The notes under the pieces: model-generated
The model's database searches: none
Seen by the model: only the letters and a program-made list of their open reading frames with translations
What the model was told of the DNA's origin: nothing
Source: Yuukianura sp. NJ FZ-2021
Taxonomy: Eukaryota
DNA: 64,000 nucleotides
Direction of reading: 5' to 3'
NCBI GenBank assembly: GCA_046563655.1
Contig: CM102283.1
Location: forward strand, 3,348,001 to 3,412,000
Part shown: piece after piece, positions 1-64,000 of the stretch
How positions within the stretch are numbered: the stretch's first letter is position 1
Layout: every line of letters starts with the position of its first letter
Position numbers and translations under genes: made by a program

Positions 1-1168
1 CCCCGTGTAAATCCCAACGGAGAGTCAATCACAGCCACTTTCTACATCACGCATGAGTACAACGACTATAACTTGACACGACAACTGTGGCGTCGTGGCC
101 ATGAAATTGCACTCCACTCAATCACACATCAAACGAACACTAAATACTGGAGAGAGCTGGATGTCGTAGGATGGCGACAGGAAATGATTGATCAGATCAC
201 CATGATGGCACACTGGGCCAACCTCCCCGCAGACGACGTAAGTTTACAAAACTTCAAGTTTACAAAATTTCAAACAAACTTTTCAATAAGTGTTCAAAAT
301 TAAAATCCGAAGGTCAAAGGTCACTGGTTATTTTCTAGATTGTGGGTATGAGAGCTCCGTTTTTGCAAACTGGTGGTGACGTGATGATGACTGCTCTCTA
401 TGGCAACGGTATCCAGTACGACTGTTCTCGTCCAACTTGGCAATACATGGACCCTGGACTGTGGCCATACACAATGGACTATGACACGGAATTCCAGGAT
501 TGTCAAATCCAGCCATGCGCAACAGGATCTTATCCAGGATTCTGGAACGCTCCAATGATCAACCTAGTGGGGGATGATGGATACCCTTGTGCTATGTTGG
601 ATGCTTGCAACTTTGATGAGTAACATTTCCAAAAAATTTCAAATTTTTTTATAATTCTCAAAAAACTGCAATTTTTTTAACTTAGCTCAACCGATCCTGA
701 ATTGGTGCTGGATTTGCTCAGACGCAACTTCCTGCGTAACTACAACGGAAACAGAGCTCCGTTCGGACTTTTTACACACGCTGCATGGCTGAGCGACCAA
801 TTCCCTGGACACAAAGAGGGATACGTTATGTAAGAATTTTGGAATTTTTTTTTTGGAAAATATTCAAATTTTGAAATTTTACACAGAATGTATTTTTTAG
901 GTTTTTGGACTACTTGGCCACTCTACCAGACGTATACATCACGAGTGTAGCCCGAGGGTTGGAGTGGGTTAAATCCCCAACGCCCCTTGCAGATCTGGGT
1001 AATTTCGAACCCTGGAAAGTTGAAGTGTACCCAAATGCTTGTCCCGGGTACAACTGCAGATTTGCACCAGAAGATACACCCATGGGTTCTGAACGGTACA
1101 TGGTTGCATGCAAGAGTTGCCCACGCAAGTACCCGTGGCTTGGAAACCCACTAGGAGAAGACATCTAA
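1..1168 (+). CDS. Chitin deacetylase-like (polysaccharide deacetylase, CE4), 5'-truncated; exons about 1-237, 339-619, 686-829, 901-1168
   Basis: Motifs GHEIALHSITH, GMRAPFL, LWPYT, RAPFGLFTHAAW and C-terminal CKSCPRKYPWLGNP typical of arthropod CDAs; GT-AG introns keep frame. Confidence 0.9.
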
Positions 1169-1512
1169 ACTCTTTTTGAACAACATTTCTCAAATTTTAT
1201 GACATAAAAATTGAAATTTTGAAAGAAAAAAAAAGTTTACCTACGGCTCAATCAGATAAATTTTAACCCTTATAATTTATCAATTTTAATAAGCAATAAA
1301 AATGCTCTTGAAAAAAATTCAAAATTGTCCCGAAATAAAGCGTTTTGGTTTTGTTTGTATTCAGATTTTAAAAATTTAGAAAATTCCTTTAGTTTTTATA
1401 GTAAAGATGCAAATAGTTGAAATTTTGAGAATTGTAGTATGTACTTTTGCAATTGTAACATGAAATTTTGAAAAAAATATTTGATTTGTAACGAGATTTT
1501 GAAAAATTTGAT

Positions 1513-4500
1513 TCAACCGGTTTTTGGAGACGCTGACTTTTGGACGGCTGGTTGCATTTTTTGCTGTGGAGGTTGCATTTTTTGCTGTGCCGGTTGCGTT
1601 TTTTGCTGTGCAGGTTGCGTTTGTTGCGGTTCTTTTCGCATGTTGATGTCCACACTTCCACCGTGCGAATAAAGTCTAAACGTTTTTCGGAAAACATCTC
1701 CAAGGTCCAGCGATCCCTCAACTTTTTCCAATTCGCATTGTGCCGCCACACTTTTTTTGAATTCCTCAAATCTTTCCCGCTCTTCATCCGTCATTTCCGT
1801 TCCTCCACGTAAATCCACGTCTTCTCCCTCAGATACCTCTTGTCTCAACGGATGAAATACTCCATTGTCATCGACGTACCCCAAAATGGTACCTACTGGA
1901 GGTACCTCACCTTCTTTCAGCATGTGAACGGTACCATCAAAAGCTCTGTAAGACATTCGTGCTCCTTCGGGAATACTCTCGTCTTCCTCAACTGGACGGT
2001 ACACCAGCATGGCTCCTTCTGGAATTTCTTCTCCTGGATGTAAAGCGTGGAATTTCATGTCTTTGTCGAGGTACCCAGCTACTCCTTGCAGAATTACGGC
2101 GCCCTCTGGAGGTACCTCACCAGGTTGAAGTTCGTGCCAAACGCCTTCAGAGTCACGGTACCCAAGAGTTGACGGTTTTGCTTCACTTGGACGAAATACG
2201 CCATCTGATTGACGGTACCCAACTTGTACCCCGGCAGGCGGAGTATCTCCAGGTTTCAAAGCGATAAAGTTACCCTCAGCGTCGAGGTACCCGATTTCGA
2301 GGTCGCTCGGTACTGGATGAAACTGGCCATCACTTCCAATGAAACCGGAGGTACCGCCTGGAGGTACCTCGGCTGGCGGAATAACTTCATGAAATACCCC
2401 GTTTTCATCCATGTAACCTCGAACACTTTCTTTTTTCAAGTATTCCGCAATTGTTCCCGCCGAAATCTCTTCGCTCTGATTGGCCGATTCACCATCCATT
2501 TGTTCAACGTTTTCCAAAAGCTGTACTTGTCCAGTTTCGTTCATCATTGCCGCTTTTCCGCCAGGAGGAATTTCTTGACCGTCGTCCAACTGGTGAAAGT
2601 TTCCATCTGCATCGACGTAGCCGCTAGTTCGATTCCCGGTAACGTCGTCATTATTTTTCATGGATTCACGTTCAACCAAAACGACTCTGCCGTCTTCATG
2701 AAGATACACCAAGATAGCACCCTCCGGTAATGATTCTCCATCTTTAAGCTGATGAAATACGCCATCGGTATCAAAATAGCCCAGTACCGCCGAGGTACCG
2801 ACGGCCTTCAGGTCTCCATTGGCCATTCGAATAGCCAATACGCTGCCGCGAGGTAGCTCCTCCCCTTCTTTGAGTTCATGAAATACGCCATTTTCGTCGA
2901 GGTACCCATATGAGCTTCCTTCTGGAAGTGATTCGGTATCCAAATGCGGGTGGATATGGCCAAGAGCGTTTCGTCGTGCCCTGGTACCGCCTGGAGGTAC
3001 CTCTTCTCCGTCCTTGAGTTCATGAAATACTCCATTTTCGTCAATGTACCCAAAAGTGGTACCCCACGGAGAAACGGTATCGTCTGGCATCTTAAAAGCC
3101 AAAGTGGCTCCTGGGGGTAACTCTTCTCCATCTTTCAGTTCGTGAAATTCACCATTTTCGTCGAGGTACCCAGCAACTCTGCCTGGGGCCAGTTTCTTTC
3201 CAAGGCGAATTGGGTACACTTTTCCTTCAGCGTTTCGGTACGCAGCGACTCCTCCTGGAGGTATCTCTTCTCCCGGTTTCAGTTCATGAAATACCCCTTC
3301 GGTATCAATGTACCCTCCAATCACTCCTTCTGGAAGTCTGTTCCACCAATCATCGTCACCCTCTGCCAGACTGATGAGAACTACTTTATTATCAGCTGTT
3401 TCGTAGGCACTGGTACCTCCTTCTGCGATTGCTCCTCCTTGCGGTACCTCGACAAAGGTACCTTCCGGATCGACGTACCCCACATGAGAACCTCGCGGTA
3501 TTTCATATTTTTCAGAGGTAGCAGGTTTTCGACTCATCAACAAAACGGTACCATCAGGGTTCTGGACGGCTCGAAGGGCTTGTTCCGGTAGAGGTACCCC
3601 CGGGAGAAGTTCAAAAAAGTTGTCAAAGTCATCGACGTATCCAAGATGTCCTTCAGGAGTGAGTTGATAAACGGTACCGCCAGGTACTTGGTACGCCACA
3701 ATTTTTGGATTGAATGCCAATCGTGGATCGCCTACGTAAGGACCGATTCCATCAACATTTGCCATTCGTACGCCAATTAAACCACGTAGGACTCCTTCTT
3801 TAACGGCCATTACTGGATGAAATACGCCATCTTTATCGAGGTACCCAATCACAGCGTCTGGTGGAAGAGGGTCACCTAAAAACACAATTTAAAAATTAGG
3901 TACCTCAGAGCTGGACACATTTTGCTACCAAAATGGGTTTCGCAGAATGTCTCGCATTGCCACAAAAACAAATCAAAAACTAGAAATCCAAAACAATAGT
4001 TGGAAAATAACTCAAACTTCGAAACGAAAATTAAAATTCGAGCATTATAAAAACCCAAAACAAAAAATTACTTTGGATGCCTAAAATTTCGAACTTCTTT
4101 GAAACACATTGAACATTTTTTCGTTTTTTAAATGTTTCTACTACTGTTTTGAATTGAAACATTCAACTGATATGAAATAGTTGTGTACCCATGACTGCCG
4201 GGTGAAAAACGCCATTGGCATCCATCCATCCAGGAACGGCTCCTTCTGGAACTTGTGCTCCTGTGCCGAATACCGTTTCAAATAAAGTTTGAAAATCCGG
4301 AAAAAACGGTACCGGTCCAACGTAGTCCTCCGGTATTGCATACTTCGCTTCATCATAGTCTCCAGAACCTGACCCGGCGGACACCGCCTTCGGCCGAGTC
4401 GGTAACTTGCAACACCGTACACAGGAAATGCTCCACTCCTTGTCAGGGTCATTGATATGTGAGGGGTCAACGACCTCGGGGGTCACGGGGTCAATGACCT

Positions 4501-5094
4501 TGTTGTAGTAATCGACATAGTCAATCACAAAGTTCTCATGCACTCTTTTGAGTAAAGATCCTGGTTTGGTGGGGCAACTTAGTCCCAGAAGTGGCGTGGG
4601 GGGTGGGGCTTCTGGTGGGGGCGAGGGGCGGCGGACACATCGAACTGTTTTTGGTGGGTCGTTCAAGCTGACTCGTTTCTTGTGCTGTTTAGTAAAAGGA
4701 AGTTTCCGTGCTTCAACTTTGAATAAGTAGGTGGGGTCAGTGACCTTGGGGTCATGGTTGCCCAGGGGGATGAACTTCATGGACATTTGGAACATGCGGG
4801 CTTCCGGAGTGATGACCTTGGAATAAGACCCCTCGGGGTAAGTCATGCCCTTCACTCGGGGTTTCAAGGTCACGTCGGGAAATAGTGGATGTGGCTTAAC
4901 GAGTAATTCCAAGTCGGCTTCTGTGTAGATTTTTTTGTGTAAAGCGTCATCTTCAGTGTCTAAAAGGCAGAAAAAATTATTGACCTTTGACTTTTCAATG
5001 AAACTAATGTTGACCTGTGACATTTAACTTTAAAAGAAATGTTACCTTGAAATTCATTTTCAATGATTTCAGATTCCAGCGGGAAGAGAGGCAT
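1513..5094 (-). CDS. Uncharacterised protein of about 1060 aa with about 17 GY(L/V)DxxGxFH repeats; exons 5094-5046, 4959-4189, 3875-1513
   Basis: Long ORFs joined by phase-1 GT-AG introns; ATG at 5094 (MPLFPLESE...). Confidence 0.8.
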
Positions 5095-5449
5095 AGTGAA
5101 AAAAGCGGGATTTTTTAAATTAGATTAAAACTTAAATCTCTGGTAGCGTAAATTCTGAATTGCTGATTTAAAAAAATAGTAAATGGGATTTTGAAAATTA
5201 CAAAAAAATTAGCAACCGCATTTTTTCAGAAAAGTTTGAAGTAAATTTTTAAAACGAAGGTCAACAAAACAACAGCGGCAAAAAAAAAACAAGAAGAAAA
5301 TTCTTACACGATTCAAATCTTTGTTTCCAAGGCATAATTTCTTTTTCATAAGCTGCAAAATTTTACTTTTTGAAATCGTTTAAAATTCATGTTCCTTTTG
5401 GAAAAAAAAATCAGTCGACAAAAACTTTGCTGTCCAAACCCCTACTATG

Positions 5450-5600
5450 ATGATGCGGATTTTGAAACAGAGACGAATGAAGCCATAAACAAATTTTCCA
5501 ATTTCCTCCAATTTCCATGTCTACTATTACGGATTTTGAATTTACTCGAACATTGTTAAAATTTTCAAAAGCAATAAACGAAAGTTGAAGGTTTCTCAAA
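5450..5600 (+). pseudogene. Degenerate copy of the EcKinase last exon and 3' end
   Basis: gcggattttgaaaca...aacaaattttccaattt...ctactattacggattttgaatttactcgaacatt matches 50963-51065. Confidence 0.8.
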
Positions 5601-6035
5601 GATAAATTTAGATTTTTGAACCGTTGTCTCCCATCGTCCTTGTGGTGGAATCTACCCAAACTACCGTTTCAAGTAAAATGAAAAGTCGGACAAAGTTTTT
5701 CCAAGTGAAGTTACAAGATTTAACTTCATTTGCATTTGTCAATCCTCCGAGTTGACCAGCAGAAAAGAAAGATTAGAAGATTGAAGTCAATCTTCTAATT
5801 TGCAGAAATTTTGCATAAAACGTCAACAAGGGGAAGTTTCACAGCACGACTTGACGCACACAAGGTAATAACTTTTTTTTTGCAAATAGTTTTTGCTAAA
5901 TTCTTGAAAATTGAAATTTTGAAATCAGTGTGCTGGAGAACACTGGGTCGTCAAGTCTATCTCATTTCCTTCTCGTTATACTCAGCTAACTTTGAAAAAA
6001 ATTAGTAAAATTTGATACAACTCAATATTTCCAAA

Positions 6036-8346
6036 ATGTCAGATCGGGATTTGAACACACCGAAACCAAGGGGCACCGAGGAACAGCCCCGACAATACTT
6101 CGGTGCTTTTTCAGACGCTGAATTTGTCGCTCTTCCGAATCAAGAGGGCCCCACATCGTCATCATCCAAAAAACCGGGAGCCATGACCGAAGCACCTCAA
6201 AAACAGGTAAAATAATAATATAGTCCGACTGATTAGTTAAGATTTGAACTTTTTTTTTCAAAAAGTCAAGAAGTCAAAGCCTGACGCGCCTAAAAGTCAA
6301 AAGCTAAAATAAACTTAATAAGTTCGGTTTCGCGCATTTGCGGATTTTCAGTGCGAATGCACGCTTTTAATGATTTGAAACGGACATCATGTGATGCATT
6401 TGAACAAAACCTCTTGTCTTTTCAAAAAACTTTTCAAATTTTCCCTTTGTTCTAAAAAATCCATTCCGTTCTAAAAGGTTTTCAAGATTTTCAAACGTGT
6501 TTAGAACAGATTTGACCAAAAGCAGTGACAATTTTTCTTCTTCGACCCACTGCGACTCTTTCAAAAATGCAAATTCAGCTAAAAATTTTATTTCCGTCGC
6601 CTGTTTATTGCAAAAAGATGCAGCATGAAATTTTGCCAGAGCCTAAAATTCAAAACCAGTTTTCGAAAAAATGAAATTTTGAAAAAATTTTCAAAGCGAA
6701 GCCAAAGCAAAGCAAAAAAAAAATGAATTTACGTTCTTTCCTGCTGTTTTCAAATAATTTTTTTTAAACTTGGTTTTAGTTAAAAAAAAATACTCAACTT
6801 ATTATTTCAAAATTTGGAAAACATGTCAAAACGTGATTTGCTGGGAAAGTGGGTGCGAGAATTTCAGAATTGTTAACTTCGTTCAAATAAATTTCAAAAG
6901 TGGAGCGTCAAAAGCGTCGTCTTTCGATTGGCCGGTGGTCGAATCTCCACGGGAGCAAAAAATTTTGAAAGTTGCTTCTCGTTTTTAAGGTTGAGATGGC
7001 ATTGATTCCGAATCGGAATCGGTAGCCATCGGAATCGGTTCGTCTCCATCTTCGGTATCGTTCGTACTTCCGAGTCCAAGGATTTCCTGGACTCGTGACA
7101 AGTACGAAAAGTCACGTGCGTTGGGCAGTCCACGCAGAACGCAGGCGGCAAGCGCAGAACGATTCAAATTCATTTGCGCCGCGTCGATCCAGAGATTTTG
7201 GTTGCTGTCGTAGCACTCCACTTACGGAATTGTCGTCGTACCGTTGAAACCTAAAATTTTGAAATTCAAATTTTCAATTTCCCGTGGTTTTTTACCGCCA
7301 CTGACGAAGATCATGTCGTCGACAATTGCAGCAGCAAAGTCGCTTCTTGGACTGGACATGTCTGTGATATACTCCCAGTCACGTAGTGTAGTCGGATCGT
7401 AGGTTTCGGCACTACTAAGGCGGGAAAACCCATTTGAAACCTACCAAATTTTCAAAATTTTGAAAACTTTTGAAATTTTGAAAAATTTAGATTTCGAATC
7501 TACCGCCAATTGCATAGAGTTTGTTTTTGTGAGCTGTGACGACGACGCCGCTTCGCGGGCTTTTCATGGGAAGAATAAAAGTCTATTGGTTTTCCACCGG
7601 ATCAAAAACTTCTACGCTGTTCAAAACTTCTTGACCACTGGAAAATAATCAAAATTTTGAAAACCAAAATTTCAGAATCCAAAATTTCGAAACTCTTTAC
7701 TCTTACTTGAATCCACCAGCCACATAGACTTTGCCGAGCAAAGCGCATGCGCTGGCGTCTGATCGCTGCCGTCTCATTGGTGGACAAACCTCCCACTGAT
7801 TCGTTGGCGGATTGTAGCGCTCAACGGAATTCATTCGAATCCGTCCATTGAATCCACGAAAGATTTTCAAACGTGTTTAGAACAGATTTGACCAAAAGCA
7901 GTAACAATTTTTCCTTTTCAACCCACTGCGACTCTTTCAAAAATGGAAATTCAGCTAAAATTTTATTCCCATCTTCTCTCGATATGCAAAAAAAGCACAG
8001 CATGAAATTTTGCCAAGGCCTAATATTCAAAACAAGTTTGGAATAAATAAATTTTGCAGACTTTTTGAAGCCTTGGTTTTTATTTCAGGGAAACAAGAAA
8101 ACACTGAAGAAGGCACGACGCCTGGCCAAGAGACGTGCCAAATGGATGAACAAGAAGAAAGTGGCAATGGCAGGCATTGAACAGGGAAAGATTGAACTGG
8201 AAGACATGGAAAAAGAAGATCTCGCAATTCGACAGCAGCGTGAAATAGAAGATCTTGAAAGGAAGAAGAAGTGGAAGCTTTTGGAGGAGAAAGTCAGTGA
8301 TTTCAAAAAGGAAGTGGCGAAAGCCGACAAGATCCTGCAAGAATAA
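6036..8346 (+). CDS. Orphan gene A: low-complexity exon plus basic coiled-coil exon; exons 6036-6206 and 8089-8346
   Basis: Phase-0 donor CAG|GTAAAA at 6207 and acceptor TTTCAG| at 8088 join two ORFs in frame; leader and donor context shared with the gene at 61196. Confidence 0.6.
6367..8040 (-). pseudogene. Rearranged inverted copy of EcKinase exon 3 pieces (6367-6660, 7860-8040), the spacer, and the last four KLHL10 exons (6985-7858)
   Basis: Near-identical to 48755-50400 on the opposite strand; introns retained; lacks EcKinase exon 2; no 5' end of either gene. Confidence 0.9.
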
Positions 8347-8730
8347 GCTACATTTCTTAAAAGGTTGCAAGGTTCGTAAACAAAAAATACAAAACTTTTT
8401 CTACACCAGGTTGGTTGTCCAGTAAGTGAAAGTTTTAAAATTTGTTTGTCGAAAAAATTCTGCGTTTCTTTGGTAATTTTTTCAAAAATTCATGTAAGTT
8501 GTAAGTAATACGATTTCATTTTCCATATTCTTCTGATTAAAATTCGTAACCACCTTTTGAGGTGGTTTTTTTTTTGCTTCCAAGGTATAATTTTTTTTCC
8601 GAAGCTGCAAAATTTAACTTTTTGAAATCGTTTAAAATGCATGTTCTATTTTGACAAAAATTCAAAGTGGATAAAAGCTTTTCAAAGACAAAAAAAGATC
8701 AGTGATTAGATTTGCTAAATTTCTGTCCGT

Positions 8731-9473
8731 TCAGAATTTTAATAATCCTGTCCCCCGTCCTGTCGTTTTCGTCTCTCCATCCCGTCCATCCTCCGTCTTT
8801 TTCTGTCCACCTCCACAAATGACCGGTACTAGGACATCTCCTGGCAACTTGTGAGATCCACTGGCCTTGTTGTAGTAGTCCAGAAATGCAATGACCAATT
8901 GCTGGTGATCTTTCTTGACCTGCAGTGGAGCATCGTCCGATGGCCAGTCGAGTGTCACTTGGTCATAGTCTTCGTCTTTTGCTGGGGGCGGAGTCAGTGG
9001 TCTCGGAATGCAGCCAATGGGGTGTCGTTTCTTGGATTTGGACTTGGGAGCGCCCGAGGCGTAGCTCAACTGTCGTCCTTTGACTGCAAACAAGTATGGA
9101 GGATCCGATGGTCCGCCGGTTTCATTCGGAGTGTTGTTGAGCAGTGGGATGAATCGCATGGACGTTTTGAGGACCTTGACATGTCGCTTGGTTCGTTTGT
9201 ACGTGGCGCTGGGACGTGGCAAATTCAAATCTTGTGGGTACTGAAACGGGGGCGGTTGGGGGTGGAAAGTGGGCGTGGCTTCTGGTTGTGCCCTCAGGCG
9301 TTCGATAATTTCGTCCTGCGTTTCTGTCCTGGCTGAAAACATCAAAATTAGCAGTTTTTCGAAATTTGGAAATCATAATTTTTCAAATTTCAAATTTTCA
9401 AATCAAGGTCACGTGGAACTGAAAATTTACCGGTTGGTGGGGGATCCAAATTTTGAGCACCTCCGGGCATCAT
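8731..9473 (-). CDS. Uncharacterised protein, paralogous to the N-terminal domain of the repeat protein at 1513-5094; exons 9473-9431 and 9332-8731
   Basis: Shared blocks SMRFIPL/SMKFIPL, DPPYLFAVKGRQL/DPTYLFKVEARKL, VIAFLDYYNK/VIDYVDYYNK; same phase-1 first intron. Confidence 0.7.
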
Positions 9474-9735
9474 TCCAACTTTTTTCTTGTGTTTGCTCAG
9501 TCGCGGCATTTCGAAAACATAAAAAAATTTTTGGTAACACAAAAAAAAAATTTTAGACCGAAATGTATGAAAATGTGCAAATTATTTTCAAAAAAACTTT
9601 AAAAGGTCAAAATTACGAACAAAACTTGATAAATTATTAAATTATGACATGATTTGTTGTTAGTCAATCTCCTTGTAAAAAAAACTTGTTTACTTTTATC
9701 CCGTCGAAGTTAGAGCGTTTGGAGTGATTTCGTTC

Positions 9736-9749
9736 GTTGCCATGGTGAC
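9736..9749. promoter_or_regulatory. RFX X-box-like element upstream of IFT52 (second weaker site at 9887-9899)
   Basis: GTTGCCATGGTGAC resembles the X-box consensus GTTGCCATGGCAAC and lies about 255 bp before a ciliary gene ATG. Confidence 0.6.
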
Positions 9750-10003
9750 GTTCAAACTTTTCATTCATTTTTCTTTAAAAATTTCGTTTATTGCAAAATC
9801 CTAAACATTAGTATGACGTTTGATATGAAAAGCGTGTAGCCGATAAGCTGTACGTTATGTCACAACAGCGGGTCGATCATTCATGCGTTGCTAAGAAACG
9901 AAAAATTCACACAAAAAAGATTCAGTTCGAACAGAATTGGAATTGGAAAGTCATAGCTTTAGAAAAAATTGGAAAATTTTTGTTAAACTATCGGTTTTAG
10001 AAG

Positions 10004-12224
10004 ATGACCCCGCGACCTACGACCGGAGAGGCCAATGACCTCGGGGTACTGAACATACACTGAAAAATTAGAACTTGCTTACATTGTTTACTTACATCTT
10101 ATATCTTCGCTTACATAATTCTTACATCATTACATAAATGTATAACTGACCTAATTTATGTAGGAATCGACTGGCAGAGGTTCTGGACCAATCAAAATCC
10201 CGCAGGAGCCGTCCGTGCTTTTTGTGGCTTCAAAAAAAGAAACGTTTCGACTTGGAGACAACTACAAAGCCTTTCTCAAAAAACTCAAAACAAGATTCAA
10301 CATCAGAGTGGTCCAGTAAGTAGAATTTCAAAAAATCAAAAATTTTCAAAATTTCAGATTTAATTTTTTAAAAACATTTCTTTTAGAGTAAAGGACGAAC
10401 TCACTTCAGACTTGCTGTCAACTGCTAAGCTTGTGATTGTCGCCGGATCCAAGACGCCGTTCACCTCAATCGAAGTAACGCTGTTAAAAAATTACGTTGA
10501 AAACAACGGCGGCTCCCTATTGGTCCTCGCTGAAGCCAATTCACCCAATCACGTTTACAATGCCATCATCCAGAACCATGGAATGAAAGTGGTCAAAGGT
10601 TAGGACTAAATACCAAACTTTTCAAGTCAAATTTTTCAAAATTTTGAAAATTTTAACTCGTTTTTTTTTAACAAAATGTACAGACTGTGTCATCCGAACT
10701 GTTCACCACAAGTACAACCAACCGAAGGAATGTTACATCCCGAACGCCGTGATTTGTTCGTTGCTTTTGGAGGGAAATTTGAACGAAGACGCGGAAAATT
10801 TGAATTTGCTTTACCCGTTCGGCTGTTCCTTGGAAGTCAATGTCCCTAGTTACCCGGTGGTCGCTAGTGGCTTAACGTCGTATCCAGTCGGACGTCCACT
10901 TGCCGCCTTCTTTCAAACGGAACAAAAACATGGAAAAATCTTCGTTTTCGGAAGCGGATCTGCTTTTAGTGACAAGTAAGTTCGAAGTTCTGACGTTCAG
11001 GGATCACATGCCTTGACAGATAAAGAACGAGAGTATAAAAAAAATAAAGATTCGAGTGGGATTCGACCCCACATCGCTTCTACTCGGGAAGCACTCTAAC
11101 CCTTGACCTGTCAGGCTCCGGTCTACAAACTATCGGGAGACTGGGAGTAGGACTGTTCCCGAACGCCACAAAGTTTGAGGAAAACTCGAATTCCGAATTT
11201 GCCGGGAAATTCTCGTAACAAATTACCGGGAAACTCGAACGACGCATGCTCTGAACCATTTTTTGACTTCTTCTGCGCAGGTACATTGACAAAGAAGACA
11301 ACTCTAAAATGCTGGACTTCATTCTGAATCTTTTGAGCAACGTGACAGACTTTGTGGTCCAACCGTCTGATATCGATGACTCTGACCTCACAGAATACAC
11401 GTACATTTCTGACACGGCAACGGAAGCAGCCAAGGTCAGAGTCTGTCTCCAGGAAAGTGACGACTTCATTATGCCCGGATCTGCAAACCATGTTGGGTAA
11501 ACTTTTCAAAATTTCAAAAAATGTTTCAAAATTTGAAATTTTTAAATTAACCCATTTTCCAGGGTCATTGAACCTACAAGATTGATAGACTCAAAGATGT
11601 ACAGTTTGAATTCAGCGCTTCTGCCGGAAGTGCTTCGATCACACGAGGACCTTGGAATTAAAAAAGGGCCGCTGCGTCTCATCCAGCCCCAATTTGAAAC
11701 GCCGCTGCCTGGACTCAAAGTGGCGGTAAAATTTGAACTTTAAAAAATAAACTTCAAAATTTTGAATTTGAAGATTTTGAAAGGTTTTCCCGCCAAGTTT
11801 TCGAGAGTTACCGCCTCCACCGTTGGAGTTGTTTGACCTGGATGAGGAATTTGCTTCTTCGAAGATCCGTTTGGCCCAAGTGACGAACAAATGTACTGAC
11901 GAAGACCTTGGATTCTACGTTCAATCGCTTGGAGCGATTCTCAACATGCGTTTGAAGGAGGAACAGAAAAACGATCCGAAAGTTATACTGCATTTGCTCC
12001 TGACGGAACTTTCAGAATTCAAGCAATCGGTAGCTTATTAATTTTAAAAAACGATTCTCAATTTGAAAAAAGTTGATTTTGAAAATTTTTGAGTTTTCAA
12101 AAAAATCCCGCTGTTTTGGTAGGAACATAATGGTGACTTTGATAACATCGATGTTTCGCCTTTTGCAACGGAGACTCCTGGATCAGCATTGCATCGAAGT
12201 AGTGCTGGAAGCTTGCGATTTTAG
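10004..12224 (+). CDS. IFT52: Intraflagellar transport protein 52
   Basis: YPFGCSL, RPLAAF, GSGSAFSDKYIDKEDN, PQFETPLP, VFPPSFRELPPPPLELFDLDEEF, RLAQVTNKC; last exon uncertain (alternative stop at 12041). Confidence 0.93.
10985..11119 (-). mobile_element. tRNA-derived SINE-like element, copy 1, in an IFT52 intron
   Basis: Similar to 27765-27900; reverse strand shows degenerate A-box and B-box (GGGTCGAATCCC). Confidence 0.6.
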
Positions 12225-12349
12225 TGTGACGGAAGCCGGAGATATTTTCAAAATCGCTGAAATCGCTGAAAATTGAATAGTACTGGATAGAATTTATTAA
12301 GTTTTGAATGTACAGAAGTAGAATTTAGTGCAAAGTTACGAAGGAATTG

Positions 12350-13286
12350 TCACATAAAATCGTCCGAATCGGAATCATTTTGTTCTCGGTTAGTTTTCAT
12401 CTTCTCAGGCTTCATCAACGAACTGTAATTTCTGAAAAAGTGCTGAACATTTAGTTATAAGTTAAGTTAAAGGAAATAAGTTAATTAATTGAAATTAACC
12501 TTAATTCGGCCTCTTCTGCTCTCTTCTTCTGCAGCACTTTTTCTTCCTCTTTGAACTTCCTTTCTTTTTCTCGGTTGGCTGCTTTCTCCTTTGCATCTCT
12601 GGATTCCCTCAGAGCTCTAAGATCCACTTTCTTGATTTCCTTTGTTTTGTCTAATCGTTTAACAACTTCTGGCTTCTTGGCCACATTCTTCATCAGACGT
12701 ACTTCCTTGTCTTTGAAGAAACTGACTTGACCAACTTCCATGCTCTCCGTTTTCTTCAAATTGCTCCACATTGTATAAACTACGTCCACTGTCGCCTGCT
12801 TCCGACCGGTAATGGAATTGTCTTTGACCAGTTGACATGCCTCTTCTATTATAACTGAAGGAACGTCGTCTAGGGTTTCTCCAGGTCTGAGTCTCAGATA
12901 AACATGCGCTGATGATAGTTTATCCTGATCAGAGGAAACAAATTTCAGTAAGCAAAAACTAATTAAAATAGAGTCAGCTTTTGTTTAATTTTTTACCACA
13001 TGGAACCAAACGTCTTCATCCCAGCCCCATTTGATCAAATCTTCATCTGAAACAGTACAAAATGCAACATTTGCCAAACGTTAACATTTGGTTTAACTTT
13101 TATGAACATTCGTTTTATTACTTACTCTCAAACTTATCCTCTCCCATAAACAGAGTCACCGGAGGATCAACAACTAAAGAGACCAACAGCAATTTAATCA
13201 AAATCACATGTCACCGGTAAAGAAATTTAAAAAAAATGTAATTAAGGTAATTAGTAATTACCTGTCGACGTCACATACACTACCAT
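12350..13286 (-). CDS. CCDC25: Coiled-coil domain-containing protein 25 (NFACT-R domain)
   Basis: [51 protein letters not shown], C-terminal DSDDFM*. Confidence 0.95.
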
Positions 13287-13417
13287 TGTATAGCCCTGCA
13301 ATCTTCTGTATTTGCTCTACTTGACAAACTAGATAATAACCTATAATAATCCAAAGAATCTTACGGTTAACCATTAACCAATTAATTACTAAGATTTAAT
13401 TAATTTTACAAAGAAAT

Positions 13418-14598
13418 ATGGAGGGGCAATAACGACTTTCACTATAAATTATTTTTATCTTATAATTAAATATTTTTTCCTTAAAATAAAAAAAAAAGTT
13501 TACAAAAAGAAAAAAAAGTTTTTGAAAAAAAATTTTTTTTGTACTTAAATAAATAATTTTTGTACTTAAAAGTATTTTTCTAAATTAGAAAAAATTTTTA
13601 TAAACTTAAAAAAAAAAGTTTAAAAGAAATATTTTTAGTTGTAAAGTTTTTTTTTCGTATAGAAAAAAATTTTGTTTTTGGCCGAAAAAATATAAATGTG
13701 GAGCACTGTAAAGAAAAACTTTTGCAACAAAAAAATAAAAATGTGGAGAAATCCTGAGCTCAGGATTGTGACGTCATAAGCCAGGATTCGGTGGTCACTT
13801 GTGTTCTCCCAATTGCATACCACGCCACTCCACTGTTGCCGGTTTTGATATTCAGAGAGGACCACGCCGTTGACAAGGCATTTTTTTTCTCGTGCCTGGG
13901 AGCAGCGGTGGGTGGTCCAAATGCTCGGTGGACAATAGACTTGCATAGAATGTCGGTAGCGCTAGTCTGGCGGAAAGAATGAGAAACATGTTTTTCTTTC
14001 CAGCGTTATCAATTCTGGCCCCTTTTATTGCTGATATCGTGTGTTTCTCCTTCTTTCCGCCAGACTAGCGCTACCTATGCTCTATGCAAGTCTATTGTCC
14101 ACCGAGCATTTGGACCACCCACCCCCCGCTCCCAAGGCACGAGAAAAAACTGCCTTGCCCTCGCCCTATCTGAATTTCAAAACCGACAACAGTGGACTCG
14201 CGTGGTAAGCAATTGGGAGAACACAACTGGCCACCGAATCCTGGCTTATGACGACACAATCCCAAAGAAAAATTTTTTCTTTTTTTTAAAAAAAAAAGTT
14301 TTCTCACAGTGCTCCACATTTATATTTCTTCCGTCAAAAATAAAGTTTTTTTTAAGCGAAAATAAACTTTATAACTAAGCAAAATATTTTTTTGAAAAAC
14401 TTTTTTTAGATATAAAAAAATATTTCTAATTTAGAAAAATACATTTAAGTACAAAAATTATTTTTTTTAAATACAAAAAAAAATTTTTTTTCAAAACTTT
14501 TTTTTCTTTTTGTAAACTTTTTTTTTTTATTTTAAGGAAAATTTTTTTAATTATAACATAAAAATAATTAATAGTGAAAGTCGTTATTCCCCCTCCAT
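13418..14598. mobile_element. Non-autonomous foldback-type DNA element with about 560 bp inverted arms
   Basis: Termini ATGGAGGGG...CCCCTCCAT; arms 13418-13980 and 14040-14598 are reverse complements; 8-bp TSD AAAGAAAT at 13410-13417 and 14599-14606. Confidence 0.88.
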
Positions 14599-15449
14599 AA
14601 AGAAATGCCGAAAGTGTATGAAAACTGCTGTTTGTAAATTGCATTCGTCTCACAGCTGTTCCGCATATTAAAAAATTTTATTTCAAATTTTTTGGCGCGA
14701 TTTTCTCATGAAGGATTTTTAGGATTGGACTAACAGATACTACACACACCACCACTACAAAAATAAAATAGATCACCATATATGGACATATTGAATTAAT
14801 TGTATTATTTTATCAATTCATATTAATTGTCACTTCCACTACTGAGATTAATTAATATATTTCGTTAATATCATATAATTAAATGTGTTTATAGTAGTTT
14901 GTAAAGTTAAAGTTGGTAAGGTCGACAAATTGTCAAATGTCAATTATGTAAATATCTTTTCTCTAGGCCTCATACGATGCAAGGACAAGGGAGGGAGAAC
15001 AACAACAACCGTTGGAGGCGCGTGGCCCTGGCCGTCTTTTAATTTTGTTTTCAGTTGTTAGTTTTTAATCTTTTAATTCTTAGTTAACGTTACATAATTT
15101 GTTAATTGACTTTGTCCTTACTTCTTTTACTGTTCTTTACCTTTGGTTGGGTAAGTTTCACCGATTTTCCTGTAAATTTTTTGTCTAGACTAATTTTTGA
15201 GGGTTATTGAACTAATTCGGGAAAATTCTTTCATAATTCCAGTAGTTACTACTTTCAGAAATACCAAGAAATTGACCAAGCACTGTTTTTTTTTCCTGAC
15301 TTTTTAACAAGAAGGAAGTTGATTTTGGATTGGGTTGCAGTCGAGCTACTAAGAAGGTAAAGAAGAATATTACATCGAATTGGTAATTGGACCTTAACGG
15401 AAACTTTTTAAATTGATTTTAGTTTTAGGTTTGACATCAGCGCATCGCT

Positions 15450-16372
15450 ATGAGCTCCTCATCTTCATCTTCTTCGTCCTCATCTGAAGACGAGCATGAA
15501 GAACATCACGAGGAACCCGAACCGCAGGTTGTAGAAGTTGCAGAGGTTTTTGAAGTTGTGGAGGAGCCAGCAGCAGAGGTTGGAATTGACGATGGATTGG
15601 TGGAAGAGGCTCCTCGTTCGTTCTCGCCTTCTTCTTCGTCCCGTGAGGAGCACGCTGAAGTGTTACCCGATGACGTTGTTCACGTTCATACCGAGCGGTA
15701 AGTTCTTTCTAAGGCTAAGAACTTACTCTTAAACGATCTTTCAAAATTCTAAAACGTTTTGTCTGTTTCAGCGATGAAACGTTTACTGCCGAAGGAGTCG
15801 TTGTCTATAAGTCTGTAACGTACCACAAACGTTCACCATCTAATGCTAGTTCGTCTTCGAGCAGTTCCTCGGAACATGACAAGAGTACTCATGGTGAGCG
15901 AGGCATTTTGGCGGAGCTGCCCTTTGTATTTGGACCAGGAGGCGAATCTCAGTCAACAACTGTCAACACGGTCACAATTACTAATACTACGACAAGTACG
16001 TTTTCCTCTACCAGTTACAATGAGCACGTCCAGACTGTCTACGTCGATGGATCACCAACGCAGATCAAAAGCTCACGATCTTCTTCATCCTCTTCGTCTT
16101 CCAGCTCTTCTTCGTCAGATGATGGCCAAGGGGATAAGAAAAAGGAGAAGAAGCACAAGCATAAGGACAAGAGCGGGAAAGTCAAGGTCAACAAAGTCAA
16201 GGACTTGAGTCCAGTTGCAGTTGAAGCATTTCCAGCACGAGCCATGACTCAGGCTCAACCTCAAACCATTGGATTTGTGAATCCCAACACTGAAGTTGCT
16301 CCTATCGCTGACCCTCCGCCGTCAGCAGAACAGCCGAAGTCTGACAAATGTTGCTCATGCTCCGTACAGTAA
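15450..16372 (+). CDS. Ser/Glu-rich low-complexity protein ending in CCSCSVQ; exons 15450-15697 and 15772-16372
   Basis: Phase-2 GT-AG intron joins two ORFs in frame. Confidence 0.7.
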
Positions 16373-17146
16373 GCGGTTTTTGTCAGTTTTAGTTTTATAA
16401 CGTACGCAAAAATGTTCCTCTTTTAAGCAAATTGCTAAGCATTTGGTCCAATAGTCTTCGTCTTCCTAGTTCTTCCTGCCTTTTGCTCAAATTGACCAAC
16501 GTTAGATTGTCTATTTTCTAAATCTTTTACTGTTGACCTTACTTCAATTATCAATTGACCTTTGACCTCATTTTGTTAACGTTTGGAGTTGGTGGGCACT
16601 TGACTTTTTTGCAGCTTCCTCGTAAAATTTATCTGTGTTAAAGTGGTTGTGATGCGGTGGCATTGGTGCTGGTGATGAGCTTAAAGTTTAGACTTAAATT
16701 CAGTGTCAACTTAATTTAACTTGTCAAGTGTCCTTCCATGTCCATTCAACTTCTTTTTTCCTACTTTTTAAATGTTAACGTTCCAATTTCCTGAACTGCT
16801 CCAGCAACATTCCAGAATTCCAGTGACTGAGTCATACTCATAACTACTGCTCAATTGAATCACAAAAGTTGTTACACAATTGACGAAAACCTTCACAATT
16901 AAGGAACAATTAGCAATTAAAGAGTTATTGTTGTTACTTTTTGTACGGAAAATGGGAAAGTTTGAAGTACAGACCAAAATGTTAGGCCTTACTTTTTGAA
17001 AATAATAAACTGGGCTTCCTTAAGCTTCATTTACAAAGTTTATAATTAAAAGTTAACTTTGTTCAAGTTTTTTGTAAGTTATGATTTATCTCTTCATTAT
17101 CGGGCAGTTTGGTAAATTCCGGAATGTCAAAGTATTTGTCACAGCA

Positions 17147-18433
17147 TCACTCTTCAGCAAAGTACTTCAGCAAGTCCTTCTCCATTTCCTAAAAAAAAGT
17201 TTTATAAAATGTTTTTTTCAAAATTTTTCAAAAACTTGAACTTGAAAATACTAATTTTGCTCACTTTGGGCTCCGTGTTGGGACTGTACCGCTTCACAAC
17301 CTGCGTGCACAAAAAATTGAAAGCAATGTTTTAGTTTAACTTGTTTTTAAAAAACTGTTTTTTGAAAATGTATATTTTTTTTCTGACCTCTCCCTTCTTG
17401 TTGATGAGGAACTTTGTGAAATTCCATTTAGCAAAACTGCCGAAAGTTCCTCCTTGCTTATCCTTCATGTACTTCCACAGTGGATGAGCATTGTCTCCAT
17501 TCACGTCAACTTTTGATGCGAAATCGAATTTGGCTTTGTAATTTGTGCAAACGAAGTTCTTGATGTCTGCTTCCGTGCCAGGCTCTTGTGACATGAATTG
17601 GTTGCTAGGGAAACCAAGGATTCGGAGACCATGTGACTCTGCGTACTTGTCAAACAGCATGTCAAACTGCTCGTAGTTGGCTTTCGTCAAACCACACTTG
17701 CTAGCCACATTGGCAACAATCAGCACATGTCCACTGAAATTTAAAAAAAAAAACTTTAGAAATTCTAAAACAACACTTTTTAGTCAACTTTTTTTTTGAA
17801 AAAGTCATATAAAGAACTTACCGGTAGCGATCCATGGATTGTTTGTTTCCATCGATATCGGTGTACTCAAAATCGTACACGGACGAAGCCTTCTTCCAGT
17901 CATTCTTTGCAGACTGTAAAACAAAATGTAAAAAAAAATATCAATTTGCAATTAAATTTCAAATTTTAACAATTTAACTTTTCACTCACAGATCCACAAC
18001 CCATGGAATTTACACAAGAATTTGACCAGATGAAAAATTTTGACAAAAAGGAAATTTTTTTAAACACCCTTCACTTTTAAAAAACTGAAATTCAACTGTT
18101 TTGCAAAAAACTTTGCCGTTATAGTGCCATGCCATTTCCAAAATTCACAAACTCAAATTATGAAAAATGAATCAAAATCTGAAATTTGGAGAAACGGACT
18201 TACCATTTCGTGTTTTTGTGAAAAATGCAAGTCAAGCCAGTCGTACCACGGGTATAGGTCAGCGTAGTAGTAGCAGCCAAGGGCAATAGATATAGCGATC
18301 GATATGAACACTGTTTTCAAAGATACACCTAAACAATTAAAAAAAAAATATTAAAATATTATAAATATTAAAAATTAAACGTAAAAATTTCAATTCACTT
18401 CAATTAACCAAAAATAAACTCCTAACCTGTCAT
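17147..18433 (-). CDS. Cys-type phospholipid-hydroperoxide glutathione peroxidase (GPx4-like)
   Basis: NVASKCGLT, LGFPSNQF-QEPG, KWNFTKFL; Cys, not Sec, at the active site. Confidence 0.93.
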
Positions 18434-18913
18434 GACTAAAACTAAAAGTTAATAAAATCTCAAATGAAGCAAAGTAATCAGTTTAACTTTTGATCTCTTT
18501 GCAATCACTTGCTGATTTGGACAAAGTTAAAAGTTAAAAGTTAAAATTGACATTTGAAATTAATAGAAAATCGGAAAATAACGGCGTTCCAAATTCTCAA
18601 CTGACCTTTTGTGTAGATCTTTTCAGCTATTCTAAAAACACAAGTTTTGGAAAAAATGACTTGAGGCTTTTATAATAGAAAAACAGGGGGAGAAATTGTG
18701 TAAATTACATGATGAAATACAAATAGCGTGGTTTTTGTGGTCCAGTGATTAGATAAATCGCTAAAGCTGTAAGTGATGATGTCAAGTACAAAAAATGTGG
18801 AAAAGTCACATGAAACAGGAACTTTCTTAAAAAAAAAACTAAATATTTAATTTTTTGAGTTTAAAAAATACGAACATTTGTCAATTAAAATTCAAAACCT
18901 GAGAAGGTTAGGA

Positions 18914-21900
18914 CTATCTAAATAATTTATCAAATGTCGCAGGAATTATTGCAAATAACCCATTTCTATAACCTATCGTCACGTAGCTTCCGTCCGGTGC
19001 CCAACATACCTGAAATTGAAGAAAAAACATAAAATAAAATGCTAAATTAAAATTACATACAAAATTAGAAAAAAAACTATGTTTTTATATGTTTTTAACT
19101 CACTTTGTTAACACGGATGAATTTGTAGAACCTGAAAACGTTTTCCATTTCGTCTCTAGTCGGCTCCGCTTCTTGAGTTCCCAGAATCTACAAAAATGAA
19201 ATTTTTAGTTGAGTTTATTTTTAAACTAAAATTTTTTACTTTTTTGAAAATTCTGGATTTTGCTTACCCGCTCGCGACAGAAGTTAAACGTTAGTCGAGG
19301 TTCTTCAAACTCCAAAAGAGTTGGGATGTCCTTAGCAATTTTAACGTGAGGTATAGGTTCAAACGTACTTTCATCCAGCGTCACCGTCCCAATATTAATC
19401 TGTACGTAAACATAATGCTGTCAACATTTTGTTGGAATTGGTCAGTGACAAGCACTGTCAAGATGCTGGCAGTATTATACTGCAATTTCACTAACTTACA
19501 AGATTTCTCTTCCTCTTGTTCCTGTCATAGTCACATTCTGAAAAGTCAAAATCACCATCGAACAATATAAAATTCATTTTCAAAATTTTCCAAATGTATT
19601 TCCAAAATTAAGCATAACTTTTAAAACTAACCTCTCCAAAAGGCATCATAATACGAAATTGACACGCGTCCATTTTCACTTCCAGACAGCACCATCCCTT
19701 CGAAGAAACTCGTCGACTAAAAATCAAAACCACAAAGTCATTCGAACTTTGAAAACTTCCATTCTCAATACTTCCCAAGTATCTAAATACTTTGCAGCAT
19801 TTCGATACTTGCCAAGTATTTCAATGCTTGGCCTTCGACCTTGTCGACTCACAATTATGTTAAAGAACTCCATATTGTTCGGCCTCGACGGCCCGCCGCC
19901 GAGACAGTAGAACCTCAGAAAGTTGAACTGTGAACTCGAATTTCTAAAAAATCAACACAAAGTTAGTAATTTAGTTCTCAAATCATAAAAAAAAGGCGGG
20001 AAATTCAAAATGTAAACTTTTTGTTGAGTTACGTACGAAACTGCAGTATCCACGACCACTCCAAGGTGGATCCACCCGCGAATCCAGCACATGTCCAGCA
20101 CACATCCCACTCTTCTGGACTCCGTTTCCTGCTTGAGGTCCATGTCCCAACATCTCAAAGTTCTGTCCATCGATCCACTGTAGAAGTACCTAGATGACTT
20201 GGGGTTTATCACAACAGCAGTCACAGGAGAAAAGTGACAAGCGATGAGCCAAACCGGACTTAAGTTGACCACGAATTTAGCACTTTCGGAGTCTTCTTGT
20301 ACTGTCACGGTTTTCACAAACTGCGACGTAGTCAAAACGTTAAAAACAGCAATGTGTCCACTTGCATAACCAGCAACAAGGTATCTAAAAATCGTTCAAA
20401 AGTCGTTTTCAAAAAACATTTTTTCAAAGCTTTCGAAATCTTGGAAAAATGAAAATTCTTTGTTCTCACCTACTGTTTTCATCCCAGTCGAAACAGGTAC
20501 ATTGCCCAGCAGACGTTTTCAGTTCGTTTTCAATCAGTAAATTGATTTCAGGCACTTTCGTGTAAACTGCCAACATTGTCCCGGTTTCCCCCGCAGTAAA
20601 AGTCGGTTTCAGTTGAAAGTCGGTCTGTCTCAAAGCAAATACTCTGCAACTGGAATCTTCAAAGGCTCCACACATGTATCCCATTCTGCCATCCTCCCTT
20701 CCAGCATATTCAGCATCAGGATCCTCCAGTTGTGGCCAAAATGGTGACCACTGGAGGTGATTTGCATAGCCAAAGTCAGTTGCCAGGATCAGTCGGAGAG
20801 TAAAAGGAGGAGTGTTGACAACAATTGGCAGCATTTTCTGGTAAATCTGGATCGATGCTGGTCTGGACACACGTTCAACAATGTTCGGAGTTTCTGTAAT
20901 TTCTGAAAGAGTGGCCACTGCTAAGTAGTTTCCGGAAGGATGCCAAGCCATTGCCGTAACTGGACCGCCAGCGAAACTTACAAAGTCCGTCTGCTCATAG
21001 TTGACAGTGTGGCCTTCGAACCAGTTAAGTCTATGATAAGCGTCCATTCTAGTCACTTCCTTCATTCTGGTCTTGGTGTTGAACAGAATGGATTTCTCGT
21101 GAGCAGGAAGATACTGGCGAATACTGGATGCTGGAGGAGTACGAAGTGGATTTATACTGAGAATTACTTGGTGTAAAGGGTCCTCGGTTACCCTTAAGGG
21201 AGTATCCCAAGGATCAGCTGATGCTGATTCTGGATGTAAGTCTAAGTATTTGGAAGCTTGAGAAGCGAAGTCTGTCCGGAGAACGTCAGTCGAACGTTTT
21301 GATGGCACTTTGACCTCTTCTGAACCAAGGATAAAGTCAATTGAGGGAGTCACTTCAACATTTTCGTCGTCCATTTCTTCATCGTCGTCATCGTCCATGG
21401 CACTTCTTGGTTCTTTCTTAACGTAACCCGTAAGAGAAAAGTCTTCATCTCGTTCGTAGCCGTTCAATCGTCTTGTCTTGTCGTGAGAATTGTAATCCTC
21501 TTGGTCTTTTTCTTCAGGCTCAACCTTGATGTCGGAAATTTCTTTCATGAATTCCAAGGCTCTATAACAGAAAAACGTCATTGTGTCGGAAAATTTCAAA
21601 AGAAGCATCTTTGAACTTTTACTCACTTTATTGCAGATTTTCGCTTTCCAGAGGATACTTTACGTTCTTCTGTGGGATACGGAAGGAACACTTGCTAAAA
21701 CAAAAATCAAAGTCCAAAATTTTGAACAAAAAATGAACAAAAAGTTACTAAAATTCAAAAAAAATGGATAGAGTGAGTGACGTTACCGGCGCATGAGCAT
21801 TCTTTTTATGAAAGCTGAAGGTGGACGCTGAGAACTTTTTGTGACACACTTCACACTCGAGCAACTTGGCAGCAATTTCCTAGTCAAAACAACAAAATGA

Positions 21901-22481
21901 GGGTGAAGTTAAGTTAATTGAGTTAAGAGTTAAGTTAATTAACTTACTTCTTCCGTTTTCCCACATCCGTCTAGGTGAAATGCGAGACCCAAAGCGCTTT
22001 TGTATGTAGCTTGACAGGGTTTCCTGGGACAGAAAAATGTCGTAATCTTCGCCAGTCTGGACATCTCTAGTAACTTTCTTGTGAAGAACTTGTGATCTTG
22101 GGGCTGAAAAGCAGAAATCAAAGTAATTAAATTCGTTCGAATTAATCAAATAAACTGGAAGTTTACGTAATGCCAAATTGGCATTACGTAAACTTCCAGT
22201 TGGCATTGCCAATCCCTTCGTTAGATTACCGATTCGTCATCCGTGGTCTTCGCTATGTTATAGTGTGTGGACATGTTATGGAGCCTGAATTCTCGGAACT
22301 TGCATGACAAGCCGCATTCGGCACACTGGACAATTTCTTCATCAATTGGTGTAACCGGAAATGAAACAGTTCCAAGCCGGTCTACCAAGAGATCCGATGG
22401 TGGCCTGCCAGGAGGATTCTTAAGGTCACGTCCTCGACCTACACCGCTGCCCCTTGGCCTCCCGCGACCTCGACCTCTCAT
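18914..22481 (-). CDS. TFIIIC subunit 2 (GTF3C2)-like WD40 protein with N-terminal AT-hook and Cys/His motifs
   Basis: RGRGRPR AT-hook, FAGGPVTAMAWHP...YLAVA, WD repeats (SGSMDRTLRCWD). Confidence 0.65.
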
Positions 22482-23162
22482 AGTTACACAAGTCTTGCTT
22501 CAGTCGTCTCAAGGTTAATTAAAAATTAGCACCTTTCCGATTAATTAGTAGATGAATGACGAAATCAGGGAACAAATCACCAGGAATTTGGAAAATGCAA
22601 AATCAAAATCATGAGTTTTTTTTATTTTTATTTTTTTATGTTTTTTTTTCTGTTGTTTAAATTGGAATTGTTCGCGCCAAGAAAATTTTTACCCGCGAAA
22701 TTCAAAAGTAATAAGTTGCAGATTCATAATATTTTTTAAATACCGGCTGGTTTTTGTGTCTCATGTTGCCCCCGATCACCCTTGCTTTTTTATGCCTGTA
22801 TGGGCATTAACGTGGTATTTACTCTAGTTGTACTGATTAGTTTAATATAAATTATAAACATAATTAAAATTAAATGACGAATACTTGCTGTAATGCATTC
22901 TAGTATAAATTAGTTAATTAGTTTAGAAATTAACAGATTGTTAAGCAAAAAAGTACATTTTTTTTTTATTTGAGATGCCCGATACTGAATACACATACGG
23001 CGTGTGTGTATGGTCAGCTGAATAAATTCTGTCACAACACTTTTAACTAAAATTGGAATTATTTCTACTTTGTCAACTCACCGGAAGGATTAACTTAATT
23101 GATTGTCAGTTACTACCTAATTAAATTTGTGGGATCATCAATCCTAACTAAGGGAATTTACA

Positions 23163-25102
<1,940 letters not shown>

Positions 25103-25381
25103 AATTCAGGATAAGGAGATAACTTCAGATAAGTTTCTCTCCATTTTCTAATTTACGTATCGTTTCTCCCTATTTTGTGAATTCTAATTTAAAATCTAAA
25201 CAAAACTCTACTCTCATCAATGTAAAATTCTAAACAAAGTAAATTTAAAACGATGCTTTAACCTTAATTTTATTTTCAATTTTTAGATAACCCGACTCTT
25301 TGCTGTTATCTCCTTATCTCTCGGTTGTATCTTTGGATTTATCTAGAGATATCGTTGGTTGTGATTGGTTGATTGGTGACG

Positions 25382-26864
25382 TTACTTCGGTGGAGATCCA
25401 CCCACGCTGGTACGTTTCCCGTCTGGTGCGGTAGATTCTCCGCTCAAGCGTTTTTCTCCAGCAACGTCAGGTACGGCTGAAGAGCCGCTCAAACGTTTTC
25501 CGTCTGGAGCTGTGGATGCCCCGCTCAAGCGTTTTTCTCCAGGAACGTCTGGCACGGCTGAAGCTCCGCTCAATCGCTTTTCTCCTGTTGGTTCTGGCAC
25601 GGCTGAAGCTCCGCTTAAGCGTTTCCCGTCTGGTACTGCAGATGCACCACTCAAACGCTTTTCTCCTTGTTCTGGTACGGCTGAAGCACCGCTGAGTCGT
25701 TTTTCTCCAGCGATTGTAGACTCTCCGCTGAGTCGTTTCTCTCCACTGGCTTCTGGTACGGCAGATGCAGCGCTCAGTCGCTTTTCTCCTGTAGGTTCTG
25801 GTACGGCAGAGGCACCACTCAAGCGCTTTCCTTCTGGTACGGCCGATTCGCCACTCAAGCGCTTCCCTTCTGGTACGGCAGATTCTCCACTCAAGCGTTT
25901 TCCTTCTAGTGCGTCTGGCACGGCTGAGGCACCACTCAATCGCTTTCCTTCTGGTACAGCTGATTCTCCGCTCAAGCGTTTTCCTTCTGGTATGGCCGAT
26001 TCGCCACTCAATCGCTTTCCTTCTGGTACTGCCGATGCACCACTCAATCGTTTTCCTTCTGGTACTTCTGGCACGGCCGATGCACCACTCAAACGTTTTC
26101 CGTCTGGAACAGCTGATGCACCACTCAATCGTTTCCCGTCTTGAACAGCTGATTGACCGCTCAATCGCTTTCCATCTGGTGCGGCAGATTGCCCACTCAG
26201 TCGTTTTTGTTCCATCACTCCTGCCCATTGATCCTCACCTAAAACAAAGCAATTGATGGTCAAAGTAATTGGTTAATCATTGTAAAAGTTAATTGATTAA
26301 TCTAAGGTAATTAGCACCATTTCTATACCTGCATACTCTCCGTATTCTTCCATTGGTGGTGGAACGTCCATCATTTCTTCCTCTTCGTCTTCAGGCAAAG
26401 GACCGCCGTACCCTGGTGGCAAGTTGGGGTATCCCGGAGTCACACCTTGAGAAAAACGAAAAAAATTTAAGATTCTGAAATTTTGAGAACTGTTTTTCGA
26501 AAGGTTTACCTTGGTTCATATTGGGTGGAGCCAATCCCTGTTGAGCACTTTCCCATTGTTTTTGCTGGACAACTCCCAACGCATTTTGGACGTCACGGCG
26601 TTTCAGCTCTTCGTTGTACCGCCAGCGCAGGAGCCAGTGACCCAGGTACTCGATTGGATCTGGACAAAAAGAAACGTCACTGATACGTCAAAGTCATTTT
26701 TTGAAAAATTGATCAATAATCTTGCGGTTACCAGCTGGTCGACGGATACAAATTTCAGCCAAGGCTGCTACCAGAACTGGGCCCAACGTTTTCTTGAGGT
26801 ACTCCACTTCTTGGTACGTTCGTTCGTTGACATTGGATGGACGAGCTTGATTCTCGGCAGCCAT
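25382..26864 (-). CDS. Dpy-30-motif (DYDC1/2-like) protein with a long KRLS repeat tail
   Basis: Spliced N-terminus YLKKTLGPVLVAALAEICIRRPADPIEYLGHWLLRW (missed by the ORF track); final exon has 20 KRLS plus 1 KRTS. Confidence 0.8.
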
Positions 26865-27187
26865 GCTGACTTGTTGTTCAAAATTTCAAAAATTGCTTCA
26901 CTCAAAACCAAATTTGAATTTGGCGGTGGAAGGAGGAATTTCAACGTCTGCTCTCGGCGCTCTCCAAATCGCGACTGAGACGACTCAAAAACGTTTGATG
27001 AAAAACCGCGAGAAAAAAAAACATTCAAAAAATTGTAACAACTTTGGCAGCTGTCGTTGCTACGACGACATTCCTTGTGAACTTAAAATTTGTGACACCG
27101 AATTTATTAGTGACTACATTAAAGTTAGTTAACGTAATTAGCTTTAATCTAACTTTTGTTATTTAACCTACCATTTTAGTGATTGGT

Positions 27188-28705
27188 TTAAATTTTTTCA
27201 ATGTTAACTTGCTCAGCATCTGGAGGAAAAAGCAGGATAAGATTAATTACACTGGAACTGATCAATTCGAAAAACGTAAGTACTGCCAAATTGTCCAGTT
27301 TGTAGAATCCCCCAACTCGGACTGTGATTGGTCGAAAGGACTTCCACTGCTTCTTCTGATACGGTGTTTGGTGGTCGTCATCCGCTTGGCGCCATTTTCG
27401 AATACATTCCTCAGAGTCATTAAATAGCCGACACAGGGGAGGGAAAACAAATACAAAAACAGTGGAACATGCAATGACAGTGAGGGGCATTAACAAAAAT
27501 GGGAGCCACGGTAGATCACAAATTATCGTATTGTAAACACACACGACAATACATGAAAACAAAATGATTTTCATAAAAATTGTGCCCAATCGAAACGTAT
27601 CTTCATAAAGATTTCCAAAATTTCGAATTCCTTCGTAACATGCAATCGCTGCCCCGCTATTGGTCGACGTTCTGAAAAAATGAAAGATTTTGTTTGGTCA
27701 AATTTTCGTACAGGGCTTACGCCTATTGAAAGGCAGCGGAGTTTTTTTGTTTTCAGAATTTATGAAAGTGTGACGCTCGGGGGTCACATGGCTTGAGAGA
27801 TGAAGAAGTAGAGTGTAGAAAAAACCACTAACTTGTGTGAGATTCGAACCCACATCTCTTCAATCTGGGAAGCTCTCTAACCCTTGGGCTATCAGGCTCC
27901 ATGACTGGAATTGCTCCCAAAAGATATTCTCTAGGGATTCTGTAAAGGTCATTGACCTATCATAAGTAACTCACGTGGTTTCTTCAATTTTGGCGCCAAT
28001 TGTACTTGCACAACCAAAGAGAAACGAGACATAGAAAATCACAAGCGTCCAGTTGAGTGTAGCCAAAATGATTTCCAAAAAACCGAAAATTGTGATATAC
28101 GTGAATTTGAATTTTCCCATGTTCAAATACTTCAAAAAAACTGAAATGATGTACTGCGGTTGTTCTGGATTCTGAACGTAGTTGAACGCATGAGCACAAG
28201 AGTGCATGACGCCAGTGGGCAAAAACAAAGTAAAAAACGACTGGAGTCGATTTTTAGTCAGTTTCTTATCTGCGAATTCAATTTGGAGCCACTGCGTTGC
28301 AACAAGCGAAACTTCATGCTTTCTGAAAAACCAAAATAAAATTCCAAAAACTGAAAATTTGGACCAAAATTTTGATGTTTGAAACAACTTTTTGAAAAAA
28401 ACTGACCTATAACTGGTGTTAATTTGAGCCAGAAGTGGAATGAGGAACAGTGCGTTCCAAACTAATTGAAAAAGAATGACGGAAGGTCTTGCGTTGTTTG
28501 AAATGGAATTTCCAAGTCGTATCATCAAAAATCCAAAATGGCCAATTTGAATTGCAGCCACAAATTTCCAAAGGGCATTCGTAGGCCCATTGTTGGGAAA
28601 ATACAAAAGTCGTTGTTTTGGACGCCATTTGTATGGAACGAGATGGAGGGAACAAACAGCATGAAACAGGAACGAATAAACCAAAAAAGTGGATTTTTTC
28701 AACAT
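27188..28705 (-). CDS. Divergent gustatory/odorant-receptor-like multi-pass membrane protein
   Basis: Several hydrophobic segments; C-terminal FRPITVRVGGFYKLDNLAVLTFFELISSSVINLILL resembles the end of the GR/OR superfamily. Confidence 0.6.
27765..27900 (-). mobile_element. tRNA-derived SINE-like element, copy 2, in the receptor gene intron
   Basis: Reverse strand GGAGCCTGATAGCCCAAGGGTTAGAG (A-box)...GGGTTCGAATCTC (B-box); body shared with 10985-11119. Confidence 0.65.
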
Positions 28706-29245
28706 TTTTGTTAATTTTTTTTGAAAAACTTGTAGCAAATGGTGATTCCTTTTTACTTTTCAAAATTCAACTGAACTTCAATTTGAACGGCGTCATTAGA
28801 TGTAGGACTTTTTAGGAAAAAAATCAATTCCAATTTATTTTTGATGTAATTTATCAGATGGAAGACGAAAAATTGGTAACCTGCAAGGTAAGTAAAACTT
28901 AAAAATTGACAATGCGTTCGCACGTTTTTTTGATTTGTTTTTCATTACTGAACACGTTACGTTAGTGTTTGGTAAGACCTTGATTGGACCTCGTGCCGCT
29001 CTTGTGCAAATATTTGTTTCGATTTACGAAACTTCAATTTCGAAATTCGCGGGAAACTAAAAAAAGAGCGTTTCTTGTTGGTAATCTTCATTTGTGGACA
29101 GATAAAAACATGAATTAGATCACTTTTAATTTTTTTTGTTGAAATTGTAATAATTTTTATTATAAAGAAGCATGCTACGCATGCTTGCTGGGACTTCGCT
29201 CACATCAGGTCCATCGTGGAGGTGATCTATTGGACGCGACTGGGT

Positions 29246-29493
29246 GAATTGTCAAAAATTCATGTGTTCTCTGCTTTCAACTTTTTGCATGTGACTGGAT
29301 TGTCAAAAATTCAGTTGTTCTCGATTTTTTGAATGTGACTGGATTGTCAAAAATTCAGTTGTTCTCGGCTTTTTGGATGTGACTGGAATGTCAAATATTC
29401 AGTTGTTCTCGGCTTTTTGGATGTGACTGGAATGTCAAATATTCAGTTGTTCTCGGCTTTTTGGATGTGACTGGAATGTCAAATATTCAGTTG
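29246..29493. repeat. 44-bp tandem minisatellite, about 5 copies
   Basis: tgtgactgg recurs at 29290, 29334, 29378, 29422, 29466. Confidence 0.92.
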
Positions 29494-29856
29494 TAGGAAT
29501 TTTCCGATATTTCAATTCCACTGCTGGAAATAATTTCCAAATACCTCCGTGAGTCTCTGACTTCGACAAAAATGTTTCCGCATATGGTACGATCAAATTT
29601 TGGTGGGTTTAATTGGGGCGTTCATGTGAAATTCAAAAATAGAACCAAACCAACTGGTTGCTTCGCGGATTCATCACTGCTCATTAGTATTATAATGGAT
29701 AGATAGATTTTAGAAATGATTATTTTTAAAAAATCTATTGCTTTTTGGAACGTATTTATTATAAATATTTTTTAATGTAGAAAAGTACAAAAAAAAAATT
29801 TGCAAATACAAAAAAAAATGTTGGTCTAGCTCGTAGCCTTCCCCGTTTCTGTGCTT

Positions 29857-32800
29857 TTAGCTATCCAGGTGTGTAATCCGCACCTAAATTTTTTTAGTTT
29901 CAAAATTTTGAAATCAAGTAACCATTTTTGAAATATTTTTTTTTGAAATTTATGCTTACCCTGGTTACAGCCGTGTTCGGAAGTGCAGCGGTGTACTCTT
30001 CCATGGAATTGACCATTCTCGGTGCGCTGGCGTACCGGTATCCGCCAGTACCGTCCGGTTCCGGTTCGTGGATCGAGAACGGGAGTCGGTCAAAGGGGTA
30101 ACCCATGGGTTTCGAATCAGGGTACAACTGCCCAAGTACTCCGCAGTATATTGGAGCAGACCGACATGATGCCGGTCTCGGTGGTCCGTCGATAACCGGA
30201 TTCGGTCGAAACGGTACAGCATCTTCTTCGGCATTGGTTGCCATGACGAAGAGGTCAAAGGGCATGCCCAGTTGGGTTCCCTTGGGCAACAGCATATGCT
30301 GCGGATATCCACAACCGCAATCTGGAGTTTCTCTGCGCAAGTCTCTTTCAAGCTGTTCGAATCTCTGGGGCCAACTAATCGTCAGAGAGGAATCGACTGA
30401 ACGACGTCGAATAAAGTTTTCTCCAGGCTCAACTGCACAAAATCCAAAAAACAAACATTTTCAAAATTTCGAAACAGGATTTCAGAATTTTGAAACTTAC
30501 GTTTTACAGTAAAGTAGTCTAGCACAAAGAACAAAGTTCTTTGGTCAAAGTATGTGTATCGATTTCCATGTTCGTCAAAAACTGGTGCCATAAAAATCCG
30601 AATTGAGGCTGTGTTGGATTTCACGTTAGGAGCTTTTTTCTAAACAAAATTTTCAAAATTGCTTAAAATTTGAGAAATTTTTTGAAAATTTAATTTTTTT
30701 TTACAATGGCAATTTGGTATTCAAAATGCTCGTAGTCGAGATGTTTCATGCAGACGTTGATTGGTCCTTGGGCGACAGATCGATTGAAGTCTAAACCACG
30801 TGAGAGGTCATAGGTCACGTAATTCCAGTACGTAGTGAGTTCATTCCTCCGTTGACTCAATGGTTTCACGTCAACATTCTCTATTGTCACTCCGGCCCAC
30901 AGAAGCGGGAATTCTCCCTGTTCAAAATTTTAAAAAAATTAACAAATATTTCAAAATTTTGAAATTTGTTTAATATCCGAAATTACTTCAGTTGGATGAT
31001 AGGGCGGCAAGTAGTGTTTGTGTCCATCCAAAATTTTGGCTAGCGGTAGATGGTATCTGTAGAAAACTGGATCTCTCATGGCTGAAATTAAAAAAAAAAC
31101 GTGTTGACCTTTGACCTTGGCCTTGACATTTAGTGCTCTTTGATTTTTATTCTTCACATTTAGTGATCTTTGACTTTGATCTTGACATTTCGTGACATTT
31201 CACTTTGACGTTGACATTTAGTGATTTTTGGCTTTGACCTTGACATTTAGTGATTTTTTTTTACTTTGACCGCGACCTTTAGTGACTTTGACCTTGAATT
31301 TGACCTTTGACCTCGAATTTGACCTTGACCTACCTCCCGATGGATCGGCCATTACTCCTGGGGGTGACCCTGTTCGTCCATGTGGGTCATGGGAAAGTCC
31401 AAGGATGATGTGACCAGAGTTATGGATGCCATAGGCTCCGTAGTATCTTGGATTAACTGACGTCACTGCCGCTTCAAGCGCGTCCGTCAAAAAGTCTATT
31501 CCGTTTCGGTTGTCCAGGGACACAAAGTCATTGTTGGACTAGAATTTTACAAAAAAAAAAAAAGTTGACCTTTGACCTCGAAATTTTTTTGTTGTTGTCT
31601 CACTGTCAGAAGTCGCCCAGTAGTGACTCCTTCCAGAATCCGACTCAACTGTAGATTTCTTTCTGCAATGGAAAGGTTCATGGGCGTATCTGGAATGCGA
31701 TTGAAGTAAATGTCCTGAAATGTTTAAACAAAATTTTAAACTTTTTTCTAAATTTTAAAATTTCAAAACAACATTTTAAAAGGTCAAAGGTCATGCCTGG
31801 AGGCGGGTATTTGGAGGTCGGTTGCTCCAACTAAGACCGGAGTTGGTTTCGTCCAGATTGGGATAATACGGTTCCTGGATGACGGTGGAGTAGTCGATGT
31901 CGAGTGGAACGACCTTGGGCAGACCGTTGGACAGCCTCTCACTGTGGTACCGTGCTAAAAGACTTTGGTGGAAGTAGCTGAACAGCTCACCGCGGCGGTC
32001 CGGACGCTGCGGAGGTCGTTGACCCGGCATCGTCATTGGCATAAACGGATTAGACAAGTGCCAGTACCTGAGACACGAAATTCAAAAAATAAAATTCTCT
32101 CCAATTCGAAAATTTTTTTTCTAACAAATTCTAAAGTTTTGAATTTTCCAACAAATTCTAAACGTTTGTATCAATTTTCCAACAAATTCTACAATTTGAA
32201 TTTTCCCACAACTTCTGGAGTTTGAAGTTTATCACAAAGTGTAAAATTTTCAACTTTTGTGCCAGTTGTGCAGTTTCGAAATTTTGAAAACTTCAATTAC
32301 CAGTGATTAGCATTCATCATGGGATCTTCGCGAAAATACCACAAAACGTTTTCCGGACCGTTTCGTGTACCGTAGCTTCCGTCTAGAACGATACAGCCGT
32401 CACCCTAGAAAAGTCAAAGGTCAAAGGTCATTCACCTTAGTTTTTAAATTGACGCGCTTAAACATTTTTTGGCGCCACTTACTCGAACATTTCTCGGTAA
32501 GCCTGCTAACCTCTTGACCTCGTTCATAACCGGAGAAGGTACAAACATGCTTGGAAAGATTTCTGTCAAAGCAGGACGCTGGAGGGCGGAAAGTTCCGGA
32601 CTGTGGATCACTGTGCTCATCAAACTCCGGATCCAAACGTTCGGATTAATGTCGCCAGATTGTTTCAGCTGACTTGCTATACACAACCGTTCTGCTGGGG
32701 AAGATGGCGCTGTAATGCAAAATTAAAAAAAAAGTCTCAAAATTCACAGAAAAGAAAAAAAAGAAACAAAAAACTTAAGACAATAGCTCATCCGTATAAC

Positions 32801-33540
32801 TTGGAAACTTTGAAACTTAAATCCAAACTGCAATTTTTCTTGAAGTTTTTGAAATTTTTTGAAATTTTTGAACTTACCGCCCATGATGCTGGCGACTGTT
32901 TGAACAGCATCGACATGTCGGGGGTTCATGCCAAAGAAAAAGTCGGTTCGTGAGCACATGTGACCAATATTGGTCAAATCCTGGGTGAGACGTGGCAAGC
33001 ATGATGTTGCCATTTCCGCTGCCCCATTTTCACTAAACAAGTTCAAAAATTGTGCCTGCAGATCGGAATTCCCGCCACCGTAGCCACCTAAGAATTACAC
33101 CAAAATGTTTAAGACAATAGCAAAAAAAAAAAACAACAAAAACAGAATATCTATTAATTTAAAAACCTAACAAATATTCTTTATACTTTTTTCTCTTCAA
33201 AATTTTGATTTTTAAATTTTCCAACTCACCGTAGCCGCCAAAAAAATAAATCAAAATTTTTAAGACAATAGCAAAGACAAAAACAAAATAAACCAGAATC
33301 CTAAAAAATTATTCTAGAATCCTAAACAGAAAATCTTAATTTTTTTCTCAAAATTTCGATTTTGAAATTCCCACACTACTCACCGTAACCTCCCTGCGTC
33401 TGCGTAATATCTGCGTAGTAGTTGGGTCCATACTCGTACCTCCTGGAAATTCCATCTTCAAGCGCCTGCGCACTATACAATAACTGGGTTAAAACAATTA
33501 CAATTATTAAATTGAATCCAAGGGCTACTGAGGATGCCAT
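29857..33540 (-). CDS. Prophenoloxidase/hemocyanin-family type-3 copper protein with a signal-peptide-like N-terminus
   Basis: YFREDPMMNANHWYWH, RRGELFSYFHQ, HNSGH, AMRDPVFYRYH, CGCGYPQHMLLPKG, PDSKPMGYPFDR. Confidence 0.9.
31100..31330. repeat. Intronic array of TTGACC/TTGACATTTAGTGA units
   Basis: Many adjacent ttgacctt and ttgacatttagtga units. Confidence 0.75.
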
Positions 33541-34596
33541 AATGACCGACGCCCTCATTTCACGCAACTGACTCTGCCAAAACCTAATGTAAAATGTACC
33601 TAACCTAAAGTAATCAATTGGTTAGGTGGTAGCCTTGTAAGCGGAAGTTAGTGAAGTGAATAGTTACTCCCTCCACTGTAATCACACGTCCACGCCTCAA
33701 TGTCGTACCATCCAAAATCACTGCTCAATTAAAAACATCAAAACATCTTGCACAATTAAGTAATCCAAACTCGTTCTGCACTTTCGATTTCTATAAAAAT
33801 TTACTTTTCTTCGTTGAATAATTAGTGCTGTAGTGATTAAAATCTTCAATTGGCTTCCGTATGTGACTAGACTAATAACTTTAACTTATGATGGTTATAA
33901 CTATGTTAAATTTTAACCTAACTATAAGCTAAATTAACTTAAGTGTTATGATGAATCACTTAAAAAAGAAACTAGTTCACACGGGGTGTGTCGATTATCG
34001 TCTTGAATCATCAGCATATCAAGGATGCAAAACAAATTTTTCATAAAAAGAATTAATTTTCACTTTCTTCTCCTTGATGGGTGAGAACTTTTTCAAAAAA
34101 TTTTCCCAATACGTTGTTCCGTTTTAGAAAGTTATAAAAAATGTTCAAAACTTTATTTTCATCAAACTATTACTATGCTTTAACTTGCAGATTCGACTTA
34201 ATTTAAATGTAGCCTCAGTTGTTAACTATAAGTCAAAGGTTAATTAAGTTTTATGCTGACCTTAACCTTAATTTGCCGAATTTTGGCGCATTTCCGGAAT
34301 TTAGTCAAAAGTTTTGGTTTCAAAATCTTTGGCTTATAAAAATTTACATTTTTCTATTCACAGTAATAAACATTTGTTAATTGGGAATGCGAATCAACAG
34401 AGCAAAAAAAAATGTCTCGGTTTACTGCAAACTGCAACACTGTTGCAACATAAATGTCATGACCTTTAATTCAAGCTAAAAGAAATGGTATTGAATGAAA
34501 TGAAATGTATTAAATGAATTAAATTAAATGAAATGTATTTGGAATGTTTTATTTTGTATATTCATTTTGTCTGATGCTCAAATATTCATAAATTTC

Positions 34597-38440
<3,844 letters not shown>

Positions 38441-39360
38441 GGTTTCAGCTCAACGTCGCAGTATCTTCTGCCCAACTGCTCCAGTACTGTTTTATACCAA
38501 TTGAATTAACATTAATTTCGTTAAGATTAACTTTAATTTCGGTTTTAATCTCAATTAAAACTAATCAGTTTACCTTTGATAAACACAGGTTCTACCCGTG
38601 TTCTAATGTCACACTGTAATCATGTCGATCAACCGTGCCCATTTTGTTTATCTGGACACAGTAATTCGGGGTAGTGATGCACTTCAAGTGGATGAAAAAG
38701 TGACGAGAGTGACATGTCAATGTCATTTTGGCCACTTAAAAACAAATTAGGCTAAGGATATGTGCACAAATGCAAAGCATTTTATCAACTATCGTCATTG
38801 TTTGTGACAAAATTTGGATTAAAAAGTGACTACTAAGAAAAGCCAAACGATTTAATCTTTAGCACGTGAATTGATAGTCCGCCCGAAATAGGCTCAAATT
38901 TTGAAGGTCATAAACACATCGAATTGGACATTCCAGTGACGTGTTTTTTGAAAACGCAGTTTTTACCGGAATTCAAGCTTTATTTCAAAATCTTTACACG
39001 TTTAAAATTTCTGAAGATTTTTGAATGTTTTTCCAAATTCCTTCTACTTATATTTTAGGTAATCCGCTCATCTAGCTATCATTTTTGGGTGATTCTGTGA
39101 TCTGTTGATGTAATTGTGTTGTTGATGTAATTGCATTGCTGATTTAATAGTTGCGTTGCTGATGTGATTGTACTACTTATGTGTTTTTGGCTGATGTGTT
39201 TTATGTTTTAATTGATGAATGTTTGCATTGCTTATATCTTTCTTCCTGATGTGTTTTGTGCTTACGTCGTTTGTCTGATGCAATGGCGTGTATCGTGACT
39301 CATGATTGTGAATTTAGAATATCCTGTGATGCGCTTACGATAAGGATGAGTTTAGTTTAG

Positions 39361-41691
39361 TCATGAAATGGGATAAGTTTTGGTTTGGCTGCATTTAAAA
39401 CGGCGGGAAATATACGTTCCCAGCTCACTGTACACCGTTTTTGGACGAATTTTGCCAAATCTCACTTCGTAGAGTAGAGCTAGACTACATATACCCAACC
39501 AACACAAAACCAAGTAGAAACACGTACTAATGTTTCCTCTCAAACTCAATTTGTTCGGTTGACTCTTTTGCCACTTTGTTTCTTCATGTTCACGAAAAAT
39601 TTGGTCTCCTCGAGTAGGGTTAGTTAGGGGTACCCACTTTTCCCACAACCGGTAAATTCCTGAAGACATGAGTAGCAACATTTTTTTGTAGTGCAGGTAA
39701 TTCTCAAGATTGAATCCTTGAATTATTTTTGCAATCGGTTCAGTTCCTTTACGGAAATGGACATATTTCCCACCAGAATCTACTCCTTCACTTTGCATTC
39801 TCATTTCATAATCGGCCAAATACAAATCCAAGTTTAATTCCGACATTACCAGTGCCGTTTTATCACAGAAAGAGAGAAATTCCGAGACTCTGATAAACAC
39901 ATCACTGACTTCGTGAAATCTTGCAGTATGGGCTAAATTTGTCAAAACTCCTACGATGAATGTCTCAGGGAATCTGCGTCTTAGCGTTGCGTGGACTTCA
40001 TTTGGCTCATCGTCGTCGCTTTGTGTAGAAATTGTATAATTTTTAATACGGTATCCAAAGTAGTTACCGCAACCACTCCATTGATTCTTTCCGCTTGCTT
40101 CACTATTTGCAAGACATTTGAATCGAGTTGAGTTCGTAAAGTCTACTATTTTTCTCAAACCAGAATGTTGCGAAATTTCAGCTGGGAGAGAATGATAAGG
40201 TGTCAGTCTTATATGTTTCCTACGGGGGCAAAAACAGGAAAAAAGTGACAAAAGTTCTTTTGTGTTAAAATATTCACAAAAATCCCACCATCTCGTTGCT
40301 TCGAAAACACACTCGTTCGAACTTTCATCGGCTAGTATCACAAAGTCTTCTAGCTCACTCAGTTTGTTGTATGTTTGTGTAATGGGTTTCTCAGTAGTGA
40401 CGTACGAAACAACAACTCCCTTGTATGCATTTGTGAGGATAACGGTCATCAAGAACCACAAACCAATTACACACATTCTACGCCTTCGGGCTATCTTTTG
40501 CCGCGGTTCAGAACATATTTCAACAAGACTTCCGAAAAATACGAAAAGAAAGTCACGGAAAACTGGAATAAACTGAAAAGTTTTGTGGGATTGGACCTGG
40601 ATTGCCCAAGTAGCACAAAGTGTAATTAAAACCAATAAAATGAATGCTGCACTCCATGAGTATGAGTCGTACGGTTTTGTGTAGATTTCAAAACTTAGCG
40701 TATCAGCTGTTCCGTCACAAGTCAAGAAACTTATAGTCTGCATTCCAATTGGAACAAAAAACGGTGCGTACGCAGACGAACCTGTAATACGGCCAACTAT
40801 TTGCACAAGTTGTTTCATCCTCTGTCTAAATCCATCACGGGTTTCGTTTGCAATATATACGTCGTTCTTGTCATTCAAAAGCAACGGAATAAAAGTTTCC
40901 AAAGTGGAATTTTGTAAATGTTGGTGAGGTTTGAAGGGATTTAAGATTTTACTTTCGTCTACAACAGTTACTGTTCCGGCTAAAGCCAACTTCTTACGAC
41001 GATGTGAAATCGGTTTCACCTTGAGAGTTGGCCAAATGTTTCGGAATTTCCTCAACTCCAACACCTCTGTTGTGTTGACTGGGTGCATTTGTAAATCTTC
41101 ATTGTAAAACGTAATGTTGGAAATTACAAATTCCGTTTTGTAATTATCTTCATAATTAATAGTAAGGTTGTAACAAAATACAAGATAATTCCTACCCCAT
41201 GCGATTTCAGAACCGTAGGGACAAGAGTCATTGTGATCCAAAATATGAACAGAAACGTTGCGTCTCAGCCCATTAGTATAACGAAATGTCTCACTACCAT
41301 ATTGTGATTCAAAACAGGATTTGCGATGACCTTTGTACTCTTGATGAACGTTGTAAACACTATCAGGAAATAACACAAACATTTGCAAGTCTTTTGGCTT
41401 TCCCAGAATTTGCCAGTTGTTTATTACATCTCGAGCTAAAGATCCTTCGCAATTTCCATGCTGGTGAAACATGTAGTACAATTTTATGGGAACAGCAAAA
41501 CTGGCAGTAAATTCAAACAGAGTGTTTTCGGCAATTACCAAGTTGTCACTGAGTGGAAACTGATCAACCAGTTCATGTAGATTCTGAATGTTATAAATCT
41601 CTGCGGAATTCACTGAGACAAGTAGAGTCAAAAATATATCTCCAAAAGCACAGAAAAAGGACATCGTTTCAAAACCAAAAGTTCGACCCAT
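39361..41691 (-). CDS. Intronless divergent ionotropic receptor (IR/iGluR-like)
   Basis: About 776 aa ORF; IYTKPYDSYSW before M1, LWFLMTVILTNAYKGVVVS, LMSSGIYRLWE, LSL...FYL before the last TM. Confidence 0.75.
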   Translation of the reverse strand: MGRTFGFETMSFFCAFGDIFLTLLVSVNSAEIYNIQNLHELVDQFPLSDNLVIAENTLFEFTASFAVPIKLYYMFHQHGNCEGSLARDVINNWQILGKPKDLQMFVLFPDSVYNVHQEYKGHRKSCFESQYGSETFRYTNGLRRNVSVHILDHNDSCPYGSEIAWGRNYLVFCYNLTINYEDNYKTEFVISNITFYNEDLQMHPVNTTEVLELRKFRNIWPTLKVKPISHRRKKLALAGTVTVVDESKILNPFKPHQHLQNSTLETFIPLLLNDKNDVYIANETRDGFRQRMKQLVQIVGRITGSSAYAPFFVPIGMQTISFLTCDGTADTLSFEIYTKPYDSYSWSAAFILLVLITLCATWAIQVQSHKTFQFIPVFRDFLFVFFGSLVEICSEPRQKIARRRRMCVIGLWFLMTVILTNAYKGVVVSYVTTEKPITQTYNKLSELEDFVILADESSNECVFEATRWWDFCEYFNTKELLSLFSCFCPRRKHIRLTPYHSLPAEISQHSGLRKIVDFTNSTRFKCLANSEASGKNQWSGCGNYFGYRIKNYTISTQSDDDEPNEVHATLRRRFPETFIVGVLTNLAHTARFHEVSDVFIRVSEFLSFCDKTALVMSELNLDLYLADYEMRMQSEGVDSGGKYVHFRKGTEPIAKIIQGFNLENYLHYKKMLLLMSSGIYRLWEKWVPLTNPTRGDQIFREHEETKWQKSQPNKLSLRGNISTCFYLVLCWLGICSLALLYEVRFGKIRPKTVYSELGTYISRRFKCSQTKTYPIS

Positions 41692-42316
41692 GTTTCCCAA
41701 TTTGGAGTTTTGCTGTATTTCTAAATTCGATTTTTTACACCAACTATTGAGTGTTAGCTTCGAACTACTAAATTCGAGCTTTTAGAAAATTTGGTTCTGG
41801 AATGCTCCAATGGGATTGCATAAAAAGTTTTGCAAAGGTCATAACGTCAATCCGCAAGTTGAAGGACGGGAAGATCTTTACAATCTTTCCTAAACCTATG
41901 ATGATAACGATAAGGAACAAACTAGTTTTTCTTTTTTAATTTTTGATGAGTTTTAAATGCAGATAACGTTTATTTTCAGAAACGCAAGTCTAGTCTCGTA
42001 ATATTATTGACCCAGGTTGTCCGCAAGAATTGACTTTGAACTTGATTTTTATTGCGTGGAATAAAGTATCATTTGTAGACTGCCATTTTCGTCACGACAA
42101 GCCCCTAGAGCCTATTTCAACAGTTTTCTTTTGCACTTGAGGAGTGGACCATTTCAGCATACAAACTTTCCACAGTGAAAATTGTAAATGGAGCATTTGT
42201 AAAATAAAAAAGAAGGAATTTTGGACTAAAAATGAGCAAACGTTTTTCGCCGTTTTCTTATGCCATGTGCCAAGAAACAGATTTGGAAATTGCCGTTTTG
42301 CTGTATTGAATTGTTA

Positions 42317-43252
42317 CAGTAAATGCTCTAATGCAAGCGCGTATTCTAATATAAGCGCATACTCTAATGCAAGCGCGGTTTCAGCGGGGGCAAATTGCGA
42401 TATAAGCGCGGTAGCTAACTTGAGTTTAAAGCAGAGCCTAGAGCAGTGACATCATCTGTTTAACTTCTAATGTTAATTTGACTCAAATCAAAATGTAGCA
42501 CTTAAATACAAGTTTTAAAAATGGTGTAACTAAAAGACGATCGTTTGATCTCAGTTTTAAGTTAAAAGTGGTTCAGTACGCTTCTACTAATACCACGGAT
42601 GGTACCGCAGCTCACTTCGGAATACACCGAAAACAAGTCTTCAGTTGGCTGAAGCAAAAGGATAAAATCGGTAAAAATTTAACTAAATTTAGCTTTCGAC
42701 TCGCGAAAACAACTTTCTAAAGAAGCAGACAAAATGGTTTACGATTGGATTTTAAATCAGCGCACCAACCAGTAAAGTGTCTCCTTCAAATCTATTCGTG
42801 TGAAAGCTAGGGAAGTCTACTCTGCAGTGCTTCAAACAAACGAATTTCAGGCCAGCAGTGGTTGGCTACAAAAATTTATGAAGCGCCATGACCTCAGTTT
42901 GAGAAAGAAAGCGTCGTTGGCTCAAAAAGATCCAAATTCGTTATTTGAGAAGCTTGTTGAGTTCGTCATGTACACTTCCAACCTCGCTGTTACGAATAAA
43001 ATTTCCAACCCAAATATTGTTGCCATGACTGGAATATTTTTTGACATGCCAAGTATTACTACAGTGGGCACAGTTGGAGGAGGCTTGAAGAAAGCAACAG
43101 TGACACCAGCGACGAATGGCATCACTATTAATTGAATTTTGGCTCACTTAAAACTTATTAATTATTCCGGTAATAAATAGTGTTCTAATAGAAGCGCGTC
43201 CGAAAGGTCGAAAATTCTTATAAGCGGCGCGCTTATATTAGAGCATTTACGG
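42317..43252 (+). mobile_element. Internally deleted pogo/Tigger-family (Tc1-mariner) DNA transposon
   Basis: TIRs CAGTAAATGCTCTAATGCAAGCGCG and CGCGCTTATATTAGAGCATTTACGG; TA on both flanks; transposase relics SFDLSFKLKVV and FQASSGWLQKFMKRHDLSLR. Confidence 0.9.
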
Positions 43253-43309
43253 TATTTTTATAATAATAAGAATAAGAATAATAAAACAATGTTATATACT
43301 AATTAACTA

Positions 43310-45110
43310 TTAAATATTCATGGTTTCGGGATCATACGGGGGTGGAGCTTCCCATACTTCGTCTGATTTTACATACTGCTCAATTGCTTGTAGCGAACTG
43401 TAGGCTGGCGGCGGGGGAAGTTGATCTGTAGAAGCGGGAATTCTAAATCCCATTTGAATTGCATTGGGGTCACGTGCTATTTGGTTTTCAAGGTCTCGTG
43501 GTCCAGGAGTCCGGGCATTTCTAGGAACTGGAAGAGTGTAGACTACTCTTGGTCCAGGCGTAGCTGATGTTCCGCCTGCGGACACAAAATTAAGTTGGTA
43601 TTACTAGTGTTGCTGCATATCCACTTTTTCAGCATTTCGTCCAGGATATATCCACTGGATAAACGGATAAATCCGGATGAAATCACGTTTCCGATGGACG
43701 AAATTGAGTTTCGTCCGGAAGAAACCACAAAAATCCGGATATATCCAATACTTTCGAGGGGAGTGGAAGAAATATTTTATCCATCCACCAATATTGGGTA
43801 TTACGTTTTCATTACGCTTAAATTACATTTTCTCACGTTCACATTAAATTACTATCGTTCTGCACAGAAGTAATTCCCGAGTTTTGAAAAAAAAACTGCC
43901 AATGAAGCTTCCTTTTGCTCGAGGAAGATTCCTTGGCGGTTTTTTCAAAACTCGGAATTTACTTCTCTGCAGAACGATATTATACACTTTGTTTAGAGTA
44001 CGTTTAAGTCGCGTGAATTACGTTTACCCCGACAAACACCAGCTCGATGGCATCATGCCGGTTAGGTGATGGAATGATGGCATTCTGCTGGCACCGAGTC
44101 CGCCATTACGACCATGCGTAGTCCCAGTAATATATCGGTGCAATGAAGTGTTACGTGAGTTTAGTGCCAGCAATTAAGGCTGAATTCAGGACTGTACGCG
44201 CTGGTACTTTACAGCGGAGAGATGCAATGCCGACTTTACTGGTCAACAGCATCTCTCCGGTACCAAGCCAATATAAGTTAAAAAAGGTGTTTTACATTTA
44301 TTATGCCGGTATATTTCCAGTGTTGGGCCATCATGTGGATCTGAAAATGTTTCCCGCCACTTTCAACAATGGGATATATTTGAGGTTGGATAAAAAAAGG
44401 AGGTGTTGCATCATCTTTTTATGCTCAATTGCGCTTTTCAGTAGTATACTTGTACTCAGTTTGTCATTTAATAATTGAGATGACTCAGTTTAAGTACGCA
44501 GTTGTTCTGTTCACTGTTGACAATTCCACTTCCGTTGTAGCAAGACATGCATGTAATGTACATTACATGCATGTCTTGCCTTGCATCTTTTACACTATGA
44601 AGTTAATTTTTGTTACGTCGAGGACTTCTTCAAAGTTTTTGAAAAATTCACCTGTTCTTTTACTTTTTGACGTGGCAGAATTTTGAAAAATTCACTTTTA
44701 CACTTACTTTTTGAGGAATTGGAATTCTGAAAAATTCAAACGTACGTACCTGAGGAATTTCGGTAGGGCGACTGACGACGATTTCGTTTTTGATGTAGCC
44801 GACATGCGCAGTTTATAATTATAATGATTGCCAGGATGATCAAAACTATTTCAAAAAGTGACCTGAAAATTATACAGACGTATGAATTTCGAAATCGAGC
44901 ATTTTAGTCATGTAATCTCTTCATCACATGGTCGGCAACAAAATTTGGAAGTCAGAGTTTGACATCATTTTCTTACAGTGGGTCGAATAAAGTGTTACCG
45001 CTGTCACAGTCCTCTCCTGGACATTCTTTTGATTCAAATTGACCTTTGACACAACCAAAACTTAACACTGTCACTAATAGCTCAAACACAATCCAACTCA
45101 AAATATTCAT
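43310..45110 (-). CDS. Small type-I membrane protein with two PPxY motifs; exons 45110-44977, 44862-44750, 43579-43310
   Basis: Spliced product: signal-like MNILSWIVFELLVTVLSFGCVKG, short Cys ectodomain, TM LFEIVLIILAIIIII, basic stop-transfer, PPPPAY and PPPY. Confidence 0.7.
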
Positions 45111-45823
45111 TTTTCAAGTTTTTGTGAAACTATTTGAAAATCGATGCTATTTAGTAACACAATCCACCAATTTGTTAGTTAACAATTAGTAATTCCAATA
45201 TCTGACTAATTGAACTTCAACTTAACTAAAAAAAAGTGGGTGACGTTAGTTTCACGCCATTTGAAACATCCAAGGTCAACCTGTGCTAAATTTTGATGTA
45301 TAGTTTTAGTTTTGTCAACTCGAAATTACGAAAATTATCTTATCTTCATCTTTTTTTACGAATGCGAAAAATTAATACTCATCATCACATGGTGGCAACT
45401 TCAATATTTCCTTAAATAATAGTAACTTTTCTAACTTTACAACTAAAAATTTGGTGTAACTTAAAAAATGTCCAATTTTTTTTTCGAAGAAGAACGTTAT
45501 AAGAATATTCTTGTATCTTCATTTACTTTTTTTCAGTAATGGAAAGTGGGTCGATGAACTTTGGAAGGTCATTGACCTTTGCTAGAATTACAAAGTGATA
45601 ACAATGTGGGAAGTTTTACACTTTAGACAATGGATTCTTGTTCAAATAAACTTTTTTTTCATATCCCTGTTCAAACAAGCACAAAACACTTCAAAAAATA
45701 CCAAATTTTTCTCTTTTTAGTTGTGTCACAATTTACTCGAGTTTATAATAACTTAAACGAAGCAACCCAAAAATCTGAGGCGGGGAGAATTTTTAAAAAA
45801 AAGTTTTGACTAAAAATTTCAAA

Positions 45824-48800
45824 ATGGCTGAAAGATTTGTTCCGTTGGACTCCACTGAAATTGTGACGAAGGAAGTAATTGAAGAAATTTTGGCACAAAG
45901 TTATTCCAATTTGACTTTGATTTCATTTAAAGTGGAACCTGGAACTGACCGTGGAGACAATTACCTGTCGCTCATGTACGCTGTGGAAGTCACCGCGGCT
46001 GAAAAGGTCAAAGGTCACAACGGTCACGACATTGCCCATAACCAAGGTCACAACGATGCGCAGAATCTGTTCAAAATTTCATGGATGTTCAAAACAATTC
46101 CGAGAAATCCACTGCGCCAGTCACAAATTCGCGAAAGTGGATTTTACCACCGAGAAGCCCAAATGTATCAAAAAGTTCTTCCAGAACTTTTTTCAAAATT
46201 TTGGACCAATGAGGATGACTCACTTTTTGCAAAATGCTTGGCCGTAAAGTTATCGCCTCCAGAAGTTGCTACAGCACAGGACTACATTGCTCTGGAAAAC
46301 CTCAAGGTCAAAGGGTAAGACTGAAATATTTTGTTGTCATGACTACGCATGGTTGGTAAGTGCTTTGCTGGTGCTCTGCTTCTAACAAAAGCCACACAGA
46401 AACCATTGTTCCACTTTTCAAAAAAATTTAGTTTTAGGTTTTCCAAATTCTCAGCACATTTTTTCATACAATTTGAAAGTAGGTTTTAGAACTCTGAAAA
46501 GTTTGTAATCACGATACTGCGTCACGACGTTCAAAAATTCGAAATTTCCTGGCACTTCAAGGTATTTCTCAAAAATTTAAAATGTTTAAAAAATTTTTGT
46601 GTTTTTGGAAAGGTAAAAGCTTACAAAAAGGTTAGGTTGATATTTATTTTTTATTTTAGAGTAAATTCGGTTGCCATCGATTTTTCTTTTGAAAATTGTT
46701 TGAAAACTTTGTTTAAAAATTCAAAAACGTCGATTTTAAAAGTTTTTGAGAAGTTTAGTGTTAGGGTGCGGTGGGTTTTAAGCGATTTATCGCTTCTGAC
46801 TTAAACTCCAACTTTTTTGTAATAAAAGCGCCAACCCAACTCGTCGCAATCGGTGACGCTTCGTCTCCCGACCACCAATGGACTTAATGCGACGTCTCCG
46901 ATTGGCTGGACGCCCCAACTCGTCCCACCCTCCACGGTCCCACCAGTCCTCCTCTCAACAGCAAGTGGGACGGCCCCACGGTGGCCCCACCGGAAGAACT
47001 ACCCATACTCCACCACCAGCAGTGACTCCTGCACAGCCTGTTCCTACACCGTTGCCATTTCAGGATCCGTTGACCGTGCCATCTCCGGTCACCAACAACA
47101 ATAACACGACTTTTCCGTGGCGGTTTCACAGCGGTGTGGTCGTGAATTCGAATCGGTCGCGGCGTCAATTGCGACCAAGTCGCAGTTCATACGCGGGACT
47201 CGCGACGCAAAAATCGCACTGCCAAGAATATCCAGAGTCTTGGACCAACTGGCAACAAATTGGAGTCGGCGCAACAGCTTTTGTCGTCTCTTCAGACAAT
47301 ATCGTAAGTTTCAAAATTTTCAAATTTTTTAAAAATTTTCAAATTTTTGAAAAATTTTCAAAAAGTGTTTTTTTTTTTTTTAGAAATTTCCAGTCCATCC
47401 AGTCGTCCTGGCCGGAGCGAGTCCCGTTTTCAAATCGCTGTTCAGCTCATGGCGTCCGCAAAACAGCTCCACTTTTTCGCCCGACTGCTCCACTTTTTCG
47501 CTGGAAGTAGATCATGTCATGCTTGGCTTACTATTGAAGTACATTTACACTGGAGTGTGTCACGTGACGCCCGAAAACGTCGAATCGCTGCTGGACGCTG
47601 CAAATCGCTTCAAGGTCGTCGGAATCATTCAGCGCTGTTGCCAAGTTTTGCACGGAATCCTCACTCCACAAAACTCCGTCAAAATTTACAACGTTGCCAA
47701 ATCCTGTTTGTGCTCCCAACTTCAAACCAACGCCAAAATGTACTTGTTGCACAATTTCAAAGCCGCGATTGACCAATCAGAATTTTTGAATTTGGACTAC
47801 GACGAACTCTCTTCACTTTTGCGTGACGACTGCCTCAATGTCCGCAGCGAAGAACTGGCGTTTTCAGCGATTCAGCGCTGGACAGAGCATGACCCAGAAA
47901 AACGACTTCAGCGATTGGTTGATCTTCTTGGCACAATTCGATTTGGACTCATGCAGCTCTCTTTTTTCAACGACGTCGTCATGACCTGGCAGTACATCGC
48001 TACAAACCCAGTCAGTTTTCAAAATTTTGAACTTTTCTTAAAATTTTTTCGAAAAAGTAAGTTTTTCAAAATTTTTAGACTGTCATAGAGGGACTACTTC
48101 CGGCCCAAATGTTTTTGGCTGCATTTGAAGGCCGAAATGGTAGTGACCTTGACCCGACCGAACCTTTGACCCGCCCACGCGTTCCGTACGAAATTATCTT
48201 CGCAATTGGTGGCTGGAGTGCAGGAAGTCCAACGAGGTTAGGTTTTTTATTATTATTTTTAATTAATTAATTTATTTATTAATTAATTTATTTATTTATT
48301 AATTAATTAATTAATTTATTAACTTAATTATATTTTTAGTTTTATGGAAACTTATGACGTCAGAGCGGATCGTTGGTTTTTGTCACAAGGGTCTGACGTC
48401 ACACCGCGGGCCTACCACGGTCTAGTCACTCTTGGACATTCCATTTACATGATTGGTGGTAATTTTCAAAAAAAAAGTTTCAAAATTTTTGAAGTTCAAA
48501 GTTTTCAAAGTTCGAAATTTTGAAATTTTGAAGGTTTTGATGGAAATGAACACTTTAATACCATGAGATGTTTTGATACAATGACGCGAACTTGGACTGA
48601 GAAGGCCAACATGCATTACCCACGATGTTACATCAGCTGCTGTGTGCTAAGTACGGTTCAAAAATTTGGAAAATGTTTCAAAATTTTAGTTTTTTTTCAA
48701 AATTTTACTTTTTCGTCAAAATTTTGTGTGTAGACGGTCAGATCTATGCCATTGGTGGATTCAACGGACGGATTCGAATGAATTCCGTTGAGCGCTACAA

Positions 48801-51080
48801 TCCGCCCACCAATCAGTGGGAAGTTTGTCCACCAATGACACGGCAGCGATCAGATGCCAGCGCATGCGCTTTGCTTGGGAAAGTCTACGTCGCTGGTGGA
48901 TTCAAGTAAGACTAAAAAAACTTCGAAATTTTGAATTCTGAAATTTTGGTTTTCGAAATTTTGGTATTTTTTGCAGTGGTCAAGAAGTTTTGAACAGCGT
49001 AGAAGTTTTTGATCCGGTCGAAAATCAATGGACTTTTATTCTTCCAATGAAAAGCCCGCGAAGCGGTGTCGTCGTCACTGCTCACAAGAACAAGCTCTAT
49101 GCAATTGGCGGTAAATTCAAAATCCAAAATTTTCAAAATTTCAAAAGTTTTCAAAATTTTGAAAATTTGGTAGGTTTCAATGGGTTTTCCCGCCTTAGTA
49201 GTGCCGAAACCTACGATCCGACTACACCACGTGACTGGGAGTACATCACTGACATGTCAAGTCCAAGAAGCAACTTTGCTGCTGCAATTGTTGACGATAT
49301 GATCTTCGTCATTGGCGGTAAAATTTTAATTTCCAAAATTTGAAAAATTTCAAGATTTTCAAAATTTTCAAAAATTTCAGGTTTCAACGGTACGACGACA
49401 ATTCCGTACGTGGAGTGCTACGACAGCAACCAAAATCTTTGGATCGATGCAGCTCACATGAATTTGAATCGATCTGCACTTGCCGCGTGCGTTCTGCGTG
49501 GTCTGCCCAATGCGCGTGACTTTTCGTACTTGTCACGAGTCCAGGAAATCCTTGGACTCGGAAGTACGAACGATACCGAAGACGAAGACGAACCGAGTCC
49601 GATGGCTACCGATTCCGATTCGGAATCAATGCCATCTCAAGCTTCTTAAAAAAACGAGAAGCAACTTTCAAAATTTTTTGCTCCCGGGGAGATTCGACCA
49701 CCGGCCAATCGGAAGACGACACTTTTGACGCTCTACTTTTGAAATTTATTTGAACGAAGTTAACAATTCTGAAATTCTCGCACCCACTTTCTCAACAAAT
49801 CACGTTTTGACTTGTTTTCCAAATTTTGAAATAATAATTTTCAGTATTTTTTTAAAAACAGCAGAACGTAAATTCATTTTCTTTTGCTTTGCTTTGGCTT
49901 CGCTTTGAAAAAAAATTCAAAAACCTTCTAAAAATAATTTTCGGTTTTAAAATTTTGATGTTTCAGTTTCAAAATGGTTCCAAGGAATACATTTCTTGAC
50001 TTGCAGCAAGCAACTATCACAGTTCAGGCAAGTTTTGTTTTAACCCTTACATACAAGTTAAAGATTTCAAAATTTCAAATTCTTCAAAATTTCATATTTT
50101 TTTTTGGAAACTGGTTTTGAATTTTAGGCTTTGGCAAAATTTCATGCAGCATCTTTTTGCAAATGGGGAGGCGACGGAAATAAAATTTTAGCTGAATTTC
50201 CATTTTTGAAAGAGTCGCAGTGGGTTGAAGAAGAAAAATTGTCACCGCTTTTGGTCAAATCTGTTCTAAACACGTTTGAAAACCTTGAACAACTTTTAGA
50301 ACAGAATGGATTTTTAGAACAAACTGAAAAGTTGAAAACTTTTTGAAAAAACAAACGTTTTTGATCAAATGCATCACATGACTTCTGTTTCAAATCAGTT
50401 TCCTTCTGTTCTAAATCACGGTGACCTCTGGACCAACAATCTTCTATTTTTAGCCAATCACAAAGGTTAGTTTGAAAAGCGCACCAATGCCATTTTGGAA
50501 TTTTCATTTTTTTTTAAATTTTAGGTGAGTCTTTTCAAAAATTGAAAATGGTTGATTTCCAAATTTCAAAAGTTGGATCAAGGGTTTTGGATTTGTCGTA
50601 TTTGTTCTACACAAGTCTTCAGAAGGAAGTACTAAATACGCAGCTTCCGCAACTCCTTCGCATGTACTTTGATGAATTTCATGAGAACATCAAAATTTTA
50701 ACTTTTTCAAAAAACACAGAAATTTTGAAATTCAAATTTGGAGATTTGAGTTGGGAGAACTTTTTAGCAGAATGGACTCAATACAAATTGTATGGTTTCG
50801 TACTGGCCGTGTTCTACGCCCCACCCAGTAATTTAGAAAACTTTTCAAAAATTTAGAATTCTAAAAGTTTCCAAACATGAAAAGAAAATCATCAAAATTT
50901 GGTTTGATACTTGCAGTGCTGGCAGTTGCAGAAAATATTCCTGACATGGAGACTTTGTGCTACGCGGATTTTGAAACAACGAAAAATGAGGAGAACAAAT
51001 TTTCCAATTTACTCCAATCTCCGTATCTACTTTTACGGATTTTCAATTTAGTCGAACATTTTTCAAATTTTCAGAAGTAA
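45824..51080 (+). CDS. Ecdysteroid kinase-like (EcKL/DUF227) gene; exons about 45824-46314, 49967-50027, 50128-50465, 50525-50827, 50916-51080; apparent 1-nt frameshift near 50340
   Basis: GDNYLS, FYHREAQMY, LENLKVKG|FKM, ALAKFHAAS, HGDLWTNN, MVDFQ, DLSYLFYTS. Confidence 0.82.
46878..49649 (+). CDS. KLHL10: BTB-BACK-Kelch protein, KLHL10-like, nested in EcKL intron 1
   Basis: FPVHPVVLAGASPVF, YIYTG, BACK domain, RPRVPYEIIFAIGGWSAGSPT, TYDVRADRW, Kelch repeats, SALAACVLRGLPN. Confidence 0.85.
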
Positions 51081-51141
51081 TAATAACAGAAAGCCTACAG
51101 TCTTCGGAGGTTTTTAAAAAAAAATAGATTAAATACAACTA

Positions 51142-54100
51142 TTATTTCCTTCTCATCTTTTGGTTGAATTTCCTTGCCGCTTTTTTTGGTGGTTCACGTT
51201 TTGAAAACGATTTTTGAGTCCTCTGACCAAAGGATTTTTGAACTCCTCCACTCGATTGTGATTTTGCTCCGCCTCCAGTAGAAGAACTTTTGAACTTGGA
51301 CTGATGCCGAAACTGCCTTGCTGCTTTCACATTCGTCAATTCATCATCAAAATGAGACTTTTTCTTCTTCTTTTTCCCAGTTGAAATTTCCCGCTCTCCA
51401 AAAGCATTTACACCAGCATTTCCCTTGTGTCGTCTACTTCGTTTTGCCGCTCGAGCTTGAAATTCTGCAATTTTCTTCAATTTCAAATTTTCAGCTGCTT
51501 CAGCTGCTGCGTCTCGCTCCTTTGCAGTAAGTCGTTTTCCTTTTAGTCGCTTCGTCTCTGAACATATGAAAACCATTATTAAAAATAACCAAATCAAAAT
51601 TTCAAAAAAGAAAAAGAAAAGTTTTTTGAATTTTGAAACTGAAGATGAGTTACCCTCTGATCGATCTTTATGTGATTGAAACCATTGTCGCTGTCCGTCA
51701 TCACGCTGCTCATCAATTGCTTTTTTCCTTTTCTTCTTGGCAGCTTTGGATTCGAGGCTTTTGATGGCTCTGTTCGCTTCAATTTCTGCTTTTGCTATGG
51801 TTCTCTCTGCCTCTTCTTCGGCCATGATCGATTCAACCTTGGACTCCAAATTCTTCACTTTGTCACGGTACTTGGTTATCATTTCTATAAAAAATTGAAA
51901 GTTTCAAAAAATAAATTCAAATTTTCAAAAAAATAAGTTCAAAATTTCATCCACTCATACCTGTTGGAATGAGACGAGCTTTGACTGGTTGAGTTGCAGC
52001 TTTAGCAACTTGTTTCATGAGACGCCGATCGGATTCTCCAACAAGAGAAACTGCTAAACCGGATCTGCCAGCTCGTGCAGTTCTACCACATCTGTGAATA
52101 TACTGTTCCAGTGTGGGTGGCATCGTGTAGTTCACTACGCTTTGGACACCAGGAATATCCAGACCTAAGTCAAAACAAAAAGTCAAAATGAAAAGTCGGG
52201 CCTAAAAGTCTCAATGAAAAGTCAGCAAAAAGTCGTAATGAAAAGTCAGGACAGAAAAAGTCGAACCTCTGGCAGCGACATCCGTGACGATCAGCACGTC
52301 AACTTCTCCAGTTTGAAACTTTTTGAGTCCCTCCAGACGCTGAATTTGACTCAAGTCACCATGGAGTTCTCCCATCCGAATCCCCATCAGTCCCAGCAAA
52401 ATGTGAAGTCGATGTGCAATTTTCTTCGTAGGAACAAACACCATCGTCTTGGAATGAAAAGTTCGAACAATCAAGGAAGCAAGCATAGCTTCTCTGTCAG
52501 ATTCATTTCGGATTCTAAAAAAAAAAGAAAACATTTTGAAGAAAAAAAAGTTCAAAATTCCCACCCTTTCTGATTTTTTTTTTTGAAAATGGAATCCTAC
52601 CTGACAAATTGTTGGCGTAAGTTGAACGCCACTTGCTTGTTGGAGTCAACAAATATTTTGGCGGGATTTTGAAGTGACACGCTCGCCAAATCTTTCACAC
52701 GATCCGTCATCGTCGCTGAAAACAAAAGCGTTTGCCTCCTTGGACTACACTGACGGATAATCTCCTTCAACTGATCTGCAAACCAGTCATCTAGCATCCT
52801 GTTTCAAAAAAAGTTTCAAAAAAAGGGTAAAACTTTTCAAAATTTGGAAAACTAACCTATCAGCTTCATCTAATATCAGGATTTCAATGGAGTCAAGTGT
52901 AAATGAAGGTGTATTGCCCAAGTGATCAATCAATCTTCCTGGAGTTGCAATTACAATGTCCGGATTTTGTCTTAGGACTTGCTCTTGTGCTTGGACATCT
53001 AAACCTCCAACAGAAAGTCCAACCTGTAACAAAAATTCAAGAAATTTTGAACTTTGAGTCTTAATTTCGATGACTATTTTGAAATCATTACCTGGATTTC
53101 ATTTGAAAATGAAGCTAATTGCTTCGTTACTGTGTAAACTTGGACTCCCAACTCACGCGTCGGTACCAAGCAAAGGACTCGAGTGACAGCCTGTGACCGG
53201 GGCTGGATGATAAGAAAAGACTTCATGAAGATTTTAATCAGCTGATTAATCGATTAATTCAAAAATAACGATTACTTACCTTGTACAAAAGTCGCTCGAG
53301 TACTGGCAGCATATAAGCTGCAGTTTTTCCGGTTCCAGTTGCCGCACACCCACAAATGTCTCTCCCTGCCAGAGCAAGAGGAATTGCTGCAGCTTGAATT
53401 GGAGTCGGATGAACAAAGGCAAGTGACGTGATAGCCTAATCGTCAACAATGATACAAGTTTTTATCAATTAGCTTGACGTTTACCTAGTTAATTAACTTA
53501 GTAGTAATTAACATGAAAAGTAAATACCTTGAGTAGAGGTCTGGAAAGATTCATCTGATGGAAAGACAGATCAGTTTCAAAGACATAGTCTGGATCACTT
53601 TCCAGAACAGCCACATTGGACTCATCTTGTTCCTCTTCTTCGACCTGATTCTTCCCCTTCTTCTTATGCTTCTTGTCCTTGGTCTTAACACGAAGTTCAT
53701 CTGCTTGCAGTTCGTCATCTGATAGGTCAATGTCATCTAATTCCAGTTTCTTCTTCTTTCCAGCTTTTGATATGGAATCATCCGACTCAAATCCATCTTC
53801 TCCATTTACTAACTTGTCATCGTCAGAAGACTCCGATTCGGACTTGATTTCAATCGTTTCGTTTAGGTCATTGACTCGATTCAATTTCCTCTTGTCAATT
53901 TTCTCATCCAGTGTAGTCCTCTTCGTCAGCTTCTTCAAATTGCTTAGTTTATGAAGCCGTTCTGTCCATGTATCTTGGTTGTACTCGCCAAAGTCAAAGC
54001 CAGGATCGATCCCACCGGCTTTAGCTGATTTCAGGCGCTTTCGTGTGGGTTGAAACTAAACATGAAAAATTACGGGTATAGTAAGTTAGTTTACTTAAAA

Positions 54101-54246
54101 ACTAAAGCAATCATTTGGGGATTGAATTATCAATTGATGAAATTGATTGATTAAATGGTCCAATTTACCTCTTCCTCGGATCCTGAATCTTCTGATAAAA
54201 TGTCAAGGTTGTCTTCGTCATCAATCGTCTTGATCAATTCAGTCAT
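51142..54246 (-). CDS. DDX27: DEAD-box RNA helicase DDX27/Drs1
   Basis: [55 protein letters not shown]. Confidence 0.93.
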
Positions 54247-55026
54247 TTTGGTAGCAAGCAATACTACTAAAGGCCGTCAGTCGCAAATAGTAATTCTGGA
54301 ATAAACCAAAAGCAATTGCCATTGATGGTCCTAATTACGTAATTAATTAATTAATTAATTAACTTACCTCTAATTATTTATAAATTAGTAAAATAAACGC
54401 TTATTTACGTTCCAGTTTTGTGGTAACTGGTAAGTGTTGAGTATAGAAAAAAAAATTATAAAAATAAAACTGTTTGAAACATGTGGTGATATGAGTTTGG
54501 CGCCAGAAAAGTTTCGGGGCAGAATAAGACATTAGTTTAGAGCTTTCGTATTTGTGTGTACAATAAGCATTTTGTTTCTCCCAATAATTCTGTTTTTGTC
54601 ATATGATAGTAGTAATAATATATTTTTATAATTATATATTTATACTGATTCGAGGTAAATTAATATTTAGAGTAATGTCAATTCATTACAATAGTATTAT
54701 GTTTTTGAAACGGTATTGTTCAAACATTTCTTTGTTTACGGTGGGTTTCGATGCGCGCGCAACCTCCTTGTTCAAAAGTCAGCCAGTCGTTTTTCGTTTT
54801 AATTTCTTGTTTATCCGTATCCGTGCATTGTTATCGTGTTATTCGCAACTGATTACTAATTTAATTGATGATGAATTGAATTCTTGCATTGTGAGTGACA
54901 TTAAGGGGCCCAACTGCTTAAACAATCTGGGAAAACGTAACTGGTAACGTATAGTTTTACTGAACTTCTAACTTATTAATCTTCTGAAACATAATTCAGT
55001 TCGTGTCTGATTAAATCTAATTAGCG

Positions 55027-56435
55027 ATGGAGGTAAAGCAGGAAAAAACGGATGACCCGAAGGAAACTATTGGTGAGAAGGAAGTTAAGGAATCGGAAGA
55101 AGTCACTGCAGCAGCAGCAATCTTGGATGCAGCAGAACCGATTAAACAGGAAGTTGAGGAAGAAGAACATTCGGATGATGAGGTATAACGGGCCGTTACT
55201 AACGGCAAAATCATACTAGTATAAAATGTGTACGTTATTTAAGTTTCAACGATGTATTCTTTACAACTTCTAGTTCAAACCGTTGAGGAAACGTTTCAAG
55301 CCAGGCGAAAAGCCCACTGTACTTGAGCAGATTGACTTGAACTACGATCCTCCAATTGTTGGACCAAAAACTGCCCTTCAGTGCTTGTCAGATCGTCGCC
55401 GACTAGCTGAGTACCATGAGGTCATGCGGGCCAATGGACCTGAGCGATGCCTGGAGTATAACTTTGTTTCTCCCTCAGTACCTCCAGTCGTCCTGTGAGT
55501 CGTACTGAATACTACCTCAATTACTAATTGAATGAGTAAGATCAATTACTCACTGTTTTCTATTCTTGAAGGAACGTCGTGTCAGCGGCTGGGATTGGTA
55601 TGCAACTGGATCTCAAGAAAATCATCACACTTTGTAAAAATGTGGAGTACAATCCGAGACGATTTGCTCCCTGCGTCATGCGTATTCGAAAACCTCGATC
55701 AACCTGTCTCATCTTCTCGTCTGGCAGAATGTAAGCTGTGCTCTACCCAACTTAAACTAATCAGCCAACTCAATTACTTCAATTATTGTTATTACTTTAT
55801 TTGTAGGATTGTGTCTGGATGTAAGTCGGAAGCTGACTCGTACATTGCCGTACGCAGATTTGTTCGTATTTTGCAAACCAGAGTGGAACCGACCATCCAG
55901 CACTTGAAGAGTTACGAAATTCAAAACATGTCCGCAAGTTGTACTCTGCCCTTTGGAATTCTCTTGCCCAAAATGGCAGCTTGTGTGGCCAAAGACTGTG
56001 GGCAATTCTACAGGTAAGTACTAGTCAGCATGTAACAATCAAATGATTTCGAAATTTGAAACTTTTTTTTATGTAAAAGTTTTCTACTTTTGCTAAGCAA
56101 ATGGTTCTTGCTTGATTTTTTTTAGCTACGAGCCTGAGTTGTTCCCGGGAATGGTATGGCGCTTGACCGAGCCGAAGGCCAGAATCGTTTTGTTTTCGGG
56201 AGGAGCAATTTTATTTACTGGTAAGCATTACACTCACTGCTAAAGTAGTAGTAGTTACTAAATGTATTTTCTTGAAAGTAAACATTTACGTTAACGTAAA
56301 ATTTACTTAAACGTAAATGTTAAAATGTAAACGATAACAATCAGCATGTACTCTGTTTTAGGACTAAAGTCGGAGGAGCAGTTGCACAAGGCGTTCCAGC
56401 TGATCTACCCTCTCTGTCGCTTCTGTCGCCGCTAA
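55027..56435 (+). CDS. Divergent TATA-binding-protein paralogue; exons 55027-55182, 55274-55494, 55572-55730, 55807-56012, 56126-56220, 56362-56435
   Basis: Spliced core LNVVS...LDLKKI...NVEYNPRRFAPCVMRIRKPRSTCLIFSSGRM...IQNMSASC...SYEPELFPGMVWRLTEPKARIVLFSGGAILFTG...IYPL. Confidence 0.92.
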
Positions 56436-56594
56436 ATTTCAAAAAACAATTAAATATACATAAGACACTCAAACCATGTCAATGGCAATTACTTTTTAAT
56501 TAATTGATTAATGAATTAGTTTCCAGAAGTTACGATTTTTGCATTTCCTATTTGTATTTGTGTAACTGAATTGATCAGTAGCAGATTCCCGAAA

Positions 56595-56860
56595 TTCATA
56601 ATTTGGTTTGATGCTTTTGCAGTGCTTTCAGTCACAGAGCATATCCCTGACGTGGAGACTGAATTTTATGAAGATTGTGAACCAATGTCGAATGAGGCGA
56701 ACAAATTTACAATTTCCTCTAATCTGCATTTCTACTGTTAAGAATTTTGAACTCAGTTGACTACTATTTTAAAAATTTCAAGGAAATTGAACGCATTTCG
56801 AAATACAAAGTAAATCCAACGAACAAAAGAGAATTTACAGTCTTCGAAGGTTTTTTCCAA
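56595..56860 (+). pseudogene. Degenerate copy of the EcKinase last exon and 3' UTR
   Basis: tttggtttgatgc...ttgcagtgct...atatccctgacgtggagact...aacaaattt...acagtcttcgaaggtttt matches 50895-51115. Confidence 0.8.
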
Positions 56861-57352
56861 AAATAACTTTAAACGGACGACGATTTTACATTTTTTCCCG
56901 TTCGCAAATGAAATTGGATTGAAAAAAGTTTTTAAAAGAGAGTTGAAGTTTTGGGAGGTTCATTCTTCAGCACACATTTCGTAGAAGTAGAAATTAGAAT
57001 GTTAGAAGTTAGTCAAATTCAAAACCAATAAATGCAAATAATTTGCGAGACTGCCTCACAATCAAGCCAAGGGGGATTGAAGGGGGAGGATTATAGCACA
57101 GCTTTCTGAAACAGGTAGGTACAAAAATGGCTTGGATGTTTGCAAAAATATTTTGTAAAGAAAATGCCTGGAAATTTTGCTTCATGAGACAAAGCGTCTC
57201 CAGGCCTTCTCATTCCCTCTCTACTTCCACTGGAACCTCTACGGCAGTACTGTGTTTTCCATTGTGACCTTTGACCTCTTGTGATTAACTTTTGATTAAC
57301 CTCTTTTAATTGATTTGAACGCTAACCACTGCCCTGATCGTGAAGACGAATC

Positions 57353-58289
57353 ATGAATACTCCCAGCGGAAGTCCTACTCATAGTGATCATTTTAATTCT
57401 GCAGAGATTCCTACGTTCGCTGACCTTTGGACCGAGGGAAACTCACTGGGATTACCGGAAACGACGCCAGCACAGCCCACAAATCACGAAGCACAAAAAC
57501 CATCTTCCTCTCAATCTAAATCAATGACGACCACGGATAAGCTCAAGCGTCCCGCGGTAAACCAATTACAACCCATTCCAAATCCGCTAAAGCTTTACGG
57601 TAAATGAATGCAGTAATTTGATTGGGGGAAATTATTAACAGGCAACTGGAGAAGGGGAGACTGTACTAGCACGCAAGCGAGCCAAACTGCTAGCAACAAT
57701 CCAAGCAGCCACAAAGGAGTTGGCCGACTTGGACAAAACAACTGAACTCCATCCGGAGAATACCGAACAGGAATCGACTCCAACGACGTCGACAAAGCCG
57801 CAACCAACCCCAACTCCATCTACCTCGCAATCAACGAGTGCTGCAAGCCATGAGCCTCCCAAGGTAAACCAATTACAACTCAAATTCGGTTTGGCGCAAG
57901 TCTAGAAATGTGCGAAACCATTTTGAAACTGAAACTTTCGCTACTTGCATACCCCGGATAAACAGTTCATTCCACTTTTTTGATTTCAGACGGGTGGTAT
58001 AAGAGGAGGCCAAGATGAAGGACGAGTGAACGTAACTCAACAAAATCAGCTCATGCTCGCGGAGGCAAACGAGATGGAAGCCCAGCTGAAAAAAAAGATG
58101 CAGGAAGATTTCAATCAGTTCAAGAAAAAGATGGAGGAAGACTTCAACAAGGCCATCGCTGCATGGAAAGCTCAGTCGAAAGAAAAGTACGCAACCGAAA
58201 GGGATGAAATCGAACGCATGCGTAAGGCTGGGACTGAGATGGGGCAAGAAGATGCCAAAAATCCTCAAACTGACACAGCTCGTCAATAA
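57353..58289 (+). CDS. Orphan gene B; exons 57353-57556, 57642-57863, 57990-58289
   Basis: Three ORFs joined by phase-0 introns; last exon homologous to 62606-62896. Confidence 0.72.
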
Positions 58290-58727
58290 TACATGCCACA
58301 ATAATAAGCACTCCTATGCAAACTCAAACTTAGCGACGACATATCTATGGAATGATGACTGCATTAGAAAACCACATTGTGGACAAACGGACGAAGATAC
58401 GTTTGAGGCGCTAATTTACTTGAACGAAATTAACTTTGGTACTCAGTTCCTACAATTAATTTTTTTACTTACTACTACATCGACAGTGCTCGATGGATTT
58501 TCTAAAAATAACTTTTCAAAATAAACCGATTTGACATTTTTCCCATTGTTCAAATTAGAAATGGAATGAAAACAAATTTTTGAAAAGATGTAGAGACTGT
58601 TCAACTGCATTACAACGGTAAGCTGTATAATATTTATTAACAGTTAACTGCAATATTATGTTAGATTAATTGTACAATCAATTATGTAAATTGTCCAACT
58701 TAATTAAATTAGATTAATTTTGTATTT

Positions 58728-60119
58728 CTAGGCAAGTTTTCGATGTTCCGGTTTGTGAGTCGTTTCATAATCGGAGTGGACGAAAGCTCTTTCCACATTC
58801 GGCAGCGATTCGAGCTTGACTTGCAGCGATTCCGACAAGTCGTGACTCTCTTGCAGCGTCGTCTCTGGTGGCAACACAATATCAACTTCTACCACCACTT
58901 TTTCACCAGCATGGTAAGCTCTACAAGTATCCACTTGCAGTATCCTCTCATCATGCGTCATTGCAATATAAGTCACTTTCTTCAGAAAAGTTGGATCAGC
59001 ACATTTCCCAACAATCAGCCTCGCATGTTTCACTACCGCGCCAGTCCATGACCTCAGAATCACCAGAGCAATTATAATGGCTCCAACTGGATCCAGATAA
59101 GGATTGACCTTTGACCCCAATACTGCCAGTATCACGCCAGTACCATTGGCGAACAAGTCATTCCGGTGGTCCTGTGCCAGGATCCGAGCTGTTGGGTGAT
59201 CCAGTAGTCGGCAGTAGAGGAACAGCACTAATATCATGGTATTAGCACGCCATTGTTCCGAATGAAATGATCCGAAGTGAATTGCTCCGAAAGACAAGTT
59301 GTTCCAAAATTGAATAGCCTATTTTCGGAGCAATTTGCCGTTCGGATCAATTGGATTTGTAGTATTTCATTCGGAGCAATTCCATTCGGAGGAATTCATT
59401 CGGAACAATGGCATGGAACCTAGTTTCATAATCAGCGATCCAGCGACTAAACTCATGCTGACAAAGTCCAGCTCCGGACTTTCTGGAACTGTAGCCAGTG
59501 CCATGATGGCCTTGATGATGAGCATAAGTGACAAAGTTGACATGAGAGTGCCGAAGATGATGATTCCCACAGTTTCAAATCGGGCTTTTCCAGAAGGATA
59601 TCCATAGATTTCCGGTTTCTTTGCTAAGTAATTAGCTCCTACAAGAATCACTGAAGAGGTCAAGTCCATAAAAGCGTCAGCCATCGTGGCAAACAGCGCC
59701 AGCGATTGAGAAATGATCGCTGCAGTCAGCTGAAGGAAAAACAGGAGGATGTTGGCTGTGAGGGAGCCGTAAATGGCAATGTTCAGTTTCAGCGTTTGTC
59801 TTTTTTCAGCGTCAATGTGACGCTGATCCTCCAACGGAGCAAGTAACTCATCGATAATCGAATTTTGTGATTCGTAAAATTTTTCTAACTTCTTTTTTGA
59901 TTTGGTTTTAGGTAAGTTTTCCAAATCTTGTTTCGATTTCCTGCGAAGTTTTAGTCCAAGTGGATCCTCTGTTGAAGAAGAAGTTCCGCGTTCGATACTT
60001 TCAATACTGGAAGTTGTGGCGCGAAACCTCAAATTTCCGGCTTCCTGATTGGTCGATCGGATTTCAGTTCCACTCTCCGTAAAAGAGGGGTTGTCGTGAC
60101 CTTGACCTGTGAACGCCAT
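58728..60119 (-). CDS. Cation diffusion facilitator, Mn-CDF/MTP8-11 type; single intron 59419-59228
   Basis: SLALFATMADAFMD, YPSGKARFE, AQDHRND, LDPVGAIIIA, VEVDIVLP, HDLSESLQ, VERAFVHSDYE. Confidence 0.9.
59246..59415. mobile_element. MITE-like element filling the CDF intron
   Basis: Perfect 18-bp inverted repeat GCCATTGTTCCGAATGAA (59249-59266 and 59395-59412) with internal TCCGAA/TTCGGA subrepeats. Confidence 0.85.
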
Positions 60120-60711
60120 TGGACGAGCAAATGAAGCGAAATGTTGGTGTGAATCACTGTTGCAAGAAAGTACTGTTCCAGTACTTCCAAAATGTTGCTA
60201 AAACGTTGGTTACTGGATTTCGTTTGGGTTTCGTCGTGCTTTAGCACTTCTCGGTGGTATTACGTGCGGTACTACACGGATGCTGGTACGACTTTGCGTT
60301 TTAGTTGGAAGATTAGATCTGAACAGTTGAGTTTAGTTTCTGTGCAGATTAGTTTAAAAATGGAAGGTAATTGAGTTTTTAGCACTTCAAATTATCATGA
60401 GTGATCAACATGAAATGCCATACATGTGTTAAGTATTCAAAAATATTTAGTATATTTAAGCAATATTTAAGCAAACTCAACGTAAAAATCAACGTTAAGC
60501 AAAAATTTTTAACGTGCATGAAATTTTAGTATTTAAATTTTCATTTACGCCTCGAAAGCCAAAGAATCAAGAAGTCTTTTGCTTTGAAATGTTTCTGATT
60601 TTAAATTGTCAATTTTTTGAGTAGCATTTATTATAGTCTTGAAAAAAAAAAGTTTTTAGTTTTTTTTTCTATTGTGTGGAACTTGTTATTTTTGGTTTGG
60701 TATGGAAGTTC

Positions 60712-60790
60712 AGCCGGATTTTGAATTTAGTCGAACATGTTCACATTTTCAAAAGCCATAAACGAAAGTTTAGTCTTCGAAGGTTTTTGA
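60712..60790 (+). pseudogene. Short relic of the EcKinase 3' end
   Basis: cggattttgaatttagtcgaacat...agtcttcgaaggttttt matches 51035-51115. Confidence 0.7.
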
Positions 60791-61195
60791 AAGATATAAT
60801 TTTAGATTTTGACCTTCGTTTCCCATTGTCCTTGTCGTGGAATGCCTACCGTTTGCTAAGTAAAATATGGAAAGTCACAAGATTTTGAGTTCATTTGAAT
60901 TTGTCAATCTTCTGAGTTCATTTGGAGAAAAAAAAAGATTTGAAGATTGAAGTCAATCTTCGCAGAAATTTTGCATAAAACTCCTACAAGGGGAAGCTTC
61001 GCAGCACAACTTGCCAGAAACAGGTAACTAACATTTTTTTAATATGATTTTTGGTGCATTGAGGAAAATTGGAAATAGGAAATGAGTGTGTTGGAGAATA
61101 GTGACAAGAAAAGTCATATAGTTTAAGACACTGACCCTTCACTCTGACCTTGTCAGTCATCTATCGTTCTACTAAGTTGAACAGTTAAGTGTACC

Positions 61196-62896
61196 ATGTC
61201 CGACTCCGACAGTGACCTTCATACCCCAAGTCCCCCGACCATTGAAAACAGCGCCGCAGTAATCTCTGAATTGCCATCATTTGCAGATCTTACGGAACTT
61301 GACCTTCCGCAAAGAGAGGAGCCTGGACCTTCATCACAAATCCTGCTTGGCATGACGGCTGGAACCCCTCATCCTGGGGTAAAATAATAATAAAAAACCA
61401 ATCCAAACAATTTTTTGAAAAAATTGGTTTCAGTTGGAAAAATACTGAAATTATTATTTCGAAATTTGGAAAACAAGTCAAATCGTGATTTGTTGAGAAA
61501 GTGGGTGCAAGAATTTCAGAATTGTTAACTTCGTTCAAATAAATTTCAAAAGTAACGCGTCAAAAGTGTCTTTTCGTCCAAAATGTCGTGTTCCGATTGG
61601 CTGGTGGTCGAATCTCCCCGGGAGCAAAAAATTTTGAAAGTTGCTTCTCGTTTTTTTTAAGAAGCTTGAGATGGCATTGATTCCGAATCGGAATCGGTAG
61701 CCATCGGACTCGGTTCGTCTTCGTCTTCGGTATCGTTCGTACTTCCGAGTCCAAGGATTTCCTGGACTCGTGACAAGTACGAAAAGTCACGTGCGTTGGG
61801 CAAGCCACGCAGCACGCAGGCGGCAAGCGCGGAGCGATTCAAATTCATGTGTGCAGCGTCGATCCAGAGATTTTGGTTGCTGTCGTAGCACTCCACGTAC
61901 GGAATTGTCGTCGTACCATTGAAACCTAAAATTTTGAAAATTTTGAAATTCAAATTTTGAAAATTTCAATTTCCCGTGGTTTTTTACCGCCAATGACGAA
62001 GATCATGTCGTCCACAATTGCAGCAGCAAAGTTGCTTCTTGGACTTGACATGTCTGTGATGTACTCCCAGTCACGTGGTGTAGTCGGATCGTAGGTTTCG
62101 GCACTACTCAGGCGGGAAAACCCATTGAAACCTACCAAATTTTCGAAATTTTGAAAACTTTTGAAATTTTGAAAAATTTGGATTTTGAATTTACCGCCAA
62201 TTGAATAGAGCTTGTTCTTGTGAGCAGTGACGACGACGCCGCTTCGCGGGCTTTTCATTGGAAGAATAAAAGTCAGTTCGTTTTCGACTGGATCAAAAAA
62301 CGCTGTTCAAAATTCTCAAAACGAATCATTTGGAAATTCAAAATTTTGAGGTTTTTAATCTCACTTGAATCCGCCAGCCACATAGACTTTCAAATCGAAA
62401 TTCAGCGAAGTAAAATCAAAGCAAAAAAAATGGATTTGAAATGAAAACGTTCTTTCCCGCCTTTTTAATTTTTTTTAAAGTTGGTTTTGTGTTTGAAACT
62501 ACTGTATGTCTGTCCGTATGTCTGTCCGTATGTCTGTCTGTCTGCCATTTCGCTACTTACATACGCCGGTTACAACTGCTCATTCCACTTTGTTTTTGAT
62601 TTCAGACGAGCGGTTTAAGAGGAGGGCAAGCCGTAACTGGAAATCCGGAGGCCATGCTTGAAGAAGCGGATAGGAAGGAAGCCCAGTTGCAGAATAAGAT
62701 TCAAGAAGAGTTCGACAAGTTCATCGCAGAATGGAGACTTAAAATGGAACAAAAGTTCGCACAGGAGAGAGGCGAAATCGAACGGCTGAGAAATGTTGCG
62801 ACCGCAATGCTGGAAAAAGATGCCGAAAAAAGTGAAACAACGGAAACCGCTCAAAGTCCTCCGCCACAACAACTGCTGGATTCTGATTCCGATTAG
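61196..62896 (+). CDS. Orphan gene C; exons 61196-61378 and 62606-62896
   Basis: Phase-0 splice gives TSGLRGGQ...MLEEADRKEAQLQNKIQEEFDKFIAEW...ERGEIERLR, homologous to gene B. Confidence 0.72.
61435..62390 (-). pseudogene. Inverted partial copy of KLHL10 3' exons and 3' flank inside the gene C intron
   Basis: Matches 48880-49850 on the opposite strand, introns retained, 5'-truncated. Confidence 0.92.
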
Positions 62897-63554
62897 GAGA
62901 GCTTCCTTAAGTACCTAACTTCCTTTTTGCTTTTACTAAAACTGTGTACGTTAACTGCAATACCGTGATTAGTTAATTACTAATTAACTAATTATTGATT
63001 AATTGAACGTGCCATCATCTGTTGTTGTAAAATGTTAAAACGCCGTAACATTAGTCGGGTTGCCAAACATTGAGCAGGGCAGGAAGCTAACTCAATAGGA
63101 GAGAAATCAAATGCTAAGATTTTAATTAATTATTTAAGTTAATTAGTTAATTAACTTAGACTAATTAACTCATTATGCAAAATTGAACTTAACGACGACA
63201 GATCCACAGCGAATGACGACTTGAAGGCCTTGCTCTAAAAAAAACATGATCAATCTGACAGAGTTTAGAATTAAAAATTTAATTTTCTTCTAAGAAAGCT
63301 AATGAGCTACACTTCTTAACCCCTTTTACAATGCTTCTCAAAGCTAACTAATTAACTTCGTAACAAAATTTAAGTTATATAATTAAGATTTAAGTCGGAG
63401 TTAGACTCCATTCTCATTCCTTTCCCATGCCTTTTATGGGAATTAAAGGCTATATAGCCGTGAAAAATAATTAGTTGTAGTTTTTTTTTCTATTTTGTGG
63501 AACTTGTTAATTTTTGAATGATTTTTGGTGTGAAGTTGACGGACTTTGTGGAGT

Positions 63555-64000
63555 TTACTGTTTGTGGAAGTGAGTCGCCGTTTTGGCGCGTCCTGATGCC
63601 CGATTCGTTGGGATTGAAGTTGGAGAAGGAGTGCGAAAACGAGCTTGTGGAGCTGTGGACACACGACCTTGACCTTGACCTTGATGTTGACCTTGACCTT
63701 TGAGAGTTGCCACAACTTGAGGAGTGTCGCCTTCTTCAGCAGCTCCTTCTTGCCAGTAATGCTGACTGAGCGATGAGAGGTCAACGACGGAAGGCTCTCC
63801 GGAGCCAGAAGTCTCCAGTTCTTCCAGAAGAGCGTCCATTTCATCAACAGTGTATGGGATAGACGACATTGCCTACCAATTTCAAAAAAAAGTTCAAAAA
63901 TTTTTCCAATTTTTAAACTTTACTTTTTTATTTCAAAATTTTCGCTCACCCGTTTTTGGTACCCGGTACGTCCTGGATTGTAAGCTTCGCGTAGATGGCG
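63555..64000 (-). CDS. 3' end of an unidentified gene entering from beyond the window; exons 64000-63950 and 63872-63555
   Basis: Donor CGG|GTGAGC and acceptor TAG|GCAATG are in frame with the 63555-63869 ORF. Confidence 0.5.

Follow-up and report, generated by a model that had tools for sequence, protein, structure and literature searches.

Five copies of a small gene module lie within 430 kb of contig C1 (CM102283.1), with open spliced frames and fast-diverging exons. We consider it probable, at roughly 60%, that they form a lineage-restricted family of five protein-coding genes, which arose and multiplied as a core of 1-3 kb was duplicated locally at the DNA level. Three copies (A, B, and C) are in the window, by which we mean the whole stretch of 64,000 nucleotides analyzed (C1:3348001-3412000); D lies 340 kb upstream and E 28 kb downstream, so that the range is C1:3.010-3.440 Mb, with copies partly clustered, partly dispersed, and confined to one chromosome (Table 1). 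The order of parts is common to the copies: a decayed piece of the last exon and 3' end of an EcKL gene, then the first exon, an intron in phase 0, and finally the last exon, which codes for a charged helix. An earlier note on this DNA had described the module in three copies; the module is real, and the number of copies is five.

Table 1. Features of the five modules and of their source locus (window positions, unless given on C1).
Feature	Position	Strand	Remark
Module A, direct repeat, left copy (host sequence)	5320-5428	+	84% to 8573-8681, z = 34; only two places in genome
Module A, EcKL last-exon relic	5455-5577	+	83% to 50964-51083; in-frame stop
Module A, common upstream DNA, probably promoter/5' UTR	5578-5827	+	four homologous copies (A, C, D, E)
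Module A, 3' end of putative non-coding leader exon	5828-5864	+	donor GT 5865; candidate acceptor ends 5985
Gene A, coding exon 1	6036-6206	+	57 codons, Pro/Ser/Thr-rich; homology with C exon 1 by DNA (z = 8.3) and by protein (z = 7.0)
Intron A, inverted decayed EcKL internal exon	6371-6689	-	89% to 50077-50397
Intron A, inverted 3' half of BTB-BACK-Kelch gene	6677-7860	-	88% to 48752-49922; two stops, one frameshift
Intron A, second inverted EcKL exon piece	7860-8064	-	85% to 50077-50286
Gene A, last exon (type Y)	8089-8346	+	85 codons, basic part before charged helical part; protein search gives one copy; no Pfam/database match
5' half of dispersed ~235-base MITE, incidental	8368-8483	+	behind gene A
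Module A, direct repeat, right copy	8573-8681	+	partner of 5320-5428
Intact EcKL gene, source of relics	45824-51080	+	last exon 50917-51080; Pfam EcKL E 2.6e-14, 8.2e-15
Intact BTB-BACK-Kelch gene	46880-49649	+	start approximate; Pfam BTB, BACK, weak Kelch_1
Module B, EcKL last-exon/3' end relic	56596-56860	+	frameshifted; 75% over 56596-56780
Module B, putative leader exon end	57080-57114	+	donor GT 57115
Gene B, coding exon 1	57353-57556	+	weak protein match to C exon 1 (z = 3.5)
Gene B, exon 2: short helical start, then duplicate of exon 1 3' half with donor	57642-57863	+	matches exon 1 at DNA z = 12.6
Intron B2, 40-base inverted remnant of EcKL intron (49960-50004)	57896-57935	-	37/40 aligned bases, z = 13, local comparison
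Gene B, last exon (type Z), modeled as one long helix	57990-58289	+	47% identical to C last exon; helix 8-90, pLDDT 84.6
51-base remnant of SH3-SH2-SH3 gene 3' flank behind B	58310-58360		cf. gene C 3' flank
Degenerate extra copy of module upstream region behind B	58483-58588	+	73% to 56837-56939
Direct repeat, left copy, abutting module C	60632-60723	+	z = 22 to 63453-63548
Module C, EcKL 3' end relic	60715-60792	+	81% to 51036-51119
Module C, putative leader exon end	60988-61023	+	donor GT 61024
Gene C, coding exon 1	61196-61378	+	3' end homologous to short first exon of D and E (z = 8.2, 10.6)
Intron C, inverted kelch-gene 3' exons	61404-62391	-	88% to 48879-49851; last two exons without amino-acid change
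Gene C, last exon (type Z)	62606-62896	+	acceptor common to B and D
Gene C 3' flank, inverted-orientation copy of SH3-SH2-SH3 gene 3' flank	62903-63395	+	83% (BLAST) to C1:3309119-3308696
Module C, direct repeat, right copy	63453-63548	+	partner of 60632-60723
Module D	C1:3011458-3010334	-	first seen as weak genome match of A's upstream DNA
Module E	C1:3440480-3439695	-	found by BLAST of D over 642 kb

When a DNA profile was run with nhmmer over 642 kb, the strong matches were the five modules and the parent EcKL end only (next match E 0.0014 or weaker), and the EcKL-derived piece stood upstream of the gene in all five copies. Genome-wide searches (98.7 Mb in 22 contigs) with the DNA of A, B, C, and E, three proteins, and one pattern gave no further copy, though such searches miss diverged copies and are blunt, module E having escaped two of them. 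The acceptor pattern matched genome-wide in B, C, and D only (control 0). A 39-base match at C1:3119799 was rejected as a further module for want of an acceptor or exon behind it, as was a decayed EcKL 3' part on another contig (L078, C3:579.6 kb), behind which no module was seen by eye.

The constant part of the module is its EcKL-derived upstream DNA, first exon, and phase-0 intron. The EcKL last-exon relics which the earlier note had placed before A, B, and C are confirmed by comparison with the intact exon (Table 1), as is the stretch common to A and C (5530-5940 and 60715-61098, 73% by self-BLAST) and their common donor (14 identical bases at 6207 and 61379). The three genes have open, spliceable frames of 142, 241, and 157 amino acids for A, B, and C, respectively, with GT-AG introns in phase 0. 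The leader motif proposed for these copies is well supported between A and C (z = 25) and between C and B (z = 6.8 against shuffles, amid poorly alignable DNA), but not between A and B alone (z = 1.7, not significant); it occurs in exactly three places in 642 kb, a count that speaks for specificity only, since the pattern was built from those same three. A leader exon arising as a duplicate of exon 1 was not supported. In D and E, the leader and most of exon 1 are absent, and the first exons (10 and 9 codons, respectively) are homologous to the end of C exon 1. Kelch-gene pieces were not found in their introns; that of D holds a full copy of the ~235-base MITE. This MITE, which we take to be hAT-like, has terminal inverted repeats and is present in at least 40 other places, with 8-base flanking duplications visible in several of them. 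The neighbors of module E are a CMI2B-like ciliary gene, in head-to-head arrangement, and a bZIP gene, in tail-to-tail arrangement (L020:6614-7129 and 8850-9500, plus).

The other passengers come from nearby genes. The BTB-BACK-Kelch gene is nested within an EcKL intron on the same strand, and a Hemocyanin domain is also among the Pfam matches of the region's genes, beside EcKL, both domains being indicative of an arthropod. The SH3-SH2-SH3 gene that gave C its 3' flank (domains by Pfam) lies about 100 kb upstream; it is intronless (L014:1549-2197, minus), and a further duplicate of its 3' flank lies at a distance of about 20 kb (C1:3289014-3289410, 85%). KLHL10 (the earlier note's name for the kelch gene), DDX27, and GRB2/drk are presumptive names, and the identity tested is that of the Pfam domains. 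Over 174 codons, the intact kelch gene differs from both relics at 10 silent and no replacement sites; private changes are 8 silent, 7 replacement, and 1 stop in relic A (the second stop being at a three-way site) and 6 silent and 4 replacement in relic C, with five silent three-way sites. Relics A and C differ from each other by 13 replacement and 19 silent changes against 74% expected (p = 7e-5). Because these differences are mostly silent, the pieces come from copies or highly diverged alleles that stayed functional long after separating; judging from these changes, the source copies were under purifying selection after separation, and a single insertion of a dead fragment does not account for them.

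Several further features of the window were recorded. Two paralogous open frames without Pfam match (4163-5023 and 8731-9372, minus; 33% identity over 120 amino acids) flank module A and make up a second local orphan family. A 791-codon open frame (1513-3888, minus) consists of many Gly/Pro/acidic repeats of ~37 residues, with no convincing Pfam match; a tandem repeat (25380-26272) has units of 27-39 bases and long open frames on both strands; and the stretch 42311-43281, with an open frame at 42776-43135 and matches of 70-85% on other contigs, is probably a decayed DNA transposon.

There are three types of last exon (Y in A, Z in B and C, and a third in D and E, which are 53% identical), none detectably homologous to another by shuffled alignment or hhalign, and the family is therefore a mosaic rather than one copied gene. 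It had been described as one coiled-coil gene in three copies. This stands for B and C, whose last exons are clear paralogs (B3/C2, z = 20.7; the only other strong match among 21 exon pairs is A1/C1, z = 7.0), but not for A, whose last exon gave p = 0.17 and 0.20 against those of B and C. The first exons of A to C are rich in Pro, Ser, and Thr; the last exons are charged, and hydrophobic residues at heptad positions stand out most in E and A. AlphaFold2 models from two-sequence alignments give single long helices for the last exons of E and B, which is compatible with coiled coils but is no proof of them.

An older orphan family of an ordinary kind, in which all last exons descend from one exon and have over-diverged and the EcKL piece traveled with the first duplication without any part in regulation, is the most serious of the alternatives, although we think it unlikely. 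It would explain why the B/C and D/E types share an acceptor, from which a weak match extends over about 24 bases of the D exon, why the start of B exon 2 weakly resembles the last exons of both A and E (p = 0.004 and 0.003, in 15 tests), and why the left ends of the EcKL relics differ among copies, with that of E very decayed. It is opposed by the lack of significant similarity between last-exon types, by the retention of the EcKL-derived junction in all five copies while other passengers vary, and by upstream DNA that is better conserved than the exons. Somewhat less likely still is a reading that goes beyond ours, that of a miniature core duplicon acting as an exon-trapping cassette, in which a promoter from the EcKL 3' end and a fixed first exon and splice scaffold would have recruited unrelated new helical last exons three times, the resulting proteins then diversifying under germline conflict.

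In Pfam and the collections searched, the proteins match neither known transposon frames nor conserved genes; by the earlier note, such a match would have refuted its proposal. In Pfam, every match of the family exons was below the curated cut-offs. Searches of protein collections covered the last exons, and longer fused forms for B/C only; there was no homolog of the C last exon at E 0.1 (27 candidates, 52-168 amino acids only), of the D/E alignment at E 1 (180 candidates, 40-132 amino acids), of the A last exon at E 0.1 (1 candidate, 46-149 amino acids), or of the B/C last-exon profile at E 0.001 among 1.84 billion representatives. The ESM Atlas gave nothing usable for A, and the top score of 0.84 for E, to unnamed clusters, was discounted. 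Nine exons compared by phmmer with 16051 six-frame pieces of the 642 kb matched, below E 0.04, no sequences but family members, and neither this nor the genome searches revealed an intact coding parent. A literature search found nothing on this orphan gene family.

The absence of homologs in the databases searched would also be expected if the modules were decayed duplication debris with frames left open by chance in stop-poor, purine-rich sequence, and the region is indeed rich in dead duplicates (the kelch and EcKL relics, and the EcKL pseudogene piece on C3). Frame retention makes this improbable. While A, B, and C were picked because they are open, D and E were found through non-coding homology and are therefore an unbiased test; despite net indels of 12, 18, and 33 bases between them, the ATG, both splice sites, the stop, and the reading frame are all retained. 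A frame free of stops has a probability of 0.08-0.13 if the distance is taken from the exon itself and of 0.25-0.33 if it is taken from the flank. With the former, the neutral chance of such frame retention is ~0.001-0.005 (0.12 multiplied by 0.009 from the observed spectrum, or by 0.037, one third cubed), or about 0.003-0.01 at the flank distance. For B and C the probability of no stop is 0.01-0.03, but this pair was picked for openness. Net exon indels are in frame in six of six cases (B/C and D/E together), against 14 multiples of three among 67 non-coding indels in 11 alignments (p = 2e-4). Base-shuffled exons were open in only 0.6-2.3% of 5000 trials, and the kelch relics in the same introns did gain stops and frameshifts. 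Amino-acid constraint appears weak: dN/dS was 0.50, 0.67, and 0.51, and the pooled B/C and D/E value of 0.57 (CI 0.37-0.90) is only marginal under simulated transition bias (neutral P 0.007, 0.05, and 0.10 at kappa 1, 2, and 3), which the debris explanation has in its favor. In the A/C exon-1 DNA alignment, 4 of 11 gaps are in frame and many are out of frame. The five-gene family is probably functional.

The exons diverge 2-3 times as fast as the adjacent non-coding DNA. Mismatch between D and E is 0.25 in the exon (49/195) versus 0.13 upstream (31/237; p = 0.002) and 0.14 at the acceptor; between A and C it is 0.36 in exon 1 (59/163) versus 0.14 upstream (42/297; p = 1e-7) and 0.07 in the kelch relic; and between B and C it is 0.285 in the exon versus 0.09 at the acceptor (54 bases). 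Alignment bias does not explain the D/E gap, because none of 150 simulations at a true distance of 0.3 came out as low as the D/E flank. Four-fold sites of the A and C kelch relics differ at 13/77, much as the upstream DNA does, so that a neutral distance of ~0.15-0.2 is a fair estimate. The four-fold sites of the orphan exons are also fast (6/14, 8/17, and 6/11), so that positive selection, promoter constraint, and flank conversion are indistinguishable. The proposal of a young, fast-evolving family spreading with pieces of the EcKL/KLHL10 locus holds in its main part, namely five copies carrying the EcKL 3' piece, with exons that outpace their flanks and match nothing in Pfam or the databases. 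Its spread, however, is local (430 kb on one contig), kelch-gene pieces occur in A and C only, and "young" is relative, the neutral distance being ~0.14-0.2 within A/C and D/E and the groups barely alignable with each other.

The copies have kept their introns, lie in both orientations, carry a mosaic of passengers, and do not extend beyond 430 kb, all of which fits local DNA-level duplication, our preferred reading. Capture and carriage of local gene fragments by a non-autonomous mobile element (Helitron- or Pack-type) is very improbable, for although the mosaic of fragments from several neighbors, the two orientations, and the long direct repeats at A and C would suit it, there are five copies in 430 kb only, the left breakpoints differ, and the modules lack shared termini, inverted flanks, a short target duplication, a high copy number, transposase homology, and a match to any transposon family in Pfam. 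The MITE was also rejected as the vehicle of module A, as the repeat flanking A is not part of it.

Under local duplication, the founder would have stood directly behind EcKL, with a promoter overlapping the EcKL 3' end, and viable copies would have had to carry that piece; the EcKL 3' end is the one invariant passenger, which suggests that the promoter lies there. The variable part of the module consists of the last exon, a charged helix in each of its three types, and passengers from nearby (inverted EcKL and kelch pieces, another gene's 3' flank, and MITEs). B might, with low confidence, occupy the founder's position, separated from EcKL by a helicase/TBP-like block: the intact EcKL end and B's relic flank this block, and a tree of the relics pairs them at 85/86, a weak support from mixed regions. 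B's relic is no closer to those of A, C, and D than intact EcKL is. Host sequence at the left edge is repeated behind the module for about 110 bases in A and about 95 bases in C, so A and C may have entered by break repair, with a target duplication of about 100 bases; such repeats abut two of five modules, B, D, and E having none, and one of 40 random controls scored as high. B may be a fusion of two copies, and D and E would have lost the leader and most of exon 1. The mechanism of spread is itself ordinary, and break-repair routes to interspersed duplication have been reviewed (PMC3420103).

What the proteins do can be suggested only tentatively. They may be interaction modules of the germline, probably the male germline, with a disordered N-terminus and a partner-pairing helix diversifying under selection; the guess of germline comes from analogy with Sdic and the core-duplicon genes and from the ciliary neighbors (IFT52, the CMI2B-like gene, and the kelch gene). 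The last exons of D, E, and A resemble bZIP or short leucine-zipper proteins in that a long amphipathic helix comes after a basic stretch; the B/C type has no basic stretch. bZIP_1 and bZIP_2 gave no match at E up to 1 (D/E) or 0.1 (A), and the neighboring true bZIP gene does match. Derivation of E from this adjacent gene was rejected: p = 0.006 for E (one of six tests) was discounted, since plain shuffling breaks heptads, D gave 0.22, and there was no DNA-profile match.

Among known systems, Sdic of Drosophila melanogaster is similar in being a lineage-restricted multi-copy gene which arose by local duplication and rearrangement with a remodeled first exon, and its promoter elements were made partly from an exon of an unrelated neighbor, AnnX (PMC3395120). 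According to the same source, the Sdic coding region comes from a known parent, Cdic, and its copies are near-identical and tandem, while in the present family no coding parent was found and the copies are dispersed, with exons 25-50% diverged. The promoter and sperm function of Sdic were tested (PMC3395120), while the present family is known from sequence alone. Human core-duplicon families are confined to single chromosomes, have taken promoters from unrelated genes, and are often under positive selection (PMC6920530), and in NPIP the gene structure has changed while the open frame was kept (PMC7419210). The five modules likewise have a shared core with variable duplicated flanks and, like NPIP/LCR16a, LRRC37, and NBPF, lie on one chromosome, part clustered and part dispersed, with fast exons (PMC6920530; PMC7419210). 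They differ in that primate cores lie in large, high-identity blocks, whereas here the units are 1-3 kb in a 99-Mb arthropod genome, and in that the last exon occurs here in three types that do not align with each other. In primates, there is documentation of positive selection, copy-number variation, and expression (PMC6920530; PMC7419210), against DNA sequence here. The best reading, by this analysis, is a lineage-restricted family from local segmental duplication, like Sdic and the primate core duplicons in miniature.

If the genes are expressed, they would be new orphan genes whose promoter region, intron filling, and 3' flank are traceable, with coding exons that have no traceable source. 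Expression would also extend core-duplicon-like behavior, which the papers cited here describe mainly in primates, to units of 1-3 kb in a small arthropod genome. The five modules offer five natural variants with which to ask if the end of a dead gene can carry promoter activity to new places.

What the first reader, a model, noticed from the sequence alone, without database searches (positions are those of the whole stretch)
6207..8088. Antisense KLHL10/EcKinase mosaic inside the intron of orphan gene A
Seen: about 1.7 kb of the 1.9 kb intron is an inverted, rearranged copy of the locus 42 kb away (EcKL exon 3 piece, spacer, four KLHL10 exons, a second EcKL exon 3 piece). Established: KLHL10 is a Cul3 adaptor needed for spermiogenesis in Drosophila and mouse. 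Inference: transcription of gene A makes long antisense RNA to KLHL10, a possible endo-siRNA/piRNA source. The layout recalls germline drive/suppressor loci such as Stellate/Su(Ste). Function is unproven.
Basis: partly seen in the sequence, partly recalled or inferred. Interest (0 to 1): 0.8.

Follow-up and report, generated by a model that had tools for sequence, protein, structure and literature searches.

The report
Inverted Kelch gene fragment inside intron
The intron of a small orphan gene really does hold a backwards partial copy of a nearby Kelch gene, but the copy looks like a recently broken piece of a protein-coding duplicate, and nothing yet shows that it regulates the parent gene.

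Summary
1,694 of the 1,882 intron bases (6371-8064) are an inverted, rearranged DNA copy of 48752-50397: Kelch exons 6-9 with their introns, the 3'UTR, a spacer and two pieces of one EcKL exon.

Four things are new:
- The parent Kelch gene lies inside an intron of the EcKL gene.
- A second host paralog, A' (61196-62896), carries the same kind of antisense Kelch piece in the matching intron. A third paralog, A'' (57353-58289), has a short, empty intron.
- Copy A is broken by two stop codons and a +1 frameshift. Copy B keeps a 158-codon open frame with one amino-acid change.
- Differences among parent, A and B fall on third codon positions (dN/dS 0.04-0.15). That is the mark of protein constraint, not of antisense pairing.

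There is no hairpin, no listed RNA run, and KLHL10 orthology could not be tested.

Most likely copy A is a recently decayed relic, and its antisense RNA is only a by-product of host transcription. An siRNA role stays possible: there are 224 perfect antisense 21-mers. It is unsupported.

The parts
6036..6206 (+). Gene A, first coding exon (57 codons, ATG at 6036)
   Evidence: Open frame and donor AAACAG|gtaaaata. No Pfam hit.
6207..8088 (+). Gene A intron (1,882 nt) holding the mosaic
   Evidence: gt...ag borders. 1,694 nt are copied from 48752-50397.
8089..8346 (+). Gene A, last coding exon (85 codons plus stop), lysine/glutamate-rich
   Evidence: Frame continues from exon 1. No relatives found.
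6371..6689 (-). EcKL exon piece A1, a copy of parent 50077-50397
   Evidence: 88.6% over 324 nt. Differences are spread evenly over codon positions, 4/6/7.
6677..6984 (-). Copy of the Kelch 3'UTR and downstream spacer (parent 49650-49922). Parent 49923-50076 is missing at the joint with A1.
6985..7250 (-). Copy of Kelch exon 9. In-frame TAA at 7222-7224; the terminal stop is kept at 6985-6987.
7296..7440 (-). Copy of Kelch exon 8 with one extra base at 7435 (frameshift)
7504..7637 (-). Copy of Kelch exon 7. A Trp codon has become TAG at 7583-7585.
   Evidence: A contig of run X4 reads TGG here.
7707..7860 (-). Copy of the 3' part of Kelch exon 6 (parent 48752-48905)
   Evidence: NG86 for exon 6 gives 9 synonymous to 1 non-synonymous differences.
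7860..8064 (-). EcKL exon piece A2, a second copy of parent 50077-50286, joined directly to Kelch exon 6
   Evidence: 84.8% to the parent and 85.4% to A1. The junction is bridged by X4 record 30.
46878..49649 (+). Parent BTB-BACK-Kelch gene, 9 exons, 721 codons, intact
   Evidence: Gene model. Pfam BTB, BACK and Kelch_1.
45797..51083 (+). EcKL gene that hosts the Kelch gene in an intron. The N-terminal exon lies within 45797-46315 and the later exons at about 49966-51083.
   Evidence: PF02958 profile positions 2-102 at 45797-46315 and 236-293 at 50518-50826. A frame break near 50340 was seen.
61196..62896 (+). Paralog A' (exons 61196-61378 and 62606-62896), whose intron 61379-62605 holds Kelch copy B
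61438..62391 (-). Kelch copy B (parent 48879-49851). A 158-codon frame is open from the ATG at 62256-62258 to the stop codon at 61656-61658.
   Evidence: 20 nt differences from the parent and 1 amino-acid difference. Upstream of the ATG there are two deletions.
57353..58289 (+). Paralog A'' (three exons). The matching intron 57864-57989 is 126 nt and has no Kelch insert, so it is the empty site.

Best explanation
The mosaic is a DNA-level, intron-retaining, inverted partial duplicate of the 3' half of a BTB-BACK-Kelch gene together with the next exon of the EcKL gene in which that Kelch gene is nested.

It is one of two such copies. They sit antisense in the homologous introns of two members (A, A') of a fast-evolving orphan gene family that has three members in this window.

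The copy in the finding (A) is now a dead gene piece: two premature stops and one frameshift. Its history, however, is that of a protein-coding sequence kept by purifying selection until recently. Either it was copied from a functional Kelch paralog not in this window, or it was itself once read as protein (inferred).

Today it is most likely a passenger. It is transcribed only as part of the host pre-mRNA, removed with the intron, and has no selected antisense role. The antisense complementarity to the Kelch mRNA follows automatically from its orientation.
For: - It is a DNA duplicate, not a retrocopy. Introns 6, 7 and 8 and their gt/ag ends are kept.
- Lesions in A: TAG at 7583-7585, +1 base at 7435, TAA at 7222-7224.
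- Differences by codon position 1/2/3: P-A 2/6/34, P-B 4/1/20, A-B 6/5/20, with binomial p of 3e-10, 2e-6 and 4e-4.
- NG86: dS is 0.19-0.23 over exons 7-9 for all three pairs (0.24 for P-A over exons 6-9), and dN is 0.009-0.030. dN/dS is 0.10 (P-A), 0.04 (P-B) and 0.15 (A-B). Fisher p is at most 5e-7 for each pair.
- The neighbouring EcKL pieces, which should be neutral, show no such bias: 4/6/7, 2/7/8 and 3/6/8.
- Changes private to A are 10 synonymous to 8 non-synonymous. This fits a short neutral phase after a long constrained one.
- Exons are not better kept than intron 7 or the 3'UTR. Third positions differ more than those non-coding parts: 25/171 against 11/249 for P-A, and 20/172 against 9/249 for P-B. 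There is therefore no sign of selection for exon-wide pairing.
- The host transcripts hold no inverted repeat of note, and folding 6700-7400 gives only z = -3.9.
Against: - The same fragment lies in the same antisense orientation in the same intron of two host paralogs that are much older than the inserts. The A/A' 5' flank is 73% identical, and A'-A'' last-exon dS is 0.76. The A and B Kelch exons are 90-95% identical. This means two acquisitions or continued exchange, which a pure-junk reading does not predict.
- The 3' 132 nt of exon 9 show 0 of 44 (P-B) and 1 of 43 (P-A) third-position differences, against 13 of 45 and 12 of 45 just upstream. The 3'UTR differs by only a few percent. This is either nucleotide-level conservation or recent gene conversion.
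- There are 224 (A) and 303 (A') perfect antisense 21-mers against the parent mRNA.
- Copy B still has an open, almost unchanged 158-codon frame. The family may therefore not be dead.
- No expression data of any kind could be obtained.
Confidence: 0.5

Rival explanations
1. Antisense regulator. Host-gene transcription through the insert gives RNA that pairs in trans with Kelch (pre-)mRNA. The pairing feeds an endo-siRNA or piRNA pathway that tunes or silences the Kelch gene in the germline. The two copies have been kept, or refreshed by gene conversion, for that purpose.
For: - Both copies are antisense to their host's direction, in two paralogous introns.
- There are 224 and 303 perfect antisense 21-mers, with blocks up to 68 and 140 nt.
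- The 3' end of exon 9 plus the 3'UTR is nearly identical in all three copies.
- The inserts are younger than the host paralogs, as expected if they are renewed.
- Passages of PMC10317233 say new siRNA loci typically derive from their targets and use pre-existing transcription units.
Against: - There is no hairpin. Double-stranded RNA would need pairing in trans between a short-lived intron and an mRNA.
- Divergence is codon-periodic, and pairing selection does not explain that.
- Synonymous sites have drifted to about 12-15% difference.
- There are only two copies and no amplification.
- The parent's role in the germline is assumed, not shown.
Confidence: 0.18
2. Nested truncated coding genes. 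The minus strand of the A and A' introns encodes N-terminally truncated Kelch proteins (last blades plus acidic tail, no BTB/BACK) that have been under purifying selection in place. Copy B is still intact. Copy A lost the frame very recently.
For: - A-B dN/dS is 0.15 although both are truncated.
- In copy B, from the ATG at 62256-62258, 20 nt differences from the parent give 1 amino-acid change, falling 2/0/18 by codon position. Everything upstream of that ATG is decayed: two deletions and 4-5 amino-acid changes.
- On B's own branch downstream of the ATG, 5 of 6 changes are synonymous (p = 0.003).
- Splice sites of introns 7 and 8 are kept in both copies.
- Conservation of the 3'UTR ends at an AATAA-like motif near parent 49835.
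- All neutral classes agree on one age of about 8-15%: the EcKL pieces, intron 6 and third positions.
- A contig of run X4 has TGG where copy A has TAG.
Against: - One and a half to three and a half Kelch blades cannot form a propeller alone.
- No promoter, transcript or peptide evidence exists.
- The decay next to the ATG in B could be damage from the insertion junction.
- An unseen full-length paralog would explain the same numbers. 4 of the 24 variant places in cross-mapped contigs match neither the parent nor B, and all 4 are synonymous, which hints at further copies.
Confidence: 0.25
3. Assembly artefact: the mosaic was created by collapsing or mis-joining paralogous sequence.
For: No listed contig spans the whole stretch. 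Runs X1-X3 come from one sample that may be the source of the assembly.
Against: - The copies differ from the parent by about 12%, so they are not collapsed duplicates.
- Junctions are bridged by contigs with no differences. These include X4, from a second study, across 7860 and across 6677-6689.
Confidence: 0.02

Closest known systems
Pseudogene-derived antisense RNAs and endo-siRNA precursors (trans natural antisense pairs; described for mouse oocytes and rice; recalled, plus the search listing for PMC2708354)
   Same: A gene-derived, non-coding copy lies antisense within another transcription unit and has long perfect matches to the parent mRNA.
   Different: - Here the copy is intronic.
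- It retains its introns, so it is a DNA duplicate.
- It shows protein-type constraint.
- No transcripts or small RNAs are known for it.
Drosophila hairpin RNA (hpRNA) loci such as hp-Nmy and the de novo D. simulans hpRNAs (PMC10317233, passages read)
   Same: It derives from the presumed target gene, is young, and sits inside an existing transcription unit.
   Different: The defining inverted-repeat arms within one transcript are absent. A real long hairpin exists elsewhere in the window (13417-14599) but has no similarity to the Kelch locus.
Stellate / Su(Ste) (PMC7874207, passages read)
   Same: Copies are about 90% similar to a protein-coding relative, carry frame-breaking mutations, and could give antisense RNA.
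   Different: Su(Ste) is a Y-linked array of hundreds of repeats whose antisense transcription starts in an inserted hoppel transposon. Here there are two dispersed single copies, no transposon promoter, and antisense RNA only through the host gene.
Nested genes and partial gene duplicates in arthropod introns (general knowledge, recalled)
   Same: The parent Kelch gene is itself nested in an EcKL intron. The copies lie nested on the opposite strand of another gene.
   Different: The copies lack the 5' two thirds of the gene. Whether they were ever complete in place is unknown.

Membership tests
BTB-BACK-Kelch (KLHL) proteins, for the parent gene | N-terminal BTB, then BACK, then Kelch repeats | tested here: met
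   PF00651 at 6.3e-15, PF07707 at 1.8e-25, and PF01344 on exons 6-8. The best solved relatives are KLHL3 and KBTBD2.
KLHL10 orthologs | Reciprocal best match or phylogenetic grouping with KLHL10 | not testable with these tools
   No KLHL10 structure appears among the PDB hits. Protein searches gave 0 hits and 1 unnamed hit. Atlas clusters are generic BTB/BACK.
EcKL (ecdysteroid kinase-like, PF02958) | Match to the family profile above the curated cut-off | tested here: met
   55.7 bits at 50518-50826 and 55.9 bits at 45797-46315; the cut-off is 22. The copied exon alone (50128-50346) gave no hit. It is assigned by its position within the gene.
hpRNA loci | Inverted-repeat arms within one primary transcript | tested here: not met
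   Only one AT-rich pair of 26-28 nt was found in each host transcript. Fold z is -3.9, against -29.6 for a true hairpin.
hpRNA loci | Dicer-2-dependent siRNAs and de-repression of the target | not testable with these tools
   No RNA holder was listed.
Su(Ste)-type suppressor repeats | Tandem amplification of the antisense-producing unit | tested here: not met
   There are two dispersed copies in 64 kb and no array. The rest of the genome was not seen.
Su(Ste)-type suppressor repeats | Antisense transcription from an inserted transposon promoter | tested here: not met
   No transposon-like sequence or Pfam transposase hit lies in 5300-8700. Antisense RNA would have to come from the host gene.
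Processed pseudogene (retrocopy) | Loss of introns and a poly(A) tract | tested here: not met
   Introns 6-8 are retained and flanking genomic DNA was co-copied.
Duplicated (unprocessed) pseudogene fragment | Intron-containing partial copy with frame-breaking lesions | tested here: met
   Copy A has two stops and a +1 frameshift. Copy B has lost the start of exon 7.
Trans natural antisense pair | Both strands expressed in the same cells | not testable with these tools
   No RNA data.

The most novel reading that the evidence does not exclude
The orphan family's introns act as a landing and renewal site for antisense pieces of a Kelch gene lineage.

The pieces are repeatedly copied or converted from functional Kelch genes and are kept in a conflict with them. 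They would act either as sources of antisense small RNAs or as truncated BTB-less decoy proteins (copy B).

The excess of synonymous change in the parent, 2 to 3.5 times that of nearby non-coding sites, would then be the parent escaping pairing while keeping its protein.
Probability: 0.12. Interest if true: 0.8.

Novelty: new member of a known kind. Interest (0 to 1): 0.42.

Why it matters
If copy A is only a relic, the locus is an ordinary by-product of local gene duplication. Its main value is a caution: antisense orientation plus homology does not show regulation.

Three features still deserve data:
- The same fragment was acquired in parallel, in the same orientation, in two old paralogous introns.
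- Truncated copies diverge almost only at synonymous sites.
- One copy keeps an open frame.

If these reflect function, the locus would be an early-stage example of a gene fragment recruited against, or beside, its parent. It would sit outside the hairpin and array architectures known from Drosophila.

Tried and rejected
- The whole genome is not held, so other Kelch paralogs could not be sought.
- No RNA holder was listed for 5300-8700. Only 4 DNA-type runs of 2 studies appeared.
- Laid contigs cannot show expression or strand. No listed piece spans the whole stretch.
- Rfam and tRNA scans of the window found nothing.
- Protein searches for naming the Kelch gene found 0 hits (longer proteins) and 1 unnamed hit at 43% identity.
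- Searches for relatives of the orphan family found nothing: 0 hits among 1.84 billion representatives for the A'' last exon, 0 for the gene A last exon, and no usable Atlas hit for the A' last exon. These libraries appear poor in relatives of this organism, so 'orphan' is provisional.
- Literature: 'KLHL10' with 'hpRNA' gave 1 paper, a spermatid review. 'KLHL10', 'antisense', 'pseudogene' and 'endo-siRNA' (any 3 of 4) gave 295 papers. The 10 listed were general, and none of them held KLHL10. I found no printed case of an antisense Kelch/KLHL10 copy in these two searches.
- A model of refreshment by gene conversion from the parent alone was rejected. It predicts about 2:1 third-position to first/second-position divergence per site. 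The observed ratio is about 8:1.
- A single insertion before the A/A' duplication with no later exchange was rejected, because the hosts are far more diverged than the inserts.
- An in-frame EcKL-Kelch fusion on the minus strand was rejected, because the frames do not join at 7860.
The stop is kept at 6985-6987.

Full report
**What is there**

The window is eukaryotic, and no genome is held for it. Its gene content suggests an arthropod. That is an inference from the Pfam scan, where I gave 84 of the 209 ORFs of 75 aa or more and 26 had hits. Hits included hemocyanin domains at 29.9-32.1 kb, glycosyl hydrolase 31, a polysaccharide deacetylase fragment and EcKL.

At 46878-49649 (+) lies an intact nine-exon gene of 721 codons. 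It has BTB, BACK and Kelch_1 domains (5 of the 11 exon translations had hits).

An EcKL N-terminal exon lies upstream of it at 45797-46315. The later EcKL exons lie downstream, at about 49966-51083. The Kelch gene is therefore nested, on the same strand, in an intron of the EcKL gene. This explains why the copied block joins Kelch exons to an internal EcKL exon.

**The observation**

blastn shows that 6371-8064 is an inverted copy of 48752-50397, in three blocks:
- 6371-6689 = 50397-50077 (88.6%).
- 6677-7860 = 49922-48752 (88.0%, 1210 nt, E 0.0).
- 7860-8064 = 50286-50077 (84.8%).

Parent 49923-50076 is missing at the first joint. The second EcKL piece is joined directly to the middle of Kelch exon 6.

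Introns 6-8 are present, so this is a DNA duplicate and not a retrocopy.

The block fills 1,694 of the 1,882 bases of the intron of a two-coding-exon gene, 'gene A': 6036-6206 and 8089-8346, 142 codons.

Contigs from four public DNA-type runs of two studies cover the region and bridge the junctions without differences. None of the listed pieces spans everything. Three of the runs are one sample and may be the source of the assembly.

**New context**

Gene A has two paralogs in the window.

A' (61196-61378 and 62606-62896) has an intron of 1,227 nt. It contains a second inverted Kelch copy, 'B': 61438-62391 = parent 49851-48879.

A'' (57353-57556, 57642-57863, 57990-58289) has an intron of only 126 nt at the matching place. 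The last 58 nt of that intron are 84% identical to the end of the A' intron. A'' is therefore the empty site.

Relics of the last EcKL exon precede two of the three paralogs: 5455-5577 before gene A and 56596-56780 before A''. Upstream of A', the stretch from 60715 matches the last few dozen bases of that exon and the DNA just downstream of it in the parent, 51036-51119.

The family gave no database hits and is old and fast-evolving:
- A'-A'' last exon: dS 0.76, dN 0.39.
- A-A' first coding exon: dS saturated.
- A-A' 5' flank: 73% identical.

The Kelch inserts are much more alike, at 90-95% in exons. They were therefore acquired or exchanged after the hosts diverged.

**State of the copies**

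Copy A has a Trp codon turned to TAG (7583-7585), an extra base in exon 8 (7435) and a Tyr codon turned to TAA (7222-7224). Its terminal stop is kept.

Copy B has lost the start of exon 7 through two deletions. From an internal ATG (62256-62258) to the stop it keeps 158 open codons, with 20 nucleotide differences but only one amino-acid difference from the parent.

**The unexpected pattern**

Differences among parent (P), A and B fall overwhelmingly on third codon positions:

| Pair | Differences at position 1 / 2 / 3 |
|---|---|
| P-A | 2 / 6 / 34 |
| P-B | 4 / 1 / 20 |
| A-B | 6 / 5 / 20 |

NG86 over exons 7-9 gives dS 0.19-0.23 and dN 0.009-0.030. Over exons 6-9, P-A dS is 0.24.

| Pair | dN/dS |
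|---|---|
| P-A | 0.10 |
| P-B | 0.04 |
| A-B | 0.15 |

Sites where A and B agree against P are 12 synonymous and 0 non-synonymous. Changes private to A are 10 to 8. Changes private to B downstream of the ATG are 5 to 1.

The adjoining EcKL pieces show flat counts (4/6/7, 2/7/8, 3/6/8) at 8-11% divergence.

Third positions are also 1.6 to 3.3 times more diverged than intron 7 plus the 3'UTR. First and second positions are about half as diverged as those non-coding parts.

The pattern is patchy. The first 134 nt of exon 9 have 12-13 third-position differences out of 45 in the P-A and P-B pairs, and 9 of 45 in A-B. The last 132 nt have 0-1 out of 43-44. That suggests gene-conversion tracts or local nucleotide-level constraint.

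**What this means**

Dead fragments should change evenly over codon positions. These did not, even between the two truncated copies. So most of the divergence accumulated in sequences that were read as protein. I see three ways this could happen:
- (a) A and B are recent offshoots of one or more functional Kelch paralogs outside the window.
- (b) The truncated copies were themselves translated and selected in place. B may still be, and A lost its frame recently.
- (c) The parent's synonymous sites evolve unusually fast while the copies are repeatedly refreshed.

Refreshment from the parent alone at neutral rates predicts about 2:1, not the observed 8:1, and is rejected.

In favour of (a): 20 of the 24 variant places in the Kelch part of the cross-mapped contigs match P and/or B states. 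4 match neither, and all 4 are synonymous third-position changes. The 3 variant places in the EcKL piece match the parent. The one at 8481 was not examined.

In favour of (b):
- Decay in B stops sharply at the ATG.
- Splice sites are conserved.
- The 3'UTR is conserved up to an AATAA-like motif.
- All neutral classes agree on one age.
- A contig of run X4 reads TGG where A has TAG.

I cannot separate (a) from (b) without the genome.

**The antisense idea**

The geometry holds. There are 224 (A) and 303 (A') perfect antisense 21-mers against the spliced parent mRNA, and none in the same-sense control.

Against it:
- There is no intramolecular hairpin.
- The antisense sequence is intronic.
- Only two copies exist.
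- The conservation pattern is not the one pairing would select.

No RNA run was available.

Compared with hpRNA loci (PMC10317233, passages), the defining inverted repeat is absent. Compared with Su(Ste) (PMC7874207, passages), the array and the transposon-driven antisense promoter are absent.

The KLHL10 label could not be tested.

**Verdict**

The best reading, at 0.5, is that copy A is a recently decayed relic of a protein-coding Kelch duplicate, carried as an intron passenger.

Rivals are a nested truncated coding gene family (0.25), an antisense small-RNA source (0.18) and an assembly artefact (0.02).

Interest is moderate. The parallel occupancy of two old paralogous introns and the synonymous-only divergence of truncated copies are odd enough to merit RNA and whole-genome checks.

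Noticed in passing
window 13417-14599: A 1.2-kb near-perfect palindrome: arms about 580 nt, inner arms 94% complementary with 53 nt between them. 13660-14360 folds at -431.6 kcal/mol, z = -29.6. It has no similarity to the Kelch/EcKL locus and no Pfam hit on its ORFs. It could be a foldback element or a true hairpin-RNA locus.
   Followed up: partly
window 45797-51083: The intact Kelch gene is nested, on the same strand, in an intron of the EcKL gene. The EcKL reading frame appears broken near 50340, whereas copy A1 reads through there. The EcKL gene may be decaying.
   Followed up: partly
window 5320-5428 / 8573-8681 and 60632-60693 / 63453-63514: Gene A and gene A' are each bracketed by their own direct repeats (84% over 111 nt; 84% over 62 nt), giving units of 3,253 and 2,821 nt. 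These look like edges of old tandem duplications of the orphan family.
   Followed up: no
window 8117-9000: In run X4 the contig depth is 42-73 in the bins from 8082 to 9000 (two long contigs at 52-57) but about 0-5 over most of the rest of 5000-8100, apart from a few low-complexity bins. Runs X1-X3 are roughly flat. One contig ends at 8117 with 29 unmatched letters. This could mean the run is RNA-like and is showing the 3' end of the minus-strand gene at 8734-9372 overlapping gene A's last exon. It could also be a multi-copy segment in that organism.
   Followed up: no
window 57353-58289 and 61196-62896: A' is a mosaic. Its 5' flank and first exon resemble gene A (73-80%), while its intron end and last exon resemble A'' (84% and 70%). 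This points to recombination within the orphan family.
   Followed up: partly
window 25380-26272: Coding repeats of 36/81-nt period with a Formin FH1-like (proline-rich) Pfam hit on the minus strand.
   Followed up: no
window 29272-29538: Five to six tandem copies of a 44-nt unit next to a hemocyanin-domain gene.
   Followed up: no
window 42776-43132: A fragment with a Tc5/pogo transposase DNA-binding domain (PF03221, 6.6e-9). It is the only transposon trace seen in the ORFs scanned.
   Followed up: no

Follow-up and report, generated by a model that had tools for sequence, protein, structure and literature searches.

Nested genes are common in arthropod genomes. Interlocus conversion between a gene and a nearby pseudogene is exemplified by CYP21A2/CYP21A1P, and cases of antisense RNA or endo-siRNA derived from pseudogenes include the pseudogene siRNAs of mouse oocytes and the Su(Ste)/Stellate system of Drosophila. 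Two further reports mention small RNAs from rice pseudogenes (PMC2708354) and ERI-6/7 siRNAs of C. elegans, which act against recent duplications (PMC3213143). Hairpin-RNA (hpRNA) loci of Drosophila are described in two other reports (PMC10317233, PMC10292708) as silencing meiotic drivers and young genes of the testis.

The locus considered here lies in a window of 64,000 nucleotides from Yuukianura sp. NJ FZ-2021 (assembly GCA_046563655.1, contig CM102283.1), the window being the whole stretch of DNA that was analysed. A partial copy of a Kelch gene (copy C) is found in inverted orientation in the intron of a small host gene (module C), and modules A and B contain paralogous host genes. The locus resembles a decaying opposite-strand nested duplicate in its intronic position, its retained introns and splice sites and its dN/dS far below 1, followed by truncation, stop codons and frameshifts; it differs in that only the 3' third is left, the full-length stage is a reconstructed one, and a relic is present in three paralogous host genes. 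With conversion of the CYP21A2/CYP21A1P type it shares copies within tens of kb and a mosaic of old and young blocks, but the copies are inverted with respect to the source gene and only about 1 kb is shared. As in pseudogene-derived sources of antisense RNA or endo-siRNA, a partial copy is placed such that host transcription would give parent-antisense RNA with long perfect matches; conservation here, however, mainly follows codons and not nucleotides. According to the reports cited above, hpRNA loci likewise arise when part of the target gene is duplicated in inverted form, but an hpRNA has both arms in one transcript, whereas here the second arm is not in the module and the source lies 11.6 kb off, with other genes between.

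With a probability of about one half, the segment would be what is left, after 5' truncation, of a paralogue that the neighbouring BTB-BACK-Kelch gene once had in inverted orientation, i.e., an ordinary decaying duplicate and not an antisense regulator.

The inverted segment, its source and its host gene

The source gene (plus strand, about 46857-49649) is apparently intact and, as judged from its predicted domains, is a BTB-BACK-Kelch gene of the KLHL type; the label KLHL10 is that of the original prediction only. The reading frame is clean across exons X1-X4. Pfam searches yielded BTB (E 3.4e-15) and BACK (E 2.2e-25) on 47384-48088, and Kelch_1 on the exon ORFs 48601-48906 (E 4.6e-22) and 48942-49340 (E 2e-20); about six Kelch blades could be read from the exon ORFs. 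The closest solved structure by sequence was the BTB-BACK part of KLHL3 (E 1.8e-25). An exhaustive HMMER search with the BTB-BACK exon gave 6351 relatives, the best of them about 43% identical. An atlas search with the source matched generic BTB/BACK clusters only, and among the 1146 candidates of a word-based search of longer proteins with the BTB-BACK exon none scored.

Inverted Kelch 3' exons and flank had been predicted in the intron after coding exon 1, and self-BLAST bore this out: 61438-62391 aligned with 49851-48879 of the source on the opposite strand, with 87.9% identity over 996 columns (56 mismatches, 65 gap columns). The segment thus aligned contains the last 3.1 source exons and the 3' flank. 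Positions 61404-62390 aligned with 6751-7732 of module A (85.7% over 1023 columns, 69 mismatches, 77 gaps). The features are compiled in the table. A second stretch, which had been taken for spacer-like sequence at 62390-62490, turned out to be another Kelch 3'-flank copy, much more diverged than the main block; at ungapped sites its identity is 77% with the source and 79% with copy A.

Table. Features of the inverted Kelch segment in module C, of its source, host gene and sister copies (positions in the window; strand as given)
Feature	Positions	Strand	Remarks
Host gene C, coding exon 1	61196..61378	+	61 codons, ATG start; 18/56 residues shared with A exon 1 (BLASTP, E 3e-5)
Host intron	61379..62605	+	1227 nt, GT...tttcag; sole coding intron, houses the inverted Kelch copy
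End of main block	61404..61437	-	3'-flank insertion of ~32 nt, common to copy A, absent in source
Kelch 3' flank copy	61438..61655	-	about 200 nt (source 49650-49851); differs from source at 7/200 ungapped sites
X4 copy	61656..61925	-	includes stop codon; X4a (first half) old silent-site island, X4b (second half) equals source at ungapped sites
Intron 3 copy	61926..61987	-	donor and acceptor retained; block common to A, not in source
X3 copy	61988..62131	-	zero amino-acid changes vs source
Intron 2 copy	62132..62194	-	splice sites retained; 2/63 sites differ from source
X2 copy	62195..62316	-	acceptor and first bases deleted, 5-nt deletion, blade Trp -> Leu
Degenerate intron-1 remnant and final 26 nt of X1 (62365-62390)	62317..62391	-	5' breakpoint, source 48879
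Second, old Kelch 3'-flank copy	62392..62500	-	includes shared insertion; 57/74 identical to source, 76/96 to A
Microsatellite (CTGT)n / (GTATGTCTGTCC)3	62502..62544		(GTATGTCTGTCC)3 at 62504-62538
Host-derived 3' end of intron	62548..62605	+	counterpart in module B at 57936-57989; alignment of 83 columns (84%) extends into exon
Host gene C, coding exon 2	62606..62896	+	96 codons and stop, coiled-coil-like; 41/98 identical to B last exon, E 2e-19
Direct repeat flanking module C, left copy	60657..60693	+	partner 63478-63514; 35/37 identical, E 2e-13
Source exon X1	48734-48905	+	
Source exon X2	48977-49110	+	
Source exon X3	49174-49317	+	
Source exon X4	49381-49649	+	
Source segment matching copy C	48879..49851	+	3' exons and flank (self-BLAST, Pfam); gene sits between EcKL exons
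Module A sister insert	6371..8102	-	main block 6677-7860 (source 49922-48752)
Module B relic	57891..57935	-	45 bp, inverted (source 50009-49960, EcKL micro-exon); 78% over 50 columns, E 1.6e-5; equivalent intron

A processed pseudogene or retrocopy was ruled out, since introns 2 and 3 still have their splice sites and part of intron 1 has survived as well. A full functional nested paralogue of the present day was also rejected, as BTB, BACK and blades 1-4 are missing from module C and only a 3' frame of 158 codons is open. This frame runs from an in-frame ATG at 62258 (in X2) through X3 and X4; it is intact, its donor and acceptor sites are kept, and A19S is its sole amino-acid difference from the source. 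Neither copy A nor copy C has any Kelch 5' exons or promoter left. In copy A the frame is destroyed by a 1-nt insertion and by stop codons at two places. Inverted EcKL pieces occur twice in module A, as A1 (6371-6689) and A2 (7860-8102, match 7860-8069), the latter crossing A's acceptor; the statements that C has no EcKL pieces and that its breakpoints are unlike those of A were correct. The source and copies A and C all lie within 56 kb.

The host gene is small and fast-evolving, and direct repeats flank module A as well as module C. Exons 1 and 2 of gene C are in phase, with a dN/dS of 0.47 for exon 2. The antisense placement in the equivalent intron was confirmed, for exon 1 of C has its homologue in exon 1 of A and both introns begin with the same 14 nt. 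Pfam gave zero families for host exon 1 or exon 2; the atlas yielded no usable match for exon 2, and a word search (52-168 aa) returned 27 candidates, none of which scored. These negative results do not imply that the small gene is unique. Rfam on 60500-63500 produced one sub-threshold, snoRNA-like match outside the copy region. As regards a possible assembly artefact, 20-86% of 210 sampled 31-mers of 60900-62900 were present in 5 DNA runs from 2 studies. Since 61% of the 31-mers of this region are wholly intronic and only 246 of 1971 recur elsewhere in the window, the share of 0.74 found under a second organism code requires intron words specific to module C.

Divergence of the insert and of its host

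The original prediction rested on the Kelch-derived part being far more similar between copies than the host exons are, and in raw numbers this contrast stands: the insert is 93-95% identical at ungapped sites, and the host exons have 18/56 and 41/98 identical residues. At neutral sites it largely disappears. Between the Kelch copies dS was 0.19-0.23, and the upstream non-coding DNA of hosts A and C, identical at 313 of 374 ungapped sites (61/374 differ), gave a JC distance of 0.18. Uniform identity across insert and host, named beforehand as speaking against the prediction, is thus roughly what neutral sites display. Silent divergence being equal to that of host non-coding DNA, no general rejuvenation of the insert is needed, and the contrast in identity is mainly due to protein-level constraint on the Kelch exons. 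An insert 2-4 times younger than its module was dropped as a reading once silent sites had been counted separately.

The differences among source (S), module A copy (A) and module C copy (C) are structured by codons. Values of dS/dN were 0.229/0.021 (S-A), 0.232/0.011 (S-C) and 0.189/0.030 (A-C), with pS of 0.17-0.20 and dN/dS of 0.05-0.16, including the comparison of fragment with fragment; the excess of silent changes had p=5e-7 (A-C) and 3.5e-13 (S-C). Copy C has 1 amino-acid change with respect to the source vs roughly 20 silent differences. All 12 sites at which A and C agree and S is different are synonymous. In X4a, third codon positions differ between copies by 20-29%; 15 of the 16 variable sites are third positions, and the sixteenth is a synonymous first-position change. 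The three-copy tree of X4a has at least 20 changes, only 2 of them non-synonymous, which is impossible with two neutral branches (p<=2e-4). One control bears on such counts: in the EcKL pieces A1 and A2, which are incapable of function, 8 of 16 own-lineage changes were synonymous, and the neutral synonymous share here may therefore exceed the computed 22%.

A neutral age like that of the host is likewise indicated by relics of the last EcKL exon, which lie upstream of modules A, C and B and differ from the source by JC distances of 0.17, 0.21 and 0.28, respectively. Between A and C, parts derived from exons (522/556 identical) and parts derived from non-coding DNA (284/307) are equally alike. 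The non-coding DNA of the insert has changed less than the silent sites have (intron 2, 2-4/63; 3' flank, 7-17/200), so that extra constraint or conversion must be invoked. Four-fold sites in conserved host residues differ at 6/11 (A-C) and 8/17 (B-C), those of the Kelch copies at 14/82 (A-C); at face value the insert would be younger than the host exons, on few counts and with proteins that are 32-42% identical. Polarisation was attempted with a metagenome contig (L001) as outgroup, which differs from S at 36/175 sites and gives weak polarity: among 6 sites in the first 180 nt of X4 with A and C agreeing against S, 2 were S-derived, 3 A/C-derived and 1 uninformative, from an outgroup too diverged to be trusted. 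In this contig and two others (L002, L003), neither EcKL nor a homologue of the small gene was found beside the Kelch exon.

Gene conversion and alternative explanations

Ongoing gene conversion, or else repeated capture, had been predicted to keep the antisense segment matched to its target. General upkeep is at odds with the drift of silent sites; what remains is patchy conversion at the 3' end. One island of 134 nt holds 14 of the 27 differences between S and C (scan p=0.0056). Third positions in X4a and X4b differ at 13/45 vs 0/44 (S-C), 12/45 vs 1/43 (S-A) and 9/45 vs 1/43 (A-C), a contrast with p=9e-5. Homogenisation of X4b and the 3' flank with the source by interlocus gene conversion is supported by these figures, and it would explain the nucleotide conservation of this part without any selection. 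In the proposed test of the GENECONV type, a permutation conditioned on 100 variable sites, runs were significant for S-A (p=0.0015) and A-C (p=0.0022) and not for S-C (p=0.23), and the significant ones were confined to two poorly aligned, low-complexity intron blocks and were discounted. A contrast between X2 and X4 in the share of synonymous changes (Fisher p=0.015, 0.048) was not accepted as proof of source-to-copy conversion, being post hoc and based on small counts.

Conversion on a larger scale could perhaps account for the codon structure as well, if the segment had been a dead 3' fragment from the start and its main block had been overwritten repeatedly from functional Kelch genes, namely the source, unseen paralogues or both. 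The mosaic divergence and the location of the three copies less than 56 kb apart are in agreement with this possibility. So are two local differences: the distal flank copy of C, on the far side of the rearrangement junction, has 17/74 sites unlike the source vs 7/200 for the flank in the main block, and A2 has 18/203 own-lineage changes vs 16/574 in the Kelch exons of A (p=0.0009). The same high values in flanks that were dead from the outset also fit an old insert, as the decaying-duplicate reading requires. The visible source as donor, however, cannot give 13/45 third-position differences in X4a together with 0 amino-acid changes, so that an unseen donor is required; a functional paralogue elsewhere might conceivably have provided such silent-site states. 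The conditioned permutation test moreover had no tract signal outside the low-complexity introns, and we regard repeated overwriting of a dead fragment as rather unlikely.

In a truncated gene which is still functional, the 158-codon frame (part of blade 5, blade 6 and an acidic tail) would be expressed from the minus strand, either by itself or joined to further exons by splicing, with selection acting on it today. The intact frame and splice sites, and the single replacement against so many silent differences, would be expected of such a gene. Changes specific to C are 5 synonymous to 1 non-synonymous after the ATG, vs 2:4 and two deletions in the 96 nt upstream, but these counts are small and judged far from significant, and the upstream changes are grouped next to the deletions, so that a single repair may have produced them. 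If the truncation is ancestral to A and C, it precedes the constraint, which then acted on the truncated frame. On the other hand, to judge from beta-propellers in general, a unit of one and a half Kelch blades would hardly fold by itself, and the sister copy A is dead. Continued function of the truncated frame is therefore distinctly improbable in our estimate.

Least probable among the functional explanations is selection for a source of antisense RNA or siRNA, in which host pre-mRNA pairs with Kelch mRNA and conversion is favoured for keeping the match. In both A and C the Kelch copy is antisense to the host, and 303 of 1207 intron 21-mers match the spliced 3' mRNA of the source perfectly, the longest perfect match being 140 nt, in the X4 copy. 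Perfect complementarity of at least 21 nt on the host-transcribed strand is thus present, host transcription being assumed. Conservation at the nucleotide level, silent sites included, is seen in X4b and the 3' flank (S-C third positions 0/44). It is not seen in X2-X4a, where third positions are up to 29% different; there complementarity at silent sites erodes while amino acids are kept. The suggestion that pairing matters is also at odds with the A-C figures given above, exon-derived parts being no better conserved than those derived from intron and flank. The common orientation of A and C is explained by their common descent, and B has lost the insert. No hairpin is available: in 60900-62900 only 3 inverted pairs of 18-28 nt were found, AT-rich or due to chance, and an hpRNA locus was ruled out, as two long inverted arms are lacking in this region. 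A narrower form of the idea, to which we would likewise give little credence, concerns 61438-61790 (roughly 340 nt, X4b and 3' UTR, with the 140-nt perfect match): this block would be kept matched by conversion since intron RNA pairs with Kelch mRNA, feeding endo-siRNA or antisense control, and in two of the paralogous hosts an old nested paralogue would have been recycled as a regulator acting in trans.

Descent of the copies and biological meaning

Copies A and C have in common an insertion of about 32 nt, the intron-3 block and a permuted order, all absent in the source. In both inserts a downstream piece is set ahead of the Kelch exons, with junctions at 50286|48752 in A and at about 49925|48879 in C; the junction of C is nested within the layout of A, and a single deletion in an A-like arrangement would suffice to produce it. 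The relic in B lies in the same intron and has the same orientation. These shared features argue against the predicted repeated capture, and A and C would instead descend from a common rearranged ancestor. That this intron took up a source fragment a second time and independently, as might be thought from the different breakpoints and from the missing EcKL pieces of C, is highly improbable in view of the shared insertion, intron block and order, the nested junction and the position of the B relic.

As an ordinary decaying duplicate, the segment could have arisen as follows. A stretch of the source, comprising the Kelch gene and flanking EcKL exons, would have been duplicated once, inverted and partly permuted, into the intron of an ancestral host gene, which was afterwards duplicated to give modules A, B and C. 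Since then, as the codon-structured divergence shows, the copies in A and C have evolved mostly as translated Kelch-coding sequence, in the simplest case presumably as opposite-strand genes nested in the host intron. Their likeness is due to selection on the protein, which protected about three quarters of exon sites, while silent sites diverged like host non-coding DNA. Deletions, presumably independent in A and C, have taken away two-thirds of the gene from its 5' end in these two and nearly everything in B; a full-length past of A and C, which we infer, would need separate deletions in each, with ends that happen to lie 127 bp from one another within one exon. Decay is further advanced in A, C retaining an open, splice-competent conceptual frame of 158 codons, and conversion would have homogenised the second half of the last exon and the flank with the source. 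Host pre-mRNA would carry antisense Kelch sequence as a by-product of this layout, selection for it not being evident in the sequence.

If siRNAs from the 3' block were real, they would represent a pseudogene-type regulator beyond the usual model species, and a translated Kelch fragment of 158 residues, if true, would raise the importance of the locus. An antisense gene fragment which looks dead but "too similar" to its parent is not necessarily preserved for the sake of base-pairing, however; the split by codon position exposes the likeness as a probable legacy of protein-level selection and local gene conversion. The modules are also a compact case in which to study how nested duplicates decay where introns are generally very short, with the same relic of an inverted insertion in three paralogous, fast-evolving small genes.

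Window, source gene and host genes

The window has arthropod-type gene content with introns of about 60 nt, including genes for hemocyanin, EcKL kinases, IFT52 and a GH31 glycosidase, and pogo/Tc5 remnants. Source gene S is an apparently intact BTB-BACK-Kelch gene; since EcKL exons lie on both sides, it appears to be nested within an EcKL intron. An exhaustive search yielded 6351 relatives of S, with a top identity of about 43%; its atlas matches were generic BTB/BACK clusters, and KLHL3 was the closest solved relative by sequence. The EcKL frame shifts between the ORFs 50128–50346 and 50336–50470 (the latter carrying an HGDLW motif), within a homopolymer run at 50336–50343; at the matching homopolymer, the inverted EcKL copy A1 of module A has one extra T. 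Either the EcKL gene carries a frameshift here or the assembly is in error.

Coordinates of the source gene, the host genes and the intron motif in the window
Feature	Positions	Strand
S	~46857–49649	+
EcKL exon 5' of S	45797–46318	
EcKL exons 3' of S	~49967–51077	
S exon X1	48734–48905	+
S exon X2	48977–49110	+
S exon X3	49174–49317	+
S exon X4	49381–49649	+
Host gene C exon 1	61196–61378	+
Host gene C intron	61379–62605	+
Host gene C exon 2	62606–62896	+
Module A exon 1	6036–6206	
Module B exons	57353–57556, 57642–57863, 57990–58289	
AAATTTTGA motif examples	47312–47358, 49127–49168, 49332–49373, 10326–10356, 10633–10654, 29898–29913, 30949–30964, 38358–38384, 52834–52853	

Host gene C has two coding exons, in phase, with 157 codons, and two relatives within the window, A and B: exon 1 shares 18 of 56 residues with A (E 3e-5), the last exon 41 of 98 with B (E 2e-19). 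With a dN/dS of 0.47 between B and C (83 codons), the members of the family look like genuine coding genes that evolve fast; matches to the host protein were found neither in Pfam nor by word search nor in the atlas. The second exon of A (8088–8343) is unrelated, and its in-phase frame ends after 30 codons; its acceptor and first 14 nt come from an inverted EcKL piece (7860–8102, corresponding to source 50286–50032), and the +1 frame holds a coiled-coil-like ORF of 85 codons. Gene A may be undergoing decay or have been remodelled.

Other features of the window: The stretch 13417–14599 matches its own reverse complement (81% over 1225 columns), forming a large inverted repeat, each arm about 600 nt long, possibly a foldback element or a hairpin-RNA-like locus; smaller palindromes are present at 43850–43982 and 59252–59380. 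Many short introns contain a period-9, AT-rich, partly palindromic motif with the unit AAATTTTGA, and such stretches read as introns of about 60 nt in unrelated genes (Kelch, IFT52, hemocyanin, GH31, helicase), a hint of an intron-specific repeat throughout the genome or of an intron-spreading element. A pogo-like transposase is represented by its Brinker/Tc5-type DNA-binding domains, split over two ORFs (42499–43132). Just upstream of module C, 60505–60606 (+) resembles the box C/D snoRNA family snoZ13_snr52, but below threshold (29.7 bits, gathering score 47, E 0.01).

The inverted insert in C and its origin

The original prediction, an inverted copy of Kelch 3' exons and flank in the intron after coding exon 1 of C, was borne out: 61438–62391 aligned with S 49851–48879 (87.9% over 996 columns, 56 mismatches, 65 gap columns), and 61404–62390 with module A 6751–7732 (85.7% over 1023 columns). 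At ungapped sites S and the two inserts are mutually 93–95% identical. The C insert starts with 26 nt of X1 and a degenerate form of intron 1. X2 follows, lacking its acceptor and shortened by a 5-nt deletion, then intron 2, X3, intron 3 and X4 including its stop; some 200 nt of 3' flank complete the copy. The sequence taken for a spacer proved to be another copy of this flank, diverged much further (62392–62500; 57/74 ungapped sites identical to S, 76/96 to A) and followed by a microsatellite. As a check for artefacts, sampled words of 60900–62900 had shares of 0.86 and 0.74 in two studies; by word arithmetic, C-specific intron words are required. S 48879–49851 (+) and copy C (−) lie 11.6 kb apart as an inverted pair of 1 kb, with a DEAD-box helicase gene, a TBP-like ORF, module B and a cation-efflux gene in the interval; this block could be inverted if the two recombined.

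Breakpoints differ between the modules, as predicted: 50286 is joined to 48752 in A, and about 49925 to 48879 in C; an A-like layout minus one deletion gives the C junction. In both inserts, downstream sequence precedes the Kelch exons. An insertion of about 32 nt, absent from S, occurs in copy A and twice in C, in the distal flank copy and at the left edge of the main block (61404–61437), and in an intron-3 block common to A and C, 12 of 46 ungapped columns are identical in these two and different in S. The equivalent intron of B retains a 45-nt relic of the inverted segment (S 50009–49960; 78% over 50 columns, E 1.6e-5), and each module opens with remains of the last EcKL exon. Taken together, this argues for a single ancestral, complex inverted insertion beside its source, after which the module was duplicated, and not for the repeated capture proposed earlier.

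Direct repeats bound module C on both sides (60657–60693 and 63478–63514, 35/37 identical, E 2e-13, 2.8 kb apart), and likewise module A (5320–5428 and 8573–8681, 84% over about 110 nt, 3.25 kb apart); units of small gene plus insert may have moved in or been duplicated as whole blocks.

Divergence of the Kelch-derived sequence

Differences among S and the inserts of A and C (X4a and X4b, first and second half of X4)
Comparison	S–A	S–C	A–C
X2, third positions	7/45	3/40	6/40
X3, third positions	5/48	4/48	4/48
X4a, third positions	12/45	13/45	9/45
X4b, third positions	1/43	0/44	1/43
3' flank	10/200	7/200	17/200
dS	0.229	0.232	0.189
dN	0.021	0.011	0.030
dN/dS	0.09	0.05	0.16
Four-fold sites differing	16/88	17/85	14/82

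In raw identity the inserts are, as had been stated, far more alike than the host exons, but this does not extend to neutral sites. Silent-site distances of the insert equal that of host non-coding upstream sequence between A and C (61/374 sites, Jukes-Cantor distance 0.18) and match those of the EcKL relics to S (0.17–0.28), so that insert and host would be of about the same neutral age; the raw contrast probably reflects constrained Kelch codons versus fast-evolving host exons. Two results go against this reading: four-fold sites of host exons look much older (6/11 differ in A–C, 8/17 in B–C), and divergence is lower in the non-coding parts of the insert than at its silent sites.

Silent changes are in excess (p=5e-7 for A–C, p=3.5e-13 for S–C). 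All 12 of 12 sites where A equals C but not S are synonymous; A-specific changes comprise 8 synonymous and 8 non-synonymous ones, C-specific changes 7 and 5. In X4a (134 nt), third positions account for 15/16 variable sites, four four-fold sites have three states, and at least 20 changes, 2 of them protein-altering, are required on the three-copy tree, a pattern impossible with two of three lineages drifting (p≤2e-4). This argues that the A and C copies (or the sequences that directly donated to them) were translated Kelch sequence through most of their separate history. The EcKL control pieces (8/16 changes synonymous) count against such a coding past, and an unseen paralogue could be the donor. 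We infer a full-length Kelch past of the insert; no BTB, BACK or blade 1–4 sequence is left in module A or C. In C, a conceptual frame of 158 codons is open from ATG 62258 through X3 and X4, with all four splice sites kept, one residue changed relative to S (A19S) and about 20 silent differences; 5' of this ATG the conserved blade Trp is lost and two deletions are found. In copy A the frame is broken by two stop codons and an insertion of 1 nt.

Divergence among S, A and C is a mosaic by block. For S–C, 14/27 differences fell inside one 134-nt window (scan statistic, p=0.0056); S–A (p=0.71) and A–C (p=0.44) were not significant, and in a permutation test conditioned on variable sites, significance was confined to two low-complexity intron blocks. 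X4b encodes an acidic tail that lacks conservation in L001, a metagenome relative, and thus its silent-site identity is not due to protein constraint. Own-lineage changes were 18/203 in the EcKL piece A2, 8/203 in A1 and 16/574 in the Kelch exons of A (p=0.0009 for A2 versus the Kelch exons); the dead flanks look old. We conclude that gene conversion, which had been proposed to keep the segment matched, has acted with S on the 3' end (compare X4b with X4a for S–C), and perhaps on X2–X3 of C, but is dispensable as an explanation of the overall likeness.

Antisense pairing and the nature of the locus

The view that pairing matters found no support at sequence level: complementarity of the insert to Kelch is eroding at silent sites, exon-derived (522/556 identical) and non-coding-derived parts (284/307) are equally alike between A and C, and a hairpin, looked for around the insert (60900–62900), was not found. 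The shared orientation in A and C is a consequence of common descent. Pairing capacity exists (303 of 1207 21-mers are perfect matches, and one perfect stretch spans 140 nt), and nucleotide-level conservation of X4b and flank would leave a narrow opening for an antisense reading. A search for literature on KLHL10 with antisense, siRNA and duplication gave nothing relevant. The observation is confirmed; its interpretation is supported only partly. Pseudogene-derived antisense or siRNA loci (compare PMC2708354, PMC3213143, PMC10317233 and PMC10292708) resemble the C locus in layout only; the C locus is like an ordinary nested gene duplicate, decaying under patchy gene conversion.
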